Of a stretch of DNA of 64,000 nucleotides, positions 1 through 64,000 are shown piece by piece. Every line of letters starts with the position of its first letter. Position 1 is the first letter of the stretch. The position numbers and the translations under genes are program-made. The stretch is from the IMG/VR virus record IMGVR_UViG_3300024272_000023. The stretch is one strand, 5' to 3'. This DNA is from a virus (lineage: Duplodnaviria; Caudoviricetes). The notes beneath the pieces were generated by a model, which saw only the letters and a list, made by a program, of their open reading frames with translations, was not told the DNA's origin and searched no databases.

Positions 1-37
1 CCATTATTAAGATTAATACATGGATATCGAGATATCT

Positions 38-68
38 ATAAGAGCGAATAGTCGCTCTTATATTTTTT
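38..68 (+). terminator. Rho-independent terminator of a transcript entering from the left
   Basis: Stem TATAAGAGCGA / TCGCTCTTATA with a short loop, followed by a T-run. Confidence 0.7.
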
Positions 69-77
69 GTTTTTTTC

Positions 78-106
78 TTGCATAGCAAAACAAAATATGA
101 TATTAT
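78..106 (+). promoter_or_regulatory. sigma-A type promoter with extended -10
   Basis: TTGCAT (78-83), 17 nt spacer, TG-A-TATTAT (101-106); no ORF downstream before the terminator. Confidence 0.55.
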
Positions 107-111
107 ATAAA

Positions 112-216
112 CATAAAAAATATCCATGTATTTTTTATATTTACGCAGGTTATAATTATTGCGAGTGATTATAGCCAAAAAAATAAGGACTACCAATTAC
201 GGTAGCCCTTATTTTT
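112..216 (+). ncRNA. candidate ~100-nt small RNA convergent with tubZ
   Basis: Promoter upstream; hairpins at 113-138 and 148-176 (G-U pairs favour the + strand); ends in the terminator at 177-216. Confidence 0.35.
177..216. terminator. bidirectional terminator at the tubZ 3' end
   Basis: AAAAAAATAAGGACTACC-aattac-GGTAGCCCTTATTTTT, with A/T runs on both sides. Confidence 0.7.
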
Positions 217-1231
217 ATCCATTTAATAACCCCATCAGCAAGTCTCTTGGGTTTGTAGGTGTAACTTGCTCTCTCGTAAATGATAACCCCTTTAGTGGTT
301 CCAATGGTGCAAAATCTTGAATGAAATTACCACCATTCATATTCTTGACAGTTTCTTCGAACTTTATTCTAAATTTATTTAGAATCTTACTCGGAAACTG
401 TAATCCTGAAATCATAGCAACAGAAGTTGAGTCAGAGATGCCTAAGTAACTGTCATAAACACCTTGAAATTCTCTAGTAATGTTAGTGATGTCCAGAGAC
501 CTGTTACTAGTAGAAAGTGCTAAGTACATCGCTGATTTTGAGGTAATTTCGGCATATATTCCATTGTGTAGAGCATCAAGAATGTCGGAGGCAGTACTGC
601 GAGATTTGCTTAACTTTGCAAGTACTGAAATACCATAGCAAGATAACATTTGTTTGCGCTCCGCTGGGTCGATCACCCCATATATACTATCATTCTTAAG
701 ATTAATAAAAGCATCAAGTTCTTTAGCGAATCTAGTGTTGATAGCAAACTTATCGTGTCTTGCATTGTCCAAAAGAAAGGTTGCTCCTAAATTTTTAATG
801 TTCATAATTTCTACACATGTGTTATAAGCATTTTCACACGCCTTTGCACTTTCGACCCTATCGTCTGGTAAAACAATTGCTGGTATACAAACTCTGCCTA
901 TTTGAGTTAGATATGTCATCAATGGAATACTTAGCCCAGACCCCGTTCCTCCGCTTGAACTGAATGTACAAATAATGTATTTATGAGTCAAGATGGTAGT
1001 AATCTTATCTACAATATCCATAATGTGCTCTGATGCCAACTGCAAAACTCTTTTTCTGTCACGCGCGGCCCCGTCCGCATTTGGGATGTGAATCTTGTGT
1101 GTTCCATTAATCGTTGCAAGATCGCTTTGACTTGAATTTACATAAACAGTAGTATAACCCAATCGCTCAAACTCGCGCCCGATATTTCCTCCACATTGTC
1201 CCAAAGATAAAACTCCAAATTGTTCACGCAT
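215..1231 (-). CDS. tubZ: TubZ, tubulin/FtsZ-family partition GTPase
   Basis: GQCGGNIG T1 loop, SSGGTGSG tubulin signature, IDPAE T7-like loop; adjacent to a small wHTH gene. Confidence 0.9.
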   Translation of the reverse strand: MREQFGVLSLGQCGGNIGREFERLGYTTVYVNSSQSDLATINGTHKIHIPNADGAARDRKRVLQLASEHIMDIVDKITTILTHKYIICTFSSSGGTGSGLSIPLMTYLTQIGRVCIPAIVLPDDRVESAKACENAYNTCVEIMNIKNLGATFLLDNARHDKFAINTRFAKELDAFINLKNDSIYGVIDPAERKQMLSCYGISVLAKLSKSRSTASDILDALHNGIYAEITSKSAMYLALSTSNRSLDITNITREFQGVYDSYLGISDSTSVAMISGLQFPSKILNKFRIKFEETVKNMNGGNFIQDFAPLEPLKGLSFTREQVTPTNPRDLLMGLLNG

Positions 1232-1232
1232 A

Positions 1233-1490
1233 TTACATTACCTCCAATAATTTTTTTGTTCCAATTTCTGTGATGTAGTAGGTAGAGAATTTCCCGTCCT
1301 TAACACCCTTGTTGATATATCCCTCATTTTGAAGAAAACGAAAAGCCCTATTGAAAGTCGAATCGCTTTTGCCTATATTGCAATAATTCTTCATTTCTTC
1401 TGTTGTAATAGCCGTTCCGGCCGATGTCGCTTTGTTTTTGTATAATATTGTCATTAAAATCAAATGTGTTCTATTGATTGTCATATCCAA
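1233..1490 (-). CDS. tubR: TubR-like winged-helix DNA-binding adaptor
   Basis: 85 aa wHTH pattern (STFNRAFRFLQNEGYI...TYYITEIG) ending 1 nt before the tubZ start. Confidence 0.75.
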   Translation of the reverse strand: MDMTINRTHLILMTILYKNKATSAGTAITTEEMKNYCNIGKSDSTFNRAFRFLQNEGYINKGVKDGKFSTYYITEIGTKKLLEVM

Positions 1491-1520
1491 CCACTCCCCT
1501 TCTACCGTTAGTCATTAAGG

Positions 1521-1605
1521 TGCAATCACCACCATAAATTTATGATAGCACTTTGAAAGCACTATTGTCAAGCACCTTGACATCACTTTTTTGTTTTATT
1601 ATAAT
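1521..1605. promoter_or_regulatory. back-to-back divergent sigma-A promoters overlaid by five 10-bp direct repeats (tubC-like centromere or RHH operator)
   Basis: Plus strand: TTGACA 1577-1582, 17 nt, TATAAT 1600-1605. Minus strand: TTGACA 1571-1566, 18 nt, TATCAT. Repeats: TGCAATCACC 1521, TGATAGCACT 1543, TGAAAGCACT 1554, GTCAAGCACC 1567, TGACATCACT 1578. Confidence 0.7.
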
Positions 1606-1623
1606 ATTTTTGAGGTGACACAG

Positions 1624-1776
1624 ATGGTAATGAAAGAAGGGACACAAACAATAACATTTAGAATTCCGGGAGAACTAAAACTTCAGATCGAAATTGAAGC
1701 GGCAAGACAGGGGAGATCGGTAAATAATTTATTAAAACAAATTGTTACTGAATATTTGAAAAATCCAAAAAAATAA
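1624..1776 (+). CDS. Ribbon-helix-helix (Arc/CopG/HicB-C-like) DNA-binding protein
   Basis: TITFRIPGELKLQIEIEAARQGRSVNNLLKQIV is a typical RHH; GAGGTG RBS favours ATG 1624 (or 1630) over TTG 1591. Confidence 0.85.
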   Translation: MVMKEGTQTITFRIPGELKLQIEIEAARQGRSVNNLLKQIVTEYLKNPKK

Positions 1777-1803
1777 GGGAGCGGGCAAAGCCCACTCCCT
1801 TTA
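1776..1803. terminator. bidirectional terminator between the RHH gene and the holin gene
   Basis: AAGGGAGCGGGC-aaa-GCCCACTCCCTT flanked by A/T runs. Confidence 0.75.
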
Positions 1804-1806
1804 ATT

Positions 1807-2115
1807 TTATTTCGTATTGATTTTCTTTGTGGCAAGAACTATCGAATCGATTAGTTCACTTATTGCCTTTTCGTCAATATCGTACTGCAATGTGTTTTCC
1901 ATTGCCTTAATAGACGATATTACATAATCTTTTCTTTCTGCCCCATTAGAATAATTCTGCTCAGCCTCAGCCATTAATTTGAGTACAAGCTGCACAACAG
2001 CTCCCAAATTCTTTTCTTTAATGGCCCTTTGAATATATTTTACCAACGATATGACCAATGGAATACAAGCTGTAATTCCTGACAAAATCGCTATAATTAA
2101 TTCTAACCATGCCAT
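1807..2115 (-). CDS. holin-like protein (LL-H type)
   Basis: N-terminal TM helix followed by AEAEQNYSNGAERKDYV and IDEKAISELIDSIV, the LL-H holin pattern. Confidence 0.65.
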   Translation of the reverse strand: MAWLELIIAILSGITACIPLVISLVKYIQRAIKEKNLGAVVQLVLKLMAEAEQNYSNGAERKDYVISSIKAMENTLQYDIDEKAISELIDSIVLATKKINTK

Positions 2116-2131
2116 AATTCATCGCTCCTTT

Positions 2132-2590
2132 TTAATCATTTTGTTGTGTATGATATGCTGGAAAACTTTGATTGTTATAATATCTTGTAATAAAATCAAA
2201 TTCTTCATCACCTTCGTGATTCTGATGAAGAACATTTTTATACTTGTGATAAATAGTTCTAATGTGTTCCATTTCTTCTGGGTGTAATCTAATGCCACGA
2301 CGACATCTATTTCCGCAATCAAACAATTCTGCACGAATCCTATCTGATTCATTTTCCAAAACATTATTCTCAACACGCGTCAACCTATCCTCTAGACATT
2401 GATTAACTTCTAATAATTTATCTATTTTCTTATCCATCTTATCTATTTTTTCATCTCTTTTTGTATCTTTAGATTTTCTAACAAACGAATCAATAAGACG
2501 CTGTCTAAGTGGCTTAATGATTGTAATCAATAACGCTATACAAGCAGAGATACAACCAACTATTGTGGCTATATTCTTAAATACTTCCAT
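2132..2590 (-). CDS. membrane-anchored coiled-coil protein, putative holin/lysis accessory
   Basis: N-terminal TM, coiled coil, lysis-module position after the tail fibre genes. Confidence 0.55.
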   Translation of the reverse strand: MEVFKNIATIVGCISACIALLITIIKPLRQRLIDSFVRKSKDTKRDEKIDKMDKKIDKLLEVNQCLEDRLTRVENNVLENESDRIRAELFDCGNRCRRGIRLHPEEMEHIRTIYHKYKNVLHQNHEGDEEFDFITRYYNNQSFPAYHTQQND

Positions 2591-2647
2591 AACATTTCAC
2601 CTCCTATCATAAGGTATTTGTATTTGTTGTTCTCTTAGGAGGTTCTT

Positions 2648-4741
2648 TTATTTCCATTTGCCAACAACAGTATATTCATATCTAACCTGTGCGGCAGTCA
2701 TTGTAGTTGGGCGCAAGAATCCATACTGAGCAGTTTGCGTTGTGGTGTTCATTCCTATTCCGCCACCCTCAGGATATGCCCATGCAGAGACACTATCTCC
2801 GCGACAAAACACGGTTTCTTGTGGTCTACTTGTAAATGTGAAAGGATAATTGATACGAGGAGCAAGAGTATTACTATAATACAAAGTTCCCCACGCCAAG
2901 TTGCACGCGCTAGTCATTGTATAAATTCCCCAGCACTCAGCAAGACCGCTATTCCATTTACGATATGTCCAAATTCCAGATGTACCTTGCTCGACAACAA
3001 AATCGGCCAACTTAGCACCGTTAAAATATATAATCGCACTACCATTTCCAATAGACAAAGAGTTGTTGGTATCGTTATAACTCCAAATTGCTCTGTTATT
3101 TTTTCCATCATAACATCCAATTGCATTTACGTTACTTGGGTTTCCGCCATATAGGTAAGAATTATGAGGATATGTGGAGGTAGTTGGATTTGAAAACCTA
3201 ATAGATAATTCTCCGGTTTGACCATTGGCTCCACCCATGTTGATATTATTTTTAGAATTAATTGCTCCTGTAGTTGTAAGTGTGCCGCTCATCGTAGTGT
3301 TACCTACAATTGTGGCAGTACCATCAATATTAACGTTCTTATTAAAATCTGCATCCATCGACACCTCAAAAGCATCCTTAGTAGACATAGCGCCAATCGA
3401 CACACCCTTACCATTAGATCGAATATTAATCGGTCTCGCCGCAGATTGTAGTGGCGCTGTAATAGTCTTTGTGGCACCGTAAGCATCCTTGATGGTAAAT
3501 CGTAGAATATATGCACTAGAAATAGCAAACGCCCCATCGCCATATACACCCGTTTTAGTGCTTGCAGTATCGGTTGTCGCCTGAAGTGTTGTCTCGGCAG
3601 AATAAGTAGATCCATTATTACTACTGTAAGCGACGGTTACAGTTCTTGTATTTTTGCTATTTACAGTAGAGTATGCAGAATTAACAGTATATTTTGCGTA
3701 AGTTCCGCTCTCGGTTAAATTACCACTTGCGTCGCATCTCTGTACCGATACTGGACCAATCGACGGTGCGGCATATGGGTAAACGGTTATAGAAACCGTT
3801 TTACTTGCAGTTCTACCACGAGCATCCTTCACTGACACCGTGTACGTTTGCGTACCAGTCGCCTGAAGCGTTGATGTAGTTGCGGTATTTGTCGTAACCG
3901 TTGTGTTTATACCAGAACCACTATAAGTGTATGACGTAATAGAACTTCCATCTCCCGCAGTCGCAGTTGCTGTTAATTTTGCAGTGGTCTTACCTTGAAC
4001 ATACAGATTAGCAAAAGTGCCAGCAGTTACAGATGATGTTGCAGTAAAAGCACTTACAGACGGCACAACCGATGCAGGTACATTTGCCGTCACATTTTTG
4101 GTTGTGCTTGCAATAAATGTCGTTCCGCTATATGTTGATAACACGACAGATATTGTAGCGCTTGTGCTGCTTGGAATCCAAGAGTGTGGAATTGTAGCAC
4201 TAAAAGTATTGGTGCCAGTTGCCAACGTAATGGTTTGTTTTACTGTAGAATCAATTTTCAGTTCAACCTTATGATTAAATGAAGTCGAAGACGGCGAAAC
4301 TGTACCTGACAATGCGGATCCGGTATTAATACTTGTTGGCACGGTCAACCCCGATGCTCTAGGAATTGTTGGTAGTGTAATTGTTGAACTTACAGTCATA
4401 GTACCAACATAAATATTACGATAAGTACCATTCATTACAAATGCACCAGAAAGATTACAAGTACCAGTTCCGTTGCTATTGTGCGACACAGTCACCGTTT
4501 TTGTTGCCAATACAGTTGTTGTAGTGCCAGAACCACCATAACTAATTGATGTACTATAATCCGTTCTGCTGCCACCTACTGAAATATATGAACCACTCAA
4601 CGCAGTTGCATATAATGCGTAGTGGCTTACTAACTGCAACTTTGCCGTTACGGTTGATGTGTTTGCCGTTGTGTTTTGTGTATATGAATAATCGATCTGA
4701 AGTGTCATCCCTCCGACCGATGTTCCATTAATAGTTGCCAT
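2648..4741 (-). CDS. minor tail / receptor-binding protein (DUF859-like)
   Basis: T/S-rich Ig-like beta domains, LPTIPRAS and PYAAPSI...VQRCDASG motifs, C-terminal WTYRKWNSGLAECWG domain typical of siphophage tail proteins. Confidence 0.7.
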   Translation of the reverse strand: MATINGTSVGGMTLQIDYSYTQNTTANTSTVTAKLQLVSHYALYATALSGSYISVGGSRTDYSTSISYGGSGTTTTVLATKTVTVSHNSNGTGTCNLSGAFVMNGTYRNIYVGTMTVSSTITLPTIPRASGLTVPTSINTGSALSGTVSPSSTSFNHKVELKIDSTVKQTITLATGTNTFSATIPHSWIPSSTSATISVVLSTYSGTTFIASTTKNVTANVPASVVPSVSAFTATSSVTAGTFANLYVQGKTTAKLTATATAGDGSSITSYTYSGSGINTTVTTNTATTSTLQATGTQTYTVSVKDARGRTASKTVSITVYPYAAPSIGPVSVQRCDASGNLTESGTYAKYTVNSAYSTVNSKNTRTVTVAYSSNNGSTYSAETTLQATTDTASTKTGVYGDGAFAISSAYILRFTIKDAYGATKTITAPLQSAARPINIRSNGKGVSIGAMSTKDAFEVSMDADFNKNVNIDGTATIVGNTTMSGTLTTTGAINSKNNINMGGANGQTGELSIRFSNPTTSTYPHNSYLYGGNPSNVNAIGCYDGKNNRAIWSYNDTNNSLSIGNGSAIIYFNGAKLADFVVEQGTSGIWTYRKWNSGLAECWGIYTMTSACNLAWGTLYYSNTLAPRINYPFTFTSRPQETVFCRGDSVSAWAYPEGGGIGMNTTTQTAQYGFLRPTTMTAAQVRYEYTVVGKWK

Positions 4742-4759
4742 TCTTTTTCACCTCTTTTG

Positions 4760-5032
4760 TTATTCAATTTCATCTGGACACGTAAAGCCAAGAGCCTTAA
4801 GCGCCTCGGCAACTTTCGAAGGAAATCCTTCTTTACATGTTTCACATAGACACTGATTATAATACTTGAAAGTTCCATCTGGCGTAAGAACATTTGCCTC
4901 ATAAATACCAAGAAGATCATATGCTCCATTGGTGTGTTCGACCGACGACCCAACAAGGCAATTACACTCATCGCAATAAAAGTCGTGGTATTTAACTTCT
5001 ATTGTCGCTTCTTCCGTTCTAAGTTGTTCCAT
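4760..5032 (-). CDS. small Cys-rich hypothetical protein (CxxC...CxxC)
   Basis: AAAGGAG RBS before ATG 5032; CDECNC and CLCETC motifs. Confidence 0.6.
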   Translation of the reverse strand: MEQLRTEEATIEVKYHDFYCDECNCLVGSSVEHTNGAYDLLGIYEANVLTPDGTFKYYNQCLCETCKEGFPSKVAEALKALGFTCPDEIE

Positions 5033-5048
5033 AATCCATTCTCCTTTC

Positions 5049-8000
5049 TTAAGTATTAGCCACAATTGAAAGACTTCCATTACTTTCAACTATAATGCTA
5101 AATTTACCAATATTTATCACTGGTGCCTGAAGCATAGTGCTTCCTGAGTATTTACCAGTTACAGTTAGAGGCGACTCGATTTCTGCCTCTTTGATATTCA
5201 TTTTGGTGCCATTAATATATGCAATAGCCTCGTTACCGTAATTAAATGACAATCTCTCATTTGTTAATGATGTTGAAAATTGTGACGGTGTGCCGTTATT
5301 ATCTTTGGCGCTAATCTTTAATCCTTCTGTAGAATCAAATGAAAAGTATTGATTGTATGTTTCAATGTTGTCCTTCAAATCATTGAGTTCTTTGTCATAC
5401 TTCGTAGCAGTAACCCAGTCTACATCTCCATATGTGACATTTGTATGTTCTGCCCTCAGAAGCGTACCCACTGCTACGCCTGCGGGTGCATAGTCTACAC
5501 CAACAACCCAAAGATCACCTGCTGCATAATTGGAAGGCTTAGTAGTGAAGACTTTATTTTCATCATTCTTGTCATCTATAGTTGCAACGCTAGTATATTC
5601 CACGCCACCAAATGTCATCTTGCACATATAACTCTTGCTAAAAGCAACATCTTCACGATTGACTGTTAAATATGCGTTTGTTGCGCCAGAAATAGCACTC
5701 CATCCAGAAGCACTGTAGCCATACCATTGATATGTTGCACCTGCGGTAATTTCAATATCTCCAATATACGCAAAAGTCTGTAATGTTACGTTTGGTGTAT
5801 TTATAGAAAGCGCATAACCGTTGCTTGAATAAATTTGGAATGTTACTGCGTCTGCACCAGGAGCGCCGATGGCACCATCTGCAACAACTGGGATTATTTG
5901 CTCGTCCAACAAAGTCGTAGTGCCACCAGCTAAATACATTCTAACTCGAATGGTCTTATAGGTTGAGTCTACTGTAAATGTTTTTGTGATCTCATTTGCA
6001 GTCGAAGTGTATGCGTTGGTATAAATAGAACCGTCAGTAGAATATGCAATTATCCATCGGCATCCATAGTCGATTGGTGTGTTTGTACCTGTTTGGCTTT
6101 TGCCTGTAAATGTAAGTGTTGAAGGAGTAAGAATTACCGTTCCAGACGCATTTTTTTGTACAACACTCGCACTAGACACAAGCCAATATGATGTAGCAGG
6201 AGAACCTTGTGGTCCAGTACCACCTGTAGCACCTGTGCTACCTTTGAACGCAATAGAATAAGTAAACATCTTTGTGATTGATACGCCACCAACACTAAGT
6301 ACAATAGGAATACTACCATTAGGACTCACAAACGATGTTGTGCAGGTAAATGTAATGGTTGGGGACGTTCCACTAAGCGCAGAACACGCAAATGTTAAAC
6401 CAGCAATTCCCGTAGCTGTTGAAGCAGTCTTTGCTGCGACACCATTTACAGAAACGATAGTTACAGATTGTGCCGTTGTGCCTTTATAGGCTAAAACTTG
6501 TGTTGTTGCACTAGAGGCTATGGCCGTAGATGTGCTACCAGCAAATACGTGAGATTCGTTTGTTAACAAGACTGTATAAGCATCTGCACCGGCGGCGCCT
6601 TGATCGCCCTTATCTCCCTTTTGACCTTGTTTAGCAATGCCATAAGCAACCTTTCCATCCGAGAATGTTGTTTTTGTCCAAAGGTAATCGCCCTCTGAGA
6701 CTGCAACAACGGAATCTGACCATGTGCCAGTAGGCGCAGTGGTGGCTGAAGTGCCCGCTTGATATTGAATAGAAGATACCGTCACTGAAGAACCTGCTAC
6801 ACCAGTGTCACCCTTTATTCCCTGTTTAGCATACACATAAGCTACAGTATCAGCCACAGATGTATCGGTATAGTCTGTGATAGTACGAGTCCATAAATAC
6901 TTTCCCTCTGCGACAACAGGTATAGATTGTTGCCAACTAGTCGGCTTAGTTGATGCGTTATCTGATACACCATAATCAATGGTGATAGAACTAATTCCAA
7001 CACCATCTTTACCGTTTGCGCCTTGCTTAGCAACACCATATGCGGTTTTGCCGTCTGAAAATGCTGTCTTAGTCCATAAATATTTTCCATCAGCAACTGC
7101 GACAACCGCATTAGACCATGTTCCTGTGGGGGCGGTTGTTGCCGATGCTCCTTCTTGGTATTGGACAGACGATACGGTAACAGACGATCCAGCGGCACCA
7201 GAATCGCCTTTTGTGCCCTGCTTTGCGTAAATATAAGTCACAGTATCAGGAATTTTTTCATCGGTATAATCTATGATGGTGCGAGTCCACAAGTATTTTC
7301 CTTCTGCAACAGTAGGAATGGTAGATTGCCAATCTGTTGGCTGGGTAGACGAAGAGTCTGACACACCATAAGATACGGTTGTAGATTCTATGCCGGCACC
7401 TGTTACTCCTGTATTGATTTTACTCCAACTGAGTTTTAAATTGGTACTTACCGGACTAGTAACTGGAATAGTGATCGTACCGCTATTACTGGACGCAGAA
7501 CCAAGCGTTGAATTGTTAGCTATACTAAATGTTAGTATTTGCTCATTTGCCGCAGTAACCGGTGCACTAACCGTCATACCAGCAGGCAAATCTGTGATTG
7601 TGCCAATAACGGGAGTTGTTTTCGTAGTTCCAATATAAGCCACGACATTTGTTGTAAATGACGTAAGCGCAACCTGCCCACTCGAGTTAGCCGTAAAAGA
7701 GATATTCTCGTTGGTCAAAAACGCAAAAGGCGCAGGATTTCCTTGTTCTCCATCAGCACCATCAAAGGCTTTGTAAATTGTAAACACATCCACAGCTGTG
7801 CCGTCAGATGCCTTAACAACTAGCGAATTTGAGGCGAAGGTTGAGCCAGTCACAGTTACTATGTTTCCATTACGAACCACACCAGTTGGCACAGTACTTA
7901 GGAAGGTTTGACCACCATTTACGCTATAAGTCCATTCTGTAACAGTTGTGTTAATTGGAGTTGCGGTAACCGAAATTGTTGATGGCGTATAAACGTTGGT

Positions 8001-8663
8001 TTTACTCACCTTAAATGCCTGGGCGCTGCCAGTTAAGATAATAGTCTTGGCGTCTTCACCTTTTGGTCCTTGAATACGACCTACATTGATAAAGTAGTCA
8101 ACGCCATTTCTTGAATCTACGCAAACATATAAGTCGCCATTGTACATATAGGAGTCATTAAGTCCTGCGTTAGATACGTCGCTTCCTTCATATGTAATGG
8201 TGTAATAGTCCGTTTCTGGAATGGCGGTTACTGATGTTGCCGTGCCTTTCGGAACGATGCTCGTACCGTCTTTACCATTTAGACCAGTATTGTTTCTTAC
8301 AAAAGTAATTTTTGAAAATGCTTGTATTCCCTGATATTCGGCTCGACAAATATAGGTCACGGCCGTTTGTGTCATATTGCTATTAATGGTAATTTCTTCG
8401 GTATAGTCACCGCTAGACACTAGAGTTTCAGTCGTTTCATTAAGATATTGTCGATACCATTTCAGCTTTTCTGGTTTCTTTTCTGCAGAATCAAGAAATA
8501 CATCTGCGCTCAATTTTAAATTCGTTGTACTCCAATCTGGAGTATATCCTTTATTGTTAACATCATACAATTGAATAGTTGGGTGATTAGAAGAAATGTA
8601 TACTTCTAATTTGCGACTATCTGTTGTATCTAAAAATGTTAACGGTTGTGAAGTTATTTTCAT
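5049..8663 (-). CDS. tail fibre protein with short collagen-like segments and duplicated YLWTRT modules
   Basis: G-X-Y runs, repeated PTxW...GKYLWT(R/K)T modules, C-terminal FSIIVESNGSLSI. Confidence 0.75.
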   Translation of the reverse strand: MKITSQPLTFLDTTDSRKLEVYISSNHPTIQLYDVNNKGYTPDWSTTNLKLSADVFLDSAEKKPEKLKWYRQYLNETTETLVSSGDYTEEITINSNMTQTAVTYICRAEYQGIQAFSKITFVRNNTGLNGKDGTSIVPKGTATSVTAIPETDYYTITYEGSDVSNAGLNDSYMYNGDLYVCVDSRNGVDYFINVGRIQGPKGEDAKTIILTGSAQAFKVSKTNVYTPSTISVTATPINTTVTEWTYSVNGGQTFLSTVPTGVVRNGNIVTVTGSTFASNSLVVKASDGTAVDVFTIYKAFDGADGEQGNPAPFAFLTNENISFTANSSGQVALTSFTTNVVAYIGTTKTTPVIGTITDLPAGMTVSAPVTAANEQILTFSIANNSTLGSASSNSGTITIPVTSPVSTNLKLSWSKINTGVTGAGIESTTVSYGVSDSSSTQPTDWQSTIPTVAEGKYLWTRTIIDYTDEKIPDTVTYIYAKQGTKGDSGAAGSSVTVSSVQYQEGASATTAPTGTWSNAVVAVADGKYLWTKTAFSDGKTAYGVAKQGANGKDGVGISSITIDYGVSDNASTKPTSWQQSIPVVAEGKYLWTRTITDYTDTSVADTVAYVYAKQGIKGDTGVAGSSVTVSSIQYQAGTSATTAPTGTWSDSVVAVSEGDYLWTKTTFSDGKVAYGIAKQGQKGDKGDQGAAGADAYTVLLTNESHVFAGSTSTAIASSATTQVLAYKGTTAQSVTIVSVNGVAAKTASTATGIAGLTFACSALSGTSPTITFTCTTSFVSPNGSIPIVLSVGGVSITKMFTYSIAFKGSTGATGGTGPQGSPATSYWLVSSASVVQKNASGTVILTPSTLTFTGKSQTGTNTPIDYGCRWIIAYSTDGSIYTNAYTSTANEITKTFTVDSTYKTIRVRMYLAGGTTTLLDEQIIPVVADGAIGAPGADAVTFQIYSSNGYALSINTPNVTLQTFAYIGDIEITAGATYQWYGYSASGWSAISGATNAYLTVNREDVAFSKSYMCKMTFGGVEYTSVATIDDKNDENKVFTTKPSNYAAGDLWVVGVDYAPAGVAVGTLLRAEHTNVTYGDVDWVTATKYDKELNDLKDNIETYNQYFSFDSTEGLKISAKDNNGTPSQFSTSLTNERLSFNYGNEAIAYINGTKMNIKEAEIESPLTVTGKYSGSTMLQAPVINIGKFSIIVESNGSLSIVANT
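6600..7400 (-). repeat. tandem duplication of a ~134-aa fibre module
   Basis: Two similar copies of GI.S.T..YGVSD...GKYLWTRT...GSSVTVSS.QYQ...ATTAPTGTWS...YLWTKT.FSDGK.AYG.AKQG. Confidence 0.85.
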
Positions 8664-8679
8664 CGTAATACCCTCCTAT

Positions 8680-11600
8680 TCAATTATTTTCCGTTTTGTC
8701 GTTAGGGAATTTTGTTTCGTCAAAGTTTACCTCGCAGTAGAGCTGGGAATTCTTTTCAATGTCGCCAACGGCAATAAGTATTTGGTTTGGCTTGTCATCA
8801 ACATATGTTGGTTTCCATTCAGAATCTGCGGTCGCACTATTTGATACTCTCTTCCAGTTGAATGTGCCGCCGTTAGCAATGATTTTGTCTGTAATTGGCG
8901 TTTTATAATCATAAACTTCGCAAGTAACAGTACAAGTGTGAGAGAGATCTGAAAATACAGTTAATCCACTATAAACAAGTACCGTGCTAAAACGATAAGC
9001 ATTATCTATAGCGGTCATTGCATTCATATAGTCTGTACCACCAGATCTGATTTCAACACTCCCATCTTCGTTAACTATGAATTTGGTGTTTCCAGAACCA
9101 ATTTCTATTGCGCCTCCACGTATAAGTTTACCCTCCAATGTGTCAGCCGTCACATACTCCGCAATTGGACCCCATCTTTCCTCGCCATTAATAGTATATT
9201 TACCAAACGCCGCTTTAGATGTTCTCCACGAATCATTTGTTGCCACTAACGCATTGTTGATGATAGCCATCTCCTCAGGTTCAAACTCTGTTGAAGACCC
9301 ATCTCGATACTTCCTAAAATGCATTCCAGTAGAATCCCAACTTATAGCTTGACCGCTAGCACTACCAACAGCCAATGTCAAATCACTAAGACCGTTCGCG
9401 AGACTATCCTCAAGCCAATTGGTTTTATCCACAGACTTCTGCCAAGCACCACTTGATTTTGCCACTTGCTTACCGGCAGAAACAGCCTGTGCCAATAGGC
9501 TGGCATGCTTATCAATTTCTGATTTTGTCGTTACAAGGTTGCCGAAGGTACAAGAGAAATCGCTCAAGTCATCAAAATTCATATTAACCTCAAGCAATCT
9601 CGACCTCTTAACGTATCCATCTCTAATGCCAACCTTAATAAAGTTGCCAAGTTGAAATTGGTCAAACAAAGGCTCAAATTCTGGAAGAGCAAGAATATTT
9701 GCCATAGTCATAGAAAATTCAAGACTAGGCTTACAAAGCGTTTTCAATTCTTTGTCGGCTGCCTCCATCAGTTCTTGACAAATTTTAATACGCTCTTCTT
9801 CACTTTCATAACCCGTCAGCAAAAAGTTGGAATCGTTAAACTCATCTTCCTTGATAAGCGGAGACAGTCTAATCCATTGGTCTACCGTAAAGAACTTACT
9901 CATCTCAGTCTTGTCGCGAATGTATTCCATAATCATTTGATACACGCCTTGTGAGTTTGCATAGGCCACATAAGGAGTTGTACCTTTAAGATAAACCGCA
10001 AATATGTGACCACTCGTTACGACATAAAGGGTTTTTTCATTAGTCGTTCCATCATAGTCTGCAAAATCTTCTTCTTCAACAACAATAGGGGTGTATACTT
10101 CCATCGCGTCATCCTTAGTGTAATACTTCTCAACAGGATTGTATGGTTTATCATTTTCTCCATAAACTATTGGATCAAACGAGGTTGTAAATGTATATAA
10201 TGGGTAATTAGTATTTAGCGATTCTCTTGTTACAGTATGACCGTTAAAATGAGTTAGAGCAGCATTATGCATATTTTCTTCTAAGGAAGAACCGTCTGTT
10301 GGCCGCAATACAATAACTCTATCCGGAACGCTGTATCCATTTAGACAATATTCGGCTTCACGTTCCTTAACCGATAGCACTTGCTGAACCGCCACGAGCT
10401 TATTATAGTTATCTATATATCTTTGATAATTTTCATAATCCTTTTGATCCGTTTCTGATACCGATGCACTAACAATCTCCCAACTATCTCCATCATATTC
10501 TTTTAAAACAATAGGATTACTATTGGTATCAAGCCACCTCGTGCCCTCTTTATAATCTCCCTCGGGCGTTTCGTCTTGTACGATACATTGTGCCTTTTCT
10601 TGGGAGAACATTGCCTCGGTTTGTGTTTGGAAGATTGTGGTGTATGTCTTGTGTTTTTCTTCAAGCATACGAACTCCGTAATCTTGAAGGTTTTCTGGGA
10701 TTGTTTCATCTTTTGCAAGAACGAAGTATGCGCCCATAGTGCCGATATATGTGATTTTATAGCCCTTTAAATCCATCTTTTCTGCCGTTAAAGTGCTCTT
10801 AATCCAATCTATAATAGGATATTCATCTGGCGCCTCAGAAACACCACTAGATGCTTTAACGACAATGGAATGAACATAGTAATCATTAGCCCAGATTGTA
10901 GTACCTTCTTTTGCAAACTCCGTCTTTTTTGTATTAAAATCTGTAGCGTCCTTAAATACAATATTAGTTTCAGAATATTTGCCATCTTTATCTTTGGTAT
11001 AATACTGCAGACGCTCATCATATGAATTTGCTTCTTGGCGCTTATCATAAATACGAATTGTTGTAACATCTGACGCAGAGTTTTTCAACTTTAACAAGAT
11101 ATTATCCTGTTTGTTTGCATTGGTATCTTCGTCAACATGGTACTGATTAAGCTTTTTGATGAGTGCAAATTTCTTTGCATCCCACGCCAGATCAACCTTA
11201 AATTTTTCTGTTTTACTGTAAACCAATAACGCACCTTGAACTACATACATCTCTGCATCTGTTGGTGTCGGAATTGGTTTAGTATATGCTTCATCTAAAT
11301 ACAAAGCAGATGTTTCAACATACTCAGTACCACTACCAATTGTGGTTTTGCAATATGCGGTATTGATTGGTGAAAATGTGCAATAAAGTTTCTTAAACTC
11401 ATCACCAACAAGCACTACATTGCCTTCGGCAGGTACCTCATTCATCAAGTCGCTCCAGCGATTGTTGGCAGATACCCAACCTTTCATAGCGTCCGGATAT
11501 GACATAGGATATATTGAACTTGTGTTACCAAACTTATCTATTCCGGTTTCTGCTTCCCGTAATGCGTCAAGATAGTCACCATATGCCTCGAACAAGTCCT

Positions 11601-12708
11601 GTTCCATCCATTCTTCCGTGTGATAGAAACTTAAATCCATAATCTCGTTACGACCAAGATTAACTTCACGAATATCGAGATTATCAGAACCGGTGACTAC
11701 AAGTTTTGTCTTAATATTATCAGAACTATAGGACACCTTACACTCTGATGCAAGATTATCTTTTGAAATAAATACGTCAGTTTCAAATTGCGTGTTAATC
11801 TCGCTGCCCACATCGGAATCATCTTCCACTTCTTCGTAGAAAGATACGGTTCCCTCAATAGAGTCCCATACTGCAACACACCCAAAAGTTTCACAGATAT
11901 TGTTTTGAACAAAGTCATAAACACTAATTCTATCTTCGCTAAATTTTCTCTCCTTGCGCCAAAGTGACTGATCTACATTGCCTATCTTCCATTCTGGCGT
12001 ATTTTCAAAAACAAGATGAAGAAGAGAAAGGCCTCTTTTACTCTCGTTATTATTAAAGAATTGCACATTAGGGAACTTTTTCATATAAAGTCTTTCGTGA
12101 GGCTGCGAATCTTCTTTTGTATTCGCATTGACTAATTCTGCATATTCGGTTGCATCGTCAATTTGTACCTGTTCGTAGGTGTACGAATCAGTGTCAGTGT
12201 ATACTTGCTGATAATAACTTTCATATGGGTCAAAATCTCCAGAAGCAAGTTTATAAAAAGAATCTTTGTCTGTGTTATAATCAGTTCCATACTGTGCCTC
12301 GTTAAACAAAACTTCTTTAGAGTCAATCTCTCCCGTGTTAATATGAAAGTTTGTAAGATACTTGTTAGACGTTGCGTATTCAAGTGAGAAGGCCGACACA
12401 GATTTGATATCATTGTCACTAGAGGTATCATCAATGTCTTGAAGTGAAAAATACGACAATCCCTCAACAAGAATATTTCTAGGCGCCTCTACTTTGTCAT
12501 ATAACGGATGAACTTTGGTTTCGCCCGTAATCATATCTACATAAGTACGTTGTATTTCAAGCGAGAACTCACTATATGAATTCCATTTTGCATTTAATTG
12601 TCTATTAAAAGCAGGGAGTTCACCTATTCTTTTCTTGCCCGTTGTACACAAAAATACTCTTGGTGGAATTGGGTTATTTAAATAATCACGAGAAAGTGTT
12701 AGTTTCAT
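8680..12708 (-). CDS. tail tip / baseplate hub (Tal-like) protein
   Basis: 1342 aa, directly after Dit; FQLGNFIKVG...SRLLEVNMNF hub-like motif and ATNDSWRTSKAAFG region. Confidence 0.7.
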   Translation of the reverse strand: MKLTLSRDYLNNPIPPRVFLCTTGKKRIGELPAFNRQLNAKWNSYSEFSLEIQRTYVDMITGETKVHPLYDKVEAPRNILVEGLSYFSLQDIDDTSSDNDIKSVSAFSLEYATSNKYLTNFHINTGEIDSKEVLFNEAQYGTDYNTDKDSFYKLASGDFDPYESYYQQVYTDTDSYTYEQVQIDDATEYAELVNANTKEDSQPHERLYMKKFPNVQFFNNNESKRGLSLLHLVFENTPEWKIGNVDQSLWRKERKFSEDRISVYDFVQNNICETFGCVAVWDSIEGTVSFYEEVEDDSDVGSEINTQFETDVFISKDNLASECKVSYSSDNIKTKLVVTGSDNLDIREVNLGRNEIMDLSFYHTEEWMEQDLFEAYGDYLDALREAETGIDKFGNTSSIYPMSYPDAMKGWVSANNRWSDLMNEVPAEGNVVLVGDEFKKLYCTFSPINTAYCKTTIGSGTEYVETSALYLDEAYTKPIPTPTDAEMYVVQGALLVYSKTEKFKVDLAWDAKKFALIKKLNQYHVDEDTNANKQDNILLKLKNSASDVTTIRIYDKRQEANSYDERLQYYTKDKDGKYSETNIVFKDATDFNTKKTEFAKEGTTIWANDYYVHSIVVKASSGVSEAPDEYPIIDWIKSTLTAEKMDLKGYKITYIGTMGAYFVLAKDETIPENLQDYGVRMLEEKHKTYTTIFQTQTEAMFSQEKAQCIVQDETPEGDYKEGTRWLDTNSNPIVLKEYDGDSWEIVSASVSETDQKDYENYQRYIDNYNKLVAVQQVLSVKEREAEYCLNGYSVPDRVIVLRPTDGSSLEENMHNAALTHFNGHTVTRESLNTNYPLYTFTTSFDPIVYGENDKPYNPVEKYYTKDDAMEVYTPIVVEEEDFADYDGTTNEKTLYVVTSGHIFAVYLKGTTPYVAYANSQGVYQMIMEYIRDKTEMSKFFTVDQWIRLSPLIKEDEFNDSNFLLTGYESEEERIKICQELMEAADKELKTLCKPSLEFSMTMANILALPEFEPLFDQFQLGNFIKVGIRDGYVKRSRLLEVNMNFDDLSDFSCTFGNLVTTKSEIDKHASLLAQAVSAGKQVAKSSGAWQKSVDKTNWLEDSLANGLSDLTLAVGSASGQAISWDSTGMHFRKYRDGSSTEFEPEEMAIINNALVATNDSWRTSKAAFGKYTINGEERWGPIAEYVTADTLEGKLIRGGAIEIGSGNTKFIVNEDGSVEIRSGGTDYMNAMTAIDNAYRFSTVLVYSGLTVFSDLSHTCTVTCEVYDYKTPITDKIIANGGTFNWKRVSNSATADSEWKPTYVDDKPNQILIAVGDIEKNSQLYCEVNFDETKFPNDKTENN

Positions 12709-12720
12709 ACAACCACCACC

Positions 12721-13548
12721 TTAATATTCGCCGCACTTAATCACGGTACGATATTCCAAAGTCACTTCACAATTACCCTCAATAGCAATTTCATTCTTGC
12801 CATCGTATAATTCAAGCCACACCCAATTAAAATCATCTCCGAATATACGTCTAGTCAAAGAAGTCTTAATAATTTTATTTGCACCATCTATTGTAACTGT
12901 TTCATCAGAAGCATTGTTTGTCAACTCAAGCGAATTGTATGACTTTGACGCATTAAAGAAGTCCGTGTGCTTGTTGATAAATTTAATGTTATTGCCATTT
13001 GTCTGAATTGTCACACGAGGATAAACTGGCTTGTTGTCGTCTGTATCTATGTTAATTGTAATCTTGTTGTCTGCCTCTGTTATTGTTTTGGTGGTCGTAT
13101 AAAGGTCTGACATTGCGAATGGGGATATGCTATCCCAAGTCGCAGTTATTGCAACTGTACGATTATTCGCCAACTTCTGAAGCGACAATTCAACAAAACC
13201 GCCAATGCTAGCCCACGACACCACATTACTATCATCGTAATACACCTCAAGGAGTGCCGTAGTATCCTTTTGTGTCAACCACTTGAGGGTTGCACGCACC
13301 TCCTCTTGGCTAAAATCACCGAAATTTGACTTCGTAAAAGTAAATTTTGGCGAGAATGTTTCTGTATATTTCATATTGTGTATTCTTTTATATCGACCAT
13401 CGTAAGACTCTGATGCCACAGCTTCTCTTGAAAGAAAGGTGTTTGCTTCCCCAGAATCGCTATCAAAGGCTACGCAGGTGATTAAATCTGGTATATTTAA
13501 TTCATTGCTAAAGATACCTGAGTATCTTATTCTATGAGGACTTACCAT
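12721..13548 (-). CDS. distal tail protein (Dit)
   Basis: 275 aa between TMP and Tal; PVYPRVTI...WLELYDGKNEI C-terminal pattern. Confidence 0.75.
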   Translation of the reverse strand: MVSPHRIRYSGIFSNELNIPDLITCVAFDSDSGEANTFLSREAVASESYDGRYKRIHNMKYTETFSPKFTFTKSNFGDFSQEEVRATLKWLTQKDTTALLEVYYDDSNVVSWASIGGFVELSLQKLANNRTVAITATWDSISPFAMSDLYTTTKTITEADNKITINIDTDDNKPVYPRVTIQTNGNNIKFINKHTDFFNASKSYNSLELTNNASDETVTIDGANKIIKTSLTRRIFGDDFNWVWLELYDGKNEIAIEGNCEVTLEYRTVIKCGEY

Positions 13549-13613
13549 ATGGCGTTCCCTCCTTAACTACTTCAATATTTTTGTTCATTTAAATCTTCTC
13601 CTTACAATTTAGC

Positions 13614-13637
13614 AAAGGTGGGGATTGCTCCCCACCA
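13614..13637 (-). terminator. hairpin downstream of the TMP gene
   Basis: GGTGGGGA-ttgc-TCCCCACC. Confidence 0.55.
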
Positions 13638-13659
13638 AATGCTAAGTAATTGTTTGTTT

Positions 13660-16600
13660 TTATCTGCTAAAACGTTTAATTGAGTAATTAAGCTGTTTAG
13701 CAAATATATCAATTTTCTTATCCATCATCGCTTCAAGCTGAGGCAATGTGTCTTTATCAACACGGTCAACCTTTAGGAAGTTTTCCATATCGATAACAAT
13801 TTCTGGCTTATTAATTGCGTTAGCAATCATATTAATACCAGAATCAAACTTCGGTCTATTAATTAAGCCATCAACAACCTTTGGAAGATCAATTAATTCC
13901 CGTGTTAAGTCCGCTGGAATAACGGTACTTCCGGCTCTCATAAATGAAAGTGTACCTTCAGGAGTTGCATACATGGTTAATTCATCTCCAAATTGTGGCT
14001 CGTCTGTTATAGCCCATTCATCGCGAGTTGTACCAGTAGTACCCTTAGCATGGAAATGAGCGGGAACCATTTGATAATATTTATTATACCAGTCAGCGTC
14101 AGCACTATAGCCATTCTTACGAGACTGTATGGCACGATTTTTAATATTGCTTTCAAGTGCTCTGGCCGTATTATAATCGTATTTACCAGTCTGAGCAACC
14201 CCTATAGTTTTTTGTACTGATTTGAGAGCATTAGAGGTTTGAGTATCCCATATGCCGTTAACTGGAACCTGTTTATTGTAAACCTGTTCTAATATGGTTT
14301 GAAGCGTTCTGACGCTTGCGCTTGGAGTTGGTGTAGGATTTCCACCGCCTCCACCAGAGCCAGAACCCGATCCAGCATTTGGATTACCTCCAACATTTTG
14401 CACTCTCAACTGGGCCTGGTATGCATTGTCTGCGGCAGTTTTAACTCCATTCCACTTATCAATAATTTTTTGAATCTGATTAGCAAAACCGGTAATAGTA
14501 CTCGAAAACTTATTACCAAGTTCCGTTCCAGTCAAGAAGTTCGAATACTTTTCAACAGCAACCTTGGCTGTATTCCAAGAACCAGAAAGTTTTGAACCAA
14601 CTCCGTTTGCGAATACGGTAATAGCACCACCCTCGCCAATCAAAGCGGCATATTCACCGGAGGTCATACTTAGTTTCAATTCATCTTTCCACGCTATTGC
14701 CTGTGCAGATGCGTCTTTCCAAGGTTGAGTTAATTCATCAGATAATGTGATACCATATGTGTCCGCTATATCATTAAGTTCATTATAAACAATATCGGCA
14801 TTGAACAGCACATCCATCATACTATTCTGAATGAGCAATTCAACATTATCTAAAGTTTCTTCAAGTTTTTCGATGCGCTTTTCCTGAGATTTCCTGTATG
14901 CCTCAGATTCATCATCAAGTGCAGAAGACCGTGCGTCACGGCTGTGGTCATAATAAGTATCGTTTAGACCCTCTTTGGCTTCCATAAGTTGAGCCTCAAG
15001 ACGTCTACGTTCCGCTACATCGCTCGCTGCAGAACTACCACTTAAACTTGCGATACGACGCTCAAGTTCACTAATGTCTTTTGTTTGCTTTTTAATATTT
15101 TTTCTAAAATCATACAGATCTCTTTCGGCATCTAATTCTTCTTTTTTTGCATCAATTAAATCTTCGTATGCCTCAATTTCTTTTTCAATTCCTTCTTTTA
15201 TAGCGTCAATGCGAGCTTCGTTAAGTTCAATAATGCTATCTCGTGCGTCATTTTGCGCATTGATCGAATCGTATAAACCATCAGTCAATGTTGCAAGACG
15301 CTCTTGATATTGCTCTTCGCTTAATTCACCATTCTTATATTGCTCTTCGACTTTTGCAATTTCAGATTGGTATCTCTGCGTGTCTGCGGCTGCCTTCTCA
15401 ATAAGATTCGTATACATTGCCATACGAGTCAGTGCGGCAGAACTCCAGTTACCATTCTCATCTGCGACGTCTTCGTCTTCTAGTAGACTATCAACAAGCT
15501 CTAATTCTTTTCCCAAACGCGAAATTTCATCTGTGGCTTGTTCAAAATAATGGATATCAATTTCGCGAAGCGCCTCTTGCCAAGCGATGGTGTTTGATTC
15601 ACACTCTTTGATTGCCACAGCAACCTCATTAAGAGTATTATTGTAATCGGTCCATGTGTCCTGGTCGATAGCGTCTTTATTTGCTTCAAGATAGTTGCTT
15701 AACGCAGTATACTGTTCTTCTAATAAATCCTTTTCTTCCGTAGAAGTGCGAAGTAAATCTTCGTAATATTCTGCTGACGCTTTTCCACCACGAGCCTCAG
15801 CTTTGTCAATTTCGGCCTCAATAAGATTGCGCTCATTGGTGATGAGGGCAAGTCTATTTTCGTATTTTGCAACCAACCTGTCCCATTCAGATTCAGCTTC
15901 TTCTTGGCCAGAAGTTTTGCTACCTGGATCAAGAATATTATTAAATGATGTTGGAAGATTATCTCTAACTGAATCAATTAATCCAACGGTATTTTGGAAA
16001 TTAGTCAATACTTGTTGCCACTCTTCATCGCTAACAAACTCATTATCCTGCGCACCTTTTAATGCAGCATTAAATGCAGCTACCGACCCGGCAGCAACAA
16101 TTGCATCACTAGCGACAGTACTAAGTGCGCCAGAATAAGTTCCAAGCTCAATCGACGCTTGATTTGCGGCTACGGCACTATTACTAACCTCTATGGCTTT
16201 CTTGCGCTCTGCTAACGCATTTAACTGGGTTATCGCAGTCTGTACGGCGGTTGCTTCAGCGTCAGCGAGTTTAGTTTCAAGCATGGCTTGAAGTGCAGAT
16301 TGATTAATGGTTAATTGACCGCCCTCCATTTTTAGAACCGCAAGATATTCGGGTTGCAGCTGAAGCAATGCTTGAAGATTATCTAAAGACAAATAACCCT
16401 GTGCATTATATTCGGTCGTAATGTCTTTCAAGGTAGAGTAAACACTTTGAACTTTATCCGCAACAGTGTCAAAGGATTCAAATTCCAAATCAACTTTTAA
16501 TCCAAGTTTATCGCCAAGTTCATCTAATGTACCTTGTGCCTCTTCGGACAATTCATCATAATTTTGCGGATCTTCAAAATATGTTTGAAGCGCGAGTAGC

Positions 16601-19600
16601 TGCTCGTCTGTAGATACCATACGCGCAATTTCAGATTTAATTTCTTCATCAGACATATGTCTGGCCATAAAGTGAGTTTCTTTATACTTGGCAATTTGCT
16701 CATCAGTGATTTCGACTGTCGGGGCGATAACTTCGTCATACAATTTTTCGATTTGCTTTTGAATAGCTTTTCGATTTGCCTCTGCGTTGTCCTCATTAGA
16801 GGCTATAGTTGCTGTGTTGGTTTTGTCTGCCTCGGTTCGTGTGCTAATCCACAAAAACTTTCCACTCTTTTTTTTTTCGGATTTTTTAACTGCTTTTTCT
16901 AATTCATCTTCGCTTGCTTTGGCTCTTTCATATTCTGATGTCAGTGTTTGTAAAGTTTGAATCTGCGTATTATAAGTATCTGCCTTTTTTTTAGCGCTCT
17001 TTGCATCGTAAGTCGCCGCAATTACTTGTTTTTGTTCGGCGGTAAGTAAAACATTGTTTGCCTTTTCATACTCAGAAATTGCCTCTTCGATTGTTTTTCC
17101 GCCGTTTAAAACTTCATTCGCAATTTGTTCACCTATGCTAGAATATTCCTTAATGCCATTAAGTAGCTCCGATGCATTATTAACGCCCATATTGGTAAGC
17201 TGAGACCATAGTGCCACATATTGCTCCGTTTCAATTTTTTCTCCAGATAAAGCCGAAGTAATTAAAGTTTCAATTAAGTCATTAATTGCCGCCTTAGCTT
17301 CTTCGGTGGATGCGGTACCGGATGTCATAATGCTTACAAAATCAGTCCACTTATCGCCCATACCACCAAAGGTTTCACTAAGCTCTACAAGTGTTTGGGC
17401 GGTAACAATACCCGTTTCGTTGAATTCCTCAAAAGCACCCTTTAAACTTTCTACCTTGTCTGCGAGTTTTGCAGCTGCTTTAATGGCATCTTCAGTAGTA
17501 AATTCTTGTGCTTCCTCTTCAGCCTTCTTTAAGTCTTGGAAATAATATTTGACATCTGTGACAGTAACACCCATTTTGTATAGATTCTGTTTGAAGTCTT
17601 CATCAAACGCACTAGAGAAATCAAATTCTTCTCCGGCTTTCATTGCTTCTTCGATATCTTTCTTGATATCCTTAAGCTCTTGTGATGCATTATCTCCAAA
17701 GAGGCGCGATATATAGTTGGTTTTATTAAAAGTACCTCGTGCTACGCTGTACTGATCCCGAAGTTCGGCTAAATAATCGAGCGCCTTATCAGATTCTGCG
17801 CTATCTCCGTATTCAACACCGTTCAGTGCTTCAGAAATAACAGCAATATATTCATCTATTTCGGCAGATTTTTCATCCAATTCCTTTTGATATTTTTCAA
17901 TATCTTTTAAAGAAGATGCATTATCTAACTTATTTTTAATCTCTCGATAATCAGCCATATCGTCAAGAACTTCTTCGTCCTCTGATTTTCCGTTGAGCCA
18001 CGTACCAATTTCATCACGTTTGCTATCAACAACTTTTGCCGCTTGACGACCAACAATGCCAGCTTTATGTTTTTCCTCGTCTTCCAAGAGTTCTTTCCTA
18101 TGCTCTAACTCAGCGTTTGTTGCTCGAAGTTTATCGAGTTCTTCCTGCTCTTCGAATGTAAGATTACCTTTTGCAAGAAGCTCTTCCATACGATCGTTGG
18201 TTTTTTCAAGTTCAGAATTAACAGAATCAAGCTCGGAACGAATGTCGGAAAGTTCTGATTTAAGACCATCAAGTTCTTCTTGGAGTTCTTCGGTCGATTT
18301 ATGAATTGCAGCAAACGCTGCACCTAATGCCACAACAGCGCCGACGGCAAGCAATATCCATCCGATTGGTGTGGTAGTCATAAATGTCCACATAGCTTTT
18401 GTGGCACCCCAAATTCCTGCCATTAACCCCTTAAAACCAAGACCAAGAAGTTGTGTCATAGTCATATTGGCAATTTGAGCTTTCGTTAAAGCACCATTTG
18501 CAATTTGTTGCTTGACATATTCCGTTGATAACAACTTCATTATCAATAACTGTTTAAGCTTCGCACCAACATCCGCAAGGGTAGCGTCTTTACTCATTGC
18601 TGTTGCTAAAACATCTTTCCAAGTAGACGCCACCTTGCCGTCTGACGCCAACGCGGCTACTGCGTCAATTGTTGCGCTCTCTCCAGTAACAATATTGTCG
18701 GCCTTTTCTGCCGCTGTTTTCGCATTAATTGCTGCGGTCATTCCATCCAGCTTGCCGGACGCCTCTCCAATCGTTTTGTCCATTTCGGCTAAATCAAACT
18801 GAGCGGCATAACGCACAGTGTCTACTTTTTTCTTCTGCAATGAGTCTAAGTCTTTTTCTATATTGGCTATTTCCTGAGACGCATCTGTAATATGTTGGTC
18901 GCGCTCCTTGTTCATGCGGATACCATCATTAAATTTACGGGTAACTGGCTCGGACTCTGCTTTTGCAAGCTTTTGTTTTGCTACCTCTAATTTCTTCTGC
19001 GTGTCTGTTATGTCGTCATCTATGGAAGTCGTGTCAATCTCGACCAACTTTAGCATATCGTCACGGGAGTCTGATTCTACGGCTTTGGCCAACTCTTCAC
19101 GTCTTGCCTTAATTGCATCTACTTCTTTTACGAATGCATCTCTATCGCCGATAAGCGCACCTAATTCTGGGTCAACGGGTGCTTTAGGTTCAGCGTCGTC
19201 AATTTGTTTACGCAAGATATCAACGCGATCCTGCGCGTCTCTTCTTTCTTGAGCGGTACGCTTATTTCCATGTTGCACGTCCGCCTGAGTTGTCTTAGCA
19301 AGATCTTGCTCTGCCTTTGCTAATTGTTGTTTAAGCGCTTCGACACCGTCTTCTGCTGGCTTAAAGAAATTGCTAAAAATGCCATGATTTTTCTCTAAGT
19401 ATGTCAGAAATCCGACAAATGCGATATTCACTGGGCCAATTGCGTCAACTATTTTTACAAGTTGCGTCGCAAGGTCAACAAAGAATTTGACAACATCGCT
19501 ATCAAGTGTGTCACTCCACATTGCTTGCATAGCATTGTTGAATTGGTCAATTTTACCCTGAATGCTATCCAAATATTTTTCATTTTCTTTTAACGCACTA

Positions 19601-20124
19601 CCCTCTGCGTTCATCGCATCTTTATATGCTGCCTTAAGATCTTCTGGATTTTGAAGCAGAGCTGCAATAACCGAACTATTTCGTTTTCCGGCTAGAAGTT
19701 CCAATAATCCCGCTCTAGCTTTGTCATCAGTAATTTGGTCCCATACCTCTGCGATTTCCAATAATATCTGATATGTGCTTTTATAAGCACCAGTATCAGT
19801 TAAAATATCTACGCCAGAAATGGCCAATACTTGACTACGAAGTTTTGATGTAGATTCGACGGCGCCATCGGTGTCTAAGCCTTCTTCCTCTAAAACCTTC
19901 ACTGAAGTTCCACGCAATCTTAAAGATGTTGTCTTCAATGCAGTTCCCACAGAATCCGCGTCCTGAATTATAGCATTGGCTGTCGCAGTCAAGGCTGCCG
20001 CCTCGGCAAGGTTACCGCCTGCAGCAACCAATGATGCAGAAGATTTAGTTAAAGATTGGGCCAAATCTGCTGTCGAGATTGCATAGTTGTTGCCTATAAT
20101 ATTGAGCGTGTTAACAACTTCCAT
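13660..20124 (-). CDS. tape measure protein, C-terminal part (TP901-like core, TM segment, coiled coils, C-terminal peptidoglycan-binding domain)
   Basis: NIIGNNYAISTADLAQSL and GTALKTTSLRLRG TMP core motifs; hydrophobic GWILLAVGAVVALGAA; continuous with the upstream ORF after a -1 shift at ~20163. Confidence 0.85.
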   Translation of the reverse strand: MEVVNTLNIIGNNYAISTADLAQSLTKSSASLVAAGGNLAEAAALTATANAIIQDADSVGTALKTTSLRLRGTSVKVLEEEGLDTDGAVESTSKLRSQVLAISGVDILTDTGAYKSTYQILLEIAEVWDQITDDKARAGLLELLAGKRNSSVIAALLQNPEDLKAAYKDAMNAEGSALKENEKYLDSIQGKIDQFNNAMQAMWSDTLDSDVVKFFVDLATQLVKIVDAIGPVNIAFVGFLTYLEKNHGIFSNFFKPAEDGVEALKQQLAKAEQDLAKTTQADVQHGNKRTAQERRDAQDRVDILRKQIDDAEPKAPVDPELGALIGDRDAFVKEVDAIKARREELAKAVESDSRDDMLKLVEIDTTSIDDDITDTQKKLEVAKQKLAKAESEPVTRKFNDGIRMNKERDQHITDASQEIANIEKDLDSLQKKKVDTVRYAAQFDLAEMDKTIGEASGKLDGMTAAINAKTAAEKADNIVTGESATIDAVAALASDGKVASTWKDVLATAMSKDATLADVGAKLKQLLIMKLLSTEYVKQQIANGALTKAQIANMTMTQLLGLGFKGLMAGIWGATKAMWTFMTTTPIGWILLAVGAVVALGAAFAAIHKSTEELQEELDGLKSELSDIRSELDSVNSELEKTNDRMEELLAKGNLTFEEQEELDKLRATNAELEHRKELLEDEEKHKAGIVGRQAAKVVDSKRDEIGTWLNGKSEDEEVLDDMADYREIKNKLDNASSLKDIEKYQKELDEKSAEIDEYIAVISEALNGVEYGDSAESDKALDYLAELRDQYSVARGTFNKTNYISRLFGDNASQELKDIKKDIEEAMKAGEEFDFSSAFDEDFKQNLYKMGVTVTDVKYYFQDLKKAEEEAQEFTTEDAIKAAAKLADKVESLKGAFEEFNETGIVTAQTLVELSETFGGMGDKWTDFVSIMTSGTASTEEAKAAINDLIETLITSALSGEKIETEQYVALWSQLTNMGVNNASELLNGIKEYSSIGEQIANEVLNGGKTIEEAISEYEKANNVLLTAEQKQVIAATYDAKSAKKKADTYNTQIQTLQTLTSEYERAKASEDELEKAVKKSEKKKSGKFLWISTRTEADKTNTATIASNEDNAEANRKAIQKQIEKLYDEVIAPTVEITDEQIAKYKETHFMARHMSDEEIKSEIARMVSTDEQLLALQTYFEDPQNYDELSEEAQGTLDELGDKLGLKVDLEFESFDTVADKVQSVYSTLKDITTEYNAQGYLSLDNLQALLQLQPEYLAVLKMEGGQLTINQSALQAMLETKLADAEATAVQTAITQLNALAERKKAIEVSNSAVAANQASIELGTYSGALSTVASDAIVAAGSVAAFNAALKGAQDNEFVSDEEWQQVLTNFQNTVGLIDSVRDNLPTSFNNILDPGSKTSGQEEAESEWDRLVAKYENRLALITNERNLIEAEIDKAEARGGKASAEYYEDLLRTSTEEKDLLEEQYTALSNYLEANKDAIDQDTWTDYNNTLNEVAVAIKECESNTIAWQEALREIDIHYFEQATDEISRLGKELELVDSLLEDEDVADENGNWSSAALTRMAMYTNLIEKAAADTQRYQSEIAKVEEQYKNGELSEEQYQERLATLTDGLYDSINAQNDARDSIIELNEARIDAIKEGIEKEIEAYEDLIDAKKEELDAERDLYDFRKNIKKQTKDISELERRIASLSGSSAASDVAERRRLEAQLMEAKEGLNDTYYDHSRDARSSALDDESEAYRKSQEKRIEKLEETLDNVELLIQNSMMDVLFNADIVYNELNDIADTYGITLSDELTQPWKDASAQAIAWKDELKLSMTSGEYAALIGEGGAITVFANGVGSKLSGSWNTAKVAVEKYSNFLTGTELGNKFSSTITGFANQIQKIIDKWNGVKTAADNAYQAQLRVQNVGGNPNAGSGSGSGGGGGNPTPTPSASVRTLQTILEQVYNKQVPVNGIWDTQTSNALKSVQKTIGVAQTGKYDYNTARALESNIKNRAIQSRKNGYSADADWYNKYYQMVPAHFHAKGTTGTTRDEWAITDEPQFGDELTMYATPEGTLSFMRAGSTVIPADLTRELIDLPKVVDGLINRPKFDSGINMIANAINKPEIVIDMENFLKVDRVDKDTLPQLEAMMDKKIDIFAKQLNYSIKRFSR

Positions 20125-23100
20125 TGATGTGTCCGCAGTATATCCAAAAGCTTGTACTGCTGAATCAACGAATCGGTTGCTTGAGAAACATCTGTAAATT
20201 CACTAACATTCATCAATATTTGAGTGCTTTCAGCAAATTTAACAGCATCTTCCATAGAATGGCCTAGACGGGCCCAGTCCGCTGTAGAACTCACAACCTT
20301 CTGAACCGTACTGCCAACCTTGTCTGCAGTCTTCGCCGCAGTCTCTAGGAACCTATCATAAGTTTCTTCTGTTTCGTTCGTTACCTTCTTAAGTTCTGTT
20401 AATGCAAGGTCGATATCTCTTACATATTGAACACCCTTCTTCAACTCATTAAACGCCTTAAAGATAATACTTGAGCCACTAAAGTACGTAAAGATTTCTT
20501 TTGTCTTACGAGTAATCGTTTCGATAATCGTCTCCGTCTTCTTGATACCAGTACGCAGCATACTTAATCTGCCTGTAAGTGGATCTACCGTCGCACTCCA
20601 AGTTGCAAAAGTATTTGCTGCAATCTTGGTCGTGCCAGTTAACTCGCCCGTCTCATCCTTGAGCCCTTTAATAGTCGTCTTACCAGACGAAGCATTTTTA
20701 ATCGCCGCAGTGATATTATTCCAATATTCCCTGGTACCAACAGCGCCAAAATTACTTGCGTCACCAAGGTCAGTTACATTGTCTCCGCTATACTTTTCAT
20801 GAATCTTCAGATAACCATCAACCTCGGTCTTAAGTTCTTTAACTTTCGATATCTGTTTGCTTAGATTATCTCTATCCTCAGCAGACGCTTGGTCGCCCTT
20901 CTTGTCAATCTCATCGCGTAACATACGCAACATCTTGATCCGTTCAGACAGCTCTTTAGCTTTGCTTTCAATATCCTTAAAAATACCCTCGGTACCAATA
21001 GCACGCACAACCGTCTGGTCACCAGCATTAGCTGCGGATGTCGCTGCATTAATACCAGTCGCTCTTTGGGCATCTTTGACTTGCTTCTTCCATGCGGTCT
21101 CAGCATCCTTATCGTCTTTCTTTTTCTGTTTATTTATCTCTTTTTGCGCCTTTTCGGCATCCAACAATCTTTTCTCGGCATCAAATGCTACGCTATACTT
21201 TTCTCTTAGACTAGCACTTTCGTCCATTGTCAACTTCAAGGACTTTCTTTTTCTAGATATCTCTTCTTTGAGATTTTCAAGCATAGCCTTTGTTTCAAGA
21301 TTAGCATCACTTGCAAACTTAGCCGATAATTTACCAAGAGTTTTATAATCATTGATAAGCGATTTCATCATGTTGGAGCGGGCAGCCTGTGCTTTAGCTT
21401 CGGATTCTACGGGTTGCGCATTCGCCTGCTTAATAGCTCCTCGTGTAGCAATAACACCTCCCTTGGCGATCTTGCCGTCAATAGACTCCAAAACAGACTT
21501 AATTTCTGCCAATCTACCATCAAGAGCTGTACCGGCTATTGCATCAACGTTCGAAGGTGCAATGGCTCCAATCTTGCTGGTATTAGTATGAATATTATCA
21601 AGCACACCCTTGACTGTTTGCAGCGTATTTTCAAGTGCCCAAGGCGCCTGCTTCGGTTCTGAATCATTTTGTTGTGTTTGAGGATTAAGAATATTTGCAA
21701 AAACCTTAGTTAGTGTTGATTCAAGAGTAGAATCTTCTAATGCAATCTTATTTGCTGCCTTATCACTATCATCATGTGCAATCTTCACATTATACACAAT
21801 CGAATTAAGAAGTGTTTTAAGTTCCTCTGAAGCTACAGACGCATGTTCTTCGCTTCCGCCAGTTTTAGCATTAGCCAATTGACCACGAAGATCAACCATC
21901 TCTTCCTGCATGCTTGTCATTGCACGGTCATACATGTACGCCCTATCTTCTGCTTCCTTAGTTCTCTGATTTGCCTCTACTAGTTCTGCTTCGACGGCTT
22001 CTGTTACATGTCTTTCAGCAGCGGCCTCATCTTGTGCAACCCGCTCTGCTAGCTCAGCTTCTTCGCGCTTTCTATTTGCCTCAATAACTTCCGCATCCTT
22101 TGCTTCGAGTTGTTGACGCATGTTTTCAAGTTCCGCAGAAGATGCGTCTCCGGTACCGCCGCCAGGCGTCAATTGCTGTGTTTTTTCTAGGCTCTCATTG
22201 AGACCATTAACGGATTGTTCGGCAGCAATAATCTTTTCACCAAAACTTTGCCATTGTTTTCCTGGAATATCTAAAAGGTTTGGTGCAACTTCTTCTATCT
22301 TCTCGCCTACACTAATTAACTCATCATATTCAGAATCATTAAGACTGTCCCTATTTTTAGTTAATACTGCATAGTTTTTTATCAACTCTTTAAGCTCTTC
22401 ATTCGCACGAGCAAATTCATCATCAAGAGATTCGGTTTTTATATCTTTATTCCTTGGTTGTGGCTCGTTATAAATATTTGCAATAGGCAATTCTGGCATT
22501 TTAATTGATTGCATAACCCCGGGAATACTTTGCAAGACTTCCTCTAAATCCTGTCTCAACATAACTTGGACGGCCTCTTGTCTTCCCTGGAGCGAACCAA
22601 ACTTGTCTATTTGCTCATCATAACTCATTGCTTTAACTTGTGCGCTCAACTTTTCATCTAAATCTCTGTATTTTTCGATGACTTCCAAAAGTTGAGATGG
22701 GTCTAACTTAGAAAAATCGAAAGCGAGTAATTCTTCACCGGCTCTAATGCCAAATTTCTTTATGTATGATAATTGCTTAAACCACGTTTCGAAATCGGTG
22801 ACAGAAGGAGCCGCCGTCTTCCAAGAATGCGAATGTACCTCCATGTCGTATCCAAGCTCAGACATCTTTCTTGATGTTCCTGGGTCCATAGTAACGCCAT
22901 GGGGGTCTCCAACAAAGAGTTCACTCATATTGCCAGTTTGAGTATTAACAAAAGCTAAAGATTCATTTTTTTTGTCTGTTTTTTCAAATTCGCCCTGGAA
23001 TTTATCCATCGCCTGCATCAATCCGAGCTCTTCTTTGCGAGCGTTGGCAGCTTTCTCTTGAGCTTTGGCTAATTTTTCTTCTTCAATGCGTTGTCTTTTC

Positions 23101-24659
23101 AGACTTTCTTCTTGTTCTTTTTCTGCCAATATCCTCTTTTCCGCTTCTTCTCGCGCTTCTTTTTCCGCTCTCGCTTTTGCCTCCGCCTCTTCTCTAAGTT
23201 TTTGAGCATTAGCAACATCCTCTGGTGTTAGAGCCCCGGTACCGTCCCCTCCAGCTCCACCCAGTCCAACAGGCGGTTTTCCTTCACCCATATTAAGAAT
23301 GCTTTGTAGCATATTTTGAGCATTATCAGCCATAGGCTTCAGTTGTTCATATAACGGCGTAAAAGGATTATTCTTTTTAGTTATCTTGTTTGAATGAGTT
23401 TTGTTTGCTGTTGTCAAGTAAGATTCATATAGTCTAACATACTTAAGCAACGCCCGATATTCTTCTACCCAATTTCCGGATTCTGCCGCTTTCTGATATT
23501 GATCATAAAGAGCCTTAATTCCTTCGCTTGATTTAGAAGGATCAAATTCAAGAGCAGACGCGATGTGCTTTACCTGTCTATCATCAATTCTTTTTTCTCC
23601 ATCAACACGAAGTTTGTTATACACCTCTTCAATTTCATTTAATGTTTTTAAGCCGTTGTTTTCATTTTTTACAACGGTCTCAACGGCGCCTCCTGCAGTT
23701 TGTATCGATTTAGTAATTTCAGATATTTGAGCATCAATCTCTGACATTCGATTCTCAACGGCGCTTAATTCCTTTTGGCTTTTGTTAATCGTGCCTGCAA
23801 ATCTCTCCCATCTGTCTCCTATGAATTCGCCCGCATTAGTTTCATAAAACGGAACGAGAGGATTTTTACCAGCTTTATACGCCTTCTCTTCATATGCCAT
23901 CCTATCTTCGGTAACATGGAAACCATCACTGTCGTCGTACTCTAATAAGCCATATGCCGCCCGTATACTTTCTGGCACCTTTACTTCTGTTTTTTGTAAT
24001 GACTTACGCATTCTATACAAATCATGATATATTTCCTGTGCCTCATATAGAGCTTTTATATACTCCTGAGAATCTTGGCCCTGTTCTTTTCCTATGTCGC
24101 TTAATTGTTTTGCAGTATTGCGAAGACTGGAATACATTTCTTTTGCTTTTTGTATAATATCTCCATCAACATTCAAAGACTTAACGGTCTTGTCATCAAA
24201 ATCAATTAAGCTATCAGCCTTGCCCTTATTTGTAACCTTTTTATTAATTTCGGCCTGTATTCTGGTACGCTCTCGTTTTAAATCAGCTTGTTCTAACCGC
24301 AGTTGTTTTAAGGACTCCTCAAGCCCGGCCGTTGAAGCACCACTTATTCCGCCAGAAACAGAATTCCATGCGTCCCAGAACGACGTCGCCGCAATCTTAC
24401 CCATTTCTGCAAACATAGCAGGAGGCGGCATCTCGATTAGATCTGCAAAATTAATGCTCTTATTGCCCGCCTTGGTAAAAATCATCTCAAACGCCTTAGC
24501 AAGATTCTTCAAACTTGCAATATTCTCTTTTGAATTTAAATCAATCTTAGACGCATTATCAAATATGTCGCTAAGCTCGGTTATAAGTTCTGATTTAGAT
24601 TTCTTTTCAAGTCCAACGGCCACGTCTAATATATGTTTAGCAACTACATTATTATCCAT
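20094..24659 (-). CDS. tape measure protein, N-terminal part, containing a JAMM/JAB-like domain
   Basis: Ends with the start of the TMP core (IDLALTELKKVT...STADWARLG...NVSEFTDV); internal E...HSHSWKTAAPSVTD. Confidence 0.8.
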   Translation of the reverse strand: MDNNVVAKHILDVAVGLEKKSKSELITELSDIFDNASKIDLNSKENIASLKNLAKAFEMIFTKAGNKSINFADLIEMPPPAMFAEMGKIAATSFWDAWNSVSGGISGASTAGLEESLKQLRLEQADLKRERTRIQAEINKKVTNKGKADSLIDFDDKTVKSLNVDGDIIQKAKEMYSSLRNTAKQLSDIGKEQGQDSQEYIKALYEAQEIYHDLYRMRKSLQKTEVKVPESIRAAYGLLEYDDSDGFHVTEDRMAYEEKAYKAGKNPLVPFYETNAGEFIGDRWERFAGTINKSQKELSAVENRMSEIDAQISEITKSIQTAGGAVETVVKNENNGLKTLNEIEEVYNKLRVDGEKRIDDRQVKHIASALEFDPSKSSEGIKALYDQYQKAAESGNWVEEYRALLKYVRLYESYLTTANKTHSNKITKKNNPFTPLYEQLKPMADNAQNMLQSILNMGEGKPPVGLGGAGGDGTGALTPEDVANAQKLREEAEAKARAEKEAREEAEKRILAEKEQEESLKRQRIEEEKLAKAQEKAANARKEELGLMQAMDKFQGEFEKTDKKNESLAFVNTQTGNMSELFVGDPHGVTMDPGTSRKMSELGYDMEVHSHSWKTAAPSVTDFETWFKQLSYIKKFGIRAGEELLAFDFSKLDPSQLLEVIEKYRDLDEKLSAQVKAMSYDEQIDKFGSLQGRQEAVQVMLRQDLEEVLQSIPGVMQSIKMPELPIANIYNEPQPRNKDIKTESLDDEFARANEELKELIKNYAVLTKNRDSLNDSEYDELISVGEKIEEVAPNLLDIPGKQWQSFGEKIIAAEQSVNGLNESLEKTQQLTPGGGTGDASSAELENMRQQLEAKDAEVIEANRKREEAELAERVAQDEAAAERHVTEAVEAELVEANQRTKEAEDRAYMYDRAMTSMQEEMVDLRGQLANAKTGGSEEHASVASEELKTLLNSIVYNVKIAHDDSDKAANKIALEDSTLESTLTKVFANILNPQTQQNDSEPKQAPWALENTLQTVKGVLDNIHTNTSKIGAIAPSNVDAIAGTALDGRLAEIKSVLESIDGKIAKGGVIATRGAIKQANAQPVESEAKAQAARSNMMKSLINDYKTLGKLSAKFASDANLETKAMLENLKEEISRKRKSLKLTMDESASLREKYSVAFDAEKRLLDAEKAQKEINKQKKKDDKDAETAWKKQVKDAQRATGINAATSAANAGDQTVVRAIGTEGIFKDIESKAKELSERIKMLRMLRDEIDKKGDQASAEDRDNLSKQISKVKELKTEVDGYLKIHEKYSGDNVTDLGDASNFGAVGTREYWNNITAAIKNASSGKTTIKGLKDETGELTGTTKIAANTFATWSATVDPLTGRLSMLRTGIKKTETIIETITRKTKEIFTYFSGSSIIFKAFNELKKGVQYVRDIDLALTELKKVTNETEETYDRFLETAAKTADKVGSTVQKVVSSTADWARLGHSMEDAVKFAESTQILMNVSEFTDVSQATDSLIQQYKLLDILRTHQWKLLTRSIL

Positions 24660-24671
24660 AATCCCACCTCC

Positions 24672-25196
24672 TTAATTCATTCTCTTAATTTGCTTTGCAA
24701 AAGAAGTTATAATGTTTTTATGAAATGTTGTATTTGCATAATTATTTAAGTATGTTGTCATATGTTCGGTTGGCGAAATAGCGTCAACGTTTTCATAATA
24801 GAACGCCTCGCCCGGCTTCGAGTTACCATCTGTAGCAGGATGAACACCGCGAAGATAATTATCTAAAATCCACGAACTATCGGTCGGACGGTACCTTTTT
24901 GACCCATAATACGTACCCTCTATCCGTGCCGCATCATATTCTACACCAACACTACTTGTTATTTTATCTTTATCTTGTTGAATCGTCAGATATGGCACGA
25001 TTGCTCGCCACAAACTGTCGGTACGTTCGTAGCTCGTGGGGTCATACGAGTCATAATAACGCTCAAGGCAACTCATAGATTCTTTATATATATCTTTTAC
25101 CGCCTCATTAGAAGCATATTCTACTGCCTCTTTCAAGGCGCTCTCGTAATTCTTCATCAATTCGTCTATGGCAGACTCCAATGTTCTCTTTGCCAT
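24672..25196 (-). CDS. putative tail completion/assembly protein
   Basis: Position immediately upstream of TMP; YYDSYDPTSYERT motif; strong RBS. Confidence 0.5.
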   Translation of the reverse strand: MAKRTLESAIDELMKNYESALKEAVEYASNEAVKDIYKESMSCLERYYDSYDPTSYERTDSLWRAIVPYLTIQQDKDKITSSVGVEYDAARIEGTYYGSKRYRPTDSSWILDNYLRGVHPATDGNSKPGEAFYYENVDAISPTEHMTTYLNNYANTTFHKNIITSFAKQIKRMN

Positions 25197-25213
25197 ATCT
25201 AACTCCTCCGTAA

Positions 25214-25786
25214 TTATTTAATTTTATCTAAAAGACCAATCAGATTGGTCAAATCTTCTCCCTTAATATCGGCGCCAAGAATGTTCTTCAAGTCAAAATT
25301 CTCAAACTTATCCTGGATCACCTCGAGCACTCCATCAAGCACGTCGGAAATCTTATTCAAGAAGCGGCCAACAAGTGCATTTGTACAATTATCCTCCAGC
25401 TCCATTTCGAGTACCATCTTGCGCAGAAGATCAATCTCGTCGTGCGAACCCTGGAACTGCGCTATAATCTGCGGAAGCAATCCGCTTTCAGCAAGCAGGT
25501 CATAATCTGAAATAGGATTTGTCGAGAACTTCAAATTGGTATGAGCCATAATAGAAGCCGCAATAAGTGCAATATAACCAGAAATGGAATCATACTTCTT
25601 AATACCATCAACCTCGGCTATATTCTGCGCCGCCACCATCTCTGCGATTTCACGCTTAGTGCTGAACGGTACATACTCCTTAACCTCCAACTCCTTTTTG
25701 AGCCATTCAATTCTCTCCTTATCGCCCTGCTTAGTGTTCATAAATTTCTTTGCTTTGTAATTCTCGCAAAATTCTTTAATAGTCAT
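25214..25786 (-). CDS. putative tail assembly chaperone
   Basis: Acidic helical 190-aa protein upstream of TMP; AAAGGAG RBS. Confidence 0.45.
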   Translation of the reverse strand: MTIKEFCENYKAKKFMNTKQGDKERIEWLKKELEVKEYVPFSTKREIAEMVAAQNIAEVDGIKKYDSISGYIALIAASIMAHTNLKFSTNPISDYDLLAESGLLPQIIAQFQGSHDEIDLLRKMVLEMELEDNCTNALVGRFLNKISDVLDGVLEVIQDKFENFDLKNILGADIKGEDLTNLIGLLDKIK

Positions 25787-25832
25787 AATTATTTCTCCTT
25801 TTTCTCAATAAAATTTAATCATTTTGTATTGT

Positions 25833-25858
25833 AGGGGCAGCTTCTGCCGCCCCTTTAT
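25833..25858. terminator. hairpin after the giant fibre gene, flanked by two CAAAATGATT motifs
   Basis: AGGGGCAGC-ttct-GCCGCCCCT. Confidence 0.55.
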
Positions 25859-25859
25859 T

Positions 25860-28800
25860 TTAATCATTTTGCATTGTTTCTAATTTATTTTCAAGTTCTT
25901 CTACTCGTTTCTTGAGTTTCTGAATCTCATTAACACATAAAGCTATGAATTCACCATATCGAAGTCCATAACCCTTTGAACCATCATTTTTATCATACTC
26001 TATATATCCAGCAAAATCAGATGTTGATATGTTTGTTTTTTGTAATGCATCTCTAACATCTTGCGAAATAAATCCTATATGATATCTATTACTATCGTTA
26101 ACATTAAACTTATATCGCACAGGCTGTAGTTCGTCAAAGAATGTTCCATATTGATCTGGAATGGCCTCTATTGAGTTCTTTTCATTTCTATCAGACAACG
26201 AATTAAGATCAGATTGTACACACCAAATCTCTTTCCATCTACTATCCTGAGTTCCTAATGTATACGTAGTCTCACCGTTCTTACCAGAAACAAAGTTACC
26301 ATTACAAGTTATTTTATTTACGACTGAAGCACTAGGCTGGATAAAGTCACCAACATAATAACTCACGCTATCAAATGTTTCCACCTTATATCCTCTTTGT
26401 ATCAAATGTGGAACAGTAAATGATTTACTACTTGCTCCAGGTTCAAAGGTTACATAATGTGATATATTTATATTATTAGTATACCACACAGTTACTCGAA
26501 ATGTCCGACTTTGCAAAGGGGTTCTCTTGTGTAATATACCAGTACTAGGATCCTTAAAATAAAGACTTACACCAATCTGAACTTGACCTTCGTCCCGTAC
26601 TTCCTCTGGAGTTATTATCGTCAGCCCTAACTGAATTGGAATGCCATAGTCAAAAGTTCCTTCTTTTATAATCGTGCTTCCTGCATGAACCTCCACTTTT
26701 TCAGATGGTGTTTCTGAATCATCTAAATCTAAAGATGTCATTTCGTTCATACCTGATATTATGCTTGTTTTTACTTTGGGCGACCCCAACTCTTCTGTCG
26801 CACTTACTTTCTTTGTCATTACTTCTCTTGAATTGGAATCCAAAGTTAATCCACCGTCTTTGGAAGTTATTAAGCCTTTATATATTGATAACGCTCCAAA
26901 ATGTCCTTCTGTGGCATTAACCGTTCCATTAATACTTGCTGCGTTCGCATACAAGCTACCATCTTCAAGGACTAAAAAATTCGGGAGTATTGGACCTGTA
27001 GGTTTCTTGAAAGCAGAACCCGCAAAAATACGAGCATTAGAAGTTGTATTGGGATTAACTATAGAAGAAAAAATGCTAGTTAGTACATATCCCCACGTTA
27101 CAGGACGTTCGCTGTTGTTCCAAGTGGAATCCCAACTAGACGGCTGAGGCGTTGCCTCACAATATATCATACAAATAGATAAGTCATCAGTGGTCATTCC
27201 GCATGAAAATGCATTGGCCCCCATAGTGCTGACACTATCAGGTATATACACTGTTTCTAGGCCGGAGCAATTCCAGAACGCCTCTTTGCCGATGCTTGTT
27301 ACGCTGTCGGGGATCACTACACTTGTAATGTTTGCTTGATAAGCAAACGCCTTATCACCAATACTTGTGACACTATATTCTCCTATTTTAAATGGAATAT
27401 TAACTTGACTAAGATGAAGTTTTAATTTCGTTATCTCACATGTCTTATCATCATCATTTTTTTCAATCTCAAAGATATCTTCATATGATAATGATGACAA
27501 TGATGATGAACAAAGTCCCACATGACCCATTAGTTCCGTACCTGAATATAACATATCCTCTTCAATATGCCATCCGCCAATAGTGCCGCCAGTGGCATCA
27601 ACATCCCTAGCAACCACATTTCCATTTGTATCTACGATAAATTTGTCAGCGACATTAATAGCCTTGCTGTATGTACCACTATCAATATTATCAGCCGAAA
27701 GGGTTAAACTGGTTGCATCGATTTTACCGCCATTAATAACAGTTTGACCGTCCTTGTTTGTTGTTAGCCCATTTATTGTATCGCTCCAGGATTTAAATGT
27801 AGTAGTGCCATCCACACTAATCTTATCTCCCCGAATCGTCACACCTTCACTGGAAGCATTAATACAAGTAATAACATTATCTCTTCCTACCATATCCTCG
27901 GGAGCAGGTGTCCAGTCTGTAACACTGTTGCCCCTTTCAATTTTTATATCCGTAACATATATCGGATATTTTGCATAATAGCCTTCGGCATCCGCTTCGT
28001 AGGTAAATACACGAAACCGCGCATTTGTCATATCTGTGTGTTGCGAAGAAACAGTCCAATGGTACCTTTCAGGAACAGAAGTTACTTCCAAGAATTTTTG
28101 TGGTAATGTATCTGGCCATAAATCCCAGGTCAATTTTTGTCTTGCCGTTGTGTCTGTGGTTTCAAGCCAAGCCGTGAATGAAACGGTATATTCTGTGTCA
28201 GTTTCCAAATCCAAATCCTCGGAGTGACAAAAAATATCATAATTAGTAGTCCCACCAGCACAAACAAATCCAAAACCGGACTTGCTATTTTTGTCAATAG
28301 CTATTGGCGCGGTATTCTTGCCGTCAACAGTCAAAGAATAGTCGGATTTTGCAATTAGATTTCGTCCGCCGGCACTAACAACGTCTTCTGGGGCCGGTGT
28401 CCAGCTAGTCGCTTTATTTCCCTTTTCTAATTTTAACTCGGAAAACTGGATTGTGCCTTTGTAATAATTATCATAATAAAGTTGAAAACTTAGATAATAT
28501 CCAACGGCATTTTCTTCGACAGCGAACGTTTCCGCAAAATAAACCCAGTCTGTGGTATCGGCTGTCGCAATAGGTGTATTGATGCCACCAGTCCAATAGT
28601 GAGAAAACTCCGAATCAGTTGCATTCGCCTGTGATCTTACGTTCAACGATATGAGCGAACCGCCGGAAGTTGCGGTAGTTGCGGAAGTTGTAACCTTCAC
28701 TTTGCCGCTGAAGGTGTATGTGCTACCAGCTTCAAGCGTGTACAGCGCAATCGCGCCGGGGTTCATAAAGCGGTAATAAATCTCGTTTATAGAAGTATTT

Positions 28801-31800
28801 GCATTTAGCGTTAAAACGCCGTTCTCAACAGAATAGCTATCCAAACCAATTACTCTTGCGCTACTTCCAACAAGAGTTATATCTTTGTTTCCTCCTGTGT
28901 TAAGAAGCAAATTCCTACCACCAATTTCAATATTATCAATAGCACTGTCTATCGAGCCCTGTATTGAAACCGAAAATGTCTCATTAACTAATAAATTATT
29001 GACATCTATTTGGTCTGCAGTAATAGTGCGGGTCGCAATATTCGCGCCATGAATGGTGGTACTCCCTAAAGTGCTCAAATCGGTCATCGTAACGTATCCA
29101 TTAAGATTAATATGGTCCGCCTCAATTACAACCGATGAACCTGCATCATTAACCGCAGTAACAATTGACGCCGCAGTTACCTTACCATCTTCTCCGACAC
29201 TTTCAACGACCTGTGCAATACTTGCGCCAGCATTATCTGCAGTCTGCTTAATATTTGCTAGATTATATTGACTACCGCCAGGATCTGTTTTCCAGGATGT
29301 TATACTTTGAACTTCCGATGCGGTATCTGATAACCACGCACCAAATCCGGCAACACTACCGTATGCGTCAACAACCTCGGCAACAATACTATTTGTATCC
29401 TGTCTAACCTGACTCACAGCTCTGCTCTGAGAATTACCTGCCAGTGTGGCAACAACGACCCAATGATACTGCGTAGCATTGCTTTCATCAACATACGATT
29501 CCCACTTATAAAGAGTATAAGCTTCATAGGGAGAAGTGACGTTGGCACCGTTAGTATACCAATAACCAAAATTACCGCTAACAGTTGGCTCTGTTGTGGT
29601 AAAATATACAGCCTTAGATGAAGTATTAACTTCACTTGTCTCCGTGTAATTTTTATCAATGGTAATCCATCGATATTGATCGCTAACTTTGCCCCACTTA
29701 TATAAATACTGCGGAGTAAAGCTCCTTGTGTATTTTTGAACTGCTTTATCGACATCTGTATATTCATATTCTTCTGTGACACTTACGGTTGGCACATAAA
29801 TCATACCCTCTTCAAGCACACTCGCCGCTTGCTCTAAAGTAAAACCATAAGCCTGAGAATGTGGTCCAACGCTATATTTATCCATATTTGATACAGTACT
29901 CTGAATATAAGCACCGTTAGCATCTGCCTTTTGTTCGATACGGGCCATAGAGGTATTGGTATCACCTTGCCAAGAAGTCAAACTGTTAATGCTTGAACTG
30001 GTCGCATCAGTAACAACTTGAATACCAGCAATTGAAGCCGGCAAACCTGCGGTGTAAGCATCAGCGGTTTCCTTCCAACCTGCTTCATAATATCTATATA
30101 CCTTATCCACAACAATATAATAAACATGGTTTGTGTCCACTTTACTATTGTTTTGTAAAGCGGCCCACGAAGATGTCCTTGTCCATGAATTACCACCCAC
30201 ACAATAAGCATATTTTCTAGTCCCGTCCTCTTTAAAAGCATAAATCTTAGAGGTATCTCTGTTCTTATCAACCCATTCGGGCATAACGACATATTTGCCA
30301 GCAACACGGTTAGAAACAAGAGAAACATTTGATTCATTCTCCTTAATGTATGTATTAAGTCCGGCAAGTCCAGTAACTGTTGTACCATCGTTTTTGGTAA
30401 ATTCATGATTAACAATTGCACTTAATTCTGATGTATTATCATTAACATCTGCTACCAAGCCAGCAATTCCGCTGTTGCCGCTATCACTATTGCTATATTG
30501 CGCCAAAGTATTAATGCTAGCGGAATTTGCATTTGCCGTTGCTGTTATACCTGCGAGAGCAGTATTGGTTTCATTTTTCCACGAAGTTATTTGTTCAATA
30601 CTCGCCTTATTAGTATCCGCCGTTGCTTTAACTCCGGCAATTGTCGTGTTTAATTCCGTATCTTTTTGTGTCAATTGTTCAATACAAGCCTCATTTGCAC
30701 TAGCAGTTTGTTTAATAGAAGCAATGCTCGAAATATCGCTTTCTACCTCTGATTTCCATGAAGCTAAAGAACTAATACTAGATTCATTGACATTTGCCTT
30801 TTGTATAACGGCTGCGATAGATGTGTTAGCTGTGCCCTGCCACGCAGTAATTGATTCGATACTAGTTTTGTTAGCATCAGCCTGTTGCTTGATTGAGGTA
30901 ATGCTCGACACTTCATCTCCTACATCAGATTTCCAGCTCGTTAGAGTTTCCACAGAGGCTGTATTCTCATCCACCTGTGCCTGCAACCCCGCAAGATTGT
31001 CATCAAAGCCCGCTAAAGCCGAAATAGAACTCTTATTTTCATCAACCTGTGCTACCAAACCAGCAAATCCAGTTTTGCCGTCTTTTTCATACGAAGCAAC
31101 TGCAGAAAGAGCAGCCTCGTTGGCATTAGTCGTCGCCTCTATTTCAGTAATAGATGTCGTCGTCTCGTCTTTCCACGCTGTCAGAAGAGTAATATTGGCT
31201 TCGTTTGCATCTGCTTTTTGTTCGACCGAAGCAATACTTTCTGCCATATCCTCGGGGGCTGGAGTCCAATCCATTACCTGATTTCCTCTTTCAAGTTTTA
31301 TGTTCCATAAGTCATAAGTTATTACCATGTCAACACCACGGTTGGGCTGTATATAAATATTTTCATCGCTTAAAACTTCTGGATTCACCACGAAGGTTAA
31401 AATAATATAATGCTCCTTAAACGGTTTATCTGTGCTTCCGTCCTCATCTAACGGGATTCCATTCCCATAGGCTGAAAGCGATGGCATTTGAACTCCATCC
31501 AAAATGATTTTTGAAAATATAAAATCAGCACTGTGACCTCCGATATTTTTTAATGTACCACTAGTGCCCTGAAAGAAATAACTAAGGGTATAAGTTTCTT
31601 TGCTTTTTAATATCTCCTGGCTTATTCGTGTGCCATGGTATCCTGCATTTTTGGTAATATTCCAACCTTTTTTGGAACCATTATTTATAGTATTATTAAC
31701 GGTTACGCCAGAGTGAGTAATGAACTTATCACAAGCAAGGTTTTTACCTCCGATAGAAAAATTGTTTTGCCACGTAGTTACATTCTTAATACTGGCCTTA

Positions 31801-33680
31801 TTTTCATCTACCGCCTGAGTTATCCCCGCGATAGCTGTAGAAGTTTCTGTCTCAAGCGATGTTACCGACTCGATGGTGGCGTAAGTTTGAGATGCTTCTT
31901 GTTTTACTCCGGCAATTGCCTCCGAAGTTTCCGCTTCTAATGAGGTCACAGACTCGACAGTAGCATATGTATCAGCCACCTCTTGTTTTACTCCGGCAAT
32001 TGCCTCCGAAGTTTCCGCTTCTAATGAGGTCACAGACTCGACAGTAGCATATGTATCAGCCACCTCTTGTTTTACTCCGGCAATTGCCTCCGAAGTTTCA
32101 GACTTAAGCGACGTGACAGATTCGATAGTGGCATAAGTATCCGAGACCTCTTGTTTAAACCCAGCGATAGATGTATTGGTTTCGTCTTGCCATATAACAA
32201 GACCTGCTAGTGTTGTCGAGTCACTGTCTGCCCTTGCCACAAACCCAGCAGTCCCAGATTGTGTGCCGTTACTCCATGTTGCCAATGGTTCTACTTCTTG
32301 CACGAGTGATGTAATGTCTTCCTCGACTTCACCGATACTTTGGCTGAATTCATCGCGAGTATCATTTAAATTATTTTTTGTATCTTCTAAGCCTGAGGCA
32401 ATATTATCTATATTATTCTGCAATTCATCACAGGTATCTATCAAATCTTTTTTAGCTCCATTTAGTTCCTCAGATACCTCATCAATATTATTTTGTAAAT
32501 CTTCACAAGCACCCTGCAGTTCTTCCTTGGTTGCCTGCAACTCAAGAGCCGCATTCTCTAAACCGACCTGCATATCTATAGCCTGCTTTTCCATCTCTTT
32601 TCTTAATTCGGTGTTTTCTACCAACGCCTCGTTAGCTTTCTCAACTGCCTCATTGCGCATACTCTCAGCAGAAGTCGCCGCACTCTCGGCAATAGCTTTG
32701 GCTTGTGAAGAAATCAGCGTAGAGTTTGAAACCTGTGCTCCTAAATTAGTCACTTCACCCTCAAGCTTATCAACTGTACCTAAAGCCCCATCTACCTTAT
32801 CAGACATTATCTTATTAGACGTGTCAACCTCTGACGCCTTTTGATAAGCCTGATTCGCCACGTTGACTGCAGATATAATATTCGCCTCGGCAGCATCCAT
32901 GCGAGAGTCCAGCTCTTGTAATTCAGCACCAATTAAATTGATCTGATCTGCCGTTATATTTAATTTAATAGTTGCATATGGCACACCATTAATATTATGT
33001 AGTGCCACAACCTTATAACCACGCTTCGAGCTAACCGTAGTTGCTACGCCATATGCATTAGAAACAACATAGTCGCCCTCAACAACATCCAACTCACATC
33101 TCACAGGTGCTACGCCCGAAGTGGCCACTAATCCATAATGTTCATCTCTTGCGATATCGTCTTGCCCACCAACAAAAGCGGCGCTATCAACAACGACACC
33201 AAATATATCATCGCCTGTGCAGATAGATATGGTGCGAGCTTCCTTGTTTAATGTTACAAAATATCCCACACCGTTCTCGCCAATCGCGTGCCCATCTGCC
33301 CATTCGTAATAGTCTGCATTACCTTTTTTATCCGAATATATTGTTTGAAGGGCTTCGATTGAATTCAGCTCTTCACGAAGCCCAGTAATTGCGGTGATAG
33401 GGTGTGCATCATTAAGTTCTCTGTGATTTAATAAAGCGTGATTAAGTGCATCATCTTCCCCAGATGCAGGAAAAGCTTCAGACATTTCAATATCAATAAC
33501 TTCAACGTCAGTTACCTCTATAAAAGGCGTGTTCTCCTGGATAGCTACATCGCTTTGAACATCGACCACTTGTAGATCTTCATAAACCATTTCCTCTTCC
33601 TGCTCATCGGATACCTCTATAACAGGTACCTCCTGATCGATCACTTGCAGATCTTCATAAATTATTTCTTCTTCCTGCAT
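25860..33680 (-). CDS. giant tail fibre / adhesin: N-terminal peptidase G2-like domain, long coiled coil, three CBM-like domains, BspA LRR, C-terminal S74 chaperone
   Basis: NADYYEWADG...VGYFVTL...IFGVV; three GG(R/K)NL...K(L/I)E(R/K)GN...WTPAPED modules; VTSIGDKAF LRRs; SDRNEKNSI...HIGFISQDV...LRYGEFIAL. Confidence 0.8.
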   Translation of the reverse strand: MQEEEIIYEDLQVIDQEVPVIEVSDEQEEEMVYEDLQVVDVQSDVAIQENTPFIEVTDVEVIDIEMSEAFPASGEDDALNHALLNHRELNDAHPITAITGLREELNSIEALQTIYSDKKGNADYYEWADGHAIGENGVGYFVTLNKEARTISICTGDDIFGVVVDSAAFVGGQDDIARDEHYGLVATSGVAPVRCELDVVEGDYVVSNAYGVATTVSSKRGYKVVALHNINGVPYATIKLNITADQINLIGAELQELDSRMDAAEANIISAVNVANQAYQKASEVDTSNKIMSDKVDGALGTVDKLEGEVTNLGAQVSNSTLISSQAKAIAESAATSAESMRNEAVEKANEALVENTELRKEMEKQAIDMQVGLENAALELQATKEELQGACEDLQNNIDEVSEELNGAKKDLIDTCDELQNNIDNIASGLEDTKNNLNDTRDEFSQSIGEVEEDITSLVQEVEPLATWSNGTQSGTAGFVARADSDSTTLAGLVIWQDETNTSIAGFKQEVSDTYATIESVTSLKSETSEAIAGVKQEVADTYATVESVTSLEAETSEAIAGVKQEVADTYATVESVTSLEAETSEAIAGVKQEASQTYATIESVTSLETETSTAIAGITQAVDENKASIKNVTTWQNNFSIGGKNLACDKFITHSGVTVNNTINNGSKKGWNITKNAGYHGTRISQEILKSKETYTLSYFFQGTSGTLKNIGGHSADFIFSKIILDGVQMPSLSAYGNGIPLDEDGSTDKPFKEHYIILTFVVNPEVLSDENIYIQPNRGVDMVITYDLWNIKLERGNQVMDWTPAPEDMAESIASVEQKADANEANITLLTAWKDETTTSITEIEATTNANEAALSAVASYEKDGKTGFAGLVAQVDENKSSISALAGFDDNLAGLQAQVDENTASVETLTSWKSDVGDEVSSITSIKQQADANKTSIESITAWQGTANTSIAAVIQKANVNESSISSLASWKSEVESDISSIASIKQTASANEACIEQLTQKDTELNTTIAGVKATADTNKASIEQITSWKNETNTALAGITATANANSASINTLAQYSNSDSGNSGIAGLVADVNDNTSELSAIVNHEFTKNDGTTVTGLAGLNTYIKENESNVSLVSNRVAGKYVVMPEWVDKNRDTSKIYAFKEDGTRKYAYCVGGNSWTRTSSWAALQNNSKVDTNHVYYIVVDKVYRYYEAGWKETADAYTAGLPASIAGIQVVTDATSSSINSLTSWQGDTNTSMARIEQKADANGAYIQSTVSNMDKYSVGPHSQAYGFTLEQAASVLEEGMIYVPTVSVTEEYEYTDVDKAVQKYTRSFTPQYLYKWGKVSDQYRWITIDKNYTETSEVNTSSKAVYFTTTEPTVSGNFGYWYTNGANVTSPYEAYTLYKWESYVDESNATQYHWVVVATLAGNSQSRAVSQVRQDTNSIVAEVVDAYGSVAGFGAWLSDTASEVQSITSWKTDPGGSQYNLANIKQTADNAGASIAQVVESVGEDGKVTAASIVTAVNDAGSSVVIEADHINLNGYVTMTDLSTLGSTTIHGANIATRTITADQIDVNNLLVNETFSVSIQGSIDSAIDNIEIGGRNLLLNTGGNKDITLVGSSARVIGLDSYSVENGVLTLNANTSINEIYYRFMNPGAIALYTLEAGSTYTFSGKVKVTTSATTATSGGSLISLNVRSQANATDSEFSHYWTGGINTPIATADTTDWVYFAETFAVEENAVGYYLSFQLYYDNYYKGTIQFSELKLEKGNKATSWTPAPEDVVSAGGRNLIAKSDYSLTVDGKNTAPIAIDKNSKSGFGFVCAGGTTNYDIFCHSEDLDLETDTEYTVSFTAWLETTDTTARQKLTWDLWPDTLPQKFLEVTSVPERYHWTVSSQHTDMTNARFRVFTYEADAEGYYAKYPIYVTDIKIERGNSVTDWTPAPEDMVGRDNVITCINASSEGVTIRGDKISVDGTTTFKSWSDTINGLTTNKDGQTVINGGKIDATSLTLSADNIDSGTYSKAINVADKFIVDTNGNVVARDVDATGGTIGGWHIEEDMLYSGTELMGHVGLCSSSLSSLSYEDIFEIEKNDDDKTCEITKLKLHLSQVNIPFKIGEYSVTSIGDKAFAYQANITSVVIPDSVTSIGKEAFWNCSGLETVYIPDSVSTMGANAFSCGMTTDDLSICMIYCEATPQPSSWDSTWNNSERPVTWGYVLTSIFSSIVNPNTTSNARIFAGSAFKKPTGPILPNFLVLEDGSLYANAASINGTVNATEGHFGALSIYKGLITSKDGGLTLDSNSREVMTKKVSATEELGSPKVKTSIISGMNEMTSLDLDDSETPSEKVEVHAGSTIIKEGTFDYGIPIQLGLTIITPEEVRDEGQVQIGVSLYFKDPSTGILHKRTPLQSRTFRVTVWYTNNINISHYVTFEPGASSKSFTVPHLIQRGYKVETFDSVSYYVGDFIQPSASVVNKITCNGNFVSGKNGETTYTLGTQDSRWKEIWCVQSDLNSLSDRNEKNSIEAIPDQYGTFFDELQPVRYKFNVNDSNRYHIGFISQDVRDALQKTNISTSDFAGYIEYDKNDGSKGYGLRYGEFIALCVNEIQKLKKRVEELENKLETMQND
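31897..32099. repeat. perfect 84-bp (28-aa) tandem repeat, about 2.4 copies, with diverged flanking copies
   Basis: TCTTGTTTTACTCCGGCAATTGCCTCCGAAGTTTC recurs at 31897, 31981 and 32065. Confidence 0.95.
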
Positions 33681-33693
33681 TTATTATCACCTC

Positions 33694-34089
33694 TCATATA
33701 ATATTTTGACCATCAAGTATAATAAGCCCATCGTAGGTCGGAGTAGGTAAGATTACATCATCTAAAATAGAGTCGTCGTAAACCGGATAAACCGTAATTA
33801 ACTGTTCTCGACTAGCAAAAGGTGTGCCCGTTGCAGTTACTGCCCTCAATTGGACTTTCGCCTTTCTTTTTTCTGTAAACCTCAATGTTTCCTCTTGGCT
33901 TAGTGTTATACTAAGCTCGTTGGATTGACTACCTTGACGGCATTGTTCTTTAACTTTTAAAATTGGCAAGGGTCTATCATTTGATGGTCCATTGTTGTTA
34001 TCTTGCCAAAAAGTGATTTTTACTATTGCCAGTTCAGAAAAATCATACGGCATTTTAAATCGGAATTCTGCGTTTGCTCCACGAATCAT
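33694..34089 (-). CDS. BppU-N-like adaptor protein
   Basis: MIRG..AEFRF...LSITLSQEETLRF...KVQLR pattern of phage fibre anchor domains. Confidence 0.5.
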   Translation of the reverse strand: MIRGANAEFRFKMPYDFSELAIVKITFWQDNNNGPSNDRPLPILKVKEQCRQGSQSNELSITLSQEETLRFTEKRKAKVQLRAVTATGTPFASREQLITVYPVYDDSILDDVILPTPTYDGLIILDGQNII

Positions 34090-34144
34090 AGACACCACTC
34101 CTTTCTTTGTATTTTTAATTTATTTATAATAAATGAGTTTTATA

Positions 34145-34693
34145 TTATGATATTTTATTGCAGAAGTCTAAAAACATCTGCTCAATTTCCTCTGTTGTGA
34201 TGCCATATTCCGAAAGACCTTTAGGGACTTTCTTCATAGGTTTACGGCAAATTGCCTTGATGTGTTCAAGGTTAGTGTTAATGCCTATATGGATAGTTGA
34301 ATACTGAATATGACCATAAGGTGTTGCACTTAGACCACTAATTTTGTATCCGTCAATGAGAACATCATTATCTTCATAGGTTGCTTTCAGACCTCTCTTC
34401 TTATATTGTTCGATAAGGTAATCAGCAAATCTGTGCATCCACTTATCACCAATAGCACCGAAGTGAACAACACTCACATCACCTTCACTCACTACTACAA
34501 CGCCACCTGTGTGTTGAGTATTGAGTACAGTGTAGCCTTCGTTATCACATACCTCTCTGTCAATAGAGTCGGGGTCGGTCATAAAAATGGATTTTTCATC
34601 GTGAACACAATAGGCAATGCCGTGTTCTTGATTTGTGATGAAATGTTGAATTGTTGATATAGCTTCATTACTCTTTACTTTTTTAATGTTCAT
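34145..34693 (-). CDS. lipoate-protein ligase / BPL-LplA-LipB fold protein
   Basis: HTGGVVVVSEGD aligns with RxSGGGAVxHDxG; NDVLIDGYKISG matches the conserved ND...GxKISG motif; ATG overlaps the upstream TAA. Confidence 0.7.
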   Translation of the reverse strand: MNIKKVKSNEAISTIQHFITNQEHGIAYCVHDEKSIFMTDPDSIDREVCDNEGYTVLNTQHTGGVVVVSEGDVSVVHFGAIGDKWMHRFADYLIEQYKKRGLKATYEDNDVLIDGYKISGLSATPYGHIQYSTIHIGINTNLEHIKAICRKPMKKVPKGLSEYGITTEEIEQMFLDFCNKIS

Positions 34694-36156
34694 TATGCTT
34701 CCTCCGTAATCTTATCTGCATAAGTAGTTCCAAATGCAGATTTGTATGCTTCAGCACAACCTTTAGGGACAATAATTTGACTAACAGTATAACTACCATT
34801 ACCTAAAGCATGTGTACCACCTAAATTAGGTGGAGTAGTAGAAAGAAAATGGAAAATCTTTTTTGCTGAGCTTGCCAAACCGTAAAAAGCACTGTTGCCT
34901 ATTTTAGTTACTGTTGAAGGAATTGTAACGTATGTCAGTGCCGTTGCATTTGCATTACCCCCTGAAAAGGCATCTTCACCTATCACAGTAAGCCCTTCGG
35001 GAAGAGATAAGCTTGTTAAACTACTACAACCATCACAAAAACCTTTAGGAATTTCGAGTATACCACTAGGGATAGACATACTTGTTAAGGCTCTACAGTC
35101 CTCAAACATTCTTTCACCTAAAACAGCGCCCTGGGGGATTGTAACGCTTGTTAGAGGGTTATAAAGGAAAGCTCTTGAACCCCAAGTTTTTACTGTTGTA
35201 GGTACAGTGATACTTTGTAGTTCATTATATGCAAACGCACTACTGCCAACACTTGTAAGACTTGCAGGGAAATTAACACTAGTAATAGCGTTATTATAAA
35301 AAGCTTGTTCTCCTATAGATTCTACGCCATTTGGTATTGTGTAACTACCTGACACTTTGACAAGTGCTGTAATTAACTCTTTACCGTCCTTATTAAGAAG
35401 TAAGGCACCGTCAGTAGAGTATGTCTTGTTGTTAGGGTCAATGGAAACATTAGATAGGTTTGTGCCATTAAAAGAGCTATAGGAAATACTTTTAACAGAA
35501 GCAGGAATGTGAATGTGTGATAATGATGTACAACTGTCGAAAGCTGAATCACCTATAGATTCAAGGTTTTCACCAAGTTCCACGTTGTTTAGATTTGTAC
35601 ACCCGCCAAAAGCTCGCTTTCCTATTGTTTTCAGGTTCTTGCCTAATACAACGCTCGTTAATAAAGAATTGTTCTCAAAAGCAAATTGAGGTATAGAGGT
35701 CGCCGAACCTGTGTCTTCAATACCTATAACACATCTGCAATATGTGGTGTCATCTTTTGAAATGTTATAACTGCTGGTAGAAAATGCTGCACAATCTCCT
35801 TCAATCATCAGTGTTCCACTTGAAGGTGTTGCCACACTATCACTAGCACCTTTGAAAGTTCCGAAAAATACTTGTTGTGCACTAGGTTCTGCTGTACCAC
35901 TTGTATCTGAAATAGGCTTTTGTACACCACCATAAGTAACTCTAACTTTTCCGTTGGGTTTAGGATAAATGTCAAGTAATATAAACTCTTCGTTTGGGCG
36001 TGTTGTACCACCTGAGTAGGTATCGGAAGTGATTTTCTTAACCTCTAAAACAGCAGGCCCACCTAAACTCCACAGAATACGTCCTGCATTATCAGTAATC
36101 AGTGTTACTACACCTTCGGGAATGTCAAGGCCTTGCAATGTAGCAAAATCAATCAT
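34693..36156 (-). CDS. BspA-type leucine-rich-repeat (LRR_5) protein
   Basis: About ten LxxIGxxAFxxCxxLxxI repeats. Confidence 0.85.
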   Translation of the reverse strand: MIDFATLQGLDIPEGVVTLITDNAGRILWSLGGPAVLEVKKITSDTYSGGTTRPNEEFILLDIYPKPNGKVRVTYGGVQKPISDTSGTAEPSAQQVFFGTFKGASDSVATPSSGTLMIEGDCAAFSTSSYNISKDDTTYCRCVIGIEDTGSATSIPQFAFENNSLLTSVVLGKNLKTIGKRAFGGCTNLNNVELGENLESIGDSAFDSCTSLSHIHIPASVKSISYSSFNGTNLSNVSIDPNNKTYSTDGALLLNKDGKELITALVKVSGSYTIPNGVESIGEQAFYNNAITSVNFPASLTSVGSSAFAYNELQSITVPTTVKTWGSRAFLYNPLTSVTIPQGAVLGERMFEDCRALTSMSIPSGILEIPKGFCDGCSSLTSLSLPEGLTVIGEDAFSGGNANATALTYVTIPSTVTKIGNSAFYGLASSAKKIFHFLSTTPPNLGGTHALGNGSYTVSQIIVPKGCAEAYKSAFGTTYADKITEEA

Positions 36157-37079
36157 CCTACATACACCGCCTTTGTTACGATTCTGCCGTCTTCAAGGGT
36201 GAAAGTCCAAGTTTCGGTTTTCAAGCCAAGCTGCTCAAGAGTCACTCCGTGAGGATTATTTTTGTCATTAATATGTGCAGTAAGATTACTCTGAACGGCT
36301 GCCGCACTACCAGGAGCGTCTGCTTGTGTGAGATATCCAGCGTCATTTGTGAACTGACTCACATTAGTGGGTGTTCCCGTCAAATCTCCGTATGCGCCAC
36401 TCGTTGCCACGTCTGATAATCCAAGTATGTCCGCAGTCACCCCATGTGGATTTCCACTTGTTATCTGACTATGATCATAAGCGGTTTTCCCCTTATCTCC
36501 ATAATATGCAGTATTAGAAGTTTCACCAAGTGCGAGTGACTCCGAAATTTCTGCAAATACCGAACTGCTCCAACGATATGTTCGAAGAGAAGCAAGATCA
36601 AGATAGATTTTACCTGTTTCTGGAGCTATCTCTTTTGCCTTAGCTTCATCTTCATAAAATTTAGTACAATCCTCACTTACATAGCCTTCTATAACGTCAT
36701 CAACATATGAAGGCAGCTGAGTGGACGGAACGTGCCCGTTAGCATCTAAAGTTGCCACACCACTCGCAGTACCCTTTTGAGCAATTGGAATGGCGCCCAC
36801 TTCGTCGGGTCCATAACTCGGTTTAGTTTCTGCTTTGGCCCAATCAGGCACGGTGGGGTCGGTTTCAGTATATGATTTGGCATTATCGAGTGCCGTCTGC
36901 ACCTCTTCAGTAAGGTCGCTCTTGGCAACCTCGTCTTTTGCAGCGAGGCTACCAAGAGTAGGTTTGTTTTTTATAAAATCTAATTGTGTTTCGTCGGTCT
37001 GGGTCCAGTCTGATTGAGGCATCTTCTTAAGACTACCTCCACCGCCACCGACCGTATCGCCGTAAATAGGTTTACTCAT
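36153..37079 (-). CDS. fibre/connector protein
   Basis: QSDWTQTD...FIKNKP, ETDPTVPDWAK, GVATLDANG.VP..QLP and NPHGVT motifs typical of phage fibre shafts. Confidence 0.65.
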   Translation of the reverse strand: MSKPIYGDTVGGGGGSLKKMPQSDWTQTDETQLDFIKNKPTLGSLAAKDEVAKSDLTEEVQTALDNAKSYTETDPTVPDWAKAETKPSYGPDEVGAIPIAQKGTASGVATLDANGHVPSTQLPSYVDDVIEGYVSEDCTKFYEDEAKAKEIAPETGKIYLDLASLRTYRWSSSVFAEISESLALGETSNTAYYGDKGKTAYDHSQITSGNPHGVTADILGLSDVATSGAYGDLTGTPTNVSQFTNDAGYLTQADAPGSAAAVQSNLTAHINDKNNPHGVTLEQLGLKTETWTFTLEDGRIVTKAVYVG

Positions 37080-37620
37080 CTTCAGACACCTCCATATCTA
37101 ATACAACTTCAGTCACAGTCGCTTGTATCGGAAGTGAGCCTTCTGGCTTAGCACCAACGGCATAGACCGTAATAACACCACCGACATTTTTAGTAGTCAA
37201 TGCAACGCCCCAATCGTAGAGACGACATAAGTCACTAGTTGTGGGCTGTAAATCGACCTTGCTATTTGGTGTAATAACTGCATTTTCCACAGTTACCACC
37301 TGCGAGTATGTGTCCACCACATCTGCACCATCAATATCCACCGCTTGCTCCCACTTATCCGCATAAAGCGTAACAGATATAGGTTTCGGCAAAAGGAAGC
37401 TATCGACGCTCATATATGGTAAAGCACTGAATGGATCTTTACCGTTACCAATTTTAAGTCTTGGAATGCCGTTATCATATTCAAGAACGAGTTCACCAGC
37501 AAGCGGTATAAGATGATTCGGTTGGGCCTCATATTCGGCCCAATCATCTCGTGGCGAGCCTGTCTCAGGATCTGAATCCCATTTCCAGCCACGACGTAGT
37601 TGAGAGATATATATAGACAT
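37072..37620 (-). CDS. protein with an Mtd-N / hyaluronidase-N-like docking domain
   Basis: QLRRG...PLAGELVLEYD...RLKIGNGKDPFSALPY. Confidence 0.65.
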   Translation of the reverse strand: MSIYISQLRRGWKWDSDPETGSPRDDWAEYEAQPNHLIPLAGELVLEYDNGIPRLKIGNGKDPFSALPYMSVDSFLLPKPISVTLYADKWEQAVDIDGADVVDTYSQVVTVENAVITPNSKVDLQPTTSDLCRLYDWGVALTTKNVGGVITVYAVGAKPEGSLPIQATVTEVVLDMEVSEDE

Positions 37621-37655
37621 CAATCTCACTCCTTTCTTAAATAATATTATTTCTA

Positions 37656-40600
37656 TTAATGTATCATATATGTTACTGAGGTAATACTTGTTAAGTCAAC
37701 ATTTCCTAAATTAAATCTCAACTCCCAGTTATTATTTGTAGTGCTACCGGTGCCTGAAATATATAAATAATTTTTTATCATCTTGTTGCTACTATTAAGT
37801 GCAGTAGTTAAGACATAATATGACTCTATCTTATTATTATCAGCAGTAATAATAGGAAGATATAATGGAAAAGTATTGATTAGAGAACGACCACTAGTTT
37901 GTTTTATTTCAGCTGTAATGAAATAGTGTTTTCCATGTGGTACTCCACTTATAATTGTAGAGGCACTAAAATCACTATAAACTGGGTCGGGATTCCTGTC
38001 TTCTCCTACTTCGTGTATAAGCGAAGTTAACTTAAGCCCTGGGTCTAAAATTCCACTTGATAATTTTGCTTCAAGATTATCAAAATTCTTCTGTAACGTA
38101 TTGTAAGCAGAAGAATCAACCTTATTGGTATTTAACTTATTATATAGTCCATCTGCATAAGTTTTCACTGCCTCATCTTGAGAATCAATATAATCTTTAG
38201 TAACTTCAGAGCCTTGAATTTCAGCGAATTTTGCATCAACATAGTCTTTAATTGCTGACTTATAACCCCATTCAATTGCACATTGAGCTCTATTCCATCC
38301 ATCATTCCAATTAATTGGCTTAGATGGAGCTTCACAGTAAATAGCAAATCCAAGAACAAAAGAATTAGTAAATACTGTACTTCCCATAGTTTCAACACTA
38401 GCAGGAATAACTATACTGTTTAAATTTCCGCATCCAGCGAATGCGCCAAAACCTATGTTAGATACATTATTACCAATAGTACAATCAGTAAGAGAAATAC
38501 AATCTGCAAATGCACGTTCACCAATAGTAACTATTGTATCTGGAATTTTAACACTTGTAATTGCTCCATTTCCATTAAAAGCATCATCGCCAATAATGGT
38601 AACTTTTTTGCCATTATAAAAAGCAGGAATAATAAGGTTCGTATCAGAACAAGTACCAATACCAGTAAGTGTATAAGTTCCATCTTGATTTAAAGCGTAT
38701 TCAAGACCTTCGCTTGCACCTGGGGTAAAAGCATTAGTAATTGTATCATTAACGTATCCTTTATTTACTAAAATACTTGCACCACTGGCTTCTGATACAT
38801 TACCTTGCAATTCGCCGTTTTCATTTGCAAGAGGAATGTAACAAACCGAATCTTCTATAACGTTAAATATATTATTTTCTTCAGTGATAGCTACACTTTC
38901 ATCATAAACTTCAAAATAATTATTTACAAAAGCCTCATCTTCAAATGTTATCTTATTTGCAAAGGGCATTGTTAAACTACCACTATTTACAAATAAGATA
39001 TTATCCATATTAACAATTGTTGCTTTTTTATTTATGCGCCAATCAATGTAAGTCAAATCTTTGGTAGAAGTTGTAGCTGCAGTACTGTAATAACAGTTAA
39101 TATTAGAAGCAACTTCAATATCATTTACTAATACAGTAAGCGTAGATTGGTTACCAGCCCTATGATAGTAAAGTTTAAGATTAAACCATTCATTATAAGG
39201 TAATTCACAAATCGTATCAGAACCAGTTCCTCCTGAGCCAGTGTTATATTGAAGTAAAGTCAATACATCGTTGGATAGCTGAAAAGCTAGACCAAATAAA
39301 TAAGTTTGTGAACTTCTGAATATTATTTCGGACATTCTTAAGCTACTTGAGCTATTATATTTTAGGTCTAATGACAAAAGAGAATATTCACCTACACCAT
39401 TCATGAGTTTTATACGAGATATTGCACGAGTGGTTGCAGAATTTGCGTTAATATTCAATACTTTACTTTTTATAGATTGAGAAGCAACTGGATACTGTTT
39501 TGTAGTAGAATTATAATTATCAGCATATCTTTTAGCAGTGTCTAATGTATCATTTATAACCGTAACTGCATCACTATACTTTTGATCAGCATATTTAGCA
39601 GCAGTACTAACGGCTTGACTTGCTTTGTTGTCAGCCTCTGTAATTGCATATTCAATAGCAGTATCTACATATTTTTTAGACATTGCTCTCTGATTCTCAT
39701 CATAGTTATCATCCCCAACAGCAGGCTGAGATTCACCATAGTTGCTAACAGGAACTCTTAAGAAACCATCATCCATTCTTAAAGGAACACTATCCATCAT
39801 CTTGTTTTGAGCAAAATCTTCTGGATCAGGATCACGAGGCCCAAAAGGATTAGGAGACAATGTTACTCTACGATTAATGCCTTTACCATTTGATCTATCC
39901 ACATAAACGCGATTATAAGAATCTGCAAAACCTTTCTTCGCATTACTATAAGGGACAGGCGAACCTAATAAGTATCTATATCCAATAGCACCTTCAACCG
40001 CCTCCCATGAAGCTGTAGCTCCATCTTCACTAATAGTTACAACAGGTGTTGGTAAATATTGAGGATGTCCTCTTTCTGCCGACTCCATAGGGCTACCATC
40101 TTCATTGATAAAACTATATGAACTGTCGTAGTATTCAGAATTACTATCAGCAAGAGCACAAACCATAATTGAATTACCATTAAGTTCTACAGTCAGCGTT
40201 TCTGATGTTACTTCTACTGGAGTGCTCTTTATATAATAGACGCGATTATTATCTTCTTCTCCATCAAAAGTTCTCATAAGAGAAACTTTATTTGAGCTAA
40301 CTTCTTCTAAAGATGCATCAACATACTTTTTATTAACAGCATCCAAATCTTCTTTAGGCTCTGCTGTCTTAATAATACCATTTTCACGAAGAGGAATTTG
40401 ATAAGGGTACATTAATTCCCCATCTTCATAAGCTTCATTTATAGAGTGAGATATTAAATGCAGTTCATAAGCATCCTTACCATCTCTTCTTTGTACGGTA
40501 TATGCGAAATGTCCATCTCTTTCAGGAGTAGGTAATTTTTCATCAACTATGCTATTTGTAAGTTCAATCCATTCATTTTGATAAGAGTATATTTTTGTCT

Positions 40601-41198
40601 CTAATAGCAATCTAATAGTAGCATCATTGGGATCTTCACTAATATTGTTGATTACTCCATCATAACTCCAACCTGCAATAGGAAGTAATTGTGTTGCATT
40701 ATACCAACCAGGTATGACTGTTGTTCCTGCTAATTGGCTAAAACCAGCAGCTAATGTTTCATCAAGATAGCCATACACTTCGCCATCACTTAAATCATAG
40801 TATGCGGTAATGGCGGTTCTTTCGAGATTTGTTGCAGGTTCTCCAATTTCAGGTCTATTGTCTACGATATAGCATTTTGAGTTATCTACAATATGGCGAT
40901 TGTGAATAAATGTTGCTTTAAATAATCTATAAAGTGCCTTTTCATCTATATTTTCTGTTGGAAGTTCATCAATTACATCCTGAATTGATGAAACATATTC
41001 TTTAATTTCATCTAAAGACATTCCGGTTAATGTTTCTGCGTCTTTAGCATTAATTTGTTTTCTTTGCAGTTTACCGTCTGCATCGGTATAATCTATGTGG
41101 AACGTGCCGTCGTCTACACAAAAATATGCATATCCATCGTGTAATGGTTGAGTTTCTAATGACGCACGGTTTCCTCGAAATGGTTTCCAAAGTGCCAT
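37656..41198 (-). CDS. multidomain accessory fibre/adhesin (N-terminal docking module, LamG-like region, BspA LRR)
   Basis: KPFRGN...DGYAYF N-terminus; KKYVD repeats; LPYNEWFNLKL; VTIIGDDAF LRRs. Confidence 0.65.
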   Translation of the reverse strand: MALWKPFRGNRASLETQPLHDGYAYFCVDDGTFHIDYTDADGKLQRKQINAKDAETLTGMSLDEIKEYVSSIQDVIDELPTENIDEKALYRLFKATFIHNRHIVDNSKCYIVDNRPEIGEPATNLERTAITAYYDLSDGEVYGYLDETLAAGFSQLAGTTVIPGWYNATQLLPIAGWSYDGVINNISEDPNDATIRLLLETKIYSYQNEWIELTNSIVDEKLPTPERDGHFAYTVQRRDGKDAYELHLISHSINEAYEDGELMYPYQIPLRENGIIKTAEPKEDLDAVNKKYVDASLEEVSSNKVSLMRTFDGEEDNNRVYYIKSTPVEVTSETLTVELNGNSIMVCALADSNSEYYDSSYSFINEDGSPMESAERGHPQYLPTPVVTISEDGATASWEAVEGAIGYRYLLGSPVPYSNAKKGFADSYNRVYVDRSNGKGINRRVTLSPNPFGPRDPDPEDFAQNKMMDSVPLRMDDGFLRVPVSNYGESQPAVGDDNYDENQRAMSKKYVDTAIEYAITEADNKASQAVSTAAKYADQKYSDAVTVINDTLDTAKRYADNYNSTTKQYPVASQSIKSKVLNINANSATTRAISRIKLMNGVGEYSLLSLDLKYNSSSSLRMSEIIFRSSQTYLFGLAFQLSNDVLTLLQYNTGSGGTGSDTICELPYNEWFNLKLYYHRAGNQSTLTVLVNDIEVASNINCYYSTAATTSTKDLTYIDWRINKKATIVNMDNILFVNSGSLTMPFANKITFEDEAFVNNYFEVYDESVAITEENNIFNVIEDSVCYIPLANENGELQGNVSEASGASILVNKGYVNDTITNAFTPGASEGLEYALNQDGTYTLTGIGTCSDTNLIIPAFYNGKKVTIIGDDAFNGNGAITSVKIPDTIVTIGERAFADCISLTDCTIGNNVSNIGFGAFAGCGNLNSIVIPASVETMGSTVFTNSFVLGFAIYCEAPSKPINWNDGWNRAQCAIEWGYKSAIKDYVDAKFAEIQGSEVTKDYIDSQDEAVKTYADGLYNKLNTNKVDSSAYNTLQKNFDNLEAKLSSGILDPGLKLTSLIHEVGEDRNPDPVYSDFSASTIISGVPHGKHYFITAEIKQTSGRSLINTFPLYLPIITADNNKIESYYVLTTALNSSNKMIKNYLYISGTGSTTNNNWELRFNLGNVDLTSITSVTYMIH

Positions 41199-41234
41199 TT
41201 GTTTTCTCCTCTCTGAGTAAGAAATTTTAAAATA

Positions 41235-41260
41235 AGGCTAGTGAGTTTCCCCACTAGCCT
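41235..41260 (-). terminator. terminator-like hairpin
   Basis: AGGCTAGTG-agtttccc-CACTAGCCT with a T-run on the minus strand. Confidence 0.65.
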
Positions 41261-41283
41261 GTTTGATTTTGGTTATTTATTAA

Positions 41284-43356
41284 TTAAAACTCGCCCCAAG
41301 TAAGAAGAGCTTCAATCTCAGTCTTGTTGTAAGTTTCAGTCTTAGCATAAACATCTGCAGAATTTGCCTTCTTAGCAACCTCTGCGTCGTTAGAAGTCTT
41401 GTATGCCTCAAGTGCATCGTTAACAACCTTTACATCAGCGTCAATTTCGGCCTGAAGTTCAGACTTAAGAGTAGCATCAGCCGCAACATAAGCGTCGTGG
41501 TCGATAGCTTCAAGAGTATCAAGTCTTGCATCAAGAGCAGTATTGATATCATCAGCATGCTTCTTAGCCTCAGCAAGCTTAGCAGAAGCATCTTCCTTGG
41601 TTTCGTAAGTAGCAGCGTCTGCAGTAGCCTGGTCAGCAATAGCCTTAGTATTAGCAGCGATATCTTCCTTATTCTTGTCGATATCAGTTCTGAAACCTTC
41701 TGCTATTGTACCGTGGTCCTCAACATACTTAGTAAACTCGTTGATAGAGTTGATAGCGCCCTCTGCATCAGGGTTGTTCATAATGGTGTTGATCTGAGTC
41801 TGAAGACCCGCTTCAGCAGCCTCTGCACGCTCCTTCTCGGCAGCGATAGCATCAGCGTTGTCAGAAATAAGACCACGAACTTCCTCATCATCATAAGCGT
41901 CTGCGATAAGAGCAAACTTACCGTCTGCCTCTTCCTTTGTATATCTGTCTGCAACTGCAGCATCGTTAGACTCTACATATGCAGCGAGGTCATCAGCAAC
42001 CTTCTTAACATTCTCCTTGGTCTCGAAGTTAGCAATGTCAGCAGCCTTAAGATAATCGCCAGCAATTTCTGCAATAGCATCAGCATTATCAGAAATAAGA
42101 CCACGCACCTCTGCGTCATCGTAGTTGTCTACATCAGCAAGTCTAGCAATCTCAGCATCAGAAACAAGAGAGTAACCGGTAACCTTGTCAACCTTCTTAC
42201 CGAGCTCAGTAGTCATAGTCTCGGAATCAGCCTTCTTAGCGATATCAGCCTTTACCTGAGTATCATCATAGTTGTGAAGTGTAACAAGTCTTTCGATTTC
42301 AGAAGTAGCGATAAGATCCTTGCCATCAACCTTGTCCACCTTCTTACCAAGTTCAGTGGTCATAGCCTCAGCATCAGCCTTCTTAGCAATGTCAGCCTTA
42401 ACCTGAGTGTCGTCATAGTTAGCAAGAGTTGCGAGTCTTGCAATCTCGGAATCAGCGATGAGAGACTTGCCTTCTACCTTGTCAACCTTGCCAGCAAGAG
42501 CAGTCTCAACCTCAGTCTTAACTGCAGCCGCATCAGCAGTTGCCTTAACACCAGCAAGAGCCTCGTTGTTAGAAGTCTTGTAGTTCTCAAGAGCAGTATT
42601 TACATCACCGATAGAGTCTTCAATAGCAGTCTTGTCAGCAGAAATAAGATGATCTGCAACAACGCCGTTCCATTTTGCAACATCGCCAGCAACAATCTTG
42701 TTAAGCTCAGACTCAACGAAGGTATGAGCGTGCTTCTTAGCAACAGCGTCAGCAAGGTCTGCCTCGGTCTGAGTGTAAGTGTCAAGAAGTGCCTTGTTTG
42801 CGTGCTCATGGTCAACAGCCTCAAGAGCCTCAACACGAGCATTCATAGCCTCGTCAAGGTCGTCCGCATAGTCCTTTGCGTTCTGCTCAGCAGCGTCCCA
42901 AGCGGATACCTTATCAGCGGTGATACCATCAAGAACGGTCTTGTTGTTGTGAGAGTGCTGTACGCCAGAAGCAGCGTTAATCTTTGCAGCAAGATCAGCG
43001 TTAAGGTCACCCTCTGCAACCTCAGACTTGTACGCCATAGAGCCAAGACCAAGAAGAGTCTTAAGCTCCTCCGCTGTAGGCTGCTTGTTAATCTGAATCC
43101 AGCCCTTCTCAGCATCATATCTTGCAAGAATATTCTCTGCGGTGCAGTAGTACATGCAAGTCTCGTGCGCACCAGAAGCAGGGAGAGCCTCAACATTAGC
43201 AACTGTGATAAAATCACCATAGCGATGATAAGAACCATCCTCCATACCAATATAGATGCCTTCGTCTTTAGTGAAATAAAGAGCACCAGCAGTGGCGGTC
43301 TGAGGTAAGTTTGCCACATTACCTCTCAGAAATTTAATCATGTTTTCGTTAGCCAT
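41284..43356 (-). CDS. abundant helical repeat fibre protein (N-terminal docking module, C-terminal WGEF)
   Basis: GGAGG RBS before MANEN; ~49-aa YDDTQVKADIAKKAD...KVDKV repeats; capsid-like codon bias. Confidence 0.7.
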   Translation of the reverse strand: MANENMIKFLRGNVANLPQTATAGALYFTKDEGIYIGMEDGSYHRYGDFITVANVEALPASGAHETCMYYCTAENILARYDAEKGWIQINKQPTAEELKTLLGLGSMAYKSEVAEGDLNADLAAKINAASGVQHSHNNKTVLDGITADKVSAWDAAEQNAKDYADDLDEAMNARVEALEAVDHEHANKALLDTYTQTEADLADAVAKKHAHTFVESELNKIVAGDVAKWNGVVADHLISADKTAIEDSIGDVNTALENYKTSNNEALAGVKATADAAAVKTEVETALAGKVDKVEGKSLIADSEIARLATLANYDDTQVKADIAKKADAEAMTTELGKKVDKVDGKDLIATSEIERLVTLHNYDDTQVKADIAKKADSETMTTELGKKVDKVTGYSLVSDAEIARLADVDNYDDAEVRGLISDNADAIAEIAGDYLKAADIANFETKENVKKVADDLAAYVESNDAAVADRYTKEEADGKFALIADAYDDEEVRGLISDNADAIAAEKERAEAAEAGLQTQINTIMNNPDAEGAINSINEFTKYVEDHGTIAEGFRTDIDKNKEDIAANTKAIADQATADAATYETKEDASAKLAEAKKHADDINTALDARLDTLEAIDHDAYVAADATLKSELQAEIDADVKVVNDALEAYKTSNDAEVAKKANSADVYAKTETYNKTEIEALLTWGEF

Positions 43357-43396
43357 AGATTTGTCCTCCATTAAATAAAAAATTTAAATATTTGAA

Positions 43397-44953
43397 TTAA
43401 ATAACTTGTCCAATACCATTATTGAAGACAAGTTCGTTACCATTATAAATGTTGTTTGCGACAGCTCCATCAACAACAGATCCTGTCACCTTGATAATTT
43501 CGCCTACATTTTCTTCTGCCTCAGCAGGGTTAGTATTAGCATTAACCATAGTATTATTCATAATAGCTAACACTGCACCATCTTTAGTGGTGATTCGCAT
43601 TGCGCGGCTACCAGTATTACTGATTATATTGTTGTCAATGAGCATAGATCCGCTAGCCCCAACAACTTGGATTGCGTTGTGTTCGCAATCTTTGATTTTG
43701 TTATTACGAATAATGACATTTTTAGATGTTCCCTGCACTAATATAGCAGTCTTTTCTTTAAGATTTACCGCACTATTAGTCGCTTCGAACTCACACTTTT
43801 CGATAACAAGACCGTTGGTAGTACAATTTCCAATATGAACAACTGCACCGTTTACGAAGTCGCAATCAACAACAGACATGTTATCTATATTATCATTGTT
43901 TGCAATAATACCCTCGCCATTAAATGTGATATTCTTTAATGTCAGGCCATATGGAACCCCGTAGTTGGCAGTATCCATCAAACGAATCTTCTTTATACGC
44001 ACACCGTCTTCGCCAAGCAAAGTAATGTTAGATTTGGTCGCATCCGTAAACTCAATCATACCGTAATCGCCAGTCATTATTTTTACTGTATCGCCGTCGT
44101 TTGCAGCAGCAATAGCTTTTTGAACAGTCGAATAACAAGTGTTGCCTATTTTTGCAACGCCGACATCAGAACCAAGTTCTTCCCACATCATATAATTATT
44201 TTCAATGGCACGAGAAATTGCATTCTTCATTTCGTCACTTGTAACATAAAGCATCTGCAATGTATCTATAGTAACTCGATCCTTGTCCGTAAAGTCGCAC
44301 TCCGGCACAAATAAACCATTATCTTCTGCGACAACTAAAGCGTTACCATCTGCCTCACTAATCTTTACCGAAATAGTACTGCCATTGATGTCGATTCCGG
44401 CGCCAGTCACTGGTTGAAAATGAGAAGTTCCATATGTAAACCACTTTTCGCCATTCCAGCAATATTCCGAACCATCAGCTTCAATTTCATACAAATCACC
44501 TTGAACGGCATTTGTAGGTAAATCTTCTACTGTTGGCACAGAACCCTTGTAATGAATACCACCAACAACTTGCTTTTCAACTTCCGTTAATCTTTGTTCA
44601 ATTGGTTGTAAATCGATCGTCGCAAATAAACCATCAGAATTTACAGCGATAAGGTTATTGGTAGCCTTTGAAATATTGACACCAATTTTACTGTCCGAAA
44701 TAACCAACGATCCATCAACGGGTTCTAAGGTGGATGCGGGACCAGCAGCAATCAACTTCTTAAGCTCAGCATAGTCTTCGGGGGATAAAAGACCTGCTGC
44801 CTGTTCGGTTGCAAGTGCACCAGTGCCATACAGCTGGTCGCCCTTGAATAATTCAGAAGTCTCAATTATCCAATACAGACAGGAAGAATCTTTATTTTCG
44901 AGTGCCAAGAACGTAGCCTTCAGCTTGACGCTTATAAATTTAACTCCCATCAT
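43397..44953 (-). CDS. fibre protein with right-handed beta-helix (pectin-lyase-like) C-terminal domain
   Basis: YSTVQKAIAAANDGDTVKI followed by Asn-ladder beta-helix repeats. Confidence 0.7.
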   Translation of the reverse strand: MMGVKFISVKLKATFLALENKDSSCLYWIIETSELFKGDQLYGTGALATEQAAGLLSPEDYAELKKLIAAGPASTLEPVDGSLVISDSKIGVNISKATNNLIAVNSDGLFATIDLQPIEQRLTEVEKQVVGGIHYKGSVPTVEDLPTNAVQGDLYEIEADGSEYCWNGEKWFTYGTSHFQPVTGAGIDINGSTISVKISEADGNALVVAEDNGLFVPECDFTDKDRVTIDTLQMLYVTSDEMKNAISRAIENNYMMWEELGSDVGVAKIGNTCYSTVQKAIAAANDGDTVKIMTGDYGMIEFTDATKSNITLLGEDGVRIKKIRLMDTANYGVPYGLTLKNITFNGEGIIANNDNIDNMSVVDCDFVNGAVVHIGNCTTNGLVIEKCEFEATNSAVNLKEKTAILVQGTSKNVIIRNNKIKDCEHNAIQVVGASGSMLIDNNIISNTGSRAMRITTKDGAVLAIMNNTMVNANTNPAEAEENVGEIIKVTGSVVDGAVANNIYNGNELVFNNGIGQVI

Positions 44954-45024
44954 TGTGTTCTCCTTTCTAAAAAAATAATATATGGAAAGCCGCCACGGCT
45001 AACCAACTAAATTAATGTTTTAAA

Positions 45025-45447
45025 TTACAATTCTTCCCAGGCATACCCGCTACTAGCGCTACTAACCTCTTGATCAATGTAATCGTAAATTTGCTTTTCT
45101 ATATCTTTTACTGCACCCACCGTAATAACAACGTTATATTCCTCGCCTTCAGGAATATCTTCAACATTGGTTATTGGTGCATAAATTGTCTGTAGCCAAG
45201 AATCTCTTGAGGGTGAAAGCATAAACCCAGACTTTGTATCCGTGATATAATAGACCACTCCGTCTGCAGCACACTCAAAACTAGGCAAGTCGTCACGGGT
45301 GGGCACTACTCTAACTCCGTCGGTATAAACACAGTCGCCCTTAAATATTTCACTAGAATCCTCACAGAAATAGAGGGCATTAGGATCATATGTCTCACGA
45401 TTGAGATACTTACTCTTTGTGGTTTTTACAAATCTTACATTAGCCAT
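45025..45447 (-). CDS. small connector protein (docking modules plus C-terminal WEEL)
   Basis: VRFVK...DPNALYF...IFKGD, VPTRDDLP...W, terminal YAWEEL. Confidence 0.6.
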   Translation of the reverse strand: MANVRFVKTTKSKYLNRETYDPNALYFCEDSSEIFKGDCVYTDGVRVVPTRDDLPSFECAADGVVYYITDTKSGFMLSPSRDSWLQTIYAPITNVEDIPEGEEYNVVITVGAVKDIEKQIYDYIDQEVSSASSGYAWEEL

Positions 45448-45458
45448 ATGTTATCACC

Positions 45459-45968
45459 TCACTCCTCTTCCCAAATATATTCACTGTCGGTTTCATCTTC
45501 AGTCCACTCATCATAGGGATTCAAGTCTGTTGGATCTGGTACAACTAAGTCGTCTGTCACCTCTTGAATTGTCCAAGAAAGGATTTTTCGATCACTTATT
45601 TCAGGCACATATACTACACCAGGCCTACCATCGCCACCAGGGATATCAGGAGCAAGTTCTTCAGGTTTGGGCGCAACGGGCACTCTAATTTTATTGGTTA
45701 TGAGTCCACGACCATCCTCGGCGGAAACCTGGAAATAACCCTCATGGAGCACCTCTTTGGGTACTCGACACATATGATTTTCATCGAGCGGTTCGCGGTA
45801 GTTCTTGCCACGATAACTGAAAATAGCAGTCTTGGTGGGAGAGATCTCCCAGTCAGGGGTGTTGAAGTTGAATTTAAATACAGTATTTGGATAGGAGTCG
45901 GCATAGATTACGCCAGAAGTGAATCGGCGCATACGAGAATTTGCGAGATTAAAGATAAAAATCTGCAT
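45459..45968 (-). CDS. BppU-N-like anchor protein ending WEEE
   Basis: FKFNF.TPDW...KTAIF...CRVPKEVL pattern; VYVPEI...ILSWT. Confidence 0.55.
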   Translation of the reverse strand: MQIFIFNLANSRMRRFTSGVIYADSYPNTVFKFNFNTPDWEISPTKTAIFSYRGKNYREPLDENHMCRVPKEVLHEGYFQVSAEDGRGLITNKIRVPVAPKPEELAPDIPGGDGRPGVVYVPEISDRKILSWTIQEVTDDLVVPDPTDLNPYDEWTEDETDSEYIWEEE

Positions 45969-45993
45969 GTCGCATCAACTCCTTTCTTTGTTA

Positions 45994-46215
45994 TTAAAGT
46001 TCGTGGTTGTCCCACTTTTGTTTTGCTTCTCTTGTTTCAGGGCATTTCTTCCATACGAAAACGAGAGCATCCGGTCTATGTTCACTTGAAAATAAAATAT
46101 CAAGCATAAAATCTGGCCCAAGATGCTCTAGGTATTTCTTAACCTGAAGCATATTAGTCAGATAGACACAGTCGCTCGGTTCATATGATTTGCCCGTAAT
46201 TTTGCTTGTAATCAT
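45994..46215 (-). CDS. DUF5659-like small protein
   Basis: VYLTNMLQVKKYL...LVFVW...TREAKQKW pattern. Confidence 0.5.
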   Translation of the reverse strand: MITSKITGKSYEPSDCVYLTNMLQVKKYLEHLGPDFMLDILFSSEHRPDALVFVWKKCPETREAKQKWDNHEL

Positions 46216-46266
46216 CTTAATTTTCTCCTTTTTATCAGCGTAAAAAATAGGGATATCAGCTAAATC

Positions 46267-46458
46267 CTATTCAGATGTAGAGATATCCCTATCAATTATA
46301 ATTACTTCTACATCCTCTGCTGGGATAACTTCTTTTTTAGATTCTGCCAAACATTCTTTACTACAGAATCCTAAATCTTTATAATAAATTGGTTTGAAGA
46401 CACACGCTCTACAATATGCAAAGCGTGAGCCACATTGTTTGCATACATGGACATCCAT
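46267..46458 (-). CDS. small zinc-finger protein
   Basis: CKQC, CRAC and FCSKEC motifs; follows the major tail gene. Confidence 0.6.
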   Translation of the reverse strand: MDVHVCKQCGSRFAYCRACVFKPIYYKDLGFCSKECLAESKKEVIPAEDVEVIIIDRDISTSE

Positions 46459-46478
46459 ATGTGCCTCCTAAGTAAAAT

Positions 46479-46501
46479 CGGAGAGGAGTTTCCTCCCCTC
46501 C
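46479..46501 (-). terminator. hairpin after the major tail gene
   Basis: GGAGAGGAG-tttc-CTCCCCTCC. Confidence 0.55.
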
Positions 46502-46516
46502 AAGAAAGTGTCAAGC

Positions 46517-47287
46517 TTACGCTCTAAGAGCCTCGTCCTTAACGATAACGATATCAACGAGTTTTCTCTCAGCATCGCAGTAAGCGGGCATAGCAGTAAT
46601 CTCAAATGCATGAGCACCGTCTCTAGCCATACCCCACTCAGCCTCACCAGAGAGCTTACCTCTCATGAAGAGGAATGCGAAGTAGATTTCCTGAGAGCAA
46701 AGGTCACGAAGAAGAACCTCTGCAGTGATGTCAAGAAGCTCATTCTCTGCGTCAGCAAGAGCAGTGATCTGCTCACCAGCAGGAGCCTCGATGTCATAAA
46801 CTACAAGATACTTAGCATCCTTAGTGCCACCAGTAAGTGCCTTCTCAGCAACAGTTACAGTAGTGGATGCAGTAGCAGTCTTGAAGGAACCGTCGCTTGC
46901 GAGCTCGTAAACAACGGGAGTTGTGTCTGCAACAGGAGTGTAGGTAATGTTGCCCTTACCATCAGCATCACAAGTTACCATCTCGAACTTGGTGATGGTT
47001 GCACCAGTAGAATCCTTAACCGCAGAACCAACCTGTGCAGCAAGGATAGAAGTATTGAAGAATGCGTTAGAAGCACCGAAAGTTGCGCCTCTACCGTTCT
47101 GAAGAACCATAACTACATTGTTTCTGGCATCTACAATGTCTTCGGTTTCAGAAGTAAAATTAAGTGTAGGTTCTGTGATCTGCTCTGCCCAGAAAGCAAG
47201 CTGACCGGCCTTAATGCCCTTATCTGCATTTGCACCTACGTAAGTACCAGCGACCGAGATCGCTCTATCAAACGCGAATTGTGCCAT
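46517..47287 (-). CDS. major tail tube protein
   Basis: Position after the connector genes, high-expression codon bias, beta-rich, GGAGG RBS with a U-rich leader. Confidence 0.75.
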   Translation of the reverse strand: MAQFAFDRAISVAGTYVGANADKGIKAGQLAFWAEQITEPTLNFTSETEDIVDARNNVVMVLQNGRGATFGASNAFFNTSILAAQVGSAVKDSTGATITKFEMVTCDADGKGNITYTPVADTTPVVYELASDGSFKTATASTTVTVAEKALTGGTKDAKYLVVYDIEAPAGEQITALADAENELLDITAEVLLRDLCSQEIYFAFLFMRGKLSGEAEWGMARDGAHAFEITAMPAYCDAERKLVDIVIVKDEALRA

Positions 47288-47354
47288 AATAATTTCCTCC
47301 ATAAAATAAAATTTTTATATTATATTTTTCATACATAAATTAAAAGAGATGTGA

Positions 47355-48149
47355 TTATCTAACCACACCGTCGGCAATTTCCTTGCCTTTATAATTTTCA
47401 TCATCTGTTATATTTCGAGTCCAGTTAAGGACTGTCTTGTCCATTTTCTTAGTGTCTACAAATCCAGAATACATACCACCCATGGCGGCATCCGCCTGAA
47501 CTATTATGTTTAACCTCGAAAGATCATCCATAAGTTCAAAGATCCCCATATCACGAATGTAATCCATACTATATCCTTGCCTACACTTCACCGCAGAAAT
47601 CACAGGCCTCAAAAAAGATTCGTGCGGCTTATTTTTAGCCACTTCAATATCTTGTCGGGCAACCCTAATCATTGCTCTACGCGCCATTTCGTTGCCGGCA
47701 GGTCTATATTCTTTCTTGAAGTTGTGCATCTTACGAATATATGTCGTCAAAACTTCGTGAATTATAGGTGTAATTACAACCGGATTCGTGTCATTCTCGG
47801 TGCCCTCATACACCAACACAACTTCTTCTGTCTGTCCATACGGACGAGGTTTGAATTTAGTTAAATCTAAATCACCAAGAAGAAGACGAGTTGTTTCTGG
47901 TTTGAAAGACTGACAAAGCATCATAAAAAGTTCAAAATCTTTAATCTTCATATAGTTAAGCTTCATATCATCCAATTGCACCATCATACTGCTCGGCGTT
48001 GCACATAGCGTTTGTGCCATGTAAAAATAGGCACTTTCACCAAATTCGGCAACATCACGAATTTTGGGGCACTTCAACACGATGCCGTGTGCAATTTTTA
48101 TATCATCAGACATATAAAGTTTGAGTTCGTCTACTTGAAAACCTTCCAT
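47355..48149 (-). CDS. tail-associated conserved protein (chaperone-like)
   Basis: Position; C-terminal GMYSGFVDTKKMDK..LNW motif. Confidence 0.45.
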   Translation of the reverse strand: MEGFQVDELKLYMSDDIKIAHGIVLKCPKIRDVAEFGESAYFYMAQTLCATPSSMMVQLDDMKLNYMKIKDFELFMMLCQSFKPETTRLLLGDLDLTKFKPRPYGQTEEVVLVYEGTENDTNPVVITPIIHEVLTTYIRKMHNFKKEYRPAGNEMARRAMIRVARQDIEVAKNKPHESFLRPVISAVKCRQGYSMDYIRDMGIFELMDDLSRLNIIVQADAAMGGMYSGFVDTKKMDKTVLNWTRNITDDENYKGKEIADGVVR

Positions 48150-48152
48150 AAT

Positions 48153-48677
48153 TTATCTCCTTAAACCATATTCATAAGGATTAGTTCTGCAAGGTTTAGT
48201 AGAATTGTTATCAACAAGTTCAAACTTCAATGTACGAGTAATATAATCGGTGTCAGTCGCACCTTCCCCATTGCTAACCAAGTTCATCTGAGGGCCAAGC
48301 ATATCCGACAGATTAAAGATATCCCTAATTAGATATCCTAAACAATCGTGTCTAGCCATACCAAAAATAGGTTTTTTAGCCATATCTTTATGGACAAATA
48401 TAACAAACTGAACATATTGATTTTTCATTACCTCATTTCGTGGCGATAGACCCATATCACTAATAGAAAAGGTAATATAATTTTTTGATTTATCTTGCAC
48501 GCCAGGGATTCGTATAAACGGCCATATAGACGAATATAACAAATCTTCGGGGCAAGAGGGGTCGATATCCTTGTCGTCAATAACTTCAACAATATCGGGG
48601 TCAGAATAAAGTGCTTGTTCAATGATACGCTTCTTACGAATAATATCATCATCTACTTTTTGAATATCACGTTTCAT
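48153..48677 (-). CDS. tail terminator-like protein
   Basis: Position after the head-closure gene; IWPFIRIP...KNYITF...RHDCLGYLI. Confidence 0.55.
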   Translation of the reverse strand: MKRDIQKVDDDIIRKKRIIEQALYSDPDIVEVIDDKDIDPSCPEDLLYSSIWPFIRIPGVQDKSKNYITFSISDMGLSPRNEVMKNQYVQFVIFVHKDMAKKPIFGMARHDCLGYLIRDIFNLSDMLGPQMNLVSNGEGATDTDYITRTLKFELVDNNSTKPCRTNPYEYGLRR

Positions 48678-49744
48678 TAACCAATCACCTCCACGCTAAC
48701 TTCTGCGGTCGAACCATCAGTACCAACAACCTGAATGATAAGCACCTTTCCTATTAGATAGTAATTCTGTGCAACCTTAATCTTAAGCAACTCGCCACTA
48801 TACTCAATGGTGTAATTTTCCGTATCAGAGGAGACGTCTCCATTCTCGTCGCTAATAAGCCACGACTGTGCGGCCACTCCCTCGTTGCTGAAGGCGGGCG
48901 TAAAGGTTTTGAAGCTTCCACCGACTTTGATTGTAGCAGCAATTCCAGAATAAGTTATTGCGGCAGTGCCAGCAAGTTCGGTCTCAATGTCGGGCTCAAC
49001 AGGTTCGACGGTGCTATCATAATAATTTGCAAGCATAAGCTCGGCATTATCATGAGTGGGATCGAACGTTTGTTGACTCAATACAAATTTGGTGATGCCT
49101 AACGGCATTGTATCAATAATATTACCAACACTAAAACACAAGGGCGTTTTACGCCCATAATCAGAAATTAAAAACCTCTGTTTGTGGTCGATTAACTGAG
49201 TGTCTATATTAGTAGACATCCAAGCTATTGCATTGCCGTTGACAACGGAGGTATACGAATTTTCGTCCACCTCTCTAGTTGAACTGCCTTGACGCAAAAT
49301 TCCAAGATGGTAATAAATCTTACCTTCAGATACCCATCCAAACTTCCAATTGCATTCGGCAATGTGATATTGCCTGAAAGCTGGACGCTCATCCAATCCA
49401 AGAATCATCCACCACTTCCATTCGCCATCTTCGTCTGCCATATATACATATGAACCGACGCCAATATCAGGATTGCGCTTTTCAGCACCGTGACGGAATT
49501 GGAGGTGATAAGCTGGCTCGTCCGAACCAACCTTTTGGTAGGTGTCAACATTAAACTTAACATCAATAAGTTCATGTTTGTCTGTCACTGTGGGTAAACC
49601 ACGAGTGGCTTTAACCACATAGACTCGTCTCGCATTTGGATCATTCATCCAAGTTTGCTCAATAACCATATTGGACTGCATACGGAGCATTTCACTTTGA
49701 GTCGAGCCCATATGAGCCATACGGCTTTTGTAATGGTCAAACAT
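48677..49744 (-). CDS. head closure / neck protein with C-terminal Ig-like domain
   Basis: Position; IGVGSYVY...IAECNW; C-terminal IKVGGSFKTF beta domain. Confidence 0.55.
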   Translation of the reverse strand: MFDHYKSRMAHMGSTQSEMLRMQSNMVIEQTWMNDPNARRVYVVKATRGLPTVTDKHELIDVKFNVDTYQKVGSDEPAYHLQFRHGAEKRNPDIGVGSYVYMADEDGEWKWWMILGLDERPAFRQYHIAECNWKFGWVSEGKIYYHLGILRQGSSTREVDENSYTSVVNGNAIAWMSTNIDTQLIDHKQRFLISDYGRKTPLCFSVGNIIDTMPLGITKFVLSQQTFDPTHDNAELMLANYYDSTVEPVEPDIETELAGTAAITYSGIAATIKVGGSFKTFTPAFSNEGVAAQSWLISDENGDVSSDTENYTIEYSGELLKIKVAQNYYLIGKVLIIQVVGTDGSTAEVSVEVIG

Positions 49745-50039
49745 TGGAATCACCACCCTTTAAAGTGTCTACCAAATTGGCAGCATCAAGGATGCACTTT
49801 CGGAACTGTATTGGATTTTGACGTGCGGTTTCCAGATTGCTCACAATAGTAAGCACCTCGGGCTGGAAACCAAATAAAACATTTGAGCCGAGGATTTGAT
49901 TAATTAAGGTTTGAATTGTTGCATCTAAAAAAGGACTGTTATCCTCTTTAAGGTATAAACAATTAATTATTGCGCCATAGAAATAGCGCTTTTGTTTTTC
50001 AATTTGATTCGACGGTACATTTTCATAAACATTTCTCAT
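49737..50039 (-). CDS. hypothetical neck-region protein
   Basis: GAGGTG RBS; overlaps the downstream head-closure gene. Confidence 0.55.
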   Translation of the reverse strand: MRNVYENVPSNQIEKQKRYFYGAIINCLYLKEDNSPFLDATIQTLINQILGSNVLFGFQPEVLTIVSNLETARQNPIQFRKCILDAANLVDTLKGGDSNV

Positions 50040-50050
50040 AGTAATGCACC

Positions 50051-50473
50051 TCAATCATTGAAATAGTCGTTGTTTAAATATGTTCCACGACAGAAAAGCA
50101 GGTCAGCATCTTTACGAAGCTGTTCGTCAAGCGCACGCATTTCTGCAAGCTGATTTGCTTGAGCATAGTACTTAGTTTCTTTGCCCGAATAGACCTGTTG
50201 TGTAAGCGTAACCGACCTAATCTGTGGAGCAAGCCAGCCGCGAACCATATGTATGGAAAGTATTTTCTGGTCTCTATCGGAGATGTCAAAGTTGAACTGC
50301 TTCAATTCTTCGTCTCTATCAGAGAAGTCATACTCGCCAACCACGGGTTCAACGATGGCATCCATTAGCCAATCGTGGAGCATAGTTTCGAGATCCTCTT
50401 CTGGCAATTGAGCTAAAAGAGGATCTGTAATTTGTGCCAGTGCACGGTCATACAATATTGTATAGGAAGTCAT
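50051..50473 (-). CDS. head-tail adaptor
   Basis: MTSY..LYD...QFNFDISDRDQKILS..M...WL, adaptor-like helical pattern; position. Confidence 0.65.
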   Translation of the reverse strand: MTSYTILYDRALAQITDPLLAQLPEEDLETMLHDWLMDAIVEPVVGEYDFSDRDEELKQFNFDISDRDQKILSIHMVRGWLAPQIRSVTLTQQVYSGKETKYYAQANQLAEMRALDEQLRKDADLLFCRGTYLNNDYFND

Positions 50474-50491
50474 CTAGGACACCTCCCTATA

Positions 50492-51049
50492 TTAGTTAAT
50501 CATCATCATCAGTTCCGTCTTCAGAGTTTCATCGATAGCTCTGATAATTCTAAGGTCGTAAAGCGTGCCATCCTGAATCATAGCATAAGCCATATTCTGC
50601 ACGGTAGTCTTCATACCTACAGGAAGTTTCTTAAGCTGAGCAATAAACTGTCTCTGAGGAAGTTTGAACATTGCCTTAACATCAATATCCTGAAGGTCAG
50701 CATAAAGTTTACCAAGGTCTGCCTTCCACTCTTCAACAATAGTCTCGTCCTCGATAATAATCATAGGCTCGAAAAGATACTTGTGACGCTGAGCCTTCCA
50801 GGACAGAAGGTCTTGGTATTCTACATCTGCAACATCACCCTCATTTAGCCATTTATATGGAGTATGAGTCTTAGGTCCAATAAGAATAAGCTCGCCGAAT
50901 TTAACACTTCTACAAGTGATATATTCATTAGGGTCGTGCTTAACGACCTTTGCGGTTTTCTTAGAGGTAGGTTCAGACTTAACTTCTTCAACGGTTTCAG
51001 TTTCGATAATCTCGTCAGTTTCAACTGTTGATTTTTTTGTATTTGCCAT
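50492..51049 (-). CDS. conserved protein downstream of the capsid gene
   Basis: AAAGGAG RBS, biased codon use, position. Confidence 0.6.
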   Translation of the reverse strand: MANTKKSTVETDEIIETETVEEVKSEPTSKKTAKVVKHDPNEYITCRSVKFGELILIGPKTHTPYKWLNEGDVADVEYQDLLSWKAQRHKYLFEPMIIIEDETIVEEWKADLGKLYADLQDIDVKAMFKLPQRQFIAQLKKLPVGMKTTVQNMAYAMIQDGTLYDLRIIRAIDETLKTELMMMIN

Positions 51050-51086
51050 AATAATTTCTCCTTTTTGTCTATATGTCAATTAAAGA

Positions 51087-52199
51087 TTATACAATCTCCC
51101 ATACTCCAAAGACGGTGTTAAGAATAACATTGATACCCATCTTATAGAGTACTTCGTACTCGTAGCTGAAATCTCTGTTAACATCTCTATCAGTAACCTG
51201 AGAAACCTGAGTTTCACCATAGTTAACAAGTTTGATGAAACGATTTGCTACGCTAGTAGGAATAATGTAAAGTCTATCGGTATCCATCTGATACTCAACA
51301 GATGCGCTGTTGATACCAGCACCTCTCTTAAGACCCTGACCGATTTCTGCAACAGCAAAGCCCTCGAAGTTGCCAAGAATACCTGCATTGTTGTAGTATT
51401 CCTTCTTAACTGACTCAGGAGCCCAATTTACATCAGCCATAGCAGTAAGAGAAGAAAGTGCGGTACGAGAACCGAAGATAGTAACCTCGGAATTGGTTGC
51501 CATAGAAATGTCCTGGCAAAGCTTTACAAGAGTTGTCTTGTTAGCGGCTTCAAGAGCACCGTTCTTAACCCAGTTTGCACCAAGGTTGTCCTTAGCGCCT
51601 CTAAGAGCTGCGTAAAGAGCATCGTAAAGATAACGGTTCATAGCCTCAGCAACCTTAGCAACGAAGGACGCCCAATCCTCAGCACCAGTGAGAATTCTTT
51701 CAAAATCAGAATAGATCTTTAAGCCATACCACTCACCAGCTACGGAGAAGTGTCTGCCTCCTGCAAGTCTCTGACGAATCATGTTGTGGTGGTTACCAGA
51801 AACCTTGGATACGCTAAGAATAGCGTCGTCTTCAACATAGAAGTCATTCTCGTCGCCGAGAGCAAGGTTCTTAACTTCAACGAACTGCATGAAGAAAGGA
51901 TTCTCCATCCAGCCAGTTATCATAAGTTCCTCGATAGTTTCCTCAATAAGAGTGAATACGAGATCCTTGTTAGCGCGAATTGCACGCTTGATTGCCTGAG
52001 GTCTGTCAGTAGGCTCAATACCAAGAGCAGCTCTGAACTTCTCAACAATCTTCTTATTAGCTTCCTTAGCGGAAACTTCCTTTACCTCGCCACGAGCAGC
52101 GTCGGAAAGGAGCTCACTGAAGTGAACGAGATTCTCATTGTCGTTCTCGAAAGCATTCTGAACAGTAGTATTAAAAGTCATTAAATTCTTCATAATCAT
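51087..52199 (-). CDS. major capsid protein
   Basis: 370 aa, strongest codon bias, FMQFVEVKNLALGD motif, follows the protease/scaffold gene. Confidence 0.85.
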   Translation of the reverse strand: MIMKNLMTFNTTVQNAFENDNENLVHFSELLSDAARGEVKEVSAKEANKKIVEKFRAALGIEPTDRPQAIKRAIRANKDLVFTLIEETIEELMITGWMENPFFMQFVEVKNLALGDENDFYVEDDAILSVSKVSGNHHNMIRQRLAGGRHFSVAGEWYGLKIYSDFERILTGAEDWASFVAKVAEAMNRYLYDALYAALRGAKDNLGANWVKNGALEAANKTTLVKLCQDISMATNSEVTIFGSRTALSSLTAMADVNWAPESVKKEYYNNAGILGNFEGFAVAEIGQGLKRGAGINSASVEYQMDTDRLYIIPTSVANRFIKLVNYGETQVSQVTDRDVNRDFSYEYEVLYKMGINVILNTVFGVWEIV

Positions 52200-52216
52200 T
52201 TCCTCCTTTCACTTAA

Positions 52217-52687
52217 TTACGCAACAGTGTAACCGTCAGCATAAGATACGGTAGCTCCAATTGCGGGAACCTCGCCGCCAAATGCGTCAACAGATACGGT
52301 AAATACATCGTGCTTGTACATAGGGTACATTCTTGCTCTGTCACCCTCTGCATTGTAGTAGTTTGCGATATCCTGATATACCTTCAAGAAATCGTTAGGC
52401 ATAGTTTCGGGATTGTGAACGAAATAGCCCTCGCAGTCCTTGGTAAGCTCAAATCTAACCATAGTGCGACCAGGGTGATTAACAATCTCAATTACCTTTG
52501 CTTCAAATTCGCCAGCGAAGTCGCTAACAGTGTAGTACTCGCCTGCCTTGTACGCGCCAACAGCAACGATTTCGCCGTTGTCTCTGTCCTTATCCATCTC
52601 ACCAGAGAGGATATGACCTGTGCCATAAACAGCAGAAACTCTAGAAATTTCTGCGACCCAGTGCTTATTTAAAAGATCCTGTGCCAT
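52217..52687 (-). CDS. capsid decoration / minor head protein
   Basis: 156 aa between scaffold and capsid genes, DNGEIVAVG motif, high-expression codons. Confidence 0.6.
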   Translation of the reverse strand: MAQDLLNKHWVAEISRVSAVYGTGHILSGEMDKDRDNGEIVAVGAYKAGEYYTVSDFAGEFEAKVIEIVNHPGRTMVRFELTKDCEGYFVHNPETMPNDFLKVYQDIANYYNAEGDRARMYPMYKHDVFTVSVDAFGGEVPAIGATVSYADGYTVA

Positions 52688-52782
52688 AAGTTTTTCCTCC
52701 TAAAAATAAATTTTGTTTTTAATTTGATATTAAAAAAGAGCATCTTTTTAAACACCCTTAGTTTAATCATTTTGTGTTGTAA

Positions 52783-53676
52783 TTAATCAAAAAGCTTACC
52801 ATAAGCCTTTTTCTTCTTGTCGTTCTTCGTTTCTACACTGAAACCAAGAACCTTCGGCTTCTTCTTGCCGTCATCCTGAACACTAAACTCCATCTTAGAC
52901 TTCATATGTGCGGCAAAGATAAGATCTGCCTTTGTAGAGATTTCCTCAACAGAATAGTTGTCCATCTCGGTTCTAAGCTGTGCAAACTCGGCGTTGTCAG
53001 CAAGACACTCATATTCTGCCTTGTCGAGAATATCAGTCTTCTTAGCCTTAACAACGGAAGCGTCATACGTTTCCTTGAAGGCTTTTAGTTCATTATACTG
53101 AACTTCAAGAGCAGAATAATCTTCTCTCAACTTCTCGATGGCAAGTTTCTCAGACTCAGAAACAATAATCTCAAACATTTCCTGTCTGTCGCCTTCAAGA
53201 GCAACGTTTTCACCATCTACAGTATATCCAACCTTATACAATTTGTTATTGCACCATCCCTGCATATAGAAGTAATTATCATATACAGATCTAATGCTAT
53301 ACCATTCATTATCTTCCTCTTCATATACACGGATAAGATTATACAGAGCGTATCTCACGTCCTCATGAGACAACTCCACGGTAAATGTCTTCGTAAACTT
53401 TTCGGGTTCACCAACATCGCCATCCGCATCGTCTGTATCATCATTATTGTCTGCGTCATCGGAAGAGCCGTCATCGCTACTACTTGCTTCACCATCAGAG
53501 CCATCATCAGAACCATCGTTTCCAGCATTGTCGTCCGTAGCATTATCACCATTGCCATCCTCAAATACTTCTTTAAACTTTGCCTCAAGCTCTTCATCAG
53601 AAAGGCCTTCGACGTCAAATGTCACATCTTCAACGGTTTTACCGTATTTTTCAAGTAAAGTTTCAAAAATATTCAT
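52783..53676 (-). CDS. probable nested in-frame scaffold protein
   Basis: Internal AAAGGAGG 10 nt upstream of an in-frame ATG at 53676 (MNIFETLL...). Confidence 0.55.
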   Translation of the reverse strand: MNIFETLLEKYGKTVEDVTFDVEGLSDEELEAKFKEVFEDGNGDNATDDNAGNDGSDDGSDGEASSSDDGSSDDADNNDDTDDADGDVGEPEKFTKTFTVELSHEDVRYALYNLIRVYEEEDNEWYSIRSVYDNYFYMQGWCNNKLYKVGYTVDGENVALEGDRQEMFEIIVSESEKLAIEKLREDYSALEVQYNELKAFKETYDASVVKAKKTDILDKAEYECLADNAEFAQLRTEMDNYSVEEISTKADLIFAAHMKSKMEFSVQDDGKKKPKVLGFSVETKNDKKKKAYGKLFD

Positions 53677-54465
53677 TTCAACATTTCCTCCTTTCTGTAT
53701 ATTTGTATTGAAATTAGCCAAAGTTGTATTTAACCTGTCTAAAACCTCAATCATTTTGTTTTGATAGATAAATATCGGATCTTTATGGCAGAAATCAGAA
53801 ATATCTGCCCTCGCGCCCAACATTCCTTCTCCTATTTCGTTACCATCTTCATCACAGCCAAGTAGTGTTGTACCATTAAAATAGAAATCCGTTAAATCAA
53901 GATATTTTTCCTTGGCATTATAAGCAAGCTCATTAATAACTAACTCGCAACTTACTTTAGTGCCATTTTTTCTACGAATAATATCTGCAGCAGAAGTATA
54001 ATCCTCAGGAATAACTGCATAAGCCATCACATAAGTCTTATCCATATCCTTATCATACTCAAGCCAAGGCTCTTCTGCAGTAAAACATCCAACCTGTTTT
54101 TCCATATAATGAAATTCAGTTTCACCATTTTCATTTTCTATAATTTCAACATTGTGAGCATAAAAATCCTCTGTGCCATCTGGTAACGTATGTATATACG
54201 CAAGTATTGGACGATATTTTAATGTAGGCATTGCCTTTTCCATATTTTCTTGAGAAATATGCGAACCATTCCTATTAGTTTCTATATGACATACCTTAAG
54301 CTTTAATTTAAGCATCCCCGGCATATCATCATTAGTAGATTCAAAAAATCCATTAGTTTTAACAACAATTGGGTTGCCATACTCTTTTGAACTAAAATTT
54401 ACAGATTTGTTCTGTTCTACAAAGAACTGATATAAACTATCAAGCGTTAAAATTTGCTTATTCAC
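52783..54465 (-). CDS. prohead protease / scaffold polyprotein
   Basis: HIETNRNGSHIS, LKYRPILAY, KVSCEL and GTTLLG protease-like N-terminal half; acidic linker; coiled-coil C-terminal half. Confidence 0.75.
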   Translation of the reverse strand: MNKQILTLDSLYQFFVEQNKSVNFSSKEYGNPIVVKTNGFFESTNDDMPGMLKLKLKVCHIETNRNGSHISQENMEKAMPTLKYRPILAYIHTLPDGTEDFYAHNVEIIENENGETEFHYMEKQVGCFTAEEPWLEYDKDMDKTYVMAYAVIPEDYTSAADIIRRKNGTKVSCELVINELAYNAKEKYLDLTDFYFNGTTLLGCDEDGNEIGEGMLGARADISDFCHKDPIFIYQNKMIEVLDRLNTTLANFNTNIQKGGNVEMNIFETLLEKYGKTVEDVTFDVEGLSDEELEAKFKEVFEDGNGDNATDDNAGNDGSDDGSDGEASSSDDGSSDDADNNDDTDDADGDVGEPEKFTKTFTVELSHEDVRYALYNLIRVYEEEDNEWYSIRSVYDNYFYMQGWCNNKLYKVGYTVDGENVALEGDRQEMFEIIVSESEKLAIEKLREDYSALEVQYNELKAFKETYDASVVKAKKTDILDKAEYECLADNAEFAQLRTEMDNYSVEEISTKADLIFAAHMKSKMEFSVQDDGKKKPKVLGFSVETKNDKKKKAYGKLFD

Positions 54466-54533
54466 TGTTTTATCCTCCTTTCGTGTAAATTTTATATGTA
54501 AATCCTCACAAAAAGGATATTACAGTAAAGTTG

Positions 54534-55232
54534 TTAATTGTTGGAGATGTATTTCCACACAAATCCTCCTGCAGTCTTATACTTATTTTTTAAACACGCT
54601 GATATATTGCTGCGATTGATATGTAAAGTTTCTCCCGCACTTTTGACAGAGTCCCATTCTCGAATAAAAATGTTATCTTTGGTGTATTGTGCAATTCTTT
54701 TCTTATGTGCGTTACCATTGTTTTTACGCCAAACATCCGTGCAATATTGTACTGCAAGTTCGCTGTGTCGTCGCCTCTTCTCGTCCGTCCAATAATTTTT
54801 ATTTGATTCGCTAATTTTGCGACGAGTTTCTTCTGTTCGTGGTTTACCATAATTAATATTATTTTCACCTAGATGCGATTCTCTCATTTTTTGACGTATT
54901 TCTTCTGAAATACTTGTACCAATATGAAGTTCCCTTTGCATATTACTAAATACAATGCGGGCCTCCTCATATTCCTCAGAGGTAATTTCAACCCTCCCAA
55001 TATGAGACATCATCCACCACGCACAGGTTAATTTGTTGTTTTCAGGATTCTCTTGCGCCAAAAGTTTATGTGCAACAAAATGCTCTCGTGCTAACAAATC
55101 AATTAGATTGCCATCATCATCTGTGCCGCCAAGACATTTTGGTACAATATGATGCCTTTCATGATATGTTTCGTCGCAAACAAAACGTCCGCGAGTGTCT
55201 AAAATATTTTGTATAAATTCTGCATAACTCAT
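54534..55232 (-). CDS. free-standing HNH homing endonuclease with NUMOD3/NUMOD1 DNA-binding repeats
   Basis: ERHHIVPKCLGG...NLIDL.AREHFVAHKLL; SEEIRQKMRES and TEETRRKISES; IAQYTKD...WDS...ISACL...KTAGGFVWKY. Confidence 0.85.
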   Translation of the reverse strand: MSYAEFIQNILDTRGRFVCDETYHERHHIVPKCLGGTDDDGNLIDLLAREHFVAHKLLAQENPENNKLTCAWWMMSHIGRVEITSEEYEEARIVFSNMQRELHIGTSISEEIRQKMRESHLGENNINYGKPRTEETRRKISESNKNYWTDEKRRRHSELAVQYCTDVWRKNNGNAHKKRIAQYTKDNIFIREWDSVKSAGETLHINRSNISACLKNKYKTAGGFVWKYISNN

Positions 55233-55273
55233 AATTATTTCCTCCAAATACTTTTCAAAATAAAAAACAGAAA

Positions 55274-55447
55274 TCAGTGTTTTCTTGACTTCCATTCTGT
55301 TAATAAATTATTCAATTGCTCATTGCCGTTAAATACCCAATATTTTTTGTTGGTGGATGGGTGTATTCCTGCAACAATTGAAGCCTGTCCATTGGCAATC
55401 AAAAATTCTTTTAGTGGATAACTGTAACAATAAAAATACTTATCCAT
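55274..55447 (-). CDS. DUF5659-like 57-aa protein (not in the supplied ORF track)
   Basis: MDKYFYCYSYPLKEFLIANG...HPSTNKKYWVF...LNNLLTEW; AGGAG RBS. Confidence 0.7.
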   Translation of the reverse strand: MDKYFYCYSYPLKEFLIANGQASIVAGIHPSTNKKYWVFNGNEQLNNLLTEWKSRKH

Positions 55448-55479
55448 AATAAATCTTCTCCTATAATCATTTTGTGTTG

Positions 55480-55662
55480 TTAAATACTTAAAATATTATC
55501 ATATACAATCTTGGTCTGATCCACGGATTCAAAAGTTAGATTCTGCGGAACTTCATTTAAAAATGTATAGACACTGCCAATATGCGAAACAAGTTTAAAA
55601 TTTAATGCTATCAACTTGCTCGCAGTTTCACCATCTGTCGTTTTAATAAATTTCTTCTCCAT
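55480..55662 (-). CDS. small protein, DUF5659-like
   Basis: KFIKTTDGETASKLIALNFKLV...YTFLN; GAGGTGG RBS. Confidence 0.6.
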   Translation of the reverse strand: MEKKFIKTTDGETASKLIALNFKLVSHIGSVYTFLNEVPQNLTFESVDQTKIVYDNILSI

Positions 55663-55674
55663 AATACCACCTCA

Positions 55675-56304
55675 TTACTCAACAACTTCGACAGCAGTCA
55701 AAGCTCCAGTATCATCTACTGTAATTCTAAACTTCTTTGTACTGCCATCGGTAGTAGAATTTAAAATCATCGCATTCGCCACCGCATTGTTAACGTATGT
55801 TTCAGAGGCAAGCCCAGCAACACTAGGTATCGTAGGTTTGTTGGTTAAATCATTATAATTACCGCTGAAATTAGATTTTGCATTCCAGGTAGCCTTTTCT
55901 GTGTCAGTAACAACTCTGTGGGTAGCATCCTCCGCTAAACCCGCCAAAGTTGTAGGAATAGTTGTTGTGTCGGGTAAAGCCTTTACATCCACTGCACTTA
56001 GCGTAATATTTCCACTCAAGGCTTTGCCATTAACCATACGAGATGTAGGAACTGCGCCCACATCAGAAGCGTCAAGAGAAATGTTTGAACTTAATGGTTT
56101 GTTGTTAATAGTCGTTGTCTTATCAACCTTGTTACCAAGTGTGGTCTCCATCTCGCCTAATGAATTAAATTCCTCGGAAGCACTACCAATAACCTCGTCT
56201 ACCGCTTCTTTTACATACGACTCCACATCAATATCTCCAACTGCTGCCTGAGCGATTGCTTTATCGGTATACTTTTTAGCAACTGCTAATGTAACTAAAT
56301 CCAT
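55675..56304 (-). CDS. short fibre protein (possible head fibre)
   Basis: MDLVTLAVAKKYTD anchor; two INNKPLSSNISL / VNGKALSGNITL T4-gp34-like repeats; FSGNYNDLTNKP. Confidence 0.6.
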   Translation of the reverse strand: MDLVTLAVAKKYTDKAIAQAAVGDIDVESYVKEAVDEVIGSASEEFNSLGEMETTLGNKVDKTTTINNKPLSSNISLDASDVGAVPTSRMVNGKALSGNITLSAVDVKALPDTTTIPTTLAGLAEDATHRVVTDTEKATWNAKSNFSGNYNDLTNKPTIPSVAGLASETYVNNAVANAMILNSTTDGSTKKFRITVDDTGALTAVEVVE

Positions 56305-56315
56305 ACAATCACCCC

Positions 56316-56543
56316 TTATAGCTTAATCCAACCAGCCTCTGTAAGCATAAATGCATTGCCGGAACTAGGGCAGAATGCCTCGCTACCAACAGAAAACTTA
56401 TCATGATTTTGGAGAGGTGTTTTTGTGGAATCTACTTTATTAATGGGAAGGGCATCAACCTCGGTATCATTCTCAAGAATGATGGACGCAAAGTTACTTG
56501 AAAGACCCTGTCCTCCAAATTGTTTAATTGTAGCCATAATCAT
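56316..56543 (-). CDS. small structural accessory protein
   Basis: EVDALP...VGSEAF...AFML...GWIKL module; directly after the portal gene. Confidence 0.55.
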   Translation of the reverse strand: MIMATIKQFGGQGLSSNFASIILENDTEVDALPINKVDSTKTPLQNHDKFSVGSEAFCPSSGNAFMLTEAGWIKL

Positions 56544-56558
56544 TATCTCCTGTAATTA

Positions 56559-58070
56559 TTAATTGTCGTTTTTATTTTGGTCTCTATCCTCAAGACCTTC
56601 ATCACTCAGCTCTCCCTCAGACTTTTCAGGAGCACCTCCTTCGCCACCTATACCACTCTGAGTGTTCGAAGAAACAAGCGGATTTACCCATCGCTCTGTA
56701 CCTAATTTTAGGAGTTGTCTTTCAAGGAAGTCCATACCAAAGCTCTCCTGAGGATTAGCTCCAGCCATCGCCGCAAGTTTTGTCTTGACAGGAAGACCCA
56801 AGCCTGCCAATTTCGTCATCTTTTCAATTTCGTCATCCATAAAGTAAGGCGAAATATCAGAATACTCAACTGCAATAGTCTCAACATTGTAATTATACTT
56901 TAAGTAAAACTTCAACCACGCATTTAACTGAGGTGTCATACTCATAGCATCCTCACACTCTGCCTTGAGTGCCAATTTAAACGATTGGCTATTTGTAATT
57001 TTGTTAGAGTTCAAGATAATAGAACCATTAGCCTCGATAAGATTCATATACGCTTTACTAAGAACATTAACATCACTAGCATCATTATCTTTAAACTCAA
57101 TAACATCCAAGTCTAAAGGAGAAAGTGCAGTTGTTACATTTTCAGGCAATGCGTCATTAACCTTTCTCATAAATGCTAATGCCAAATCTAAATCCACCAC
57201 AAAGTCATCTGGGTTTTTTGAACCACTAATAGTGTCAAGTTTACCCCAAATCATTTTATAGTTTGCCAATGAGTCAATCTCGTCTTGTGCTGCCTGTAAG
57301 TCAGTAACAGAAATTACCTGTTCCATCAGGCCTGAAAGTGGAGGAATAGAATAATCGAGGTTATCGGGATCTACCTTGAGACAAAATGTTTTTTCAATAG
57401 GAAGTTGCTTCCATTTAATATTATCCCTTGTAAATTCGTTATAAAGAGTAGTAAACACTTCATCATAATATTCCAACTGCTCCTCATTACCTCTAAAATA
57501 TGACATATCAAATAAGAAACCGGGTACGCCATTATCAAATGACGCGCACGATATTTTGCAACGGTCTGGATCTAACGGGTGGATATAAAAACTTCCTTCA
57601 CCCTCTGGATCTCCATAACAAAAACCATATGCTACACCGTGTTTCCACGCGAGAAGATTCATCTTGAGTATCTGAGATTTCATATTCATATTAGCAACAA
57701 TATCAACAACGCGCCCATATTCCTTGAGAATAGACTCTTCGTCATTCTCCTCAATCATACTAACAATGGGATAAGCGCTCCAAACCTTACAATTCATTTG
57801 ATGCGCCTTAAATCTAATCATACGACGATATACATGAGAAATTGTATAAAGATAATTACTAAGTTTCCTCAAGTTGTTGTTATTTGATTCAGTAGCAGGG
57901 TTTCTTAAATATGTCCTAAGTGTCTCTCTACTATAAGTTGTAGTTGTTCTATTCGGAATTTTTTCTGGATTAAACAATTGTAAAACATTCTTCAATTCTT
58001 CGGCGAACTGCTTTATTTGTTGTCTTTTTTCGTCTTCTTTTAACTTTGTAATTTGCTCTTTAGTTTCCAC
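56559..58070 (-). CDS. portal protein
   Basis: 503 aa after the terminase; LRKLSNYLY...YRRMI, IHPLDPDRCKI, PLVSSNTQSG...GAPEK C-terminus. Confidence 0.85.
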   Translation of the reverse strand: METKEQITKLKEDEKRQQIKQFAEELKNVLQLFNPEKIPNRTTTTYSRETLRTYLRNPATESNNNNLRKLSNYLYTISHVYRRMIRFKAHQMNCKVWSAYPIVSMIEENDEESILKEYGRVVDIVANMNMKSQILKMNLLAWKHGVAYGFCYGDPEGEGSFYIHPLDPDRCKISCASFDNGVPGFLFDMSYFRGNEEQLEYYDEVFTTLYNEFTRDNIKWKQLPIEKTFCLKVDPDNLDYSIPPLSGLMEQVISVTDLQAAQDEIDSLANYKMIWGKLDTISGSKNPDDFVVDLDLALAFMRKVNDALPENVTTALSPLDLDVIEFKDNDASDVNVLSKAYMNLIEANGSIILNSNKITNSQSFKLALKAECEDAMSMTPQLNAWLKFYLKYNYNVETIAVEYSDISPYFMDDEIEKMTKLAGLGLPVKTKLAAMAGANPQESFGMDFLERQLLKLGTERWVNPLVSSNTQSGIGGEGGAPEKSEGELSDEGLEDRDQNKNDN

Positions 58071-58088
58071 GGCACTTCACCATCCTTT

Positions 58089-60119
58089 CTATCCGAAAAT
58101 TCTATCAATGTGTTTTCCATTAGAAACTACAAATTTAGAAAGCACTTCTTGTGTACTTCCTATGTTTCTTTTTTTATTCTTAATATGTTCCAATCTTCGT
58201 TCGGATAAATACCAGCCAAGCATCGCTAGCACATAAGCACGGTCATCGTGCATAGTAGCTTCACTTGCGCCCGTATCTGCATCCTTGTGTGCCGGTAATT
58301 TAAAAGCATCTTTACCAGAATCACGTTTTGTTCTGCATATATTAACTATTTCTTCTTTCATTGCATCTATCTGTACGAGAGCAACCTCTTCGTCCACCGA
58401 TAGTTTATATAACGTTGTTTTAGCTGCATCAATCATAGACAACTGTTCCTCTAGTTGTTCCTCATATGCATTAACACTTAAATTCTTTTTGTCTAATTTC
58501 TCTCTGATGGCAAGCTCAGAGCGTTCCATCAGACCTTTATCCACCTCAAGAATATTTAAATACCCTTTATTGTCATATTTCTCGGGAAATGTTATCTTAT
58601 TAGCCTCTACCATTTTGATAAGTGCTTCATACATCTCCGACTTGTATTTTGACGGCTCAATAAGTTTTAACTTATCAATCGCCTCTGGGAAACGACCAAT
58701 ATACTCGGGTGCATACTCTTTATCAATAAGCCCACGATGCTCCTTGCCAGATTTATCAATCCAATTCTCAATTAACGAGTCTCTAACCCATGAATTACCG
58801 CCTCCGCCAGAACCCGCGTCGGCTAGCAAAACTTCTATATTCTCATAGTCAATGATATCACCGTTATAATTAATTAATGCTTCTCTGATTTCTCTTATCT
58901 GATCTTGATACATCATAGGAGTTCTACGCCTTAAACCCAAATCAGAAAAAGATATACAATTGACAATATCCATTGTATAACCATCTTCTTCATTATATTT
59001 AAGTTCGCCAATTCCCAGTATAGAGTTGTCGGTGTTTCGTGCAGGGTCATATGCGAGCACGAATTTTCTCTGATTATTATCATTACAAAGTACTGGTGGC
59101 CTTGTATAAGAGTTTCTTACAATTAAAGCTCTCTTAATAATTTGACCAACACCGCCGTCCTGAGTAAATCTATTATAATACTCTCTTAATGCTTTTTCTG
59201 GATTATTACGCATTTCCGTATCCACAGTTTCTTTATTCAAAAGAGATGCCGGATATAATTTTCCTCTAAAGGTAGCATTAATAACAATGTCACAGTTTAT
59301 ATCCGCCACAAAATATCTGGGGTCTCCAAGAAACATCTTTTTGCTAAAGTCTCTATACTTATTGTAAAACGAAGTATCAACAGACGAAGCCGAAGAAGCA
59401 TATAAAAGCTGATGAGGAAACTCACTAGGGAGTGCGGAGATATCAATGTCTCCACCAAGTTTAAAATTACTGTTTAACGCCGTAAAAGCGCCAATAACAT
59501 TAAACACCTCTTCAGAGAGCCATCCACCCTCGTCAAAGATTACAGATTCGCAACGTTTACCTCTTTTTGCATCGATATTACTATTCAACGTCTTTACAAA
59601 AGATCCATTATACAGTGAATAAGTAAATCCCATAGGGTTATGAATAAATCCATTTGAAGATGATTGAGAAATCTCAACCTCATTCTTAAACACATCTGTC
59701 AAGCCCGTCATTGATTCTATATTCTTCAAGGCTATATCTTCAATTTTCTTGAATGTCTCTTGAGACTGGTCTGCCGTTCCTGAACAAATATAAATTCTGT
59801 AATTGTTAAATAGCAAACCTTTCATCATAGAATAGAGAGCTAACATGGTCGTCTTACCTGCAGCTCTCGACTCAAGCCATAATGCAAATGGCTTTGTCCA
59901 AGAGTTCATAAAAACATATTCTTGGGCATCAAGCAAATCAACACCAAGAAAAATGGACATAAATTTAGTGGGGTTTCGTATGCCCCACTGTTTTATTTCG
60001 GCTAATTTTTGATATCCCTCTAATTTGCGCTGAGACATATCATTATCCGAAGGTTTAATATAAATTGAATAATTTTTAGGAATAATTATTTCTTTAGATG
60101 GAAGAATTATTTCACTCAT
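58089..60119 (-). CDS. terL: terminase large subunit
   Basis: Walker A SRAAGKT, Walker B VIFDE, RNase-H-like AYDPA and HDDRAY. Confidence 0.9.
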   Translation of the reverse strand: MSEIILPSKEIIIPKNYSIYIKPSDNDMSQRKLEGYQKLAEIKQWGIRNPTKFMSIFLGVDLLDAQEYVFMNSWTKPFALWLESRAAGKTTMLALYSMMKGLLFNNYRIYICSGTADQSQETFKKIEDIALKNIESMTGLTDVFKNEVEISQSSSNGFIHNPMGFTYSLYNGSFVKTLNSNIDAKRGKRCESVIFDEGGWLSEEVFNVIGAFTALNSNFKLGGDIDISALPSEFPHQLLYASSASSVDTSFYNKYRDFSKKMFLGDPRYFVADINCDIVINATFRGKLYPASLLNKETVDTEMRNNPEKALREYYNRFTQDGGVGQIIKRALIVRNSYTRPPVLCNDNNQRKFVLAYDPARNTDNSILGIGELKYNEEDGYTMDIVNCISFSDLGLRRRTPMMYQDQIREIREALINYNGDIIDYENIEVLLADAGSGGGGNSWVRDSLIENWIDKSGKEHRGLIDKEYAPEYIGRFPEAIDKLKLIEPSKYKSEMYEALIKMVEANKITFPEKYDNKGYLNILEVDKGLMERSELAIREKLDKKNLSVNAYEEQLEEQLSMIDAAKTTLYKLSVDEEVALVQIDAMKEEIVNICRTKRDSGKDAFKLPAHKDADTGASEATMHDDRAYVLAMLGWYLSERRLEHIKNKKRNIGSTQEVLSKFVVSNGKHIDRIFG

Positions 60120-60133
60120 TTATGCCACCATCC

Positions 60134-61330
60134 TTATTCCTGATATAGTATCGTATCATTACTTAAATGTTCTTTAATATCAATACCGCTCTCTTCAAGC
60201 AACTTTTTTAAGTCTATGTTCTCACGTAACAATAGTCTAGCTTTTTCAATAGACTCATTTGCCTTCTTATTCATCTCTTCAATTGTTTTCTTTTGCTCTG
60301 TTAACATCTGTACGTAATCATTTTCATCAAGATTGATTTGTTTAAGTATAGATGCGTTGCTTATATCAGCAACTTGTGCAAGTCCCGACGCGGTTTCTGC
60401 ATCAAAGATGTTGACCTCGGCTTCTCTTAAATTCATTTCCTTCATAATACGAACTTTACCAGTCCAGGTGTTCTCGCCCTTAGTGTTATTTTTATTATGC
60501 TTTAATGAAATACAGTTTTGCTCGGCAAGTTGTGAAATTGTTGCGCTAATATTCTTCTTAGCATCCAATAATGCCTTAATCTCGGCAGAACCACCATTTT
60601 TAGCCGCACTAATCATTGCCTTAGCAATCATATCATCTAGCTTTTGTATTTGTAAAAAGCCTCTAACAATGGTGATAACAGATGATGTTCTCATTGCGTC
60701 ATCATTATTGCCGCCCATATCCAAATATCCAACTGTTTGTGCGTACAATAACGGTTTGTCCTCTAGCAATTCTTTCTCAAATGGGTCATAACCTACCAAT
60801 CTGACAACATCTCTTCGATTTCTTTCTAATTCTTCTGCTACATCGGGAGCGATATAGTCATCTACATTGCCTGTAGATGAAGAACTAGAAGACTCTTTTT
60901 TAAATAAATCCCCATCTCTCCAACGCATTCCTCTGTACTGAGGTAACTTTACATTTGTTATATATGCAGACCAAATATTGGTCTTTGGCAATTTCAATGT
61001 GGGATCATGCACCTCTTTATAAGAGGCCTCCCACAGTCTCTCAATATACGGTAGATCCATTCGCTCAAGCGCATCACATAACGAAGACTTGGTTACCTCT
61101 CCATATTGCGCCCTTTGAGTATTATAGTTTCTCGCAATCTTCTCAATGCACAACTTGCAAAAAGGATTGACACCTACACCATTAAACGGATCTGTCGTAG
61201 TGTAAAATGAAGTCTTCTTCTTTTTTTCGCCACAACAATAACACAAATACTCTTCCTTTTCTTCTGCCTCTTTTTGAGCATTTGTCGCCATTGACTTCTT
61301 AGGGGCACTCTTGCCCATTGCTTTTGCCAT
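60134..61330 (-). CDS. Zn-finger protein upstream of terL, putative terminase small subunit
   Basis: CYCC...CKLC N-terminus, coiled-coil C-terminus, position. Confidence 0.5.
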   Translation of the reverse strand: MAKAMGKSAPKKSMATNAQKEAEEKEEYLCYCCGEKKKKTSFYTTTDPFNGVGVNPFCKLCIEKIARNYNTQRAQYGEVTKSSLCDALERMDLPYIERLWEASYKEVHDPTLKLPKTNIWSAYITNVKLPQYRGMRWRDGDLFKKESSSSSSTGNVDDYIAPDVAEELERNRRDVVRLVGYDPFEKELLEDKPLLYAQTVGYLDMGGNNDDAMRTSSVITIVRGFLQIQKLDDMIAKAMISAAKNGGSAEIKALLDAKKNISATISQLAEQNCISLKHNKNNTKGENTWTGKVRIMKEMNLREAEVNIFDAETASGLAQVADISNASILKQINLDENDYVQMLTEQKKTIEEMNKKANESIEKARLLLRENIDLKKLLEESGIDIKEHLSNDTILYQE

Positions 61331-61364
61331 AGATATCACTCCTTTCTATAGATTTGAGGAGCAA

Positions 61365-61670
61365 TTAGTCGATATCTATGCTAATCTGCTCATATTCTAC
61401 TTCTGCTTCCTTCTTTGCCTTAAGCTCGTCCATAAGATCGTTAAAATCTACCTTAAATGACTCGTTGTTATCAAATACAAAAATAGTCTTATCTGTATTC
61501 TCTCTATTTGCCTTAATATCAATCACGATATTTTTGTGGCACTCACAGCCATCTGCAAGTGCTACACCACAATAAGGGCAAAATTTCAGCTCGCCGTTTA
61601 ACTTAAGCAACTTTCTACTAACCTTCGCGTCGAAGCAAAGCTGACTCTTCTTGTTCTTAATTTCCTTCAT
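61365..61670 (-). CDS. DUF5659-like protein with an inserted zinc ribbon
   Basis: FDAKVSRKLLK...IVIDIKAN...TIFVF interrupted by CPYC...CECH. Confidence 0.55.
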   Translation of the reverse strand: MKEIKNKKSQLCFDAKVSRKLLKLNGELKFCPYCGVALADGCECHKNIVIDIKANRENTDKTIFVFDNNESFKVDFNDLMDELKAKKEAEVEYEQISIDID

Positions 61671-61703
61671 AATCTATTCCTTCTTTCTAATCATTTTACA
61701 TTA

Positions 61704-62924
61704 TTAATTCAGCCCAATGTCATATAAACATTTGACCGTTCTCTTACTATTTGTAATAAATACGCATTGTTCTGGTTCTCCAGATATTCTATTGTCAACA
61801 CAATGAGTATCTGTGCCAACCGCACATCCACACTGTACAATTTTAACACTGTGTATAGTATCAAAAGCATTATGGTGTCTGTGACCCATAATGATACCAT
61901 CTGGCTTTCTTCCAACCATTAATGTTAAGTCTGAAACTACTTTGGATACCGTATCCTTGTCTCCGTGTACCACATAAAACAACTTATTTCCACTCGTAGT
62001 AAAACTATTAATTGTTGAATCGATAGGAGAGTCTTCGTAAACCTTAACTACATCCTCATTAACAAACATTAAATTTAAATAAAATGGAATAAGTTCATCT
62101 AATTCTTCTCCTTTTAAGTGATCTTCTTTGTTCTGTGACAATCTAGAATGATTACCGGCCACCGAACGTACTTCAATTTCTTCGAACGCCTTCATTTTAA
62201 CAAGTTCGTTAACAAAGTTACCTATATATACGGACGCTATCTTAACTTGTTTAATAACATCCTCATTATTTTGAAGTCGTAAATTAGAGTGAATAAGTCC
62301 ACTAACATTATCTCCGCCCAAAACAAGATAGCACTTTTTGCACGAGTGAGTTCTTTGAATTTCTCTAATTTCATCCAAATATTTATTAAGACGATTTTGC
62401 AGAATGTTAGTGTTAAATTGATTCCAATAATTATCACACACGATACCAACATGCAAATCACTTAAACATATAATCATCTCATCATCCGATGTGCCAGAAA
62501 ATGTATAATCAGGACTATAATCAAACGGAACAACAGTATCAGTAAGAACTCGATGAACAAGCTCAACCAATGATTCCTTTCTAGCCTCTTCCCTAACTGT
62601 CTTTTGATAGTCTAATCTCTCATCTCTTAATTTAATCTTTGCTTTTTCAAGTTCTCTCTTTTGCTCTATTATTGTAAGCATTTCCTCGTCAGTAAATCTT
62701 TCTCTACTAAAAATACCCTCATAAGCAGTTACAAAATTTCTATACTTCTTTCTGTATGCCGAAGAATCATAATATTGTGTTTCATCCTCTCTGAAAGTTT
62801 TATTCAAAAAAGTGGCAATCTCGGGCCAATTATCTGTTAAAAGTCCTGAATCTTTCGCCTTACCGATTCTCCATAAACATTGATCCTCGGTCTCGTTAGG
62901 TAAATGTACTAAAATATTACTCAT
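61704..62924 (-). CDS. calcineurin-like metallophosphoesterase
   Basis: SDLH, GD, GNH, HGD and GHRH motifs. Confidence 0.85.
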   Translation of the reverse strand: MSNILVHLPNETEDQCLWRIGKAKDSGLLTDNWPEIATFLNKTFREDETQYYDSSAYRKKYRNFVTAYEGIFSRERFTDEEMLTIIEQKRELEKAKIKLRDERLDYQKTVREEARKESLVELVHRVLTDTVVPFDYSPDYTFSGTSDDEMIICLSDLHVGIVCDNYWNQFNTNILQNRLNKYLDEIREIQRTHSCKKCYLVLGGDNVSGLIHSNLRLQNNEDVIKQVKIASVYIGNFVNELVKMKAFEEIEVRSVAGNHSRLSQNKEDHLKGEELDELIPFYLNLMFVNEDVVKVYEDSPIDSTINSFTTSGNKLFYVVHGDKDTVSKVVSDLTLMVGRKPDGIIMGHRHHNAFDTIHSVKIVQCGCAVGTDTHCVDNRISGEPEQCVFITNSKRTVKCLYDIGLN

Positions 62925-62962
62925 AATCTCTTTTCCTTTCTGATAAATTAAAAAGAACGGCA

Positions 62963-63283
62963 TTAACCGTTCTTGTTATTTTCATATGCTTCTTGAAGTT
63001 TTGATCTATAATCTTCACTAAACTTACAAGCAGGCTTTACAGTAGCTTTCACTATAACTGGTTTTTGATTGCGTGGGTCAACCCTATCTCTTTCTGGTAC
63101 GATATGAGTTGATACCTTAATGCCCTGCACTAATTGCACGGCCACGTCATTGTCATCAGTCACTTCACAAAGCGCGTCAAACACAACTTCATCCATACAT
63201 TGAAGTAGGCTTCTTACATCCTTCATATAATATCCACTTTTCTCCGATAATCTTCTTATCATTTCTTCACGCGTAATTGTCAT
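62963..63283 (-). CDS. HU/IHF-like DNA-binding protein
   Basis: TREEMIRRLSEKSG...ERDRVDPRNQKPVIV.ATVKPACKFS. Confidence 0.8.
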   Translation of the reverse strand: MTITREEMIRRLSEKSGYYMKDVRSLLQCMDEVVFDALCEVTDDNDVAVQLVQGIKVSTHIVPERDRVDPRNQKPVIVKATVKPACKFSEDYRSKLQEAYENNKNG

Positions 63284-63316
63284 ATTCTTCTCTCCTTTTC
63301 TTATATATTTATTATT

Positions 63317-63393
63317 TGGTCATCCACGCAGGGCACGATCCTGCAACTCCTGGTTTCGAAGACCAGCACTCTATCCAATTGAGTTAGTGGACG
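63317..63393 (-). tRNA. tRNA-Arg(TCG)
   Basis: Cloverleaf, CTGGT-CT TCG AA-ACCAG, encoded CCA. Confidence 0.9.
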
Positions 63394-63462
63394 ATAATGA
63401 TAGGAGGTTCCGCAGAACCTCCTATGGTTGTAGGCTTCACAAGTTTCCACAACGCGATCACT

Positions 63463-63539
63463 TGGTTGCGGTGGATGGACTCGAACCATCGACCTCCGAC
63501 TTATGAGGACGGCGAGCTAACCATCTGCTCTACACCGCA
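63463..63539 (-). tRNA. tRNA-Met(CAT), initiator-like body with an atypical anticodon stem
   Basis: CCGTC-CT CAT AA-GTCGG, GAGC/GCTC D-stem, encoded CCA. Confidence 0.85.
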
Positions 63540-63542
63540 ATA

Positions 63543-63618
63543 TGGAGCTTTCGCAGAGACTCGAACTCTGAACAGCTTGATTACAAATCAAGTACACTGC
63601 CAATTGTGTTACGAAAGC
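63543..63618 (-). tRNA. tRNA-Thr(TGT)
   Basis: CTTGA-TT TGT AA-TCAAG, encoded CCA. Confidence 0.9.
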
Positions 63619-63621
63619 ATG

Positions 63622-63697
63622 TGGTACCTCCGGCGAGGTTTGAACTCGCGTCTTAGCCTTGAAAGGGCCATGTCTTAACCAACTTGACTACGGAGGC
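63622..63697 (-). tRNA. tRNA-Glu(TTC)
   Basis: TGGCC-CT TTC AA-GGCTA, encoded CCA. Confidence 0.9.
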
Positions 63698-63701
63698 ATT
63701 A

Positions 63702-63785
63702 TGGTGGGAGAGGTTGGAGTCGAACCCACTAAGCCAGAGGCAACGAGTTTACAGCCCGCCCCAGTTTCCGATTTGGTACTCTCCC
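63702..63785 (-). tRNA. tRNA-Tyr(GTA)
   Basis: GCGGG-CT GTA AA-CTCGT, long variable arm, encoded CCA. Confidence 0.9.
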
Positions 63786-63790
63786 ATATA

Positions 63791-63867
63791 TGGCGATTCC
63801 GAGGGGACTTGAACCCCTGGCCTCTAGCGTGACAGGCTAGCGCTCTAACCAACTGAGCTACGGAACC
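63791..63867 (-). tRNA. tRNA-Asp(GTC)
   Basis: CTAGC-CT GTC AC-GCTAG, encoded CCA. Confidence 0.95.
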
Positions 63868-63911
63868 GTATATGACAGTTTTTTGATAGGCTCACTGACA
63901 AAACCTCTACA

Positions 63912-64000
63912 TAAAACAGGATTAAAATGCCTGTACACATGGTGGAGGATATGGGCTACGATCCCATCACCATGTGTACAGGCATTTTAATCCTGTTTTA
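63912..64000. repeat. perfect 33-bp inverted repeat running to the window edge
   Basis: 63912-63944 is the exact reverse complement of 63968-64000. Confidence 0.95.
63940..63971 (-). pseudogene. 3' fragment of a tRNA (probably Ala, U70) truncated by a fold-back
   Basis: T-arm ATGGG-ATCGTAG-CCCAT plus ATCCTCCACCA; the 5' half is replaced by an inverted copy of the flanking DNA. Confidence 0.6.

Follow-up and report, generated by a model that had tools for sequence, protein, structure and literature searches.

A divergent JAB/JAMM enzyme cassette was found in an exchangeable slot of the giant tape measure protein encoded by the analysed stretch of DNA (64 kb, hereafter the window). It was proposed, with about even confidence in the reading as a whole, that this cassette is delivered by the virion as a ready-made effector. 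The carrier was the tape measure of a large, uncultured Bacillota-type siphophage from animal guts. The main new element was the replacement of cassettes at one tape-measure slot, the closest precedents being polyvalent proteins and the RNA polymerase fusion of phage P23-45.

The Tape Measure Gene

Two overlapping open reading frames on the minus strand of the window, 20094..24659 and 13660..20124, were found to belong to one tape measure gene, with the following features:

13660..24659, minus strand: whole tape measure gene, about 3,666 aa when the missing base is counted
19282..20537, minus strand: canonical tape-measure domain (PhageMin_Tail, Pfam PF10145; phrog_4211, E 1e-51)
14155..14319, minus strand: PG_binding_1 domain near the C-terminus of the tape measure (Pfam E 9.4e-10)
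20160..20164, minus strand: site of a 1-nt deletion in the IMG/VR record, reading ttgattcagca where relatives imply ttgatTtcagca
24672..25786, minus strand: two small ORFs (174 and 190 aa) immediately upstream of the tape measure, recognised by synteny

The first-pass annotation had located a JAMM motif within a tape measure protein represented by a 1521-aa ORF. The location was borne out by the PhageMin_Tail and phrog_4211 matches on the same gene, and the ORF 20094..24659 does code for 1521 aa; however, it is not the whole gene, since both ORFs were collinear with one protein of 3696 aa (P0003) encoded by a syntenic contig, and the PhageMin_Tail and phrog_4211 matches spanned the ORF junction. 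The split was caused by a 1-nt deletion that is absent from four public runs, whose contigs (X1, X3, X7 and X8) carried an extra A behind 20162 that restored the frame. A programmed frameshift at 20162 was rejected because no slippery heptamer was present and the extra base occurred in the DNA of the four runs. The endonuclease-bearing interruptions seen in the tape measure genes of relatives gave no match to group I intron models.

The gene lay between chaperone-like ORFs on one side and distal tail genes on the other, with DUF6558 downstream in relatives, so that both the PhageMin_Tail/TMP profile and the gene position identified the product as a tape measure. The pair of 174- and 190-aa ORFs was kept at every related locus (L004-L011, L014 and L015), and its location was compatible with tail assembly chaperones, as judged from position. 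The canonical tape-measure domain began near aa 1375, approximately 800 aa downstream of the JAB segment, which was flanked on both sides by E/K/A-rich coiled-coil stretches.

The JAMM Motif and Its Conservation

The JAB segment and its predicted active-site residues were assigned as follows:

22485..22979, minus strand: JAB/JAMM (MPN+) domain, aa 561-725, consisting of an MPN core, a three-helix extension and a final strand
22962..22964, minus strand: E566, predicted as the catalytic Glu and located where strand 1 begins, invariant in alignments A2, A3 and A5
22794..22835, minus strand: JAMM motif HSHSWKTAAPSVTD, H609-S-H611-x7-S619-x2-D622, predicted zinc ligands and Ser

The JAMM/MPN+ motif is defined as E-xn-H-S/T-H-x7-S-x2-D (PMC300881), and the window copy had exactly the same motif as AfJAMM, PfJAMM1, Rpn11, AMSH and CBASS Cap3. 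The exact fit to E-xn-H-x-H-x7-S-x2-D at 22835-22794, claimed earlier, was confirmed by the codon positions of H609 (22835-22833), H611 (22829-22827), S619 (22805-22803) and D622 (22796-22794). The peptide KKNESLAF began at aa 563 of the 1521-aa ORF, and E566 was located 43 residues upstream of the HSH motif.

The possibility that the segment is a non-catalytic structural spacer, or the motif a product of chance, was judged very improbable. The family fell below the threshold of every sequence model, and the spacing from S to D was variable (x2 in 18 and x6 in 23 of the unique JAB domains), as such a reading would have it. Against this, the pattern H.H.{7}S..D occurred a single time when the 64-kb window was translated in all six frames, the chance expectation for H-x-H-x7-S-x2-D, given the composition of the tape measure protein, being 0.0007 per 1521 aa. 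The conservation of E, H, H and D among homologues, on which the first-pass annotation depended, was also found: these residues (E12, H55, H57 and D68 of the alignment) were invariant, and S65 nearly so, in the 28-29 sequences compared (28 of them relatives) across roughly 25-75% identity, and all five were invariant in a clean 12-row alignment. The H-x-H-x7-S spacing was kept in 43 of 45 unique domains. Moreover, the JAB domain was the best-conserved portion of the N-terminal extension of the tape measure and, with a dN/dS of 0.09-0.17, was shown to be under purifying selection.

Predicted Fold and Family Placement

The AF2 model of the JAB domain reached a pLDDT of 92 and a pTM of 0.86. In this model HxH closed the strand 52-56 and S..D opened the helix 66-75, as in known JAMM/MPN+ proteins. 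MPN proteins led the Foldseek, VIA and exhaustive VIA rankings, so the MPN fold expected from the motif was recovered as a predicted fold. In the exhaustive VIA comparison against 48,161 PDB representatives, the first ~28 rows were all JAMM/MPN proteins or complexes containing them; the Z scores of PfJAMM1 (7.3), Cap3 (6.6), RadC (6.4) and Sst2 (6.1) fell within the range of 5-7.5 that the caveat of the tool describes as middling, and unrelated folds started near 4.3.

Sequence models recognised the domain weakly. The Pfam Prok-JAB model scored 15.5 bits on the domain of the window against a cut-off of 25 and gave a weak match in 4 of 28 members (best E 0.0018). The PADLOC JAB models were the only or top match for three of five members (E 0.0014-0.04), and NCBIfam returned Cap3 alone, for one member, with an E of 0.11. 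The weak Prok-JAB and PADLOC matches all fell on the HxH..S..D stretch. None of the curated family models (Pfam JAB, Prok-JAB, RadC, DUF4329 and Toxin-JAB1; NCBIfam Cap3) matched above threshold, and those of Pfam RadC, DUF4329 and Toxin-JAB1 did not match the domain at all. Nothing meaningful was obtained from PDB sequences by phmmer or hmmsearch with the domain and alignments A1 and A5. The hhalign comparisons of A5 with lambda K and with E. coli YicR were not significant, the latter alignment being in register at HNH/HSH and PS. The family was considered divergent because sequence profiles detect JAB in it only below threshold. Taken with the modelled fold, the segment is a real JAB/JAMM (MPN+) domain of a divergent family, with an active site that appears catalytically intact. 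It differs from known JAMM/MPN+ proteins in the added three-helix C-terminal extension, in the S-x6-D spacing found in half of the family, and in being embedded in a tape measure with no Ubl partner nearby.

By language-model features (ESM), the nearest named clusters were Prok-JAB, DUF4329 and Toxin-JAB1. BFVD matches comprised iridovirus, asfarvirus and algal-virus proteins together with phage proteins named 'RadC-like JAB', and the closest viral structural neighbours were NCLDV and phage proteins resembling the Tox-JAB-2/DUF4329-like group. Other virion-internal carriers, namely MuF, 'minor capsid' and portal fusions, were also among the structural neighbours. For Pfam VG15 (PF25310), which was prompted by an ESM-atlas structural match, the related virus record remained unmatched at E <= 1.

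These neighbours bear on the substrate. A RadC/Tox-JAB-like hydrolase acting on nucleic acid or nucleotides, thus a delivered effector and no peptidase, was regarded as improbable. RadC gave the lowest rmsd (2.6-2.7 Å) at Z scores of 6.4-6.7, the ESM and BFVD neighbours pointed in the same direction, and the N-terminus of the tape measure adjoins the DNA end. The Tox-JAB-2/DUF4329-like group was predicted to be nucleases (Zhang et al. 2012, PMC3482391), and a nucleic-acid role was predicted in both PMC3482391 and PMC5512222. However, nuclease activity of a JAB domain is a prediction, none being established in the literature searched, and the corresponding Pfam models failed to match. The RadC and Tox-JAB-2/DUF4329 clades (PMC3482391, PMC5512222) share with the tape-measure JAB the conserved residues E, H[ST]H, S and D, occur in phages and large DNA viruses, and form a mobile conflict module; they are its structural and language-model neighbours as well. 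The difference lies in the carrier, which is here a tape measure rather than an RHS or secretion-system toxin or a conjugative polyvalent protein.

The first-pass annotation had also connected the domain with the chemistry of Ubl, CD-NTase, Cap2/Cap3 and Bil. It may be imagined that the JAB strips Ubl conjugates of host Bil-type or CBASS Cap2-type systems as a counter-defence. It could do so once injected or, alternatively, at a late stage in the producing cell, where it would be attached to the tail under assembly, the tip proteins of which are the Bil target. The fold matched Cap3, a bacterial Ubl-deubiquitinase and BubCD (Z 5.6-7.5, a middling range), the PADLOC JAB models were top matches, and Bil is known to attach Ubl to the central tail fibre (10.1101/2023.09.04.556158). 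The link was nevertheless left unsupported: Cap3 and BubCD were tied with RadC and archaeal JAMM1 in fold similarity (Z 6.4-7.5, again middling), and the window lacked Ubl, E1 and E2 genes as well as small ORFs ending in GG. Related loci of the same synteny had no Ubl, E1 or E2 genes, and the neighbours in the window were phage structural genes. In addition, the Tox-JAB-2-like group, to which the nearest viral structural neighbours are similar, is said to have no Ubl-tail tunnel (PMC3482391). Such a deconjugase was therefore rated doubtful, with a low probability.

The Cassette Slot

The boundaries of the slot were defined by the following features:

23280..24659, minus strand: conserved N-terminal module, aa 1-460, common to 34 giant tape measures with any cassette
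23220..23279, minus strand: upstream Gly-rich joint KPPVGLGGAGGDGTG, aa 461-480, kept as KPLVGMGG in relatives
22320..23051, minus strand: variable cassette slot, aa 537-780, consisting of a coiled-coil linker, the JAB and a trailing helix
22350..22415, minus strand: downstream helix motif FARANEELKELIKNYAVL, aa 749-770, found by regular expression and recurring after cassettes A, C, D and E
22125..22172, minus strand: downstream Gly-rich joint TPGGGTGDASSAELE, aa 830-845, near the resumption of homology with cassette-swapped relatives

A homology search with aa 1-460 returned 34 matches (E 7e-269 to 4e-13), and these tape measures were compared at the slot. A window-type JAB was present in about half; the remainder carried, in the same place, a sister JAB, an ART-PolyVal-like domain, a kinase-like domain or one domain without an assigned identity. 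The type B cassette matched ART-PolyVal (hhalign 93%, E 3e-7; also Pfam), type C was a sister JAB (95.5%, E 1.6e-8), and type E was kinase-like by language-model features (0.96-0.97). Two cassettes apiece were found in P0054 and P0058, and the ART-PolyVal domain of P0058 was found via the aa 1-460 search. Among the first 28 relatives, one had given a Pfam ART-PolyVal match, which was traced through eight proteins without success. The protein of the window had one cassette and the C-terminal PG_binding_1 domain.

The exchange was clearest in P0046, which was 81% identical to the window protein over aa 1-536 and 75% over aa 781-1466, with zero homology between. In P0048, P0063, P0064 and P0054 homology picked up again at aa 812-833. 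Of the first 28 relatives, approximately 6 had the downstream Gly-rich joint, which also followed the cassette in several members of the second set (P0044, P0047, P0052 and P0055). The slot is thus bounded by recombination, and its cassette has been replaced in close as well as distant relatives, a possibility that the first-pass annotation had raised by asking if different effector domains take this place in relatives.

The same comparison bears on whether the JAB is a protease of its own carrier, a reading considered unlikely. The enzyme would cut the tape measure itself, for example after Gly-rich joints (GLGGAGG.., ..PGGGTGDAS), and the N-terminal extension would be trimmed or released while the tail is being assembled or once the tape measure has been ejected. 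Other phages are known to process their tape measures, which was counted in favour of this reading, as were the Gly-rich joints on either side of the slot. JAMM enzymes typically cleave after Gly-Gly (PMC300881, PMC3482391), and autoprocessing peptidases recur among polyvalent proteins (PMC5512222). However, a JAB is missing from approximately half of the tape measures that share the N-terminal module and the upstream joint; they bear kinase-like or ART-like cassettes instead, when a maturation protease should not be replaceable. The downstream GTGDAS joint was confined to approximately 6 of 28 first relatives, and for the same reason GTGDAS..ELE was rejected as a universal cleavage site. A stand-alone JAB copy away from any tape measure also speaks against self-processing. 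Of the two roles offered earlier, a virion-delivered enzyme and a self-processing protease, the former was favoured and the latter disfavoured because relatives swap the cassettes of the slot.

Distribution of the JAB Family

The JAB family is known solely from metagenome contigs. [quoted passage not shown] Searches with alignment A1 returned one locus from viral contigs, none from genome contigs and one from metagenome contigs. A stand-alone 159-aa JAB copy was found in an unrelated phage-like locus; therefore, the module works outside a tape measure. PHROGs had no family for cassettes A, D and E.

Proposed Delivery and Comparison with Known Systems

We proposed that the JAB enzyme would be built into the virion together with the tape measure, would exit the tail with it at infection and, as a preformed effector, would then act inside the host cytoplasm. 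The cytoplasmic site of action was suggested because the alternative cassettes of the slot would need ATP or NAD+. The JAB cassette most likely hydrolyses a peptide or isopeptide bond in a metal-dependent reaction. The tail tube may not have room for a folded domain of 165 aa that is present in at least three copies.

Delivery by a tape measure was considered workable because of a precedent, gp96 of Thermus phage P23-45 (PMC10770324), a tape measure of 5,002 aa that bears a virion RNA polymerase in its N-terminal part. This polymerase is present in virions within the full-length protein and is active early in infection (PMC10770324). In both cases a giant tape measure bears an enzyme at its N-terminus; the two proteins differ in the enzyme (RNA polymerase versus JAB), cassette swapping was not described for gp96, and delivery is here an inference.

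Polyvalent proteins (Iyer et al. 2017, PMC5512222) likewise carry enzyme cassettes (ART-PolyVal, kinase-like, JAB) on one virion protein; the cassettes are exchanged between relatives, and injection is predicted. In the same manner, several unrelated enzyme domains (types A-E) varied between relatives in the one slot. Neither a head-associated anchor (MuF or portal-linked) nor a processing MPTase was found, the anchor being the tail tape measure and Pfam scans giving no zincin/MPTase match. Usually one or two cassettes are present here, versus up to 15 in polyvalent proteins. Tape measures are not mentioned by Iyer et al. (PMC5512222), and by that source the earlier claim of RadC-like JAB domains in phage polyvalent proteins is right only in part.

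JAB-type or other enzymes built into phage tail proteins are also represented by lambda K and the peptidoglycan-hydrolase tape measures. The lambda K protein, with JAB and NlpC/P60 domains, differs in being a small protein of its own that serves tail-tip assembly. Wall-hydrolase domains have an extracytoplasmic site of action, in contrast to the ATP or NAD+ requirement expected for the alternative cassettes of the slot.

Implications

The JAB family is absent from Pfam, PHROGs and NCBIfam, and its cassettes are consequently annotated at present as plain 'tape measure'. If the proposal is right, the cassette would offer a defined, assayable enzyme for a JAB clade of otherwise unassigned substrates. 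In the literature searched, a single experimental case of enzyme delivery by a tape measure was found, the RNA polymerase of P23-45. It is probable that the tail ruler of the phages described here serves in addition to bring an exchangeable enzyme into the host. If so, the tape measures of long-tailed phages would both set the tail length and deliver enzymes, and their cargo (JAB, ADP-ribosyltransferase-like or kinase-like) would be traded between relatives like toxin cassettes. The narrower combination, in which the shuffled delivery slot carries the JAB as a phage-delivered deconjugase against host Bil- or Cap2-type Ubl marks, was held to be improbable; if true, it would be the first anti-Ubl counter-defence enzyme brought into the cell by a tail ruler. 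If virion delivery as such holds, the cell would contain a JAB-type hydrolase as soon as infection starts, and such an enzyme would represent a new kind of tool for early host takeover or anti-defence.

The JAB motif and its conservation

The JAB domain (JAB/JAMM, MPN+ type) lies within the N-terminal extension of the tape measure protein. The peptide KKNESLAF...HSHSWKTAAPSVTDF, the first residue of which is aa 563 of the 1521-aa ORF, was mapped to the codons listed here; these positions agree with those of the first-pass annotation, which had reported an intact JAMM motif in this protein.

20094..24659, minus strand: ORF coding 1521 aa, carrying the JAB motif
22964-22962, minus strand: codon of E566
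22835-22833, minus strand: codon of H609
22829-22827, minus strand: codon of H611
22805-22803, minus strand: codon of S619
22796-22794, minus strand: codon of D622

The definition of JAMM as an E-xn-H-S/T-H-x7-S-x2-D motif was adopted (PMC300881). The Glu was found 43 residues upstream of the first His, and H-x-H-x7-S-x2-D occurred a single time in the six-frame translation of the 64-kb window, the chance expectation for a protein of the same size and composition being ~0.0007.

When 1.84 billion representatives were scanned exhaustively with HMMER, 29 proteins were found, one of which (P0027) seemed spurious in the alignment and was excluded from all later work; nearly all of the others were 1400-3960 aa long and were matched at residues 350-870. 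In the homologue alignments (query numbering) E12, H55, H57, A62, P64 and D68 were invariant and S65 nearly so, the latter being invariant also in a clean domain alignment of 12 rows made from DNA references (A5). The H-x-H-x7-S pattern was kept in 43 of 45 unique domains, with an S-to-D spacing of x2 in 18 and x6 in 23, so the textbook spacing is no constant of the family. The JAB was the best-conserved part of the N-terminal extension (mean column identity of 0.5-0.64 versus 0.2-0.4 elsewhere), and dN/dS values of 0.17 and 0.09, which are rough as dS was saturated, were obtained against two relatives. Judged from these comparisons, the domain is under constraint; that it is an inert spacer was considered very improbable.

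Searches of sequence libraries gave weak but consistent support for a JAB assignment. The best Pfam match of the segment alone was Prok-JAB (E 0.016, 15.5 bits, under the cut-off of 25), positioned on the HxH..S..D stretch. Prok-JAB was matched in 4 of 28 family members (best E 0.0018), and PADLOC JAB models were the sole or top matches in three of five members (E 0.0014-0.04). Nothing was found when PDB sequences were searched with the JAB segment and with family profiles, and hhalign gave no significant match to either lambda K or E. coli YicR. The best match of the A5 profile in PDB sequences, which was not significant (E 0.068), was to residues 169-208 of the relaxase 9qq7 (stretch KEYGVFTNKKTGEV), resembling the first strand of the JAB family, E.G.F.NSKTG. 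The family is absent from Pfam, NCBIfam and PHROGs.

Predicted fold and structural relatives

The AlphaFold2 model of aa 555-730, built with the family alignment, had a mean pLDDT of 92 and a pTM of 0.86. In the model the Glu precedes strand 13-17, the HxH stands at the end of strand 52-56, and S..D starts helix 66-75. Nearly all top rows of Foldseek against the PDB were JAMM/MPN proteins (BRCC36, Rpn11, PfJAMM1, RadC, AMSH, Cap3 and BubCD), two or three being ER membrane complex entries, and VIA-align gave Z of 7.5-5.6 for the same JAMM/MPN set. When the model was compared exhaustively, and independently of Foldseek, with 48,161 PDB representatives, the first ~28 rows were JAMM/MPN proteins or complexes containing them (PfJAMM1, Z 7.3, 106 aligned residues, 3.3 A; Cap3, 6.6; RadC, 6.4, 2.6 A; Sst2, 6.1), and unrelated folds appeared from about Z 4.3. 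By the note that comes with the tool, Z values of this size are middling, and the match was given weight because the list was uniform and the motif conserved. We concluded that the domain belongs to the JAB superfamily and is predicted to be catalytically intact; both expectations of the first-pass annotation, an MPN fold and conservation of E/H/H/D among homologues, were borne out by the model and the alignments.

The fold matches to RadC and archaeal JAMM1 were as good as those to Cap3 and bacterial deubiquitinases. Among named language-model clusters, Prok-JAB, DUF4329 and Toxin-JAB1 came nearest, none of them reaching 0.9. Ubl deconjugation as a counter-defence was regarded as rather improbable; the target of Bil is the central tail fibre (10.1101/2023.09.04.556158). 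Nucleic-acid chemistry of the RadC kind was also held to be improbable. The BFVD neighbours of the JAB include iridovirus, asfarvirus and algal-virus proteins and recall the Tox-JAB-2 clade, which is reported from NCLDVs and caudoviruses and is a predicted nuclease without a Ubl-tail tunnel (PMC3482391).

Close structural look-alikes of the JAB core with its three-helix extension were present in the ESM atlas and BFVD, none being detectable by sequence. Among these look-alikes were clusters with Pfam VG15, Phage_Mu_F and Phage_portal_3; several 'minor capsid proteins' of 520-630 aa and proteins from nucleocytoplasmic large DNA viruses also appeared. The MuF-type 'minor capsid protein' and portal fusions among them are consistent with a module whose carriers are internal virion proteins. 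A stand-alone JAB of 159 aa (P0025, L003 4380-4859) was found on an unrelated phage-like contig beside genes for a SprT-like protease, a methyltransferase, an integrase and AAA_24; the JAB gene was the only one common to this locus and the tape-measure loci.

A cassette slot in the tape measure

With the first 460 aa as the query, 34 tape measures were found to share the N-terminal module, and the JAB alignment HMM gave a clear match in 16 of them. The first-pass annotation had asked whether relatives swap other domains at this position, and they do. In the relative P0046, identity to the window protein amounts to 81% over aa 1-536 and 75% over aa 781-1466, and 565 unrelated residues separate these blocks in place of the JAB-containing 244. 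The same pattern was seen in P0048, P0063, P0064 and P0054, with homology resuming at aa 812-833. Slot types were assigned by reading slot sequences and shared motifs, and the counts include the window protein.

Contents of the tape measure slot
Type A: JAB of the window; 16 members
Type B: ART-PolyVal-like; 4 members; hhalign to the ART-PolyVal stretch of P0058 93%, E 3e-7; Pfam E 0.019 on P0048
Type C: sister JAB, SLH[DN]HP..FTPSD; 3 members; hhalign to A5 95.5%, E 1.6e-8
Type D: matches neither Pfam nor PHROG; 7 members
Type E: protein-kinase-like; 4 members; language-model features 0.96-0.97 to Pkinase and OspG-kinase clusters; conserved NI.YD...F....D motif

Type D was the second commonest content (7 of 34; for example P0063 aa 552-802, L015:4654-5406); it reads LLLYRRV..GFGDGLY..FEFDAS..GYDGV..QGSVIYDP, of which only the GYDGV stretch resembles ART-PolyVal. 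Two cassettes were carried by P0054 (E and C, kinase-like and sister JAB) and by P0058 (C, with ART-PolyVal at aa 1210-1386). P0057, of type C, gave a weak partial match to the JAB HMM, and one more relative, P0074, fell outside types A-E. Ahead of the slot are a Gly-rich joint, conserved as KPLVGMGG.., and a coiled-coil linker; the slot ends with a helix, Y..A.E.VKEL, in many relatives and with a second Gly-rich joint (..GGGTGDAS..) in a subset.

Self-processing at the Gly-rich joints was considered unlikely. It would become likelier if phages with JAB-less tape measures encoded a free JAB. Replacement by ART-like and kinase-like domains is unexpected for a needed maturation protease, and an effector is replaceable in this way, hence an effector was favoured. 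ART chemistry requires NAD+ and kinase chemistry ATP, so the slot contents would be expected to act in a cytoplasm.

The tape measure gene and its neighbourhood

Matches to PhageMin_Tail (Pfam) and to the tail length tape measure family phrog_4211 cover the end of ORF 20094..24659 and the first part of ORF 13660..20124, profile positions being continuous over the junction. The reading frames of the two ORFs differ, with a 31-nt overlap, and both ORFs are collinear with the single 3696-aa ORF of the nearest relative (P0003), located on a syntenic contig. Relatives read ..ATD(S/T)LIS(A/S)VQAFGY.. across the break, which indicated that one T is missing on the minus strand of the window. An extra base behind 20162 was present in contigs assembled from four of four public runs, each from a different study (animal faeces metagenomes, 2018, and one bovine gut metagenome, 2025). 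Because of this extra base, it was concluded that the natural gene is intact and encodes about 3,666 aa, the split being confined to the window record.

20160-20164, minus strand: 1-nt deletion splitting the tape measure gene
14155-14319, minus strand: PG_binding_1 domain near the tape measure C-terminus, plus a weak endolysin PHROG match
25860-33680, minus strand: 2606-aa fibre protein upstream of the tape measure, BspA-type LRR_5 with a C-terminal Peptidase_S74 chaperone domain
63317-63867, minus strand: six tRNA genes (Arg-TCG, Met, Thr-TGT, Glu, Tyr, Asp), clustered upstream of the structural module

The PG_binding_1 domain hints at a function directed at the cell wall for the end of the tape measure nearest the tip. 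The structural module also contains the large terminase, the portal, the fibre and two small ORFs preceding the tape measure. The portal is 27-30% identical to those of large Bacillota siphophages (120-169 kb), and the G+C content of the window is 39%. The place of the fibre gene upstream of the tape measure is unusual, yet it is kept in the relatives L005 and L014.

The tape measure genes of many relatives were broken 50-110 aa past the start of the PhageMin_Tail domain.

L008 8188-8913; L010 8729-9337; L004 14385-15497, 20459-21367; L009 7823-8935; L014 8525-9637: interruptions of the relatives' tape measure genes

The breaks recur at a few conserved sites, where ORFs end in ADWARLNI, DKFNEVGE, LPVDNYIG or NTNIRPII, and the inserted ORFs were LAGLIDADG, GIY-YIG or unnamed ones of 370 aa. 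These interruptions look like endonuclease-bearing introns; Rfam intron models gave no match to them.

Proposed role

Earlier work has described JAB domains, polyvalent effectors and one tape measure that bears an enzyme; no JAB cassette in an exchangeable tape measure slot was found in the literature searched. Tape measures exit the tail at infection (PMC10770324, PMC7824862), and the gp96 RNA polymerase of Thermus phage P23-45, which is present in particles within the full-length tape measure, transcribes pre-early genes (PMC10770324). The slot follows the same logic as polyvalent proteins, although their carrier is a head protein and here it is the tail ruler; tape measures are unmentioned in that paper (PMC5512222).

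An intact predicted JAB-type domain under constraint occupies a tape measure slot in which relatives carry other enzymes. We proposed that the JAB would be a cargo enzyme carried into the host with the tape measure, and a delivered effector, of whatever chemistry, was given about an even chance.

Follow-up and report, generated by a model that had tools for sequence, protein, structure and literature searches.

Why should a gut phage carry, inside its tail-fibre cluster, a protein whose fold is known, to our knowledge, only from the attachment of cofactors to a handful of metabolic proteins? The question arises from a 64,000-nucleotide stretch of DNA (the window) that derives from an uncultured phage detected in animal faeces metagenomes. 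A sequence-only reading of the window had picked out a 182-aa protein with a lipoate-ligase fold and suggested that it may acylate or cross-link virion fibre proteins, or modify a host receptor, rather than serve metabolism. Here, we refer to this protein as mini-LplA and ask in turn what it is, which of its residues are conserved, which genes accompany it and which proteins it could act upon.

The mini-LplA gene lies directly behind a distal fibre gene

The mini-LplA gene and the features that surround it are listed below.

33694..34098, minus strand: 134-aa protein with a PHROG match to phrog_15594 (no assigned function), next downstream of mini-LplA
34145..34693, minus strand: mini-LplA gene (P0001; open reading frame and translation), encoding a 182-aa protein that has the LplA/LipB fold and consists of the catalytic domain only
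34693..36156, minus strand: BspA-type LRR fibre protein (P0271), 487 aa, Pfam LRR_5 E 1.6e-69, directly upstream of mini-LplA
34700..34705, minus strand: Shine-Dalgarno sequence GGAGGA of the mini-LplA gene, read from the sequence, within the final codons of the LRR gene
36153..37079, minus strand: tail-fibre protein with NPHGVT repeats, 308 aa, with PHROG tail-fibre and minor-tail matches; its stop overlaps the start of the LRR gene

The TAA stop codon of the BspA-LRR gene occupies 34695-34693 and the ATG of the mini-LplA gene begins at 34693, which reproduces the TAATG overlap of one base that had been reported at this junction. The minus strand here reads ...GGAGGAAGCATAATG, and the final codons of the LRR gene thus contain a strong ribosome site. 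The presence of this Shine-Dalgarno sequence accounts for the conservation of the C-terminal residues (…VEA/TEEA) among the LRR proteins. We found no terminator-like site on the minus strand within 33000-38000, and the GC content of the mini-LplA gene (37%) is similar to that of its neighbours. The exact protein is present on 19 contigs, the longest of 170 kb.

The neighbouring genes encode fibre and tail proteins: the 308-aa NPHGVT fibre protein, an Mtd_N-like protein of 185 aa and an LRR-bearing protein of 1180 aa. Giant proteins nearby match Beta_helix, Peptidase_S74, PKD, DUF6558 and tape-measure families in Pfam and PHROG. Module analysis divided the BspA-type LRR protein P0271 into an N-terminal docking module, a novel beta-sandwich (residues ~35-150), the LRR_5 repeats and a C-terminal cap. 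The C-terminal ~25 residues of the 308-aa fibre protein recur directly upstream of the LRR gene in three other loci (L002, L003 and L015). Prediction of a complex between the LRR protein and mini-LplA gave a score of 0.14 (mark 0.32), which we counted neither way.

Mini-LplA is a complete LplA-type catalytic domain

Pfam, phmmer, AlphaFold2, Foldseek and VIA agree on the BPL/LplA fold that had been proposed. Mini-LplA matched the Pfam family PF21948 (LplA-B_cat) over residues 43-159 with 39.8 bits against a cut-off of 27; a score above this curated cut-off lies far beyond what a chance motif would give, and relatives of mini-LplA likewise exceeded the gathering cut-off. This was its sole Pfam match, and no chaperone family of Pfam or PHROG matched it. 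In a phmmer search of PDB sequences, mini-LplA was paired with Listeria LplA1 (8cri) at E 3.7e-5. The AlphaFold2 model, built on an alignment of 30 sequences, had a pLDDT of 94.8, and a Foldseek search with this model returned lipoate ligases first (LplA1 8crj, E 3e-12), then LipB and then biotin ligases. With VIA, Z was 19.8 to bovine LIPT1 (2e5a), 18.3 to T. thermophilus LipB (2qhs) and ~18 to LplA catalytic domains; lipoyl enzymes overall scored 15-20 versus ~11-12 for biotin ligases. Furthermore, the GRGRxGR biotin loop of biotin protein ligase is absent from the sequence of mini-LplA.

The closest match in sequence, and a fold that is alike over the whole of mini-LplA, is the catalytic domain of LplA-type proteins (E. 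coli LplA, Listeria LplA1 8cri/8crj, T. acidophilum LplA-N 2art and bovine LIPT1 2e5a), with Z 17-20 and an rmsd of 2.3-3.0 Å over 174-181 residues. In the VIA alignments, 181 of the 182 residues align to residues ~3-211/224 of LplA-type chains, and mini-LplA therefore corresponds to the entire catalytic domain, with shortened loops and no further part. The accessory domain of LplA, which had been described as lacking, is indeed missing: mini-LplA ends with the catalytic domain, and Pfam detected no accessory domain among the 45 proteins of the window. Unlike LplA, mini-LplA has neither a C-terminal accessory domain nor an LplB-like partner, lacks the RR/HD residues considered below and has ~30-40 fewer loop residues. 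Its score with the LplA equivalog TIGR00545 (NCBIfam) was 19.3 bits against a cut-off of 280. Mini-LplA is a member of the LplA-B_cat superfamily but is no canonical LplA.

Mini-LplA is the type of a large phage-specific family

A word-indexed search recovered 497 relatives (clusters at 90% identity) of 100-319 aa, most of them about 182 aa long and all metagenomic, and an exhaustive search of 1.84 billion representatives yielded 364 clusters at E <= 0.001, nearly all of 175-195 aa. No longer proteins containing P0001 were found; a single metagenomic protein of 605 aa (P0166) joins a fibre-like N-terminal part to a mini-LplA domain, on one contig and possibly as an assembly artefact. The clusters of the family in the ESM Atlas are labelled Viruses. 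In a maximum-likelihood tree, the mini-LplA family is monophyletic versus host LplAs, with full support and on a long branch.

Contigs related to the mini-LplA locus were binned with Oscillospirales/Clostridia genomes, and Oscillospirales are the candidate hosts. Among 399 sampled Clostridia genomes, the mini form occurred only in the bin that holds a phage contig. Ordinary LplAs of 305-400 aa, which match only model positions ~16-148, were found in 89 other genomes, such that an LplA-type gene of any kind was present in 90 of the 399. Neither PHROGs nor PADLOC contained a match to the mini-LplA protein, and a megablast search with 20 kb returned none. When the proteins of 50,697 GenBank phage records were searched with four family members, the only matches were unannotated Listeria fragments resembling host LplA. 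The literature searched contained no description of LplA-like genes in phages or of the partners of LRR fibres. Mini-LplA is thus the type of a large family that is specific to phages.

The conserved residues of mini-LplA lie in the pocket

The codons of the residues discussed in this section are located as follows.

34502..34507, minus strand: G63-G64, what is left of the lipoate-binding loop (RRxxGGG in LplA, RGG in LipB), with G in 118/125 and 116/125 representatives
34364..34369, minus strand: N109-D110, invariant in 125/125 representatives and equivalent to ND of GRND in host LplAs
34343..34345, minus strand: K117, the putative active-site lysine of the ND-L-DG-K-SG motif, invariant in 125/125 representatives
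34247..34249, minus strand: C149, the cysteine that is specific to the family and nearly invariant, where the IC-KPM-K-PKGL loop begins

We compared 125 representatives of the family, which have a mean identity of 24%. N109, D110 and K117 are invariant, G63, G64, C149, K151, K155 and P157 are near-invariant (at least 92%), and I145 and L160 are also nearly invariant. Position 149 is cysteine in 120 and serine in 4 of the 125. These residues are kept in every genomic context in which the family occurs. Judged from this alignment, the conservation pattern is that of a putative enzyme pocket and not of a binding surface.

The translation places NDVLIDGYKISG at residues 109-120, as expected from the conserved-lysine motif that had been noticed, and NTQHTGGVVVVSEGD at residues 58-72. 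In an alignment of mini-LplA with 19 Clostridia LplAs and E. coli LplA, the latter segment falls opposite VRRxSGGGAVFHDLGN of the host LplAs, in keeping with the earlier view that it stands in place of RRxSGGGAVxHD. The host motif VRRxSGGGAVFHD is reduced to GG in mini-LplA, and the lysine motif GRNDLxIDGKKxSG is retained as EDNDVLIDGYKISG. LplA and mini-LplA thus have the motif ND-x-L-x-D-G-x-K-x-SG in common, along with GG in the lipoate loop and K-G in the loop after it. The full lipoate-loop pattern RRxxGGGxV(F/Y)HD was not found: N/T and V/S stand at the RR and HD positions of mini-LplA, and these positions vary across the family. The arginine of the LipB RGG motif was not found either, the residue before GG being variable (E/N/R/F/A/T) and position 61 being H/N/R. 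Unlike LplA, mini-LplA has a near-invariant cysteine, the IC-KPM-K-PKGL signature and a location in a phage fibre operon. Host LplAs vary at the position of C149 (K/N/R/S/T) and contain no counterpart of the family signature I-C-x-K-P-M-x-K-x-P-K-G-L.

The arginine of the RGG/RRxxGGG loop helps to bind the donor phosphate in both LipB and LplA; since this loop arginine is not conserved, donor binding by mini-LplA must differ from both. Adenylate formation by LplA-type enzymes needs the accessory domain, as in E. coli LplA and in the bipartite T. acidophilum LplA/LplB (PDB 3r07). Because mini-LplA has neither the accessory domain of LplA nor its RR/HD residues, it does not appear to be an ATP-dependent ligase. 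As read from the alignment, the loss of RR/HD and the gain of a cysteine suggest the chemistry of a transferase rather than that of an adenylating ligase, and on this matter we depart from the sequence-only reading, in which the word ligase implied adenylation.

K117 aligns with K133 of E. coli LplA and K135 of LipB. C149 lies in the loop after the helix that follows the lysine strand, and the same loop carries the catalytic cysteine of LipB. An hhalign comparison paired K117/C149 with K135/C169 of LipB, at a probability of 39% only; with MAFFT, C169 falls four residues beyond C149, still within this loop. LipB acts through an octanoyl-Cys thioester that is then attacked by the acceptor lysine, with Lys135 and Cys169 forming a dyad (PMC9307952), and C150 of LipL forms an acyl-enzyme, such that amidotransfer proceeds through the cysteine (bioRxiv 10.1101/419234).

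LipB (E. coli; T. thermophilus 2qhs; M. tuberculosis 1w66) resembles mini-LplA in being a single domain of similar size with a GG loop (Z 18.3 and 16.4), in carrying the lysine on the same strand and in having a cysteine in the loop after the next helix, in a register that is uncertain by up to 4 residues. Unlike LipB, mini-LplA has neither the RGG arginine nor a PCG motif, and its sequence is nearer to LplA. LipM and LipL of Firmicutes (structural homologues 2p0l and 2p5i) are LplA-like, consist of the catalytic domain only and use a cysteine acyl-enzyme, with Z 15.3-15.5 to mini-LplA. However, they are ~80-100 residues longer than mini-LplA and rank below LplA and LipB in every search.

Linkage to BspA-LRR fibre genes is conserved across the family

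We next asked whether the gene arrangement in the window is found elsewhere. We collected 12 viral, 9 genome-bin and 64 metagenome loci, in which neighbours were called mechanically, and collapsed them at 90% identity to 70 clusters, 57 of them informative. In 35 of the 57 non-redundant loci, the next gene upstream is a co-oriented BspA-LRR gene, at a distance of -20 to +20 nt. As background, LRR genes amount to 8% of all genes in the same loci, partners included (binomial p about 2e-24, a value that is not a true probability as the loci are related). Three more loci, L005, L052 and L055, which constitute two further clusters, had weak LRR_5 Pfam matches. About 40% of the loci have no recognisable upstream LRR gene. 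The upstream genes in the non-LRR loci are mostly large and co-directional and abut mini-LplA equally tightly, and a few of them match fibre-type PHROGs.

On the tree, the LRR-linked state is found in both major clades with at least 5 well-supported changes, which indicates that the linkage is old and has been both kept and lost. The survey thus places the homologues of mini-LplA in a phage-specific clade directly behind fibre genes, mostly BspA-LRR genes, and does not present them as ordinary host ligases in random contexts. One exception is a complete 54-kb phage with direct terminal repeats, in which a family member sits beside a primase-helicase gene in the replication module and no LRR_5 gene is present anywhere.

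The LRR partners are 250-714 aa long. Those of the closest clade have in common the N-terminal docking motif, the beta-sandwich and the C-terminal cap, and the distant partners have only the LRR part in common; the docking motif is also present on two non-LRR partners. When all partner types are compared, the LRR proteins have no invariant lysine; K41 and K134 are invariant in the closest clade only. The genes downstream of mini-LplA are not conserved across loci. Homologues of the 134-aa protein encoded downstream in the window were found only in L003 and L037, where they are not adjacent to mini-LplA, and this protein is not a conserved partner.

The window and three complete related phages encode no canonical acceptor

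In agreement with the earlier statement that no lipoyl-domain substrate gene is visible, Pfam detected no Biotin_lipoyl or GCV_H domain among the 45 proteins of the window. None was found in three complete genomes of phages that carry a member of the family (197.5 kb, 45 kb and 43 kb).

Two candidates for a hidden acceptor were considered and dropped. The beta-sandwich of the LRR protein (residues ~35-150, with K41) found no structural support as a lipoyl-type acceptor, and this module is present in the closest clade only. Its model had a pLDDT of 92.4, Foldseek returned no match at E <= 0.001, and in a wide VIA search Z did not exceed 5, CBM-like jelly rolls ranking first and lipoyl or biotinyl domains being absent from the list. 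The downstream 134-aa gene had no Pfam support as a GcvH-like acceptor and is not a conserved neighbour.

On the side of the hosts, we surveyed five bins that contain related contigs. Two of these have host LplAs and E2-like lipoyl proteins. The other three contain only the mini form and small biotin-carrier-like proteins, with no host LplA and no E2- or GcvH-type acceptor. This survey is weak evidence because the bins are incomplete and the binning of the phage contigs is unsure.

Proposed role of mini-LplA and competing explanations

A fibre-associated role emerges as the best single reading, given the linkage to fibre genes, the location in a late structural operon and the failure to find canonical acceptors. 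Of the role first suggested for the protein, the minimal enzyme fold, the link to fibre genes and the lack of a canonical acceptor have stood; the family member in the replication module of a complete phage that has no LRR_5 gene does not conform to it. We tentatively favour, at a little short of an even chance, a model in which mini-LplA would be an active Lys/Cys acyl-transferase that uses a thioester route and whose work is tied to the distal fibre. Mini-LplA would be made late, from the fibre operon, by coupled translation right after the BspA-LRR distal fibre protein. By analogy with LipB, LipM and LipL, the invariant Lys117 and the family-specific Cys149 may move an acyl group, probably octanoyl- or lipoyl-like, through a thioester. 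Two forms of this work seem most likely: mini-LplA may modify a lysine of the co-made fibre protein, or it may remain with the fibre protein as an enzymatic accessory that acts at the cell surface. Covalent acylation of the fibre takes up about half of the fibre-associated reading. The wider proposal that tailed phages of gut anaerobes bring along a protein-acylation system of their own, which would place an octanoyl- or lipoyl-like group on a fibre lysine or act as a fibre-borne enzyme that acylates or de-acylates a receptor, is a bolder one that we hold to be rather unlikely as a whole.

The position of the gene is equally that of a fibre chaperone. Tfa of lambda, P2 and Mu and gp38 of T-even phages are encoded in the same layout, by a small gene that lies directly downstream of the distal fibre gene and is co-translated with it. 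However, they have no relation to mini-LplA in sequence or fold and are not enzyme folds with conserved catalytic residues. By these analogies, mini-LplA would work most like LipB, LipM and LipL, looks most like the catalytic domain of LplA and is placed like a fibre chaperone. Mini-LplA could be a non-catalytic partner of the LRR fibre, namely an assembly chaperone, adaptor or tip subunit that was derived from the LplA fold and whose old pocket at most binds a ligand. The layout of a small, translationally coupled gene right after the distal fibre gene holds across the family, the RR and HD residues for adenylate chemistry are lost, and the 605-aa protein fuses a fibre-like part to a mini-LplA domain; this fusion, however, was seen once, on a single contig, and could have arisen in assembly. 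Moreover, the near-invariant residues are pocket or catalytic positions (ND, K117, GG and the C149 loop) rather than a surface patch, which is typical of enzymes, and one family member resides in the replication module of a phage without LRR genes. We consider a purely structural role unlikely. That mini-LplA is instead a fragment of a host ligase, captured by chance, decaying and without function, is hardly credible. Mini-LplA falls short of every canonical LplA in length and is without canonical loop residues, but its full-length relatives number in the hundreds, are of constant size and keep the core residues invariant, in a clade that is monophyletic and ancient. The exact protein occurs on 19 contigs, and the gene has the base composition of its neighbours, a strong ribosome site and a coupled start.

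Two further explanations direct the enzyme at the host. As the product of an auxiliary metabolic gene or 'moron', mini-LplA might assist in the lipoylation or octanoylation of the E2 subunits or GcvH of the host, and it would then be encoded beside the fibre genes only because this is a hot spot for cargo that moves with exchangeable fibre cassettes; accessory 'moron' genes are often found where the tail module ends. The nearest relatives in sequence and structure are true lipoate ligases and transferases, the catalytic-domain-only LipB, LipM and LipL serve bacterial lipoylation, and two of the five phage-contig bins have a host LplA together with E2-like lipoyl proteins. Against this stand the three bins without a host LplA or an E2- or GcvH-type acceptor (in incomplete bins of unsure binning) and the sampled Clostridia, of which only 90 of 399 have an LplA-type gene. 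In addition, the lipoate-loop residues that are conserved in all host LplAs are lost in mini-LplA. Finally, the tight upstream overlap persists in family members that have diverged to 25-30% identity and in phages that range from 43 to 197 kb, which is more than a cargo hot spot predicts. We regard a helper of this kind as improbable. It is very unlikely, in our judgement, that mini-LplA is a take-over enzyme that runs a reverse reaction like that of LipL, moving lipoyl or octanoyl groups from host proteins onto its cysteine to be discarded or re-routed, such that host metabolism is shut down or redirected. The Lys/Cys arrangement without adenylation features would suit such a reaction, and amidotransfer through a cysteine of the LipL type is established (10.1101/419234). 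However, the gene lies in a predicted late structural operon and not among early genes, many likely hosts seem to be without lipoylated proteins, and the fibre linkage would be left unexplained.

Implications for phage fibres and for the enzyme family

Mini-LplA represents a widespread, phage-only, shrunken form of the lipoyl/octanoyl-transferase fold with a rebuilt active-site loop. It is tied to receptor-binding fibre genes, the carrier phages that we examined encode no canonical acceptor, and their likely hosts often seem to be without lipoate metabolism. The family has no PHROG match and no paper was found on it in the literature searched; it merits a name and a test.

If a fibre lysine is acylated, as we propose, the function of the fibre and the host range of the phage would depend on an enzyme-installed, lipid-like modification; we know of no description of such a modification for phage fibres. 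An enzyme that acts on the fibre or on a receptor would represent a new class of post-translational modification in phage adsorption and a new class of substrate for a textbook family. Should mini-LplA prove to be an acyl-transferase, its compact scaffold of 182 residues would be of interest for protein labelling, for which LplA variants already serve as ligases (PDB 4tvw). If it is only a chaperone, it would show plainly how virion assembly can recruit an enzyme fold. The linkage to fibre genes hints at an undescribed enzyme step in the making or the use of phage fibres.

Putative docking motif and fibre-end junction

The BspA-type LRR fibre protein (LRR protein, 487 aa), whose gene lies directly upstream of that for the 182-aa catalytic-domain-only LplA/LipB-fold protein (mini-LplA), and the 308-aa NPHGVT-repeat tail fibre encoded upstream of it share features with related loci (L-numbers) at the following positions:

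36070-36156, minus strand: N-terminal motif of the LRR protein; also in the genes at L014:7171-7824 and L017:6513-7832
36153-36230, minus strand: C-terminal end of the 308-aa fibre; recurs in L002:6902-7111, L003:6848-7060 and L015:44-1420

A motif of the type M-I-D-F-x-T-L-x-G-L-x-I-P-E-G-x-V...G-R-V-L-W forms the N-terminal start of the LRR proteins encoded directly upstream of mini-LplA genes. The same motif begins the L014 and L017 genes, two non-LRR genes upstream of mini-LplA genes, and looks like a docking module common to exchangeable distal fibre proteins. The final ~25 residues of the 308-aa fibre were found again in other phages at 65-78% identity, where they end either ORFs of 69-70 aa or a 458-aa protein immediately upstream of the LRR gene. 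The fibre end, the LRR gene and the mini-LplA gene appear to be a three-gene junction that moves as one.

Behind the motif, the LRR protein carries a conserved all-beta module.

35692-36069, minus strand: all-beta module, residues ~30-155

Among 18 sequences, K41, L60, L61, P65, G99, G103 and other residues were invariant, and the fold was predicted confidently (pLDDT 92.4). Foldseek returned no PDB match at E <= 0.001, and the top VIA match in the PDB, to CBM36-like jelly rolls (Z 5.0), was not a clear one. The predicted module may be a new fibre domain.

Variants and a second context of the family

In one relative, P0166 (605 aa, on a 24.5-kb metagenomic contig), residues 440-602 form a mini-LplA domain fused to a fibre-like N-terminal part, which contains degenerate BspA-LRR-like repeats as well as a YDW..N.TPT tail, resembling the partners in L018 and L053. 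This singleton may reflect a genuine fusion or a misassembly. Some family members share a conserved 53-aa N-terminal extension (…EKEYLSYR…EPFHL.DA..ECGF…).

P0026, P0052, P0083, P0092, and the genes at L014:7836-8549 and L029:89-811: members with the extension
L013:7788-8393: divergent member, in an IMG/VR record (54,433 bp) that bears terminal repeats

The L013 member has the changes K155H and P157F and is flanked by a Prim-Pol/D5_N/DUF5906 primase-helicase gene on one side and a 692-aa gene on the other. The phage is complete and lacks an LRR_5 gene, and the family therefore has a second genomic context.

Other genes of the window

37656-41198, minus strand: 1180-aa fibre protein, the second with LRR_5 (residues 864-946)
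54534-55295, minus strand: NUMOD1/NUMOD3/I-HmuI-like homing-endonuclease gene
63317-63867, minus strand: six clustered tRNA genes (Arg-TCG, Met, Thr-TGT, Glu-TTC, Tyr-GTA, Asp-GTC)
215-1231, minus strand: TubZ-like tubulin GTPase (Pfam Tubulin, 1.4e-9; TubZ_C_3)

No mini-LplA gene lies behind the 1180-aa fibre gene; a mini-LplA partner does not accompany every LRR fibre of this phage. The homing-endonuclease gene is an insertion amid the head and packaging genes. An HU-type DNA-binding protein is also encoded in the window and, together with the TubZ-like GTPase, suggests a plasmid-like prophage lifestyle.
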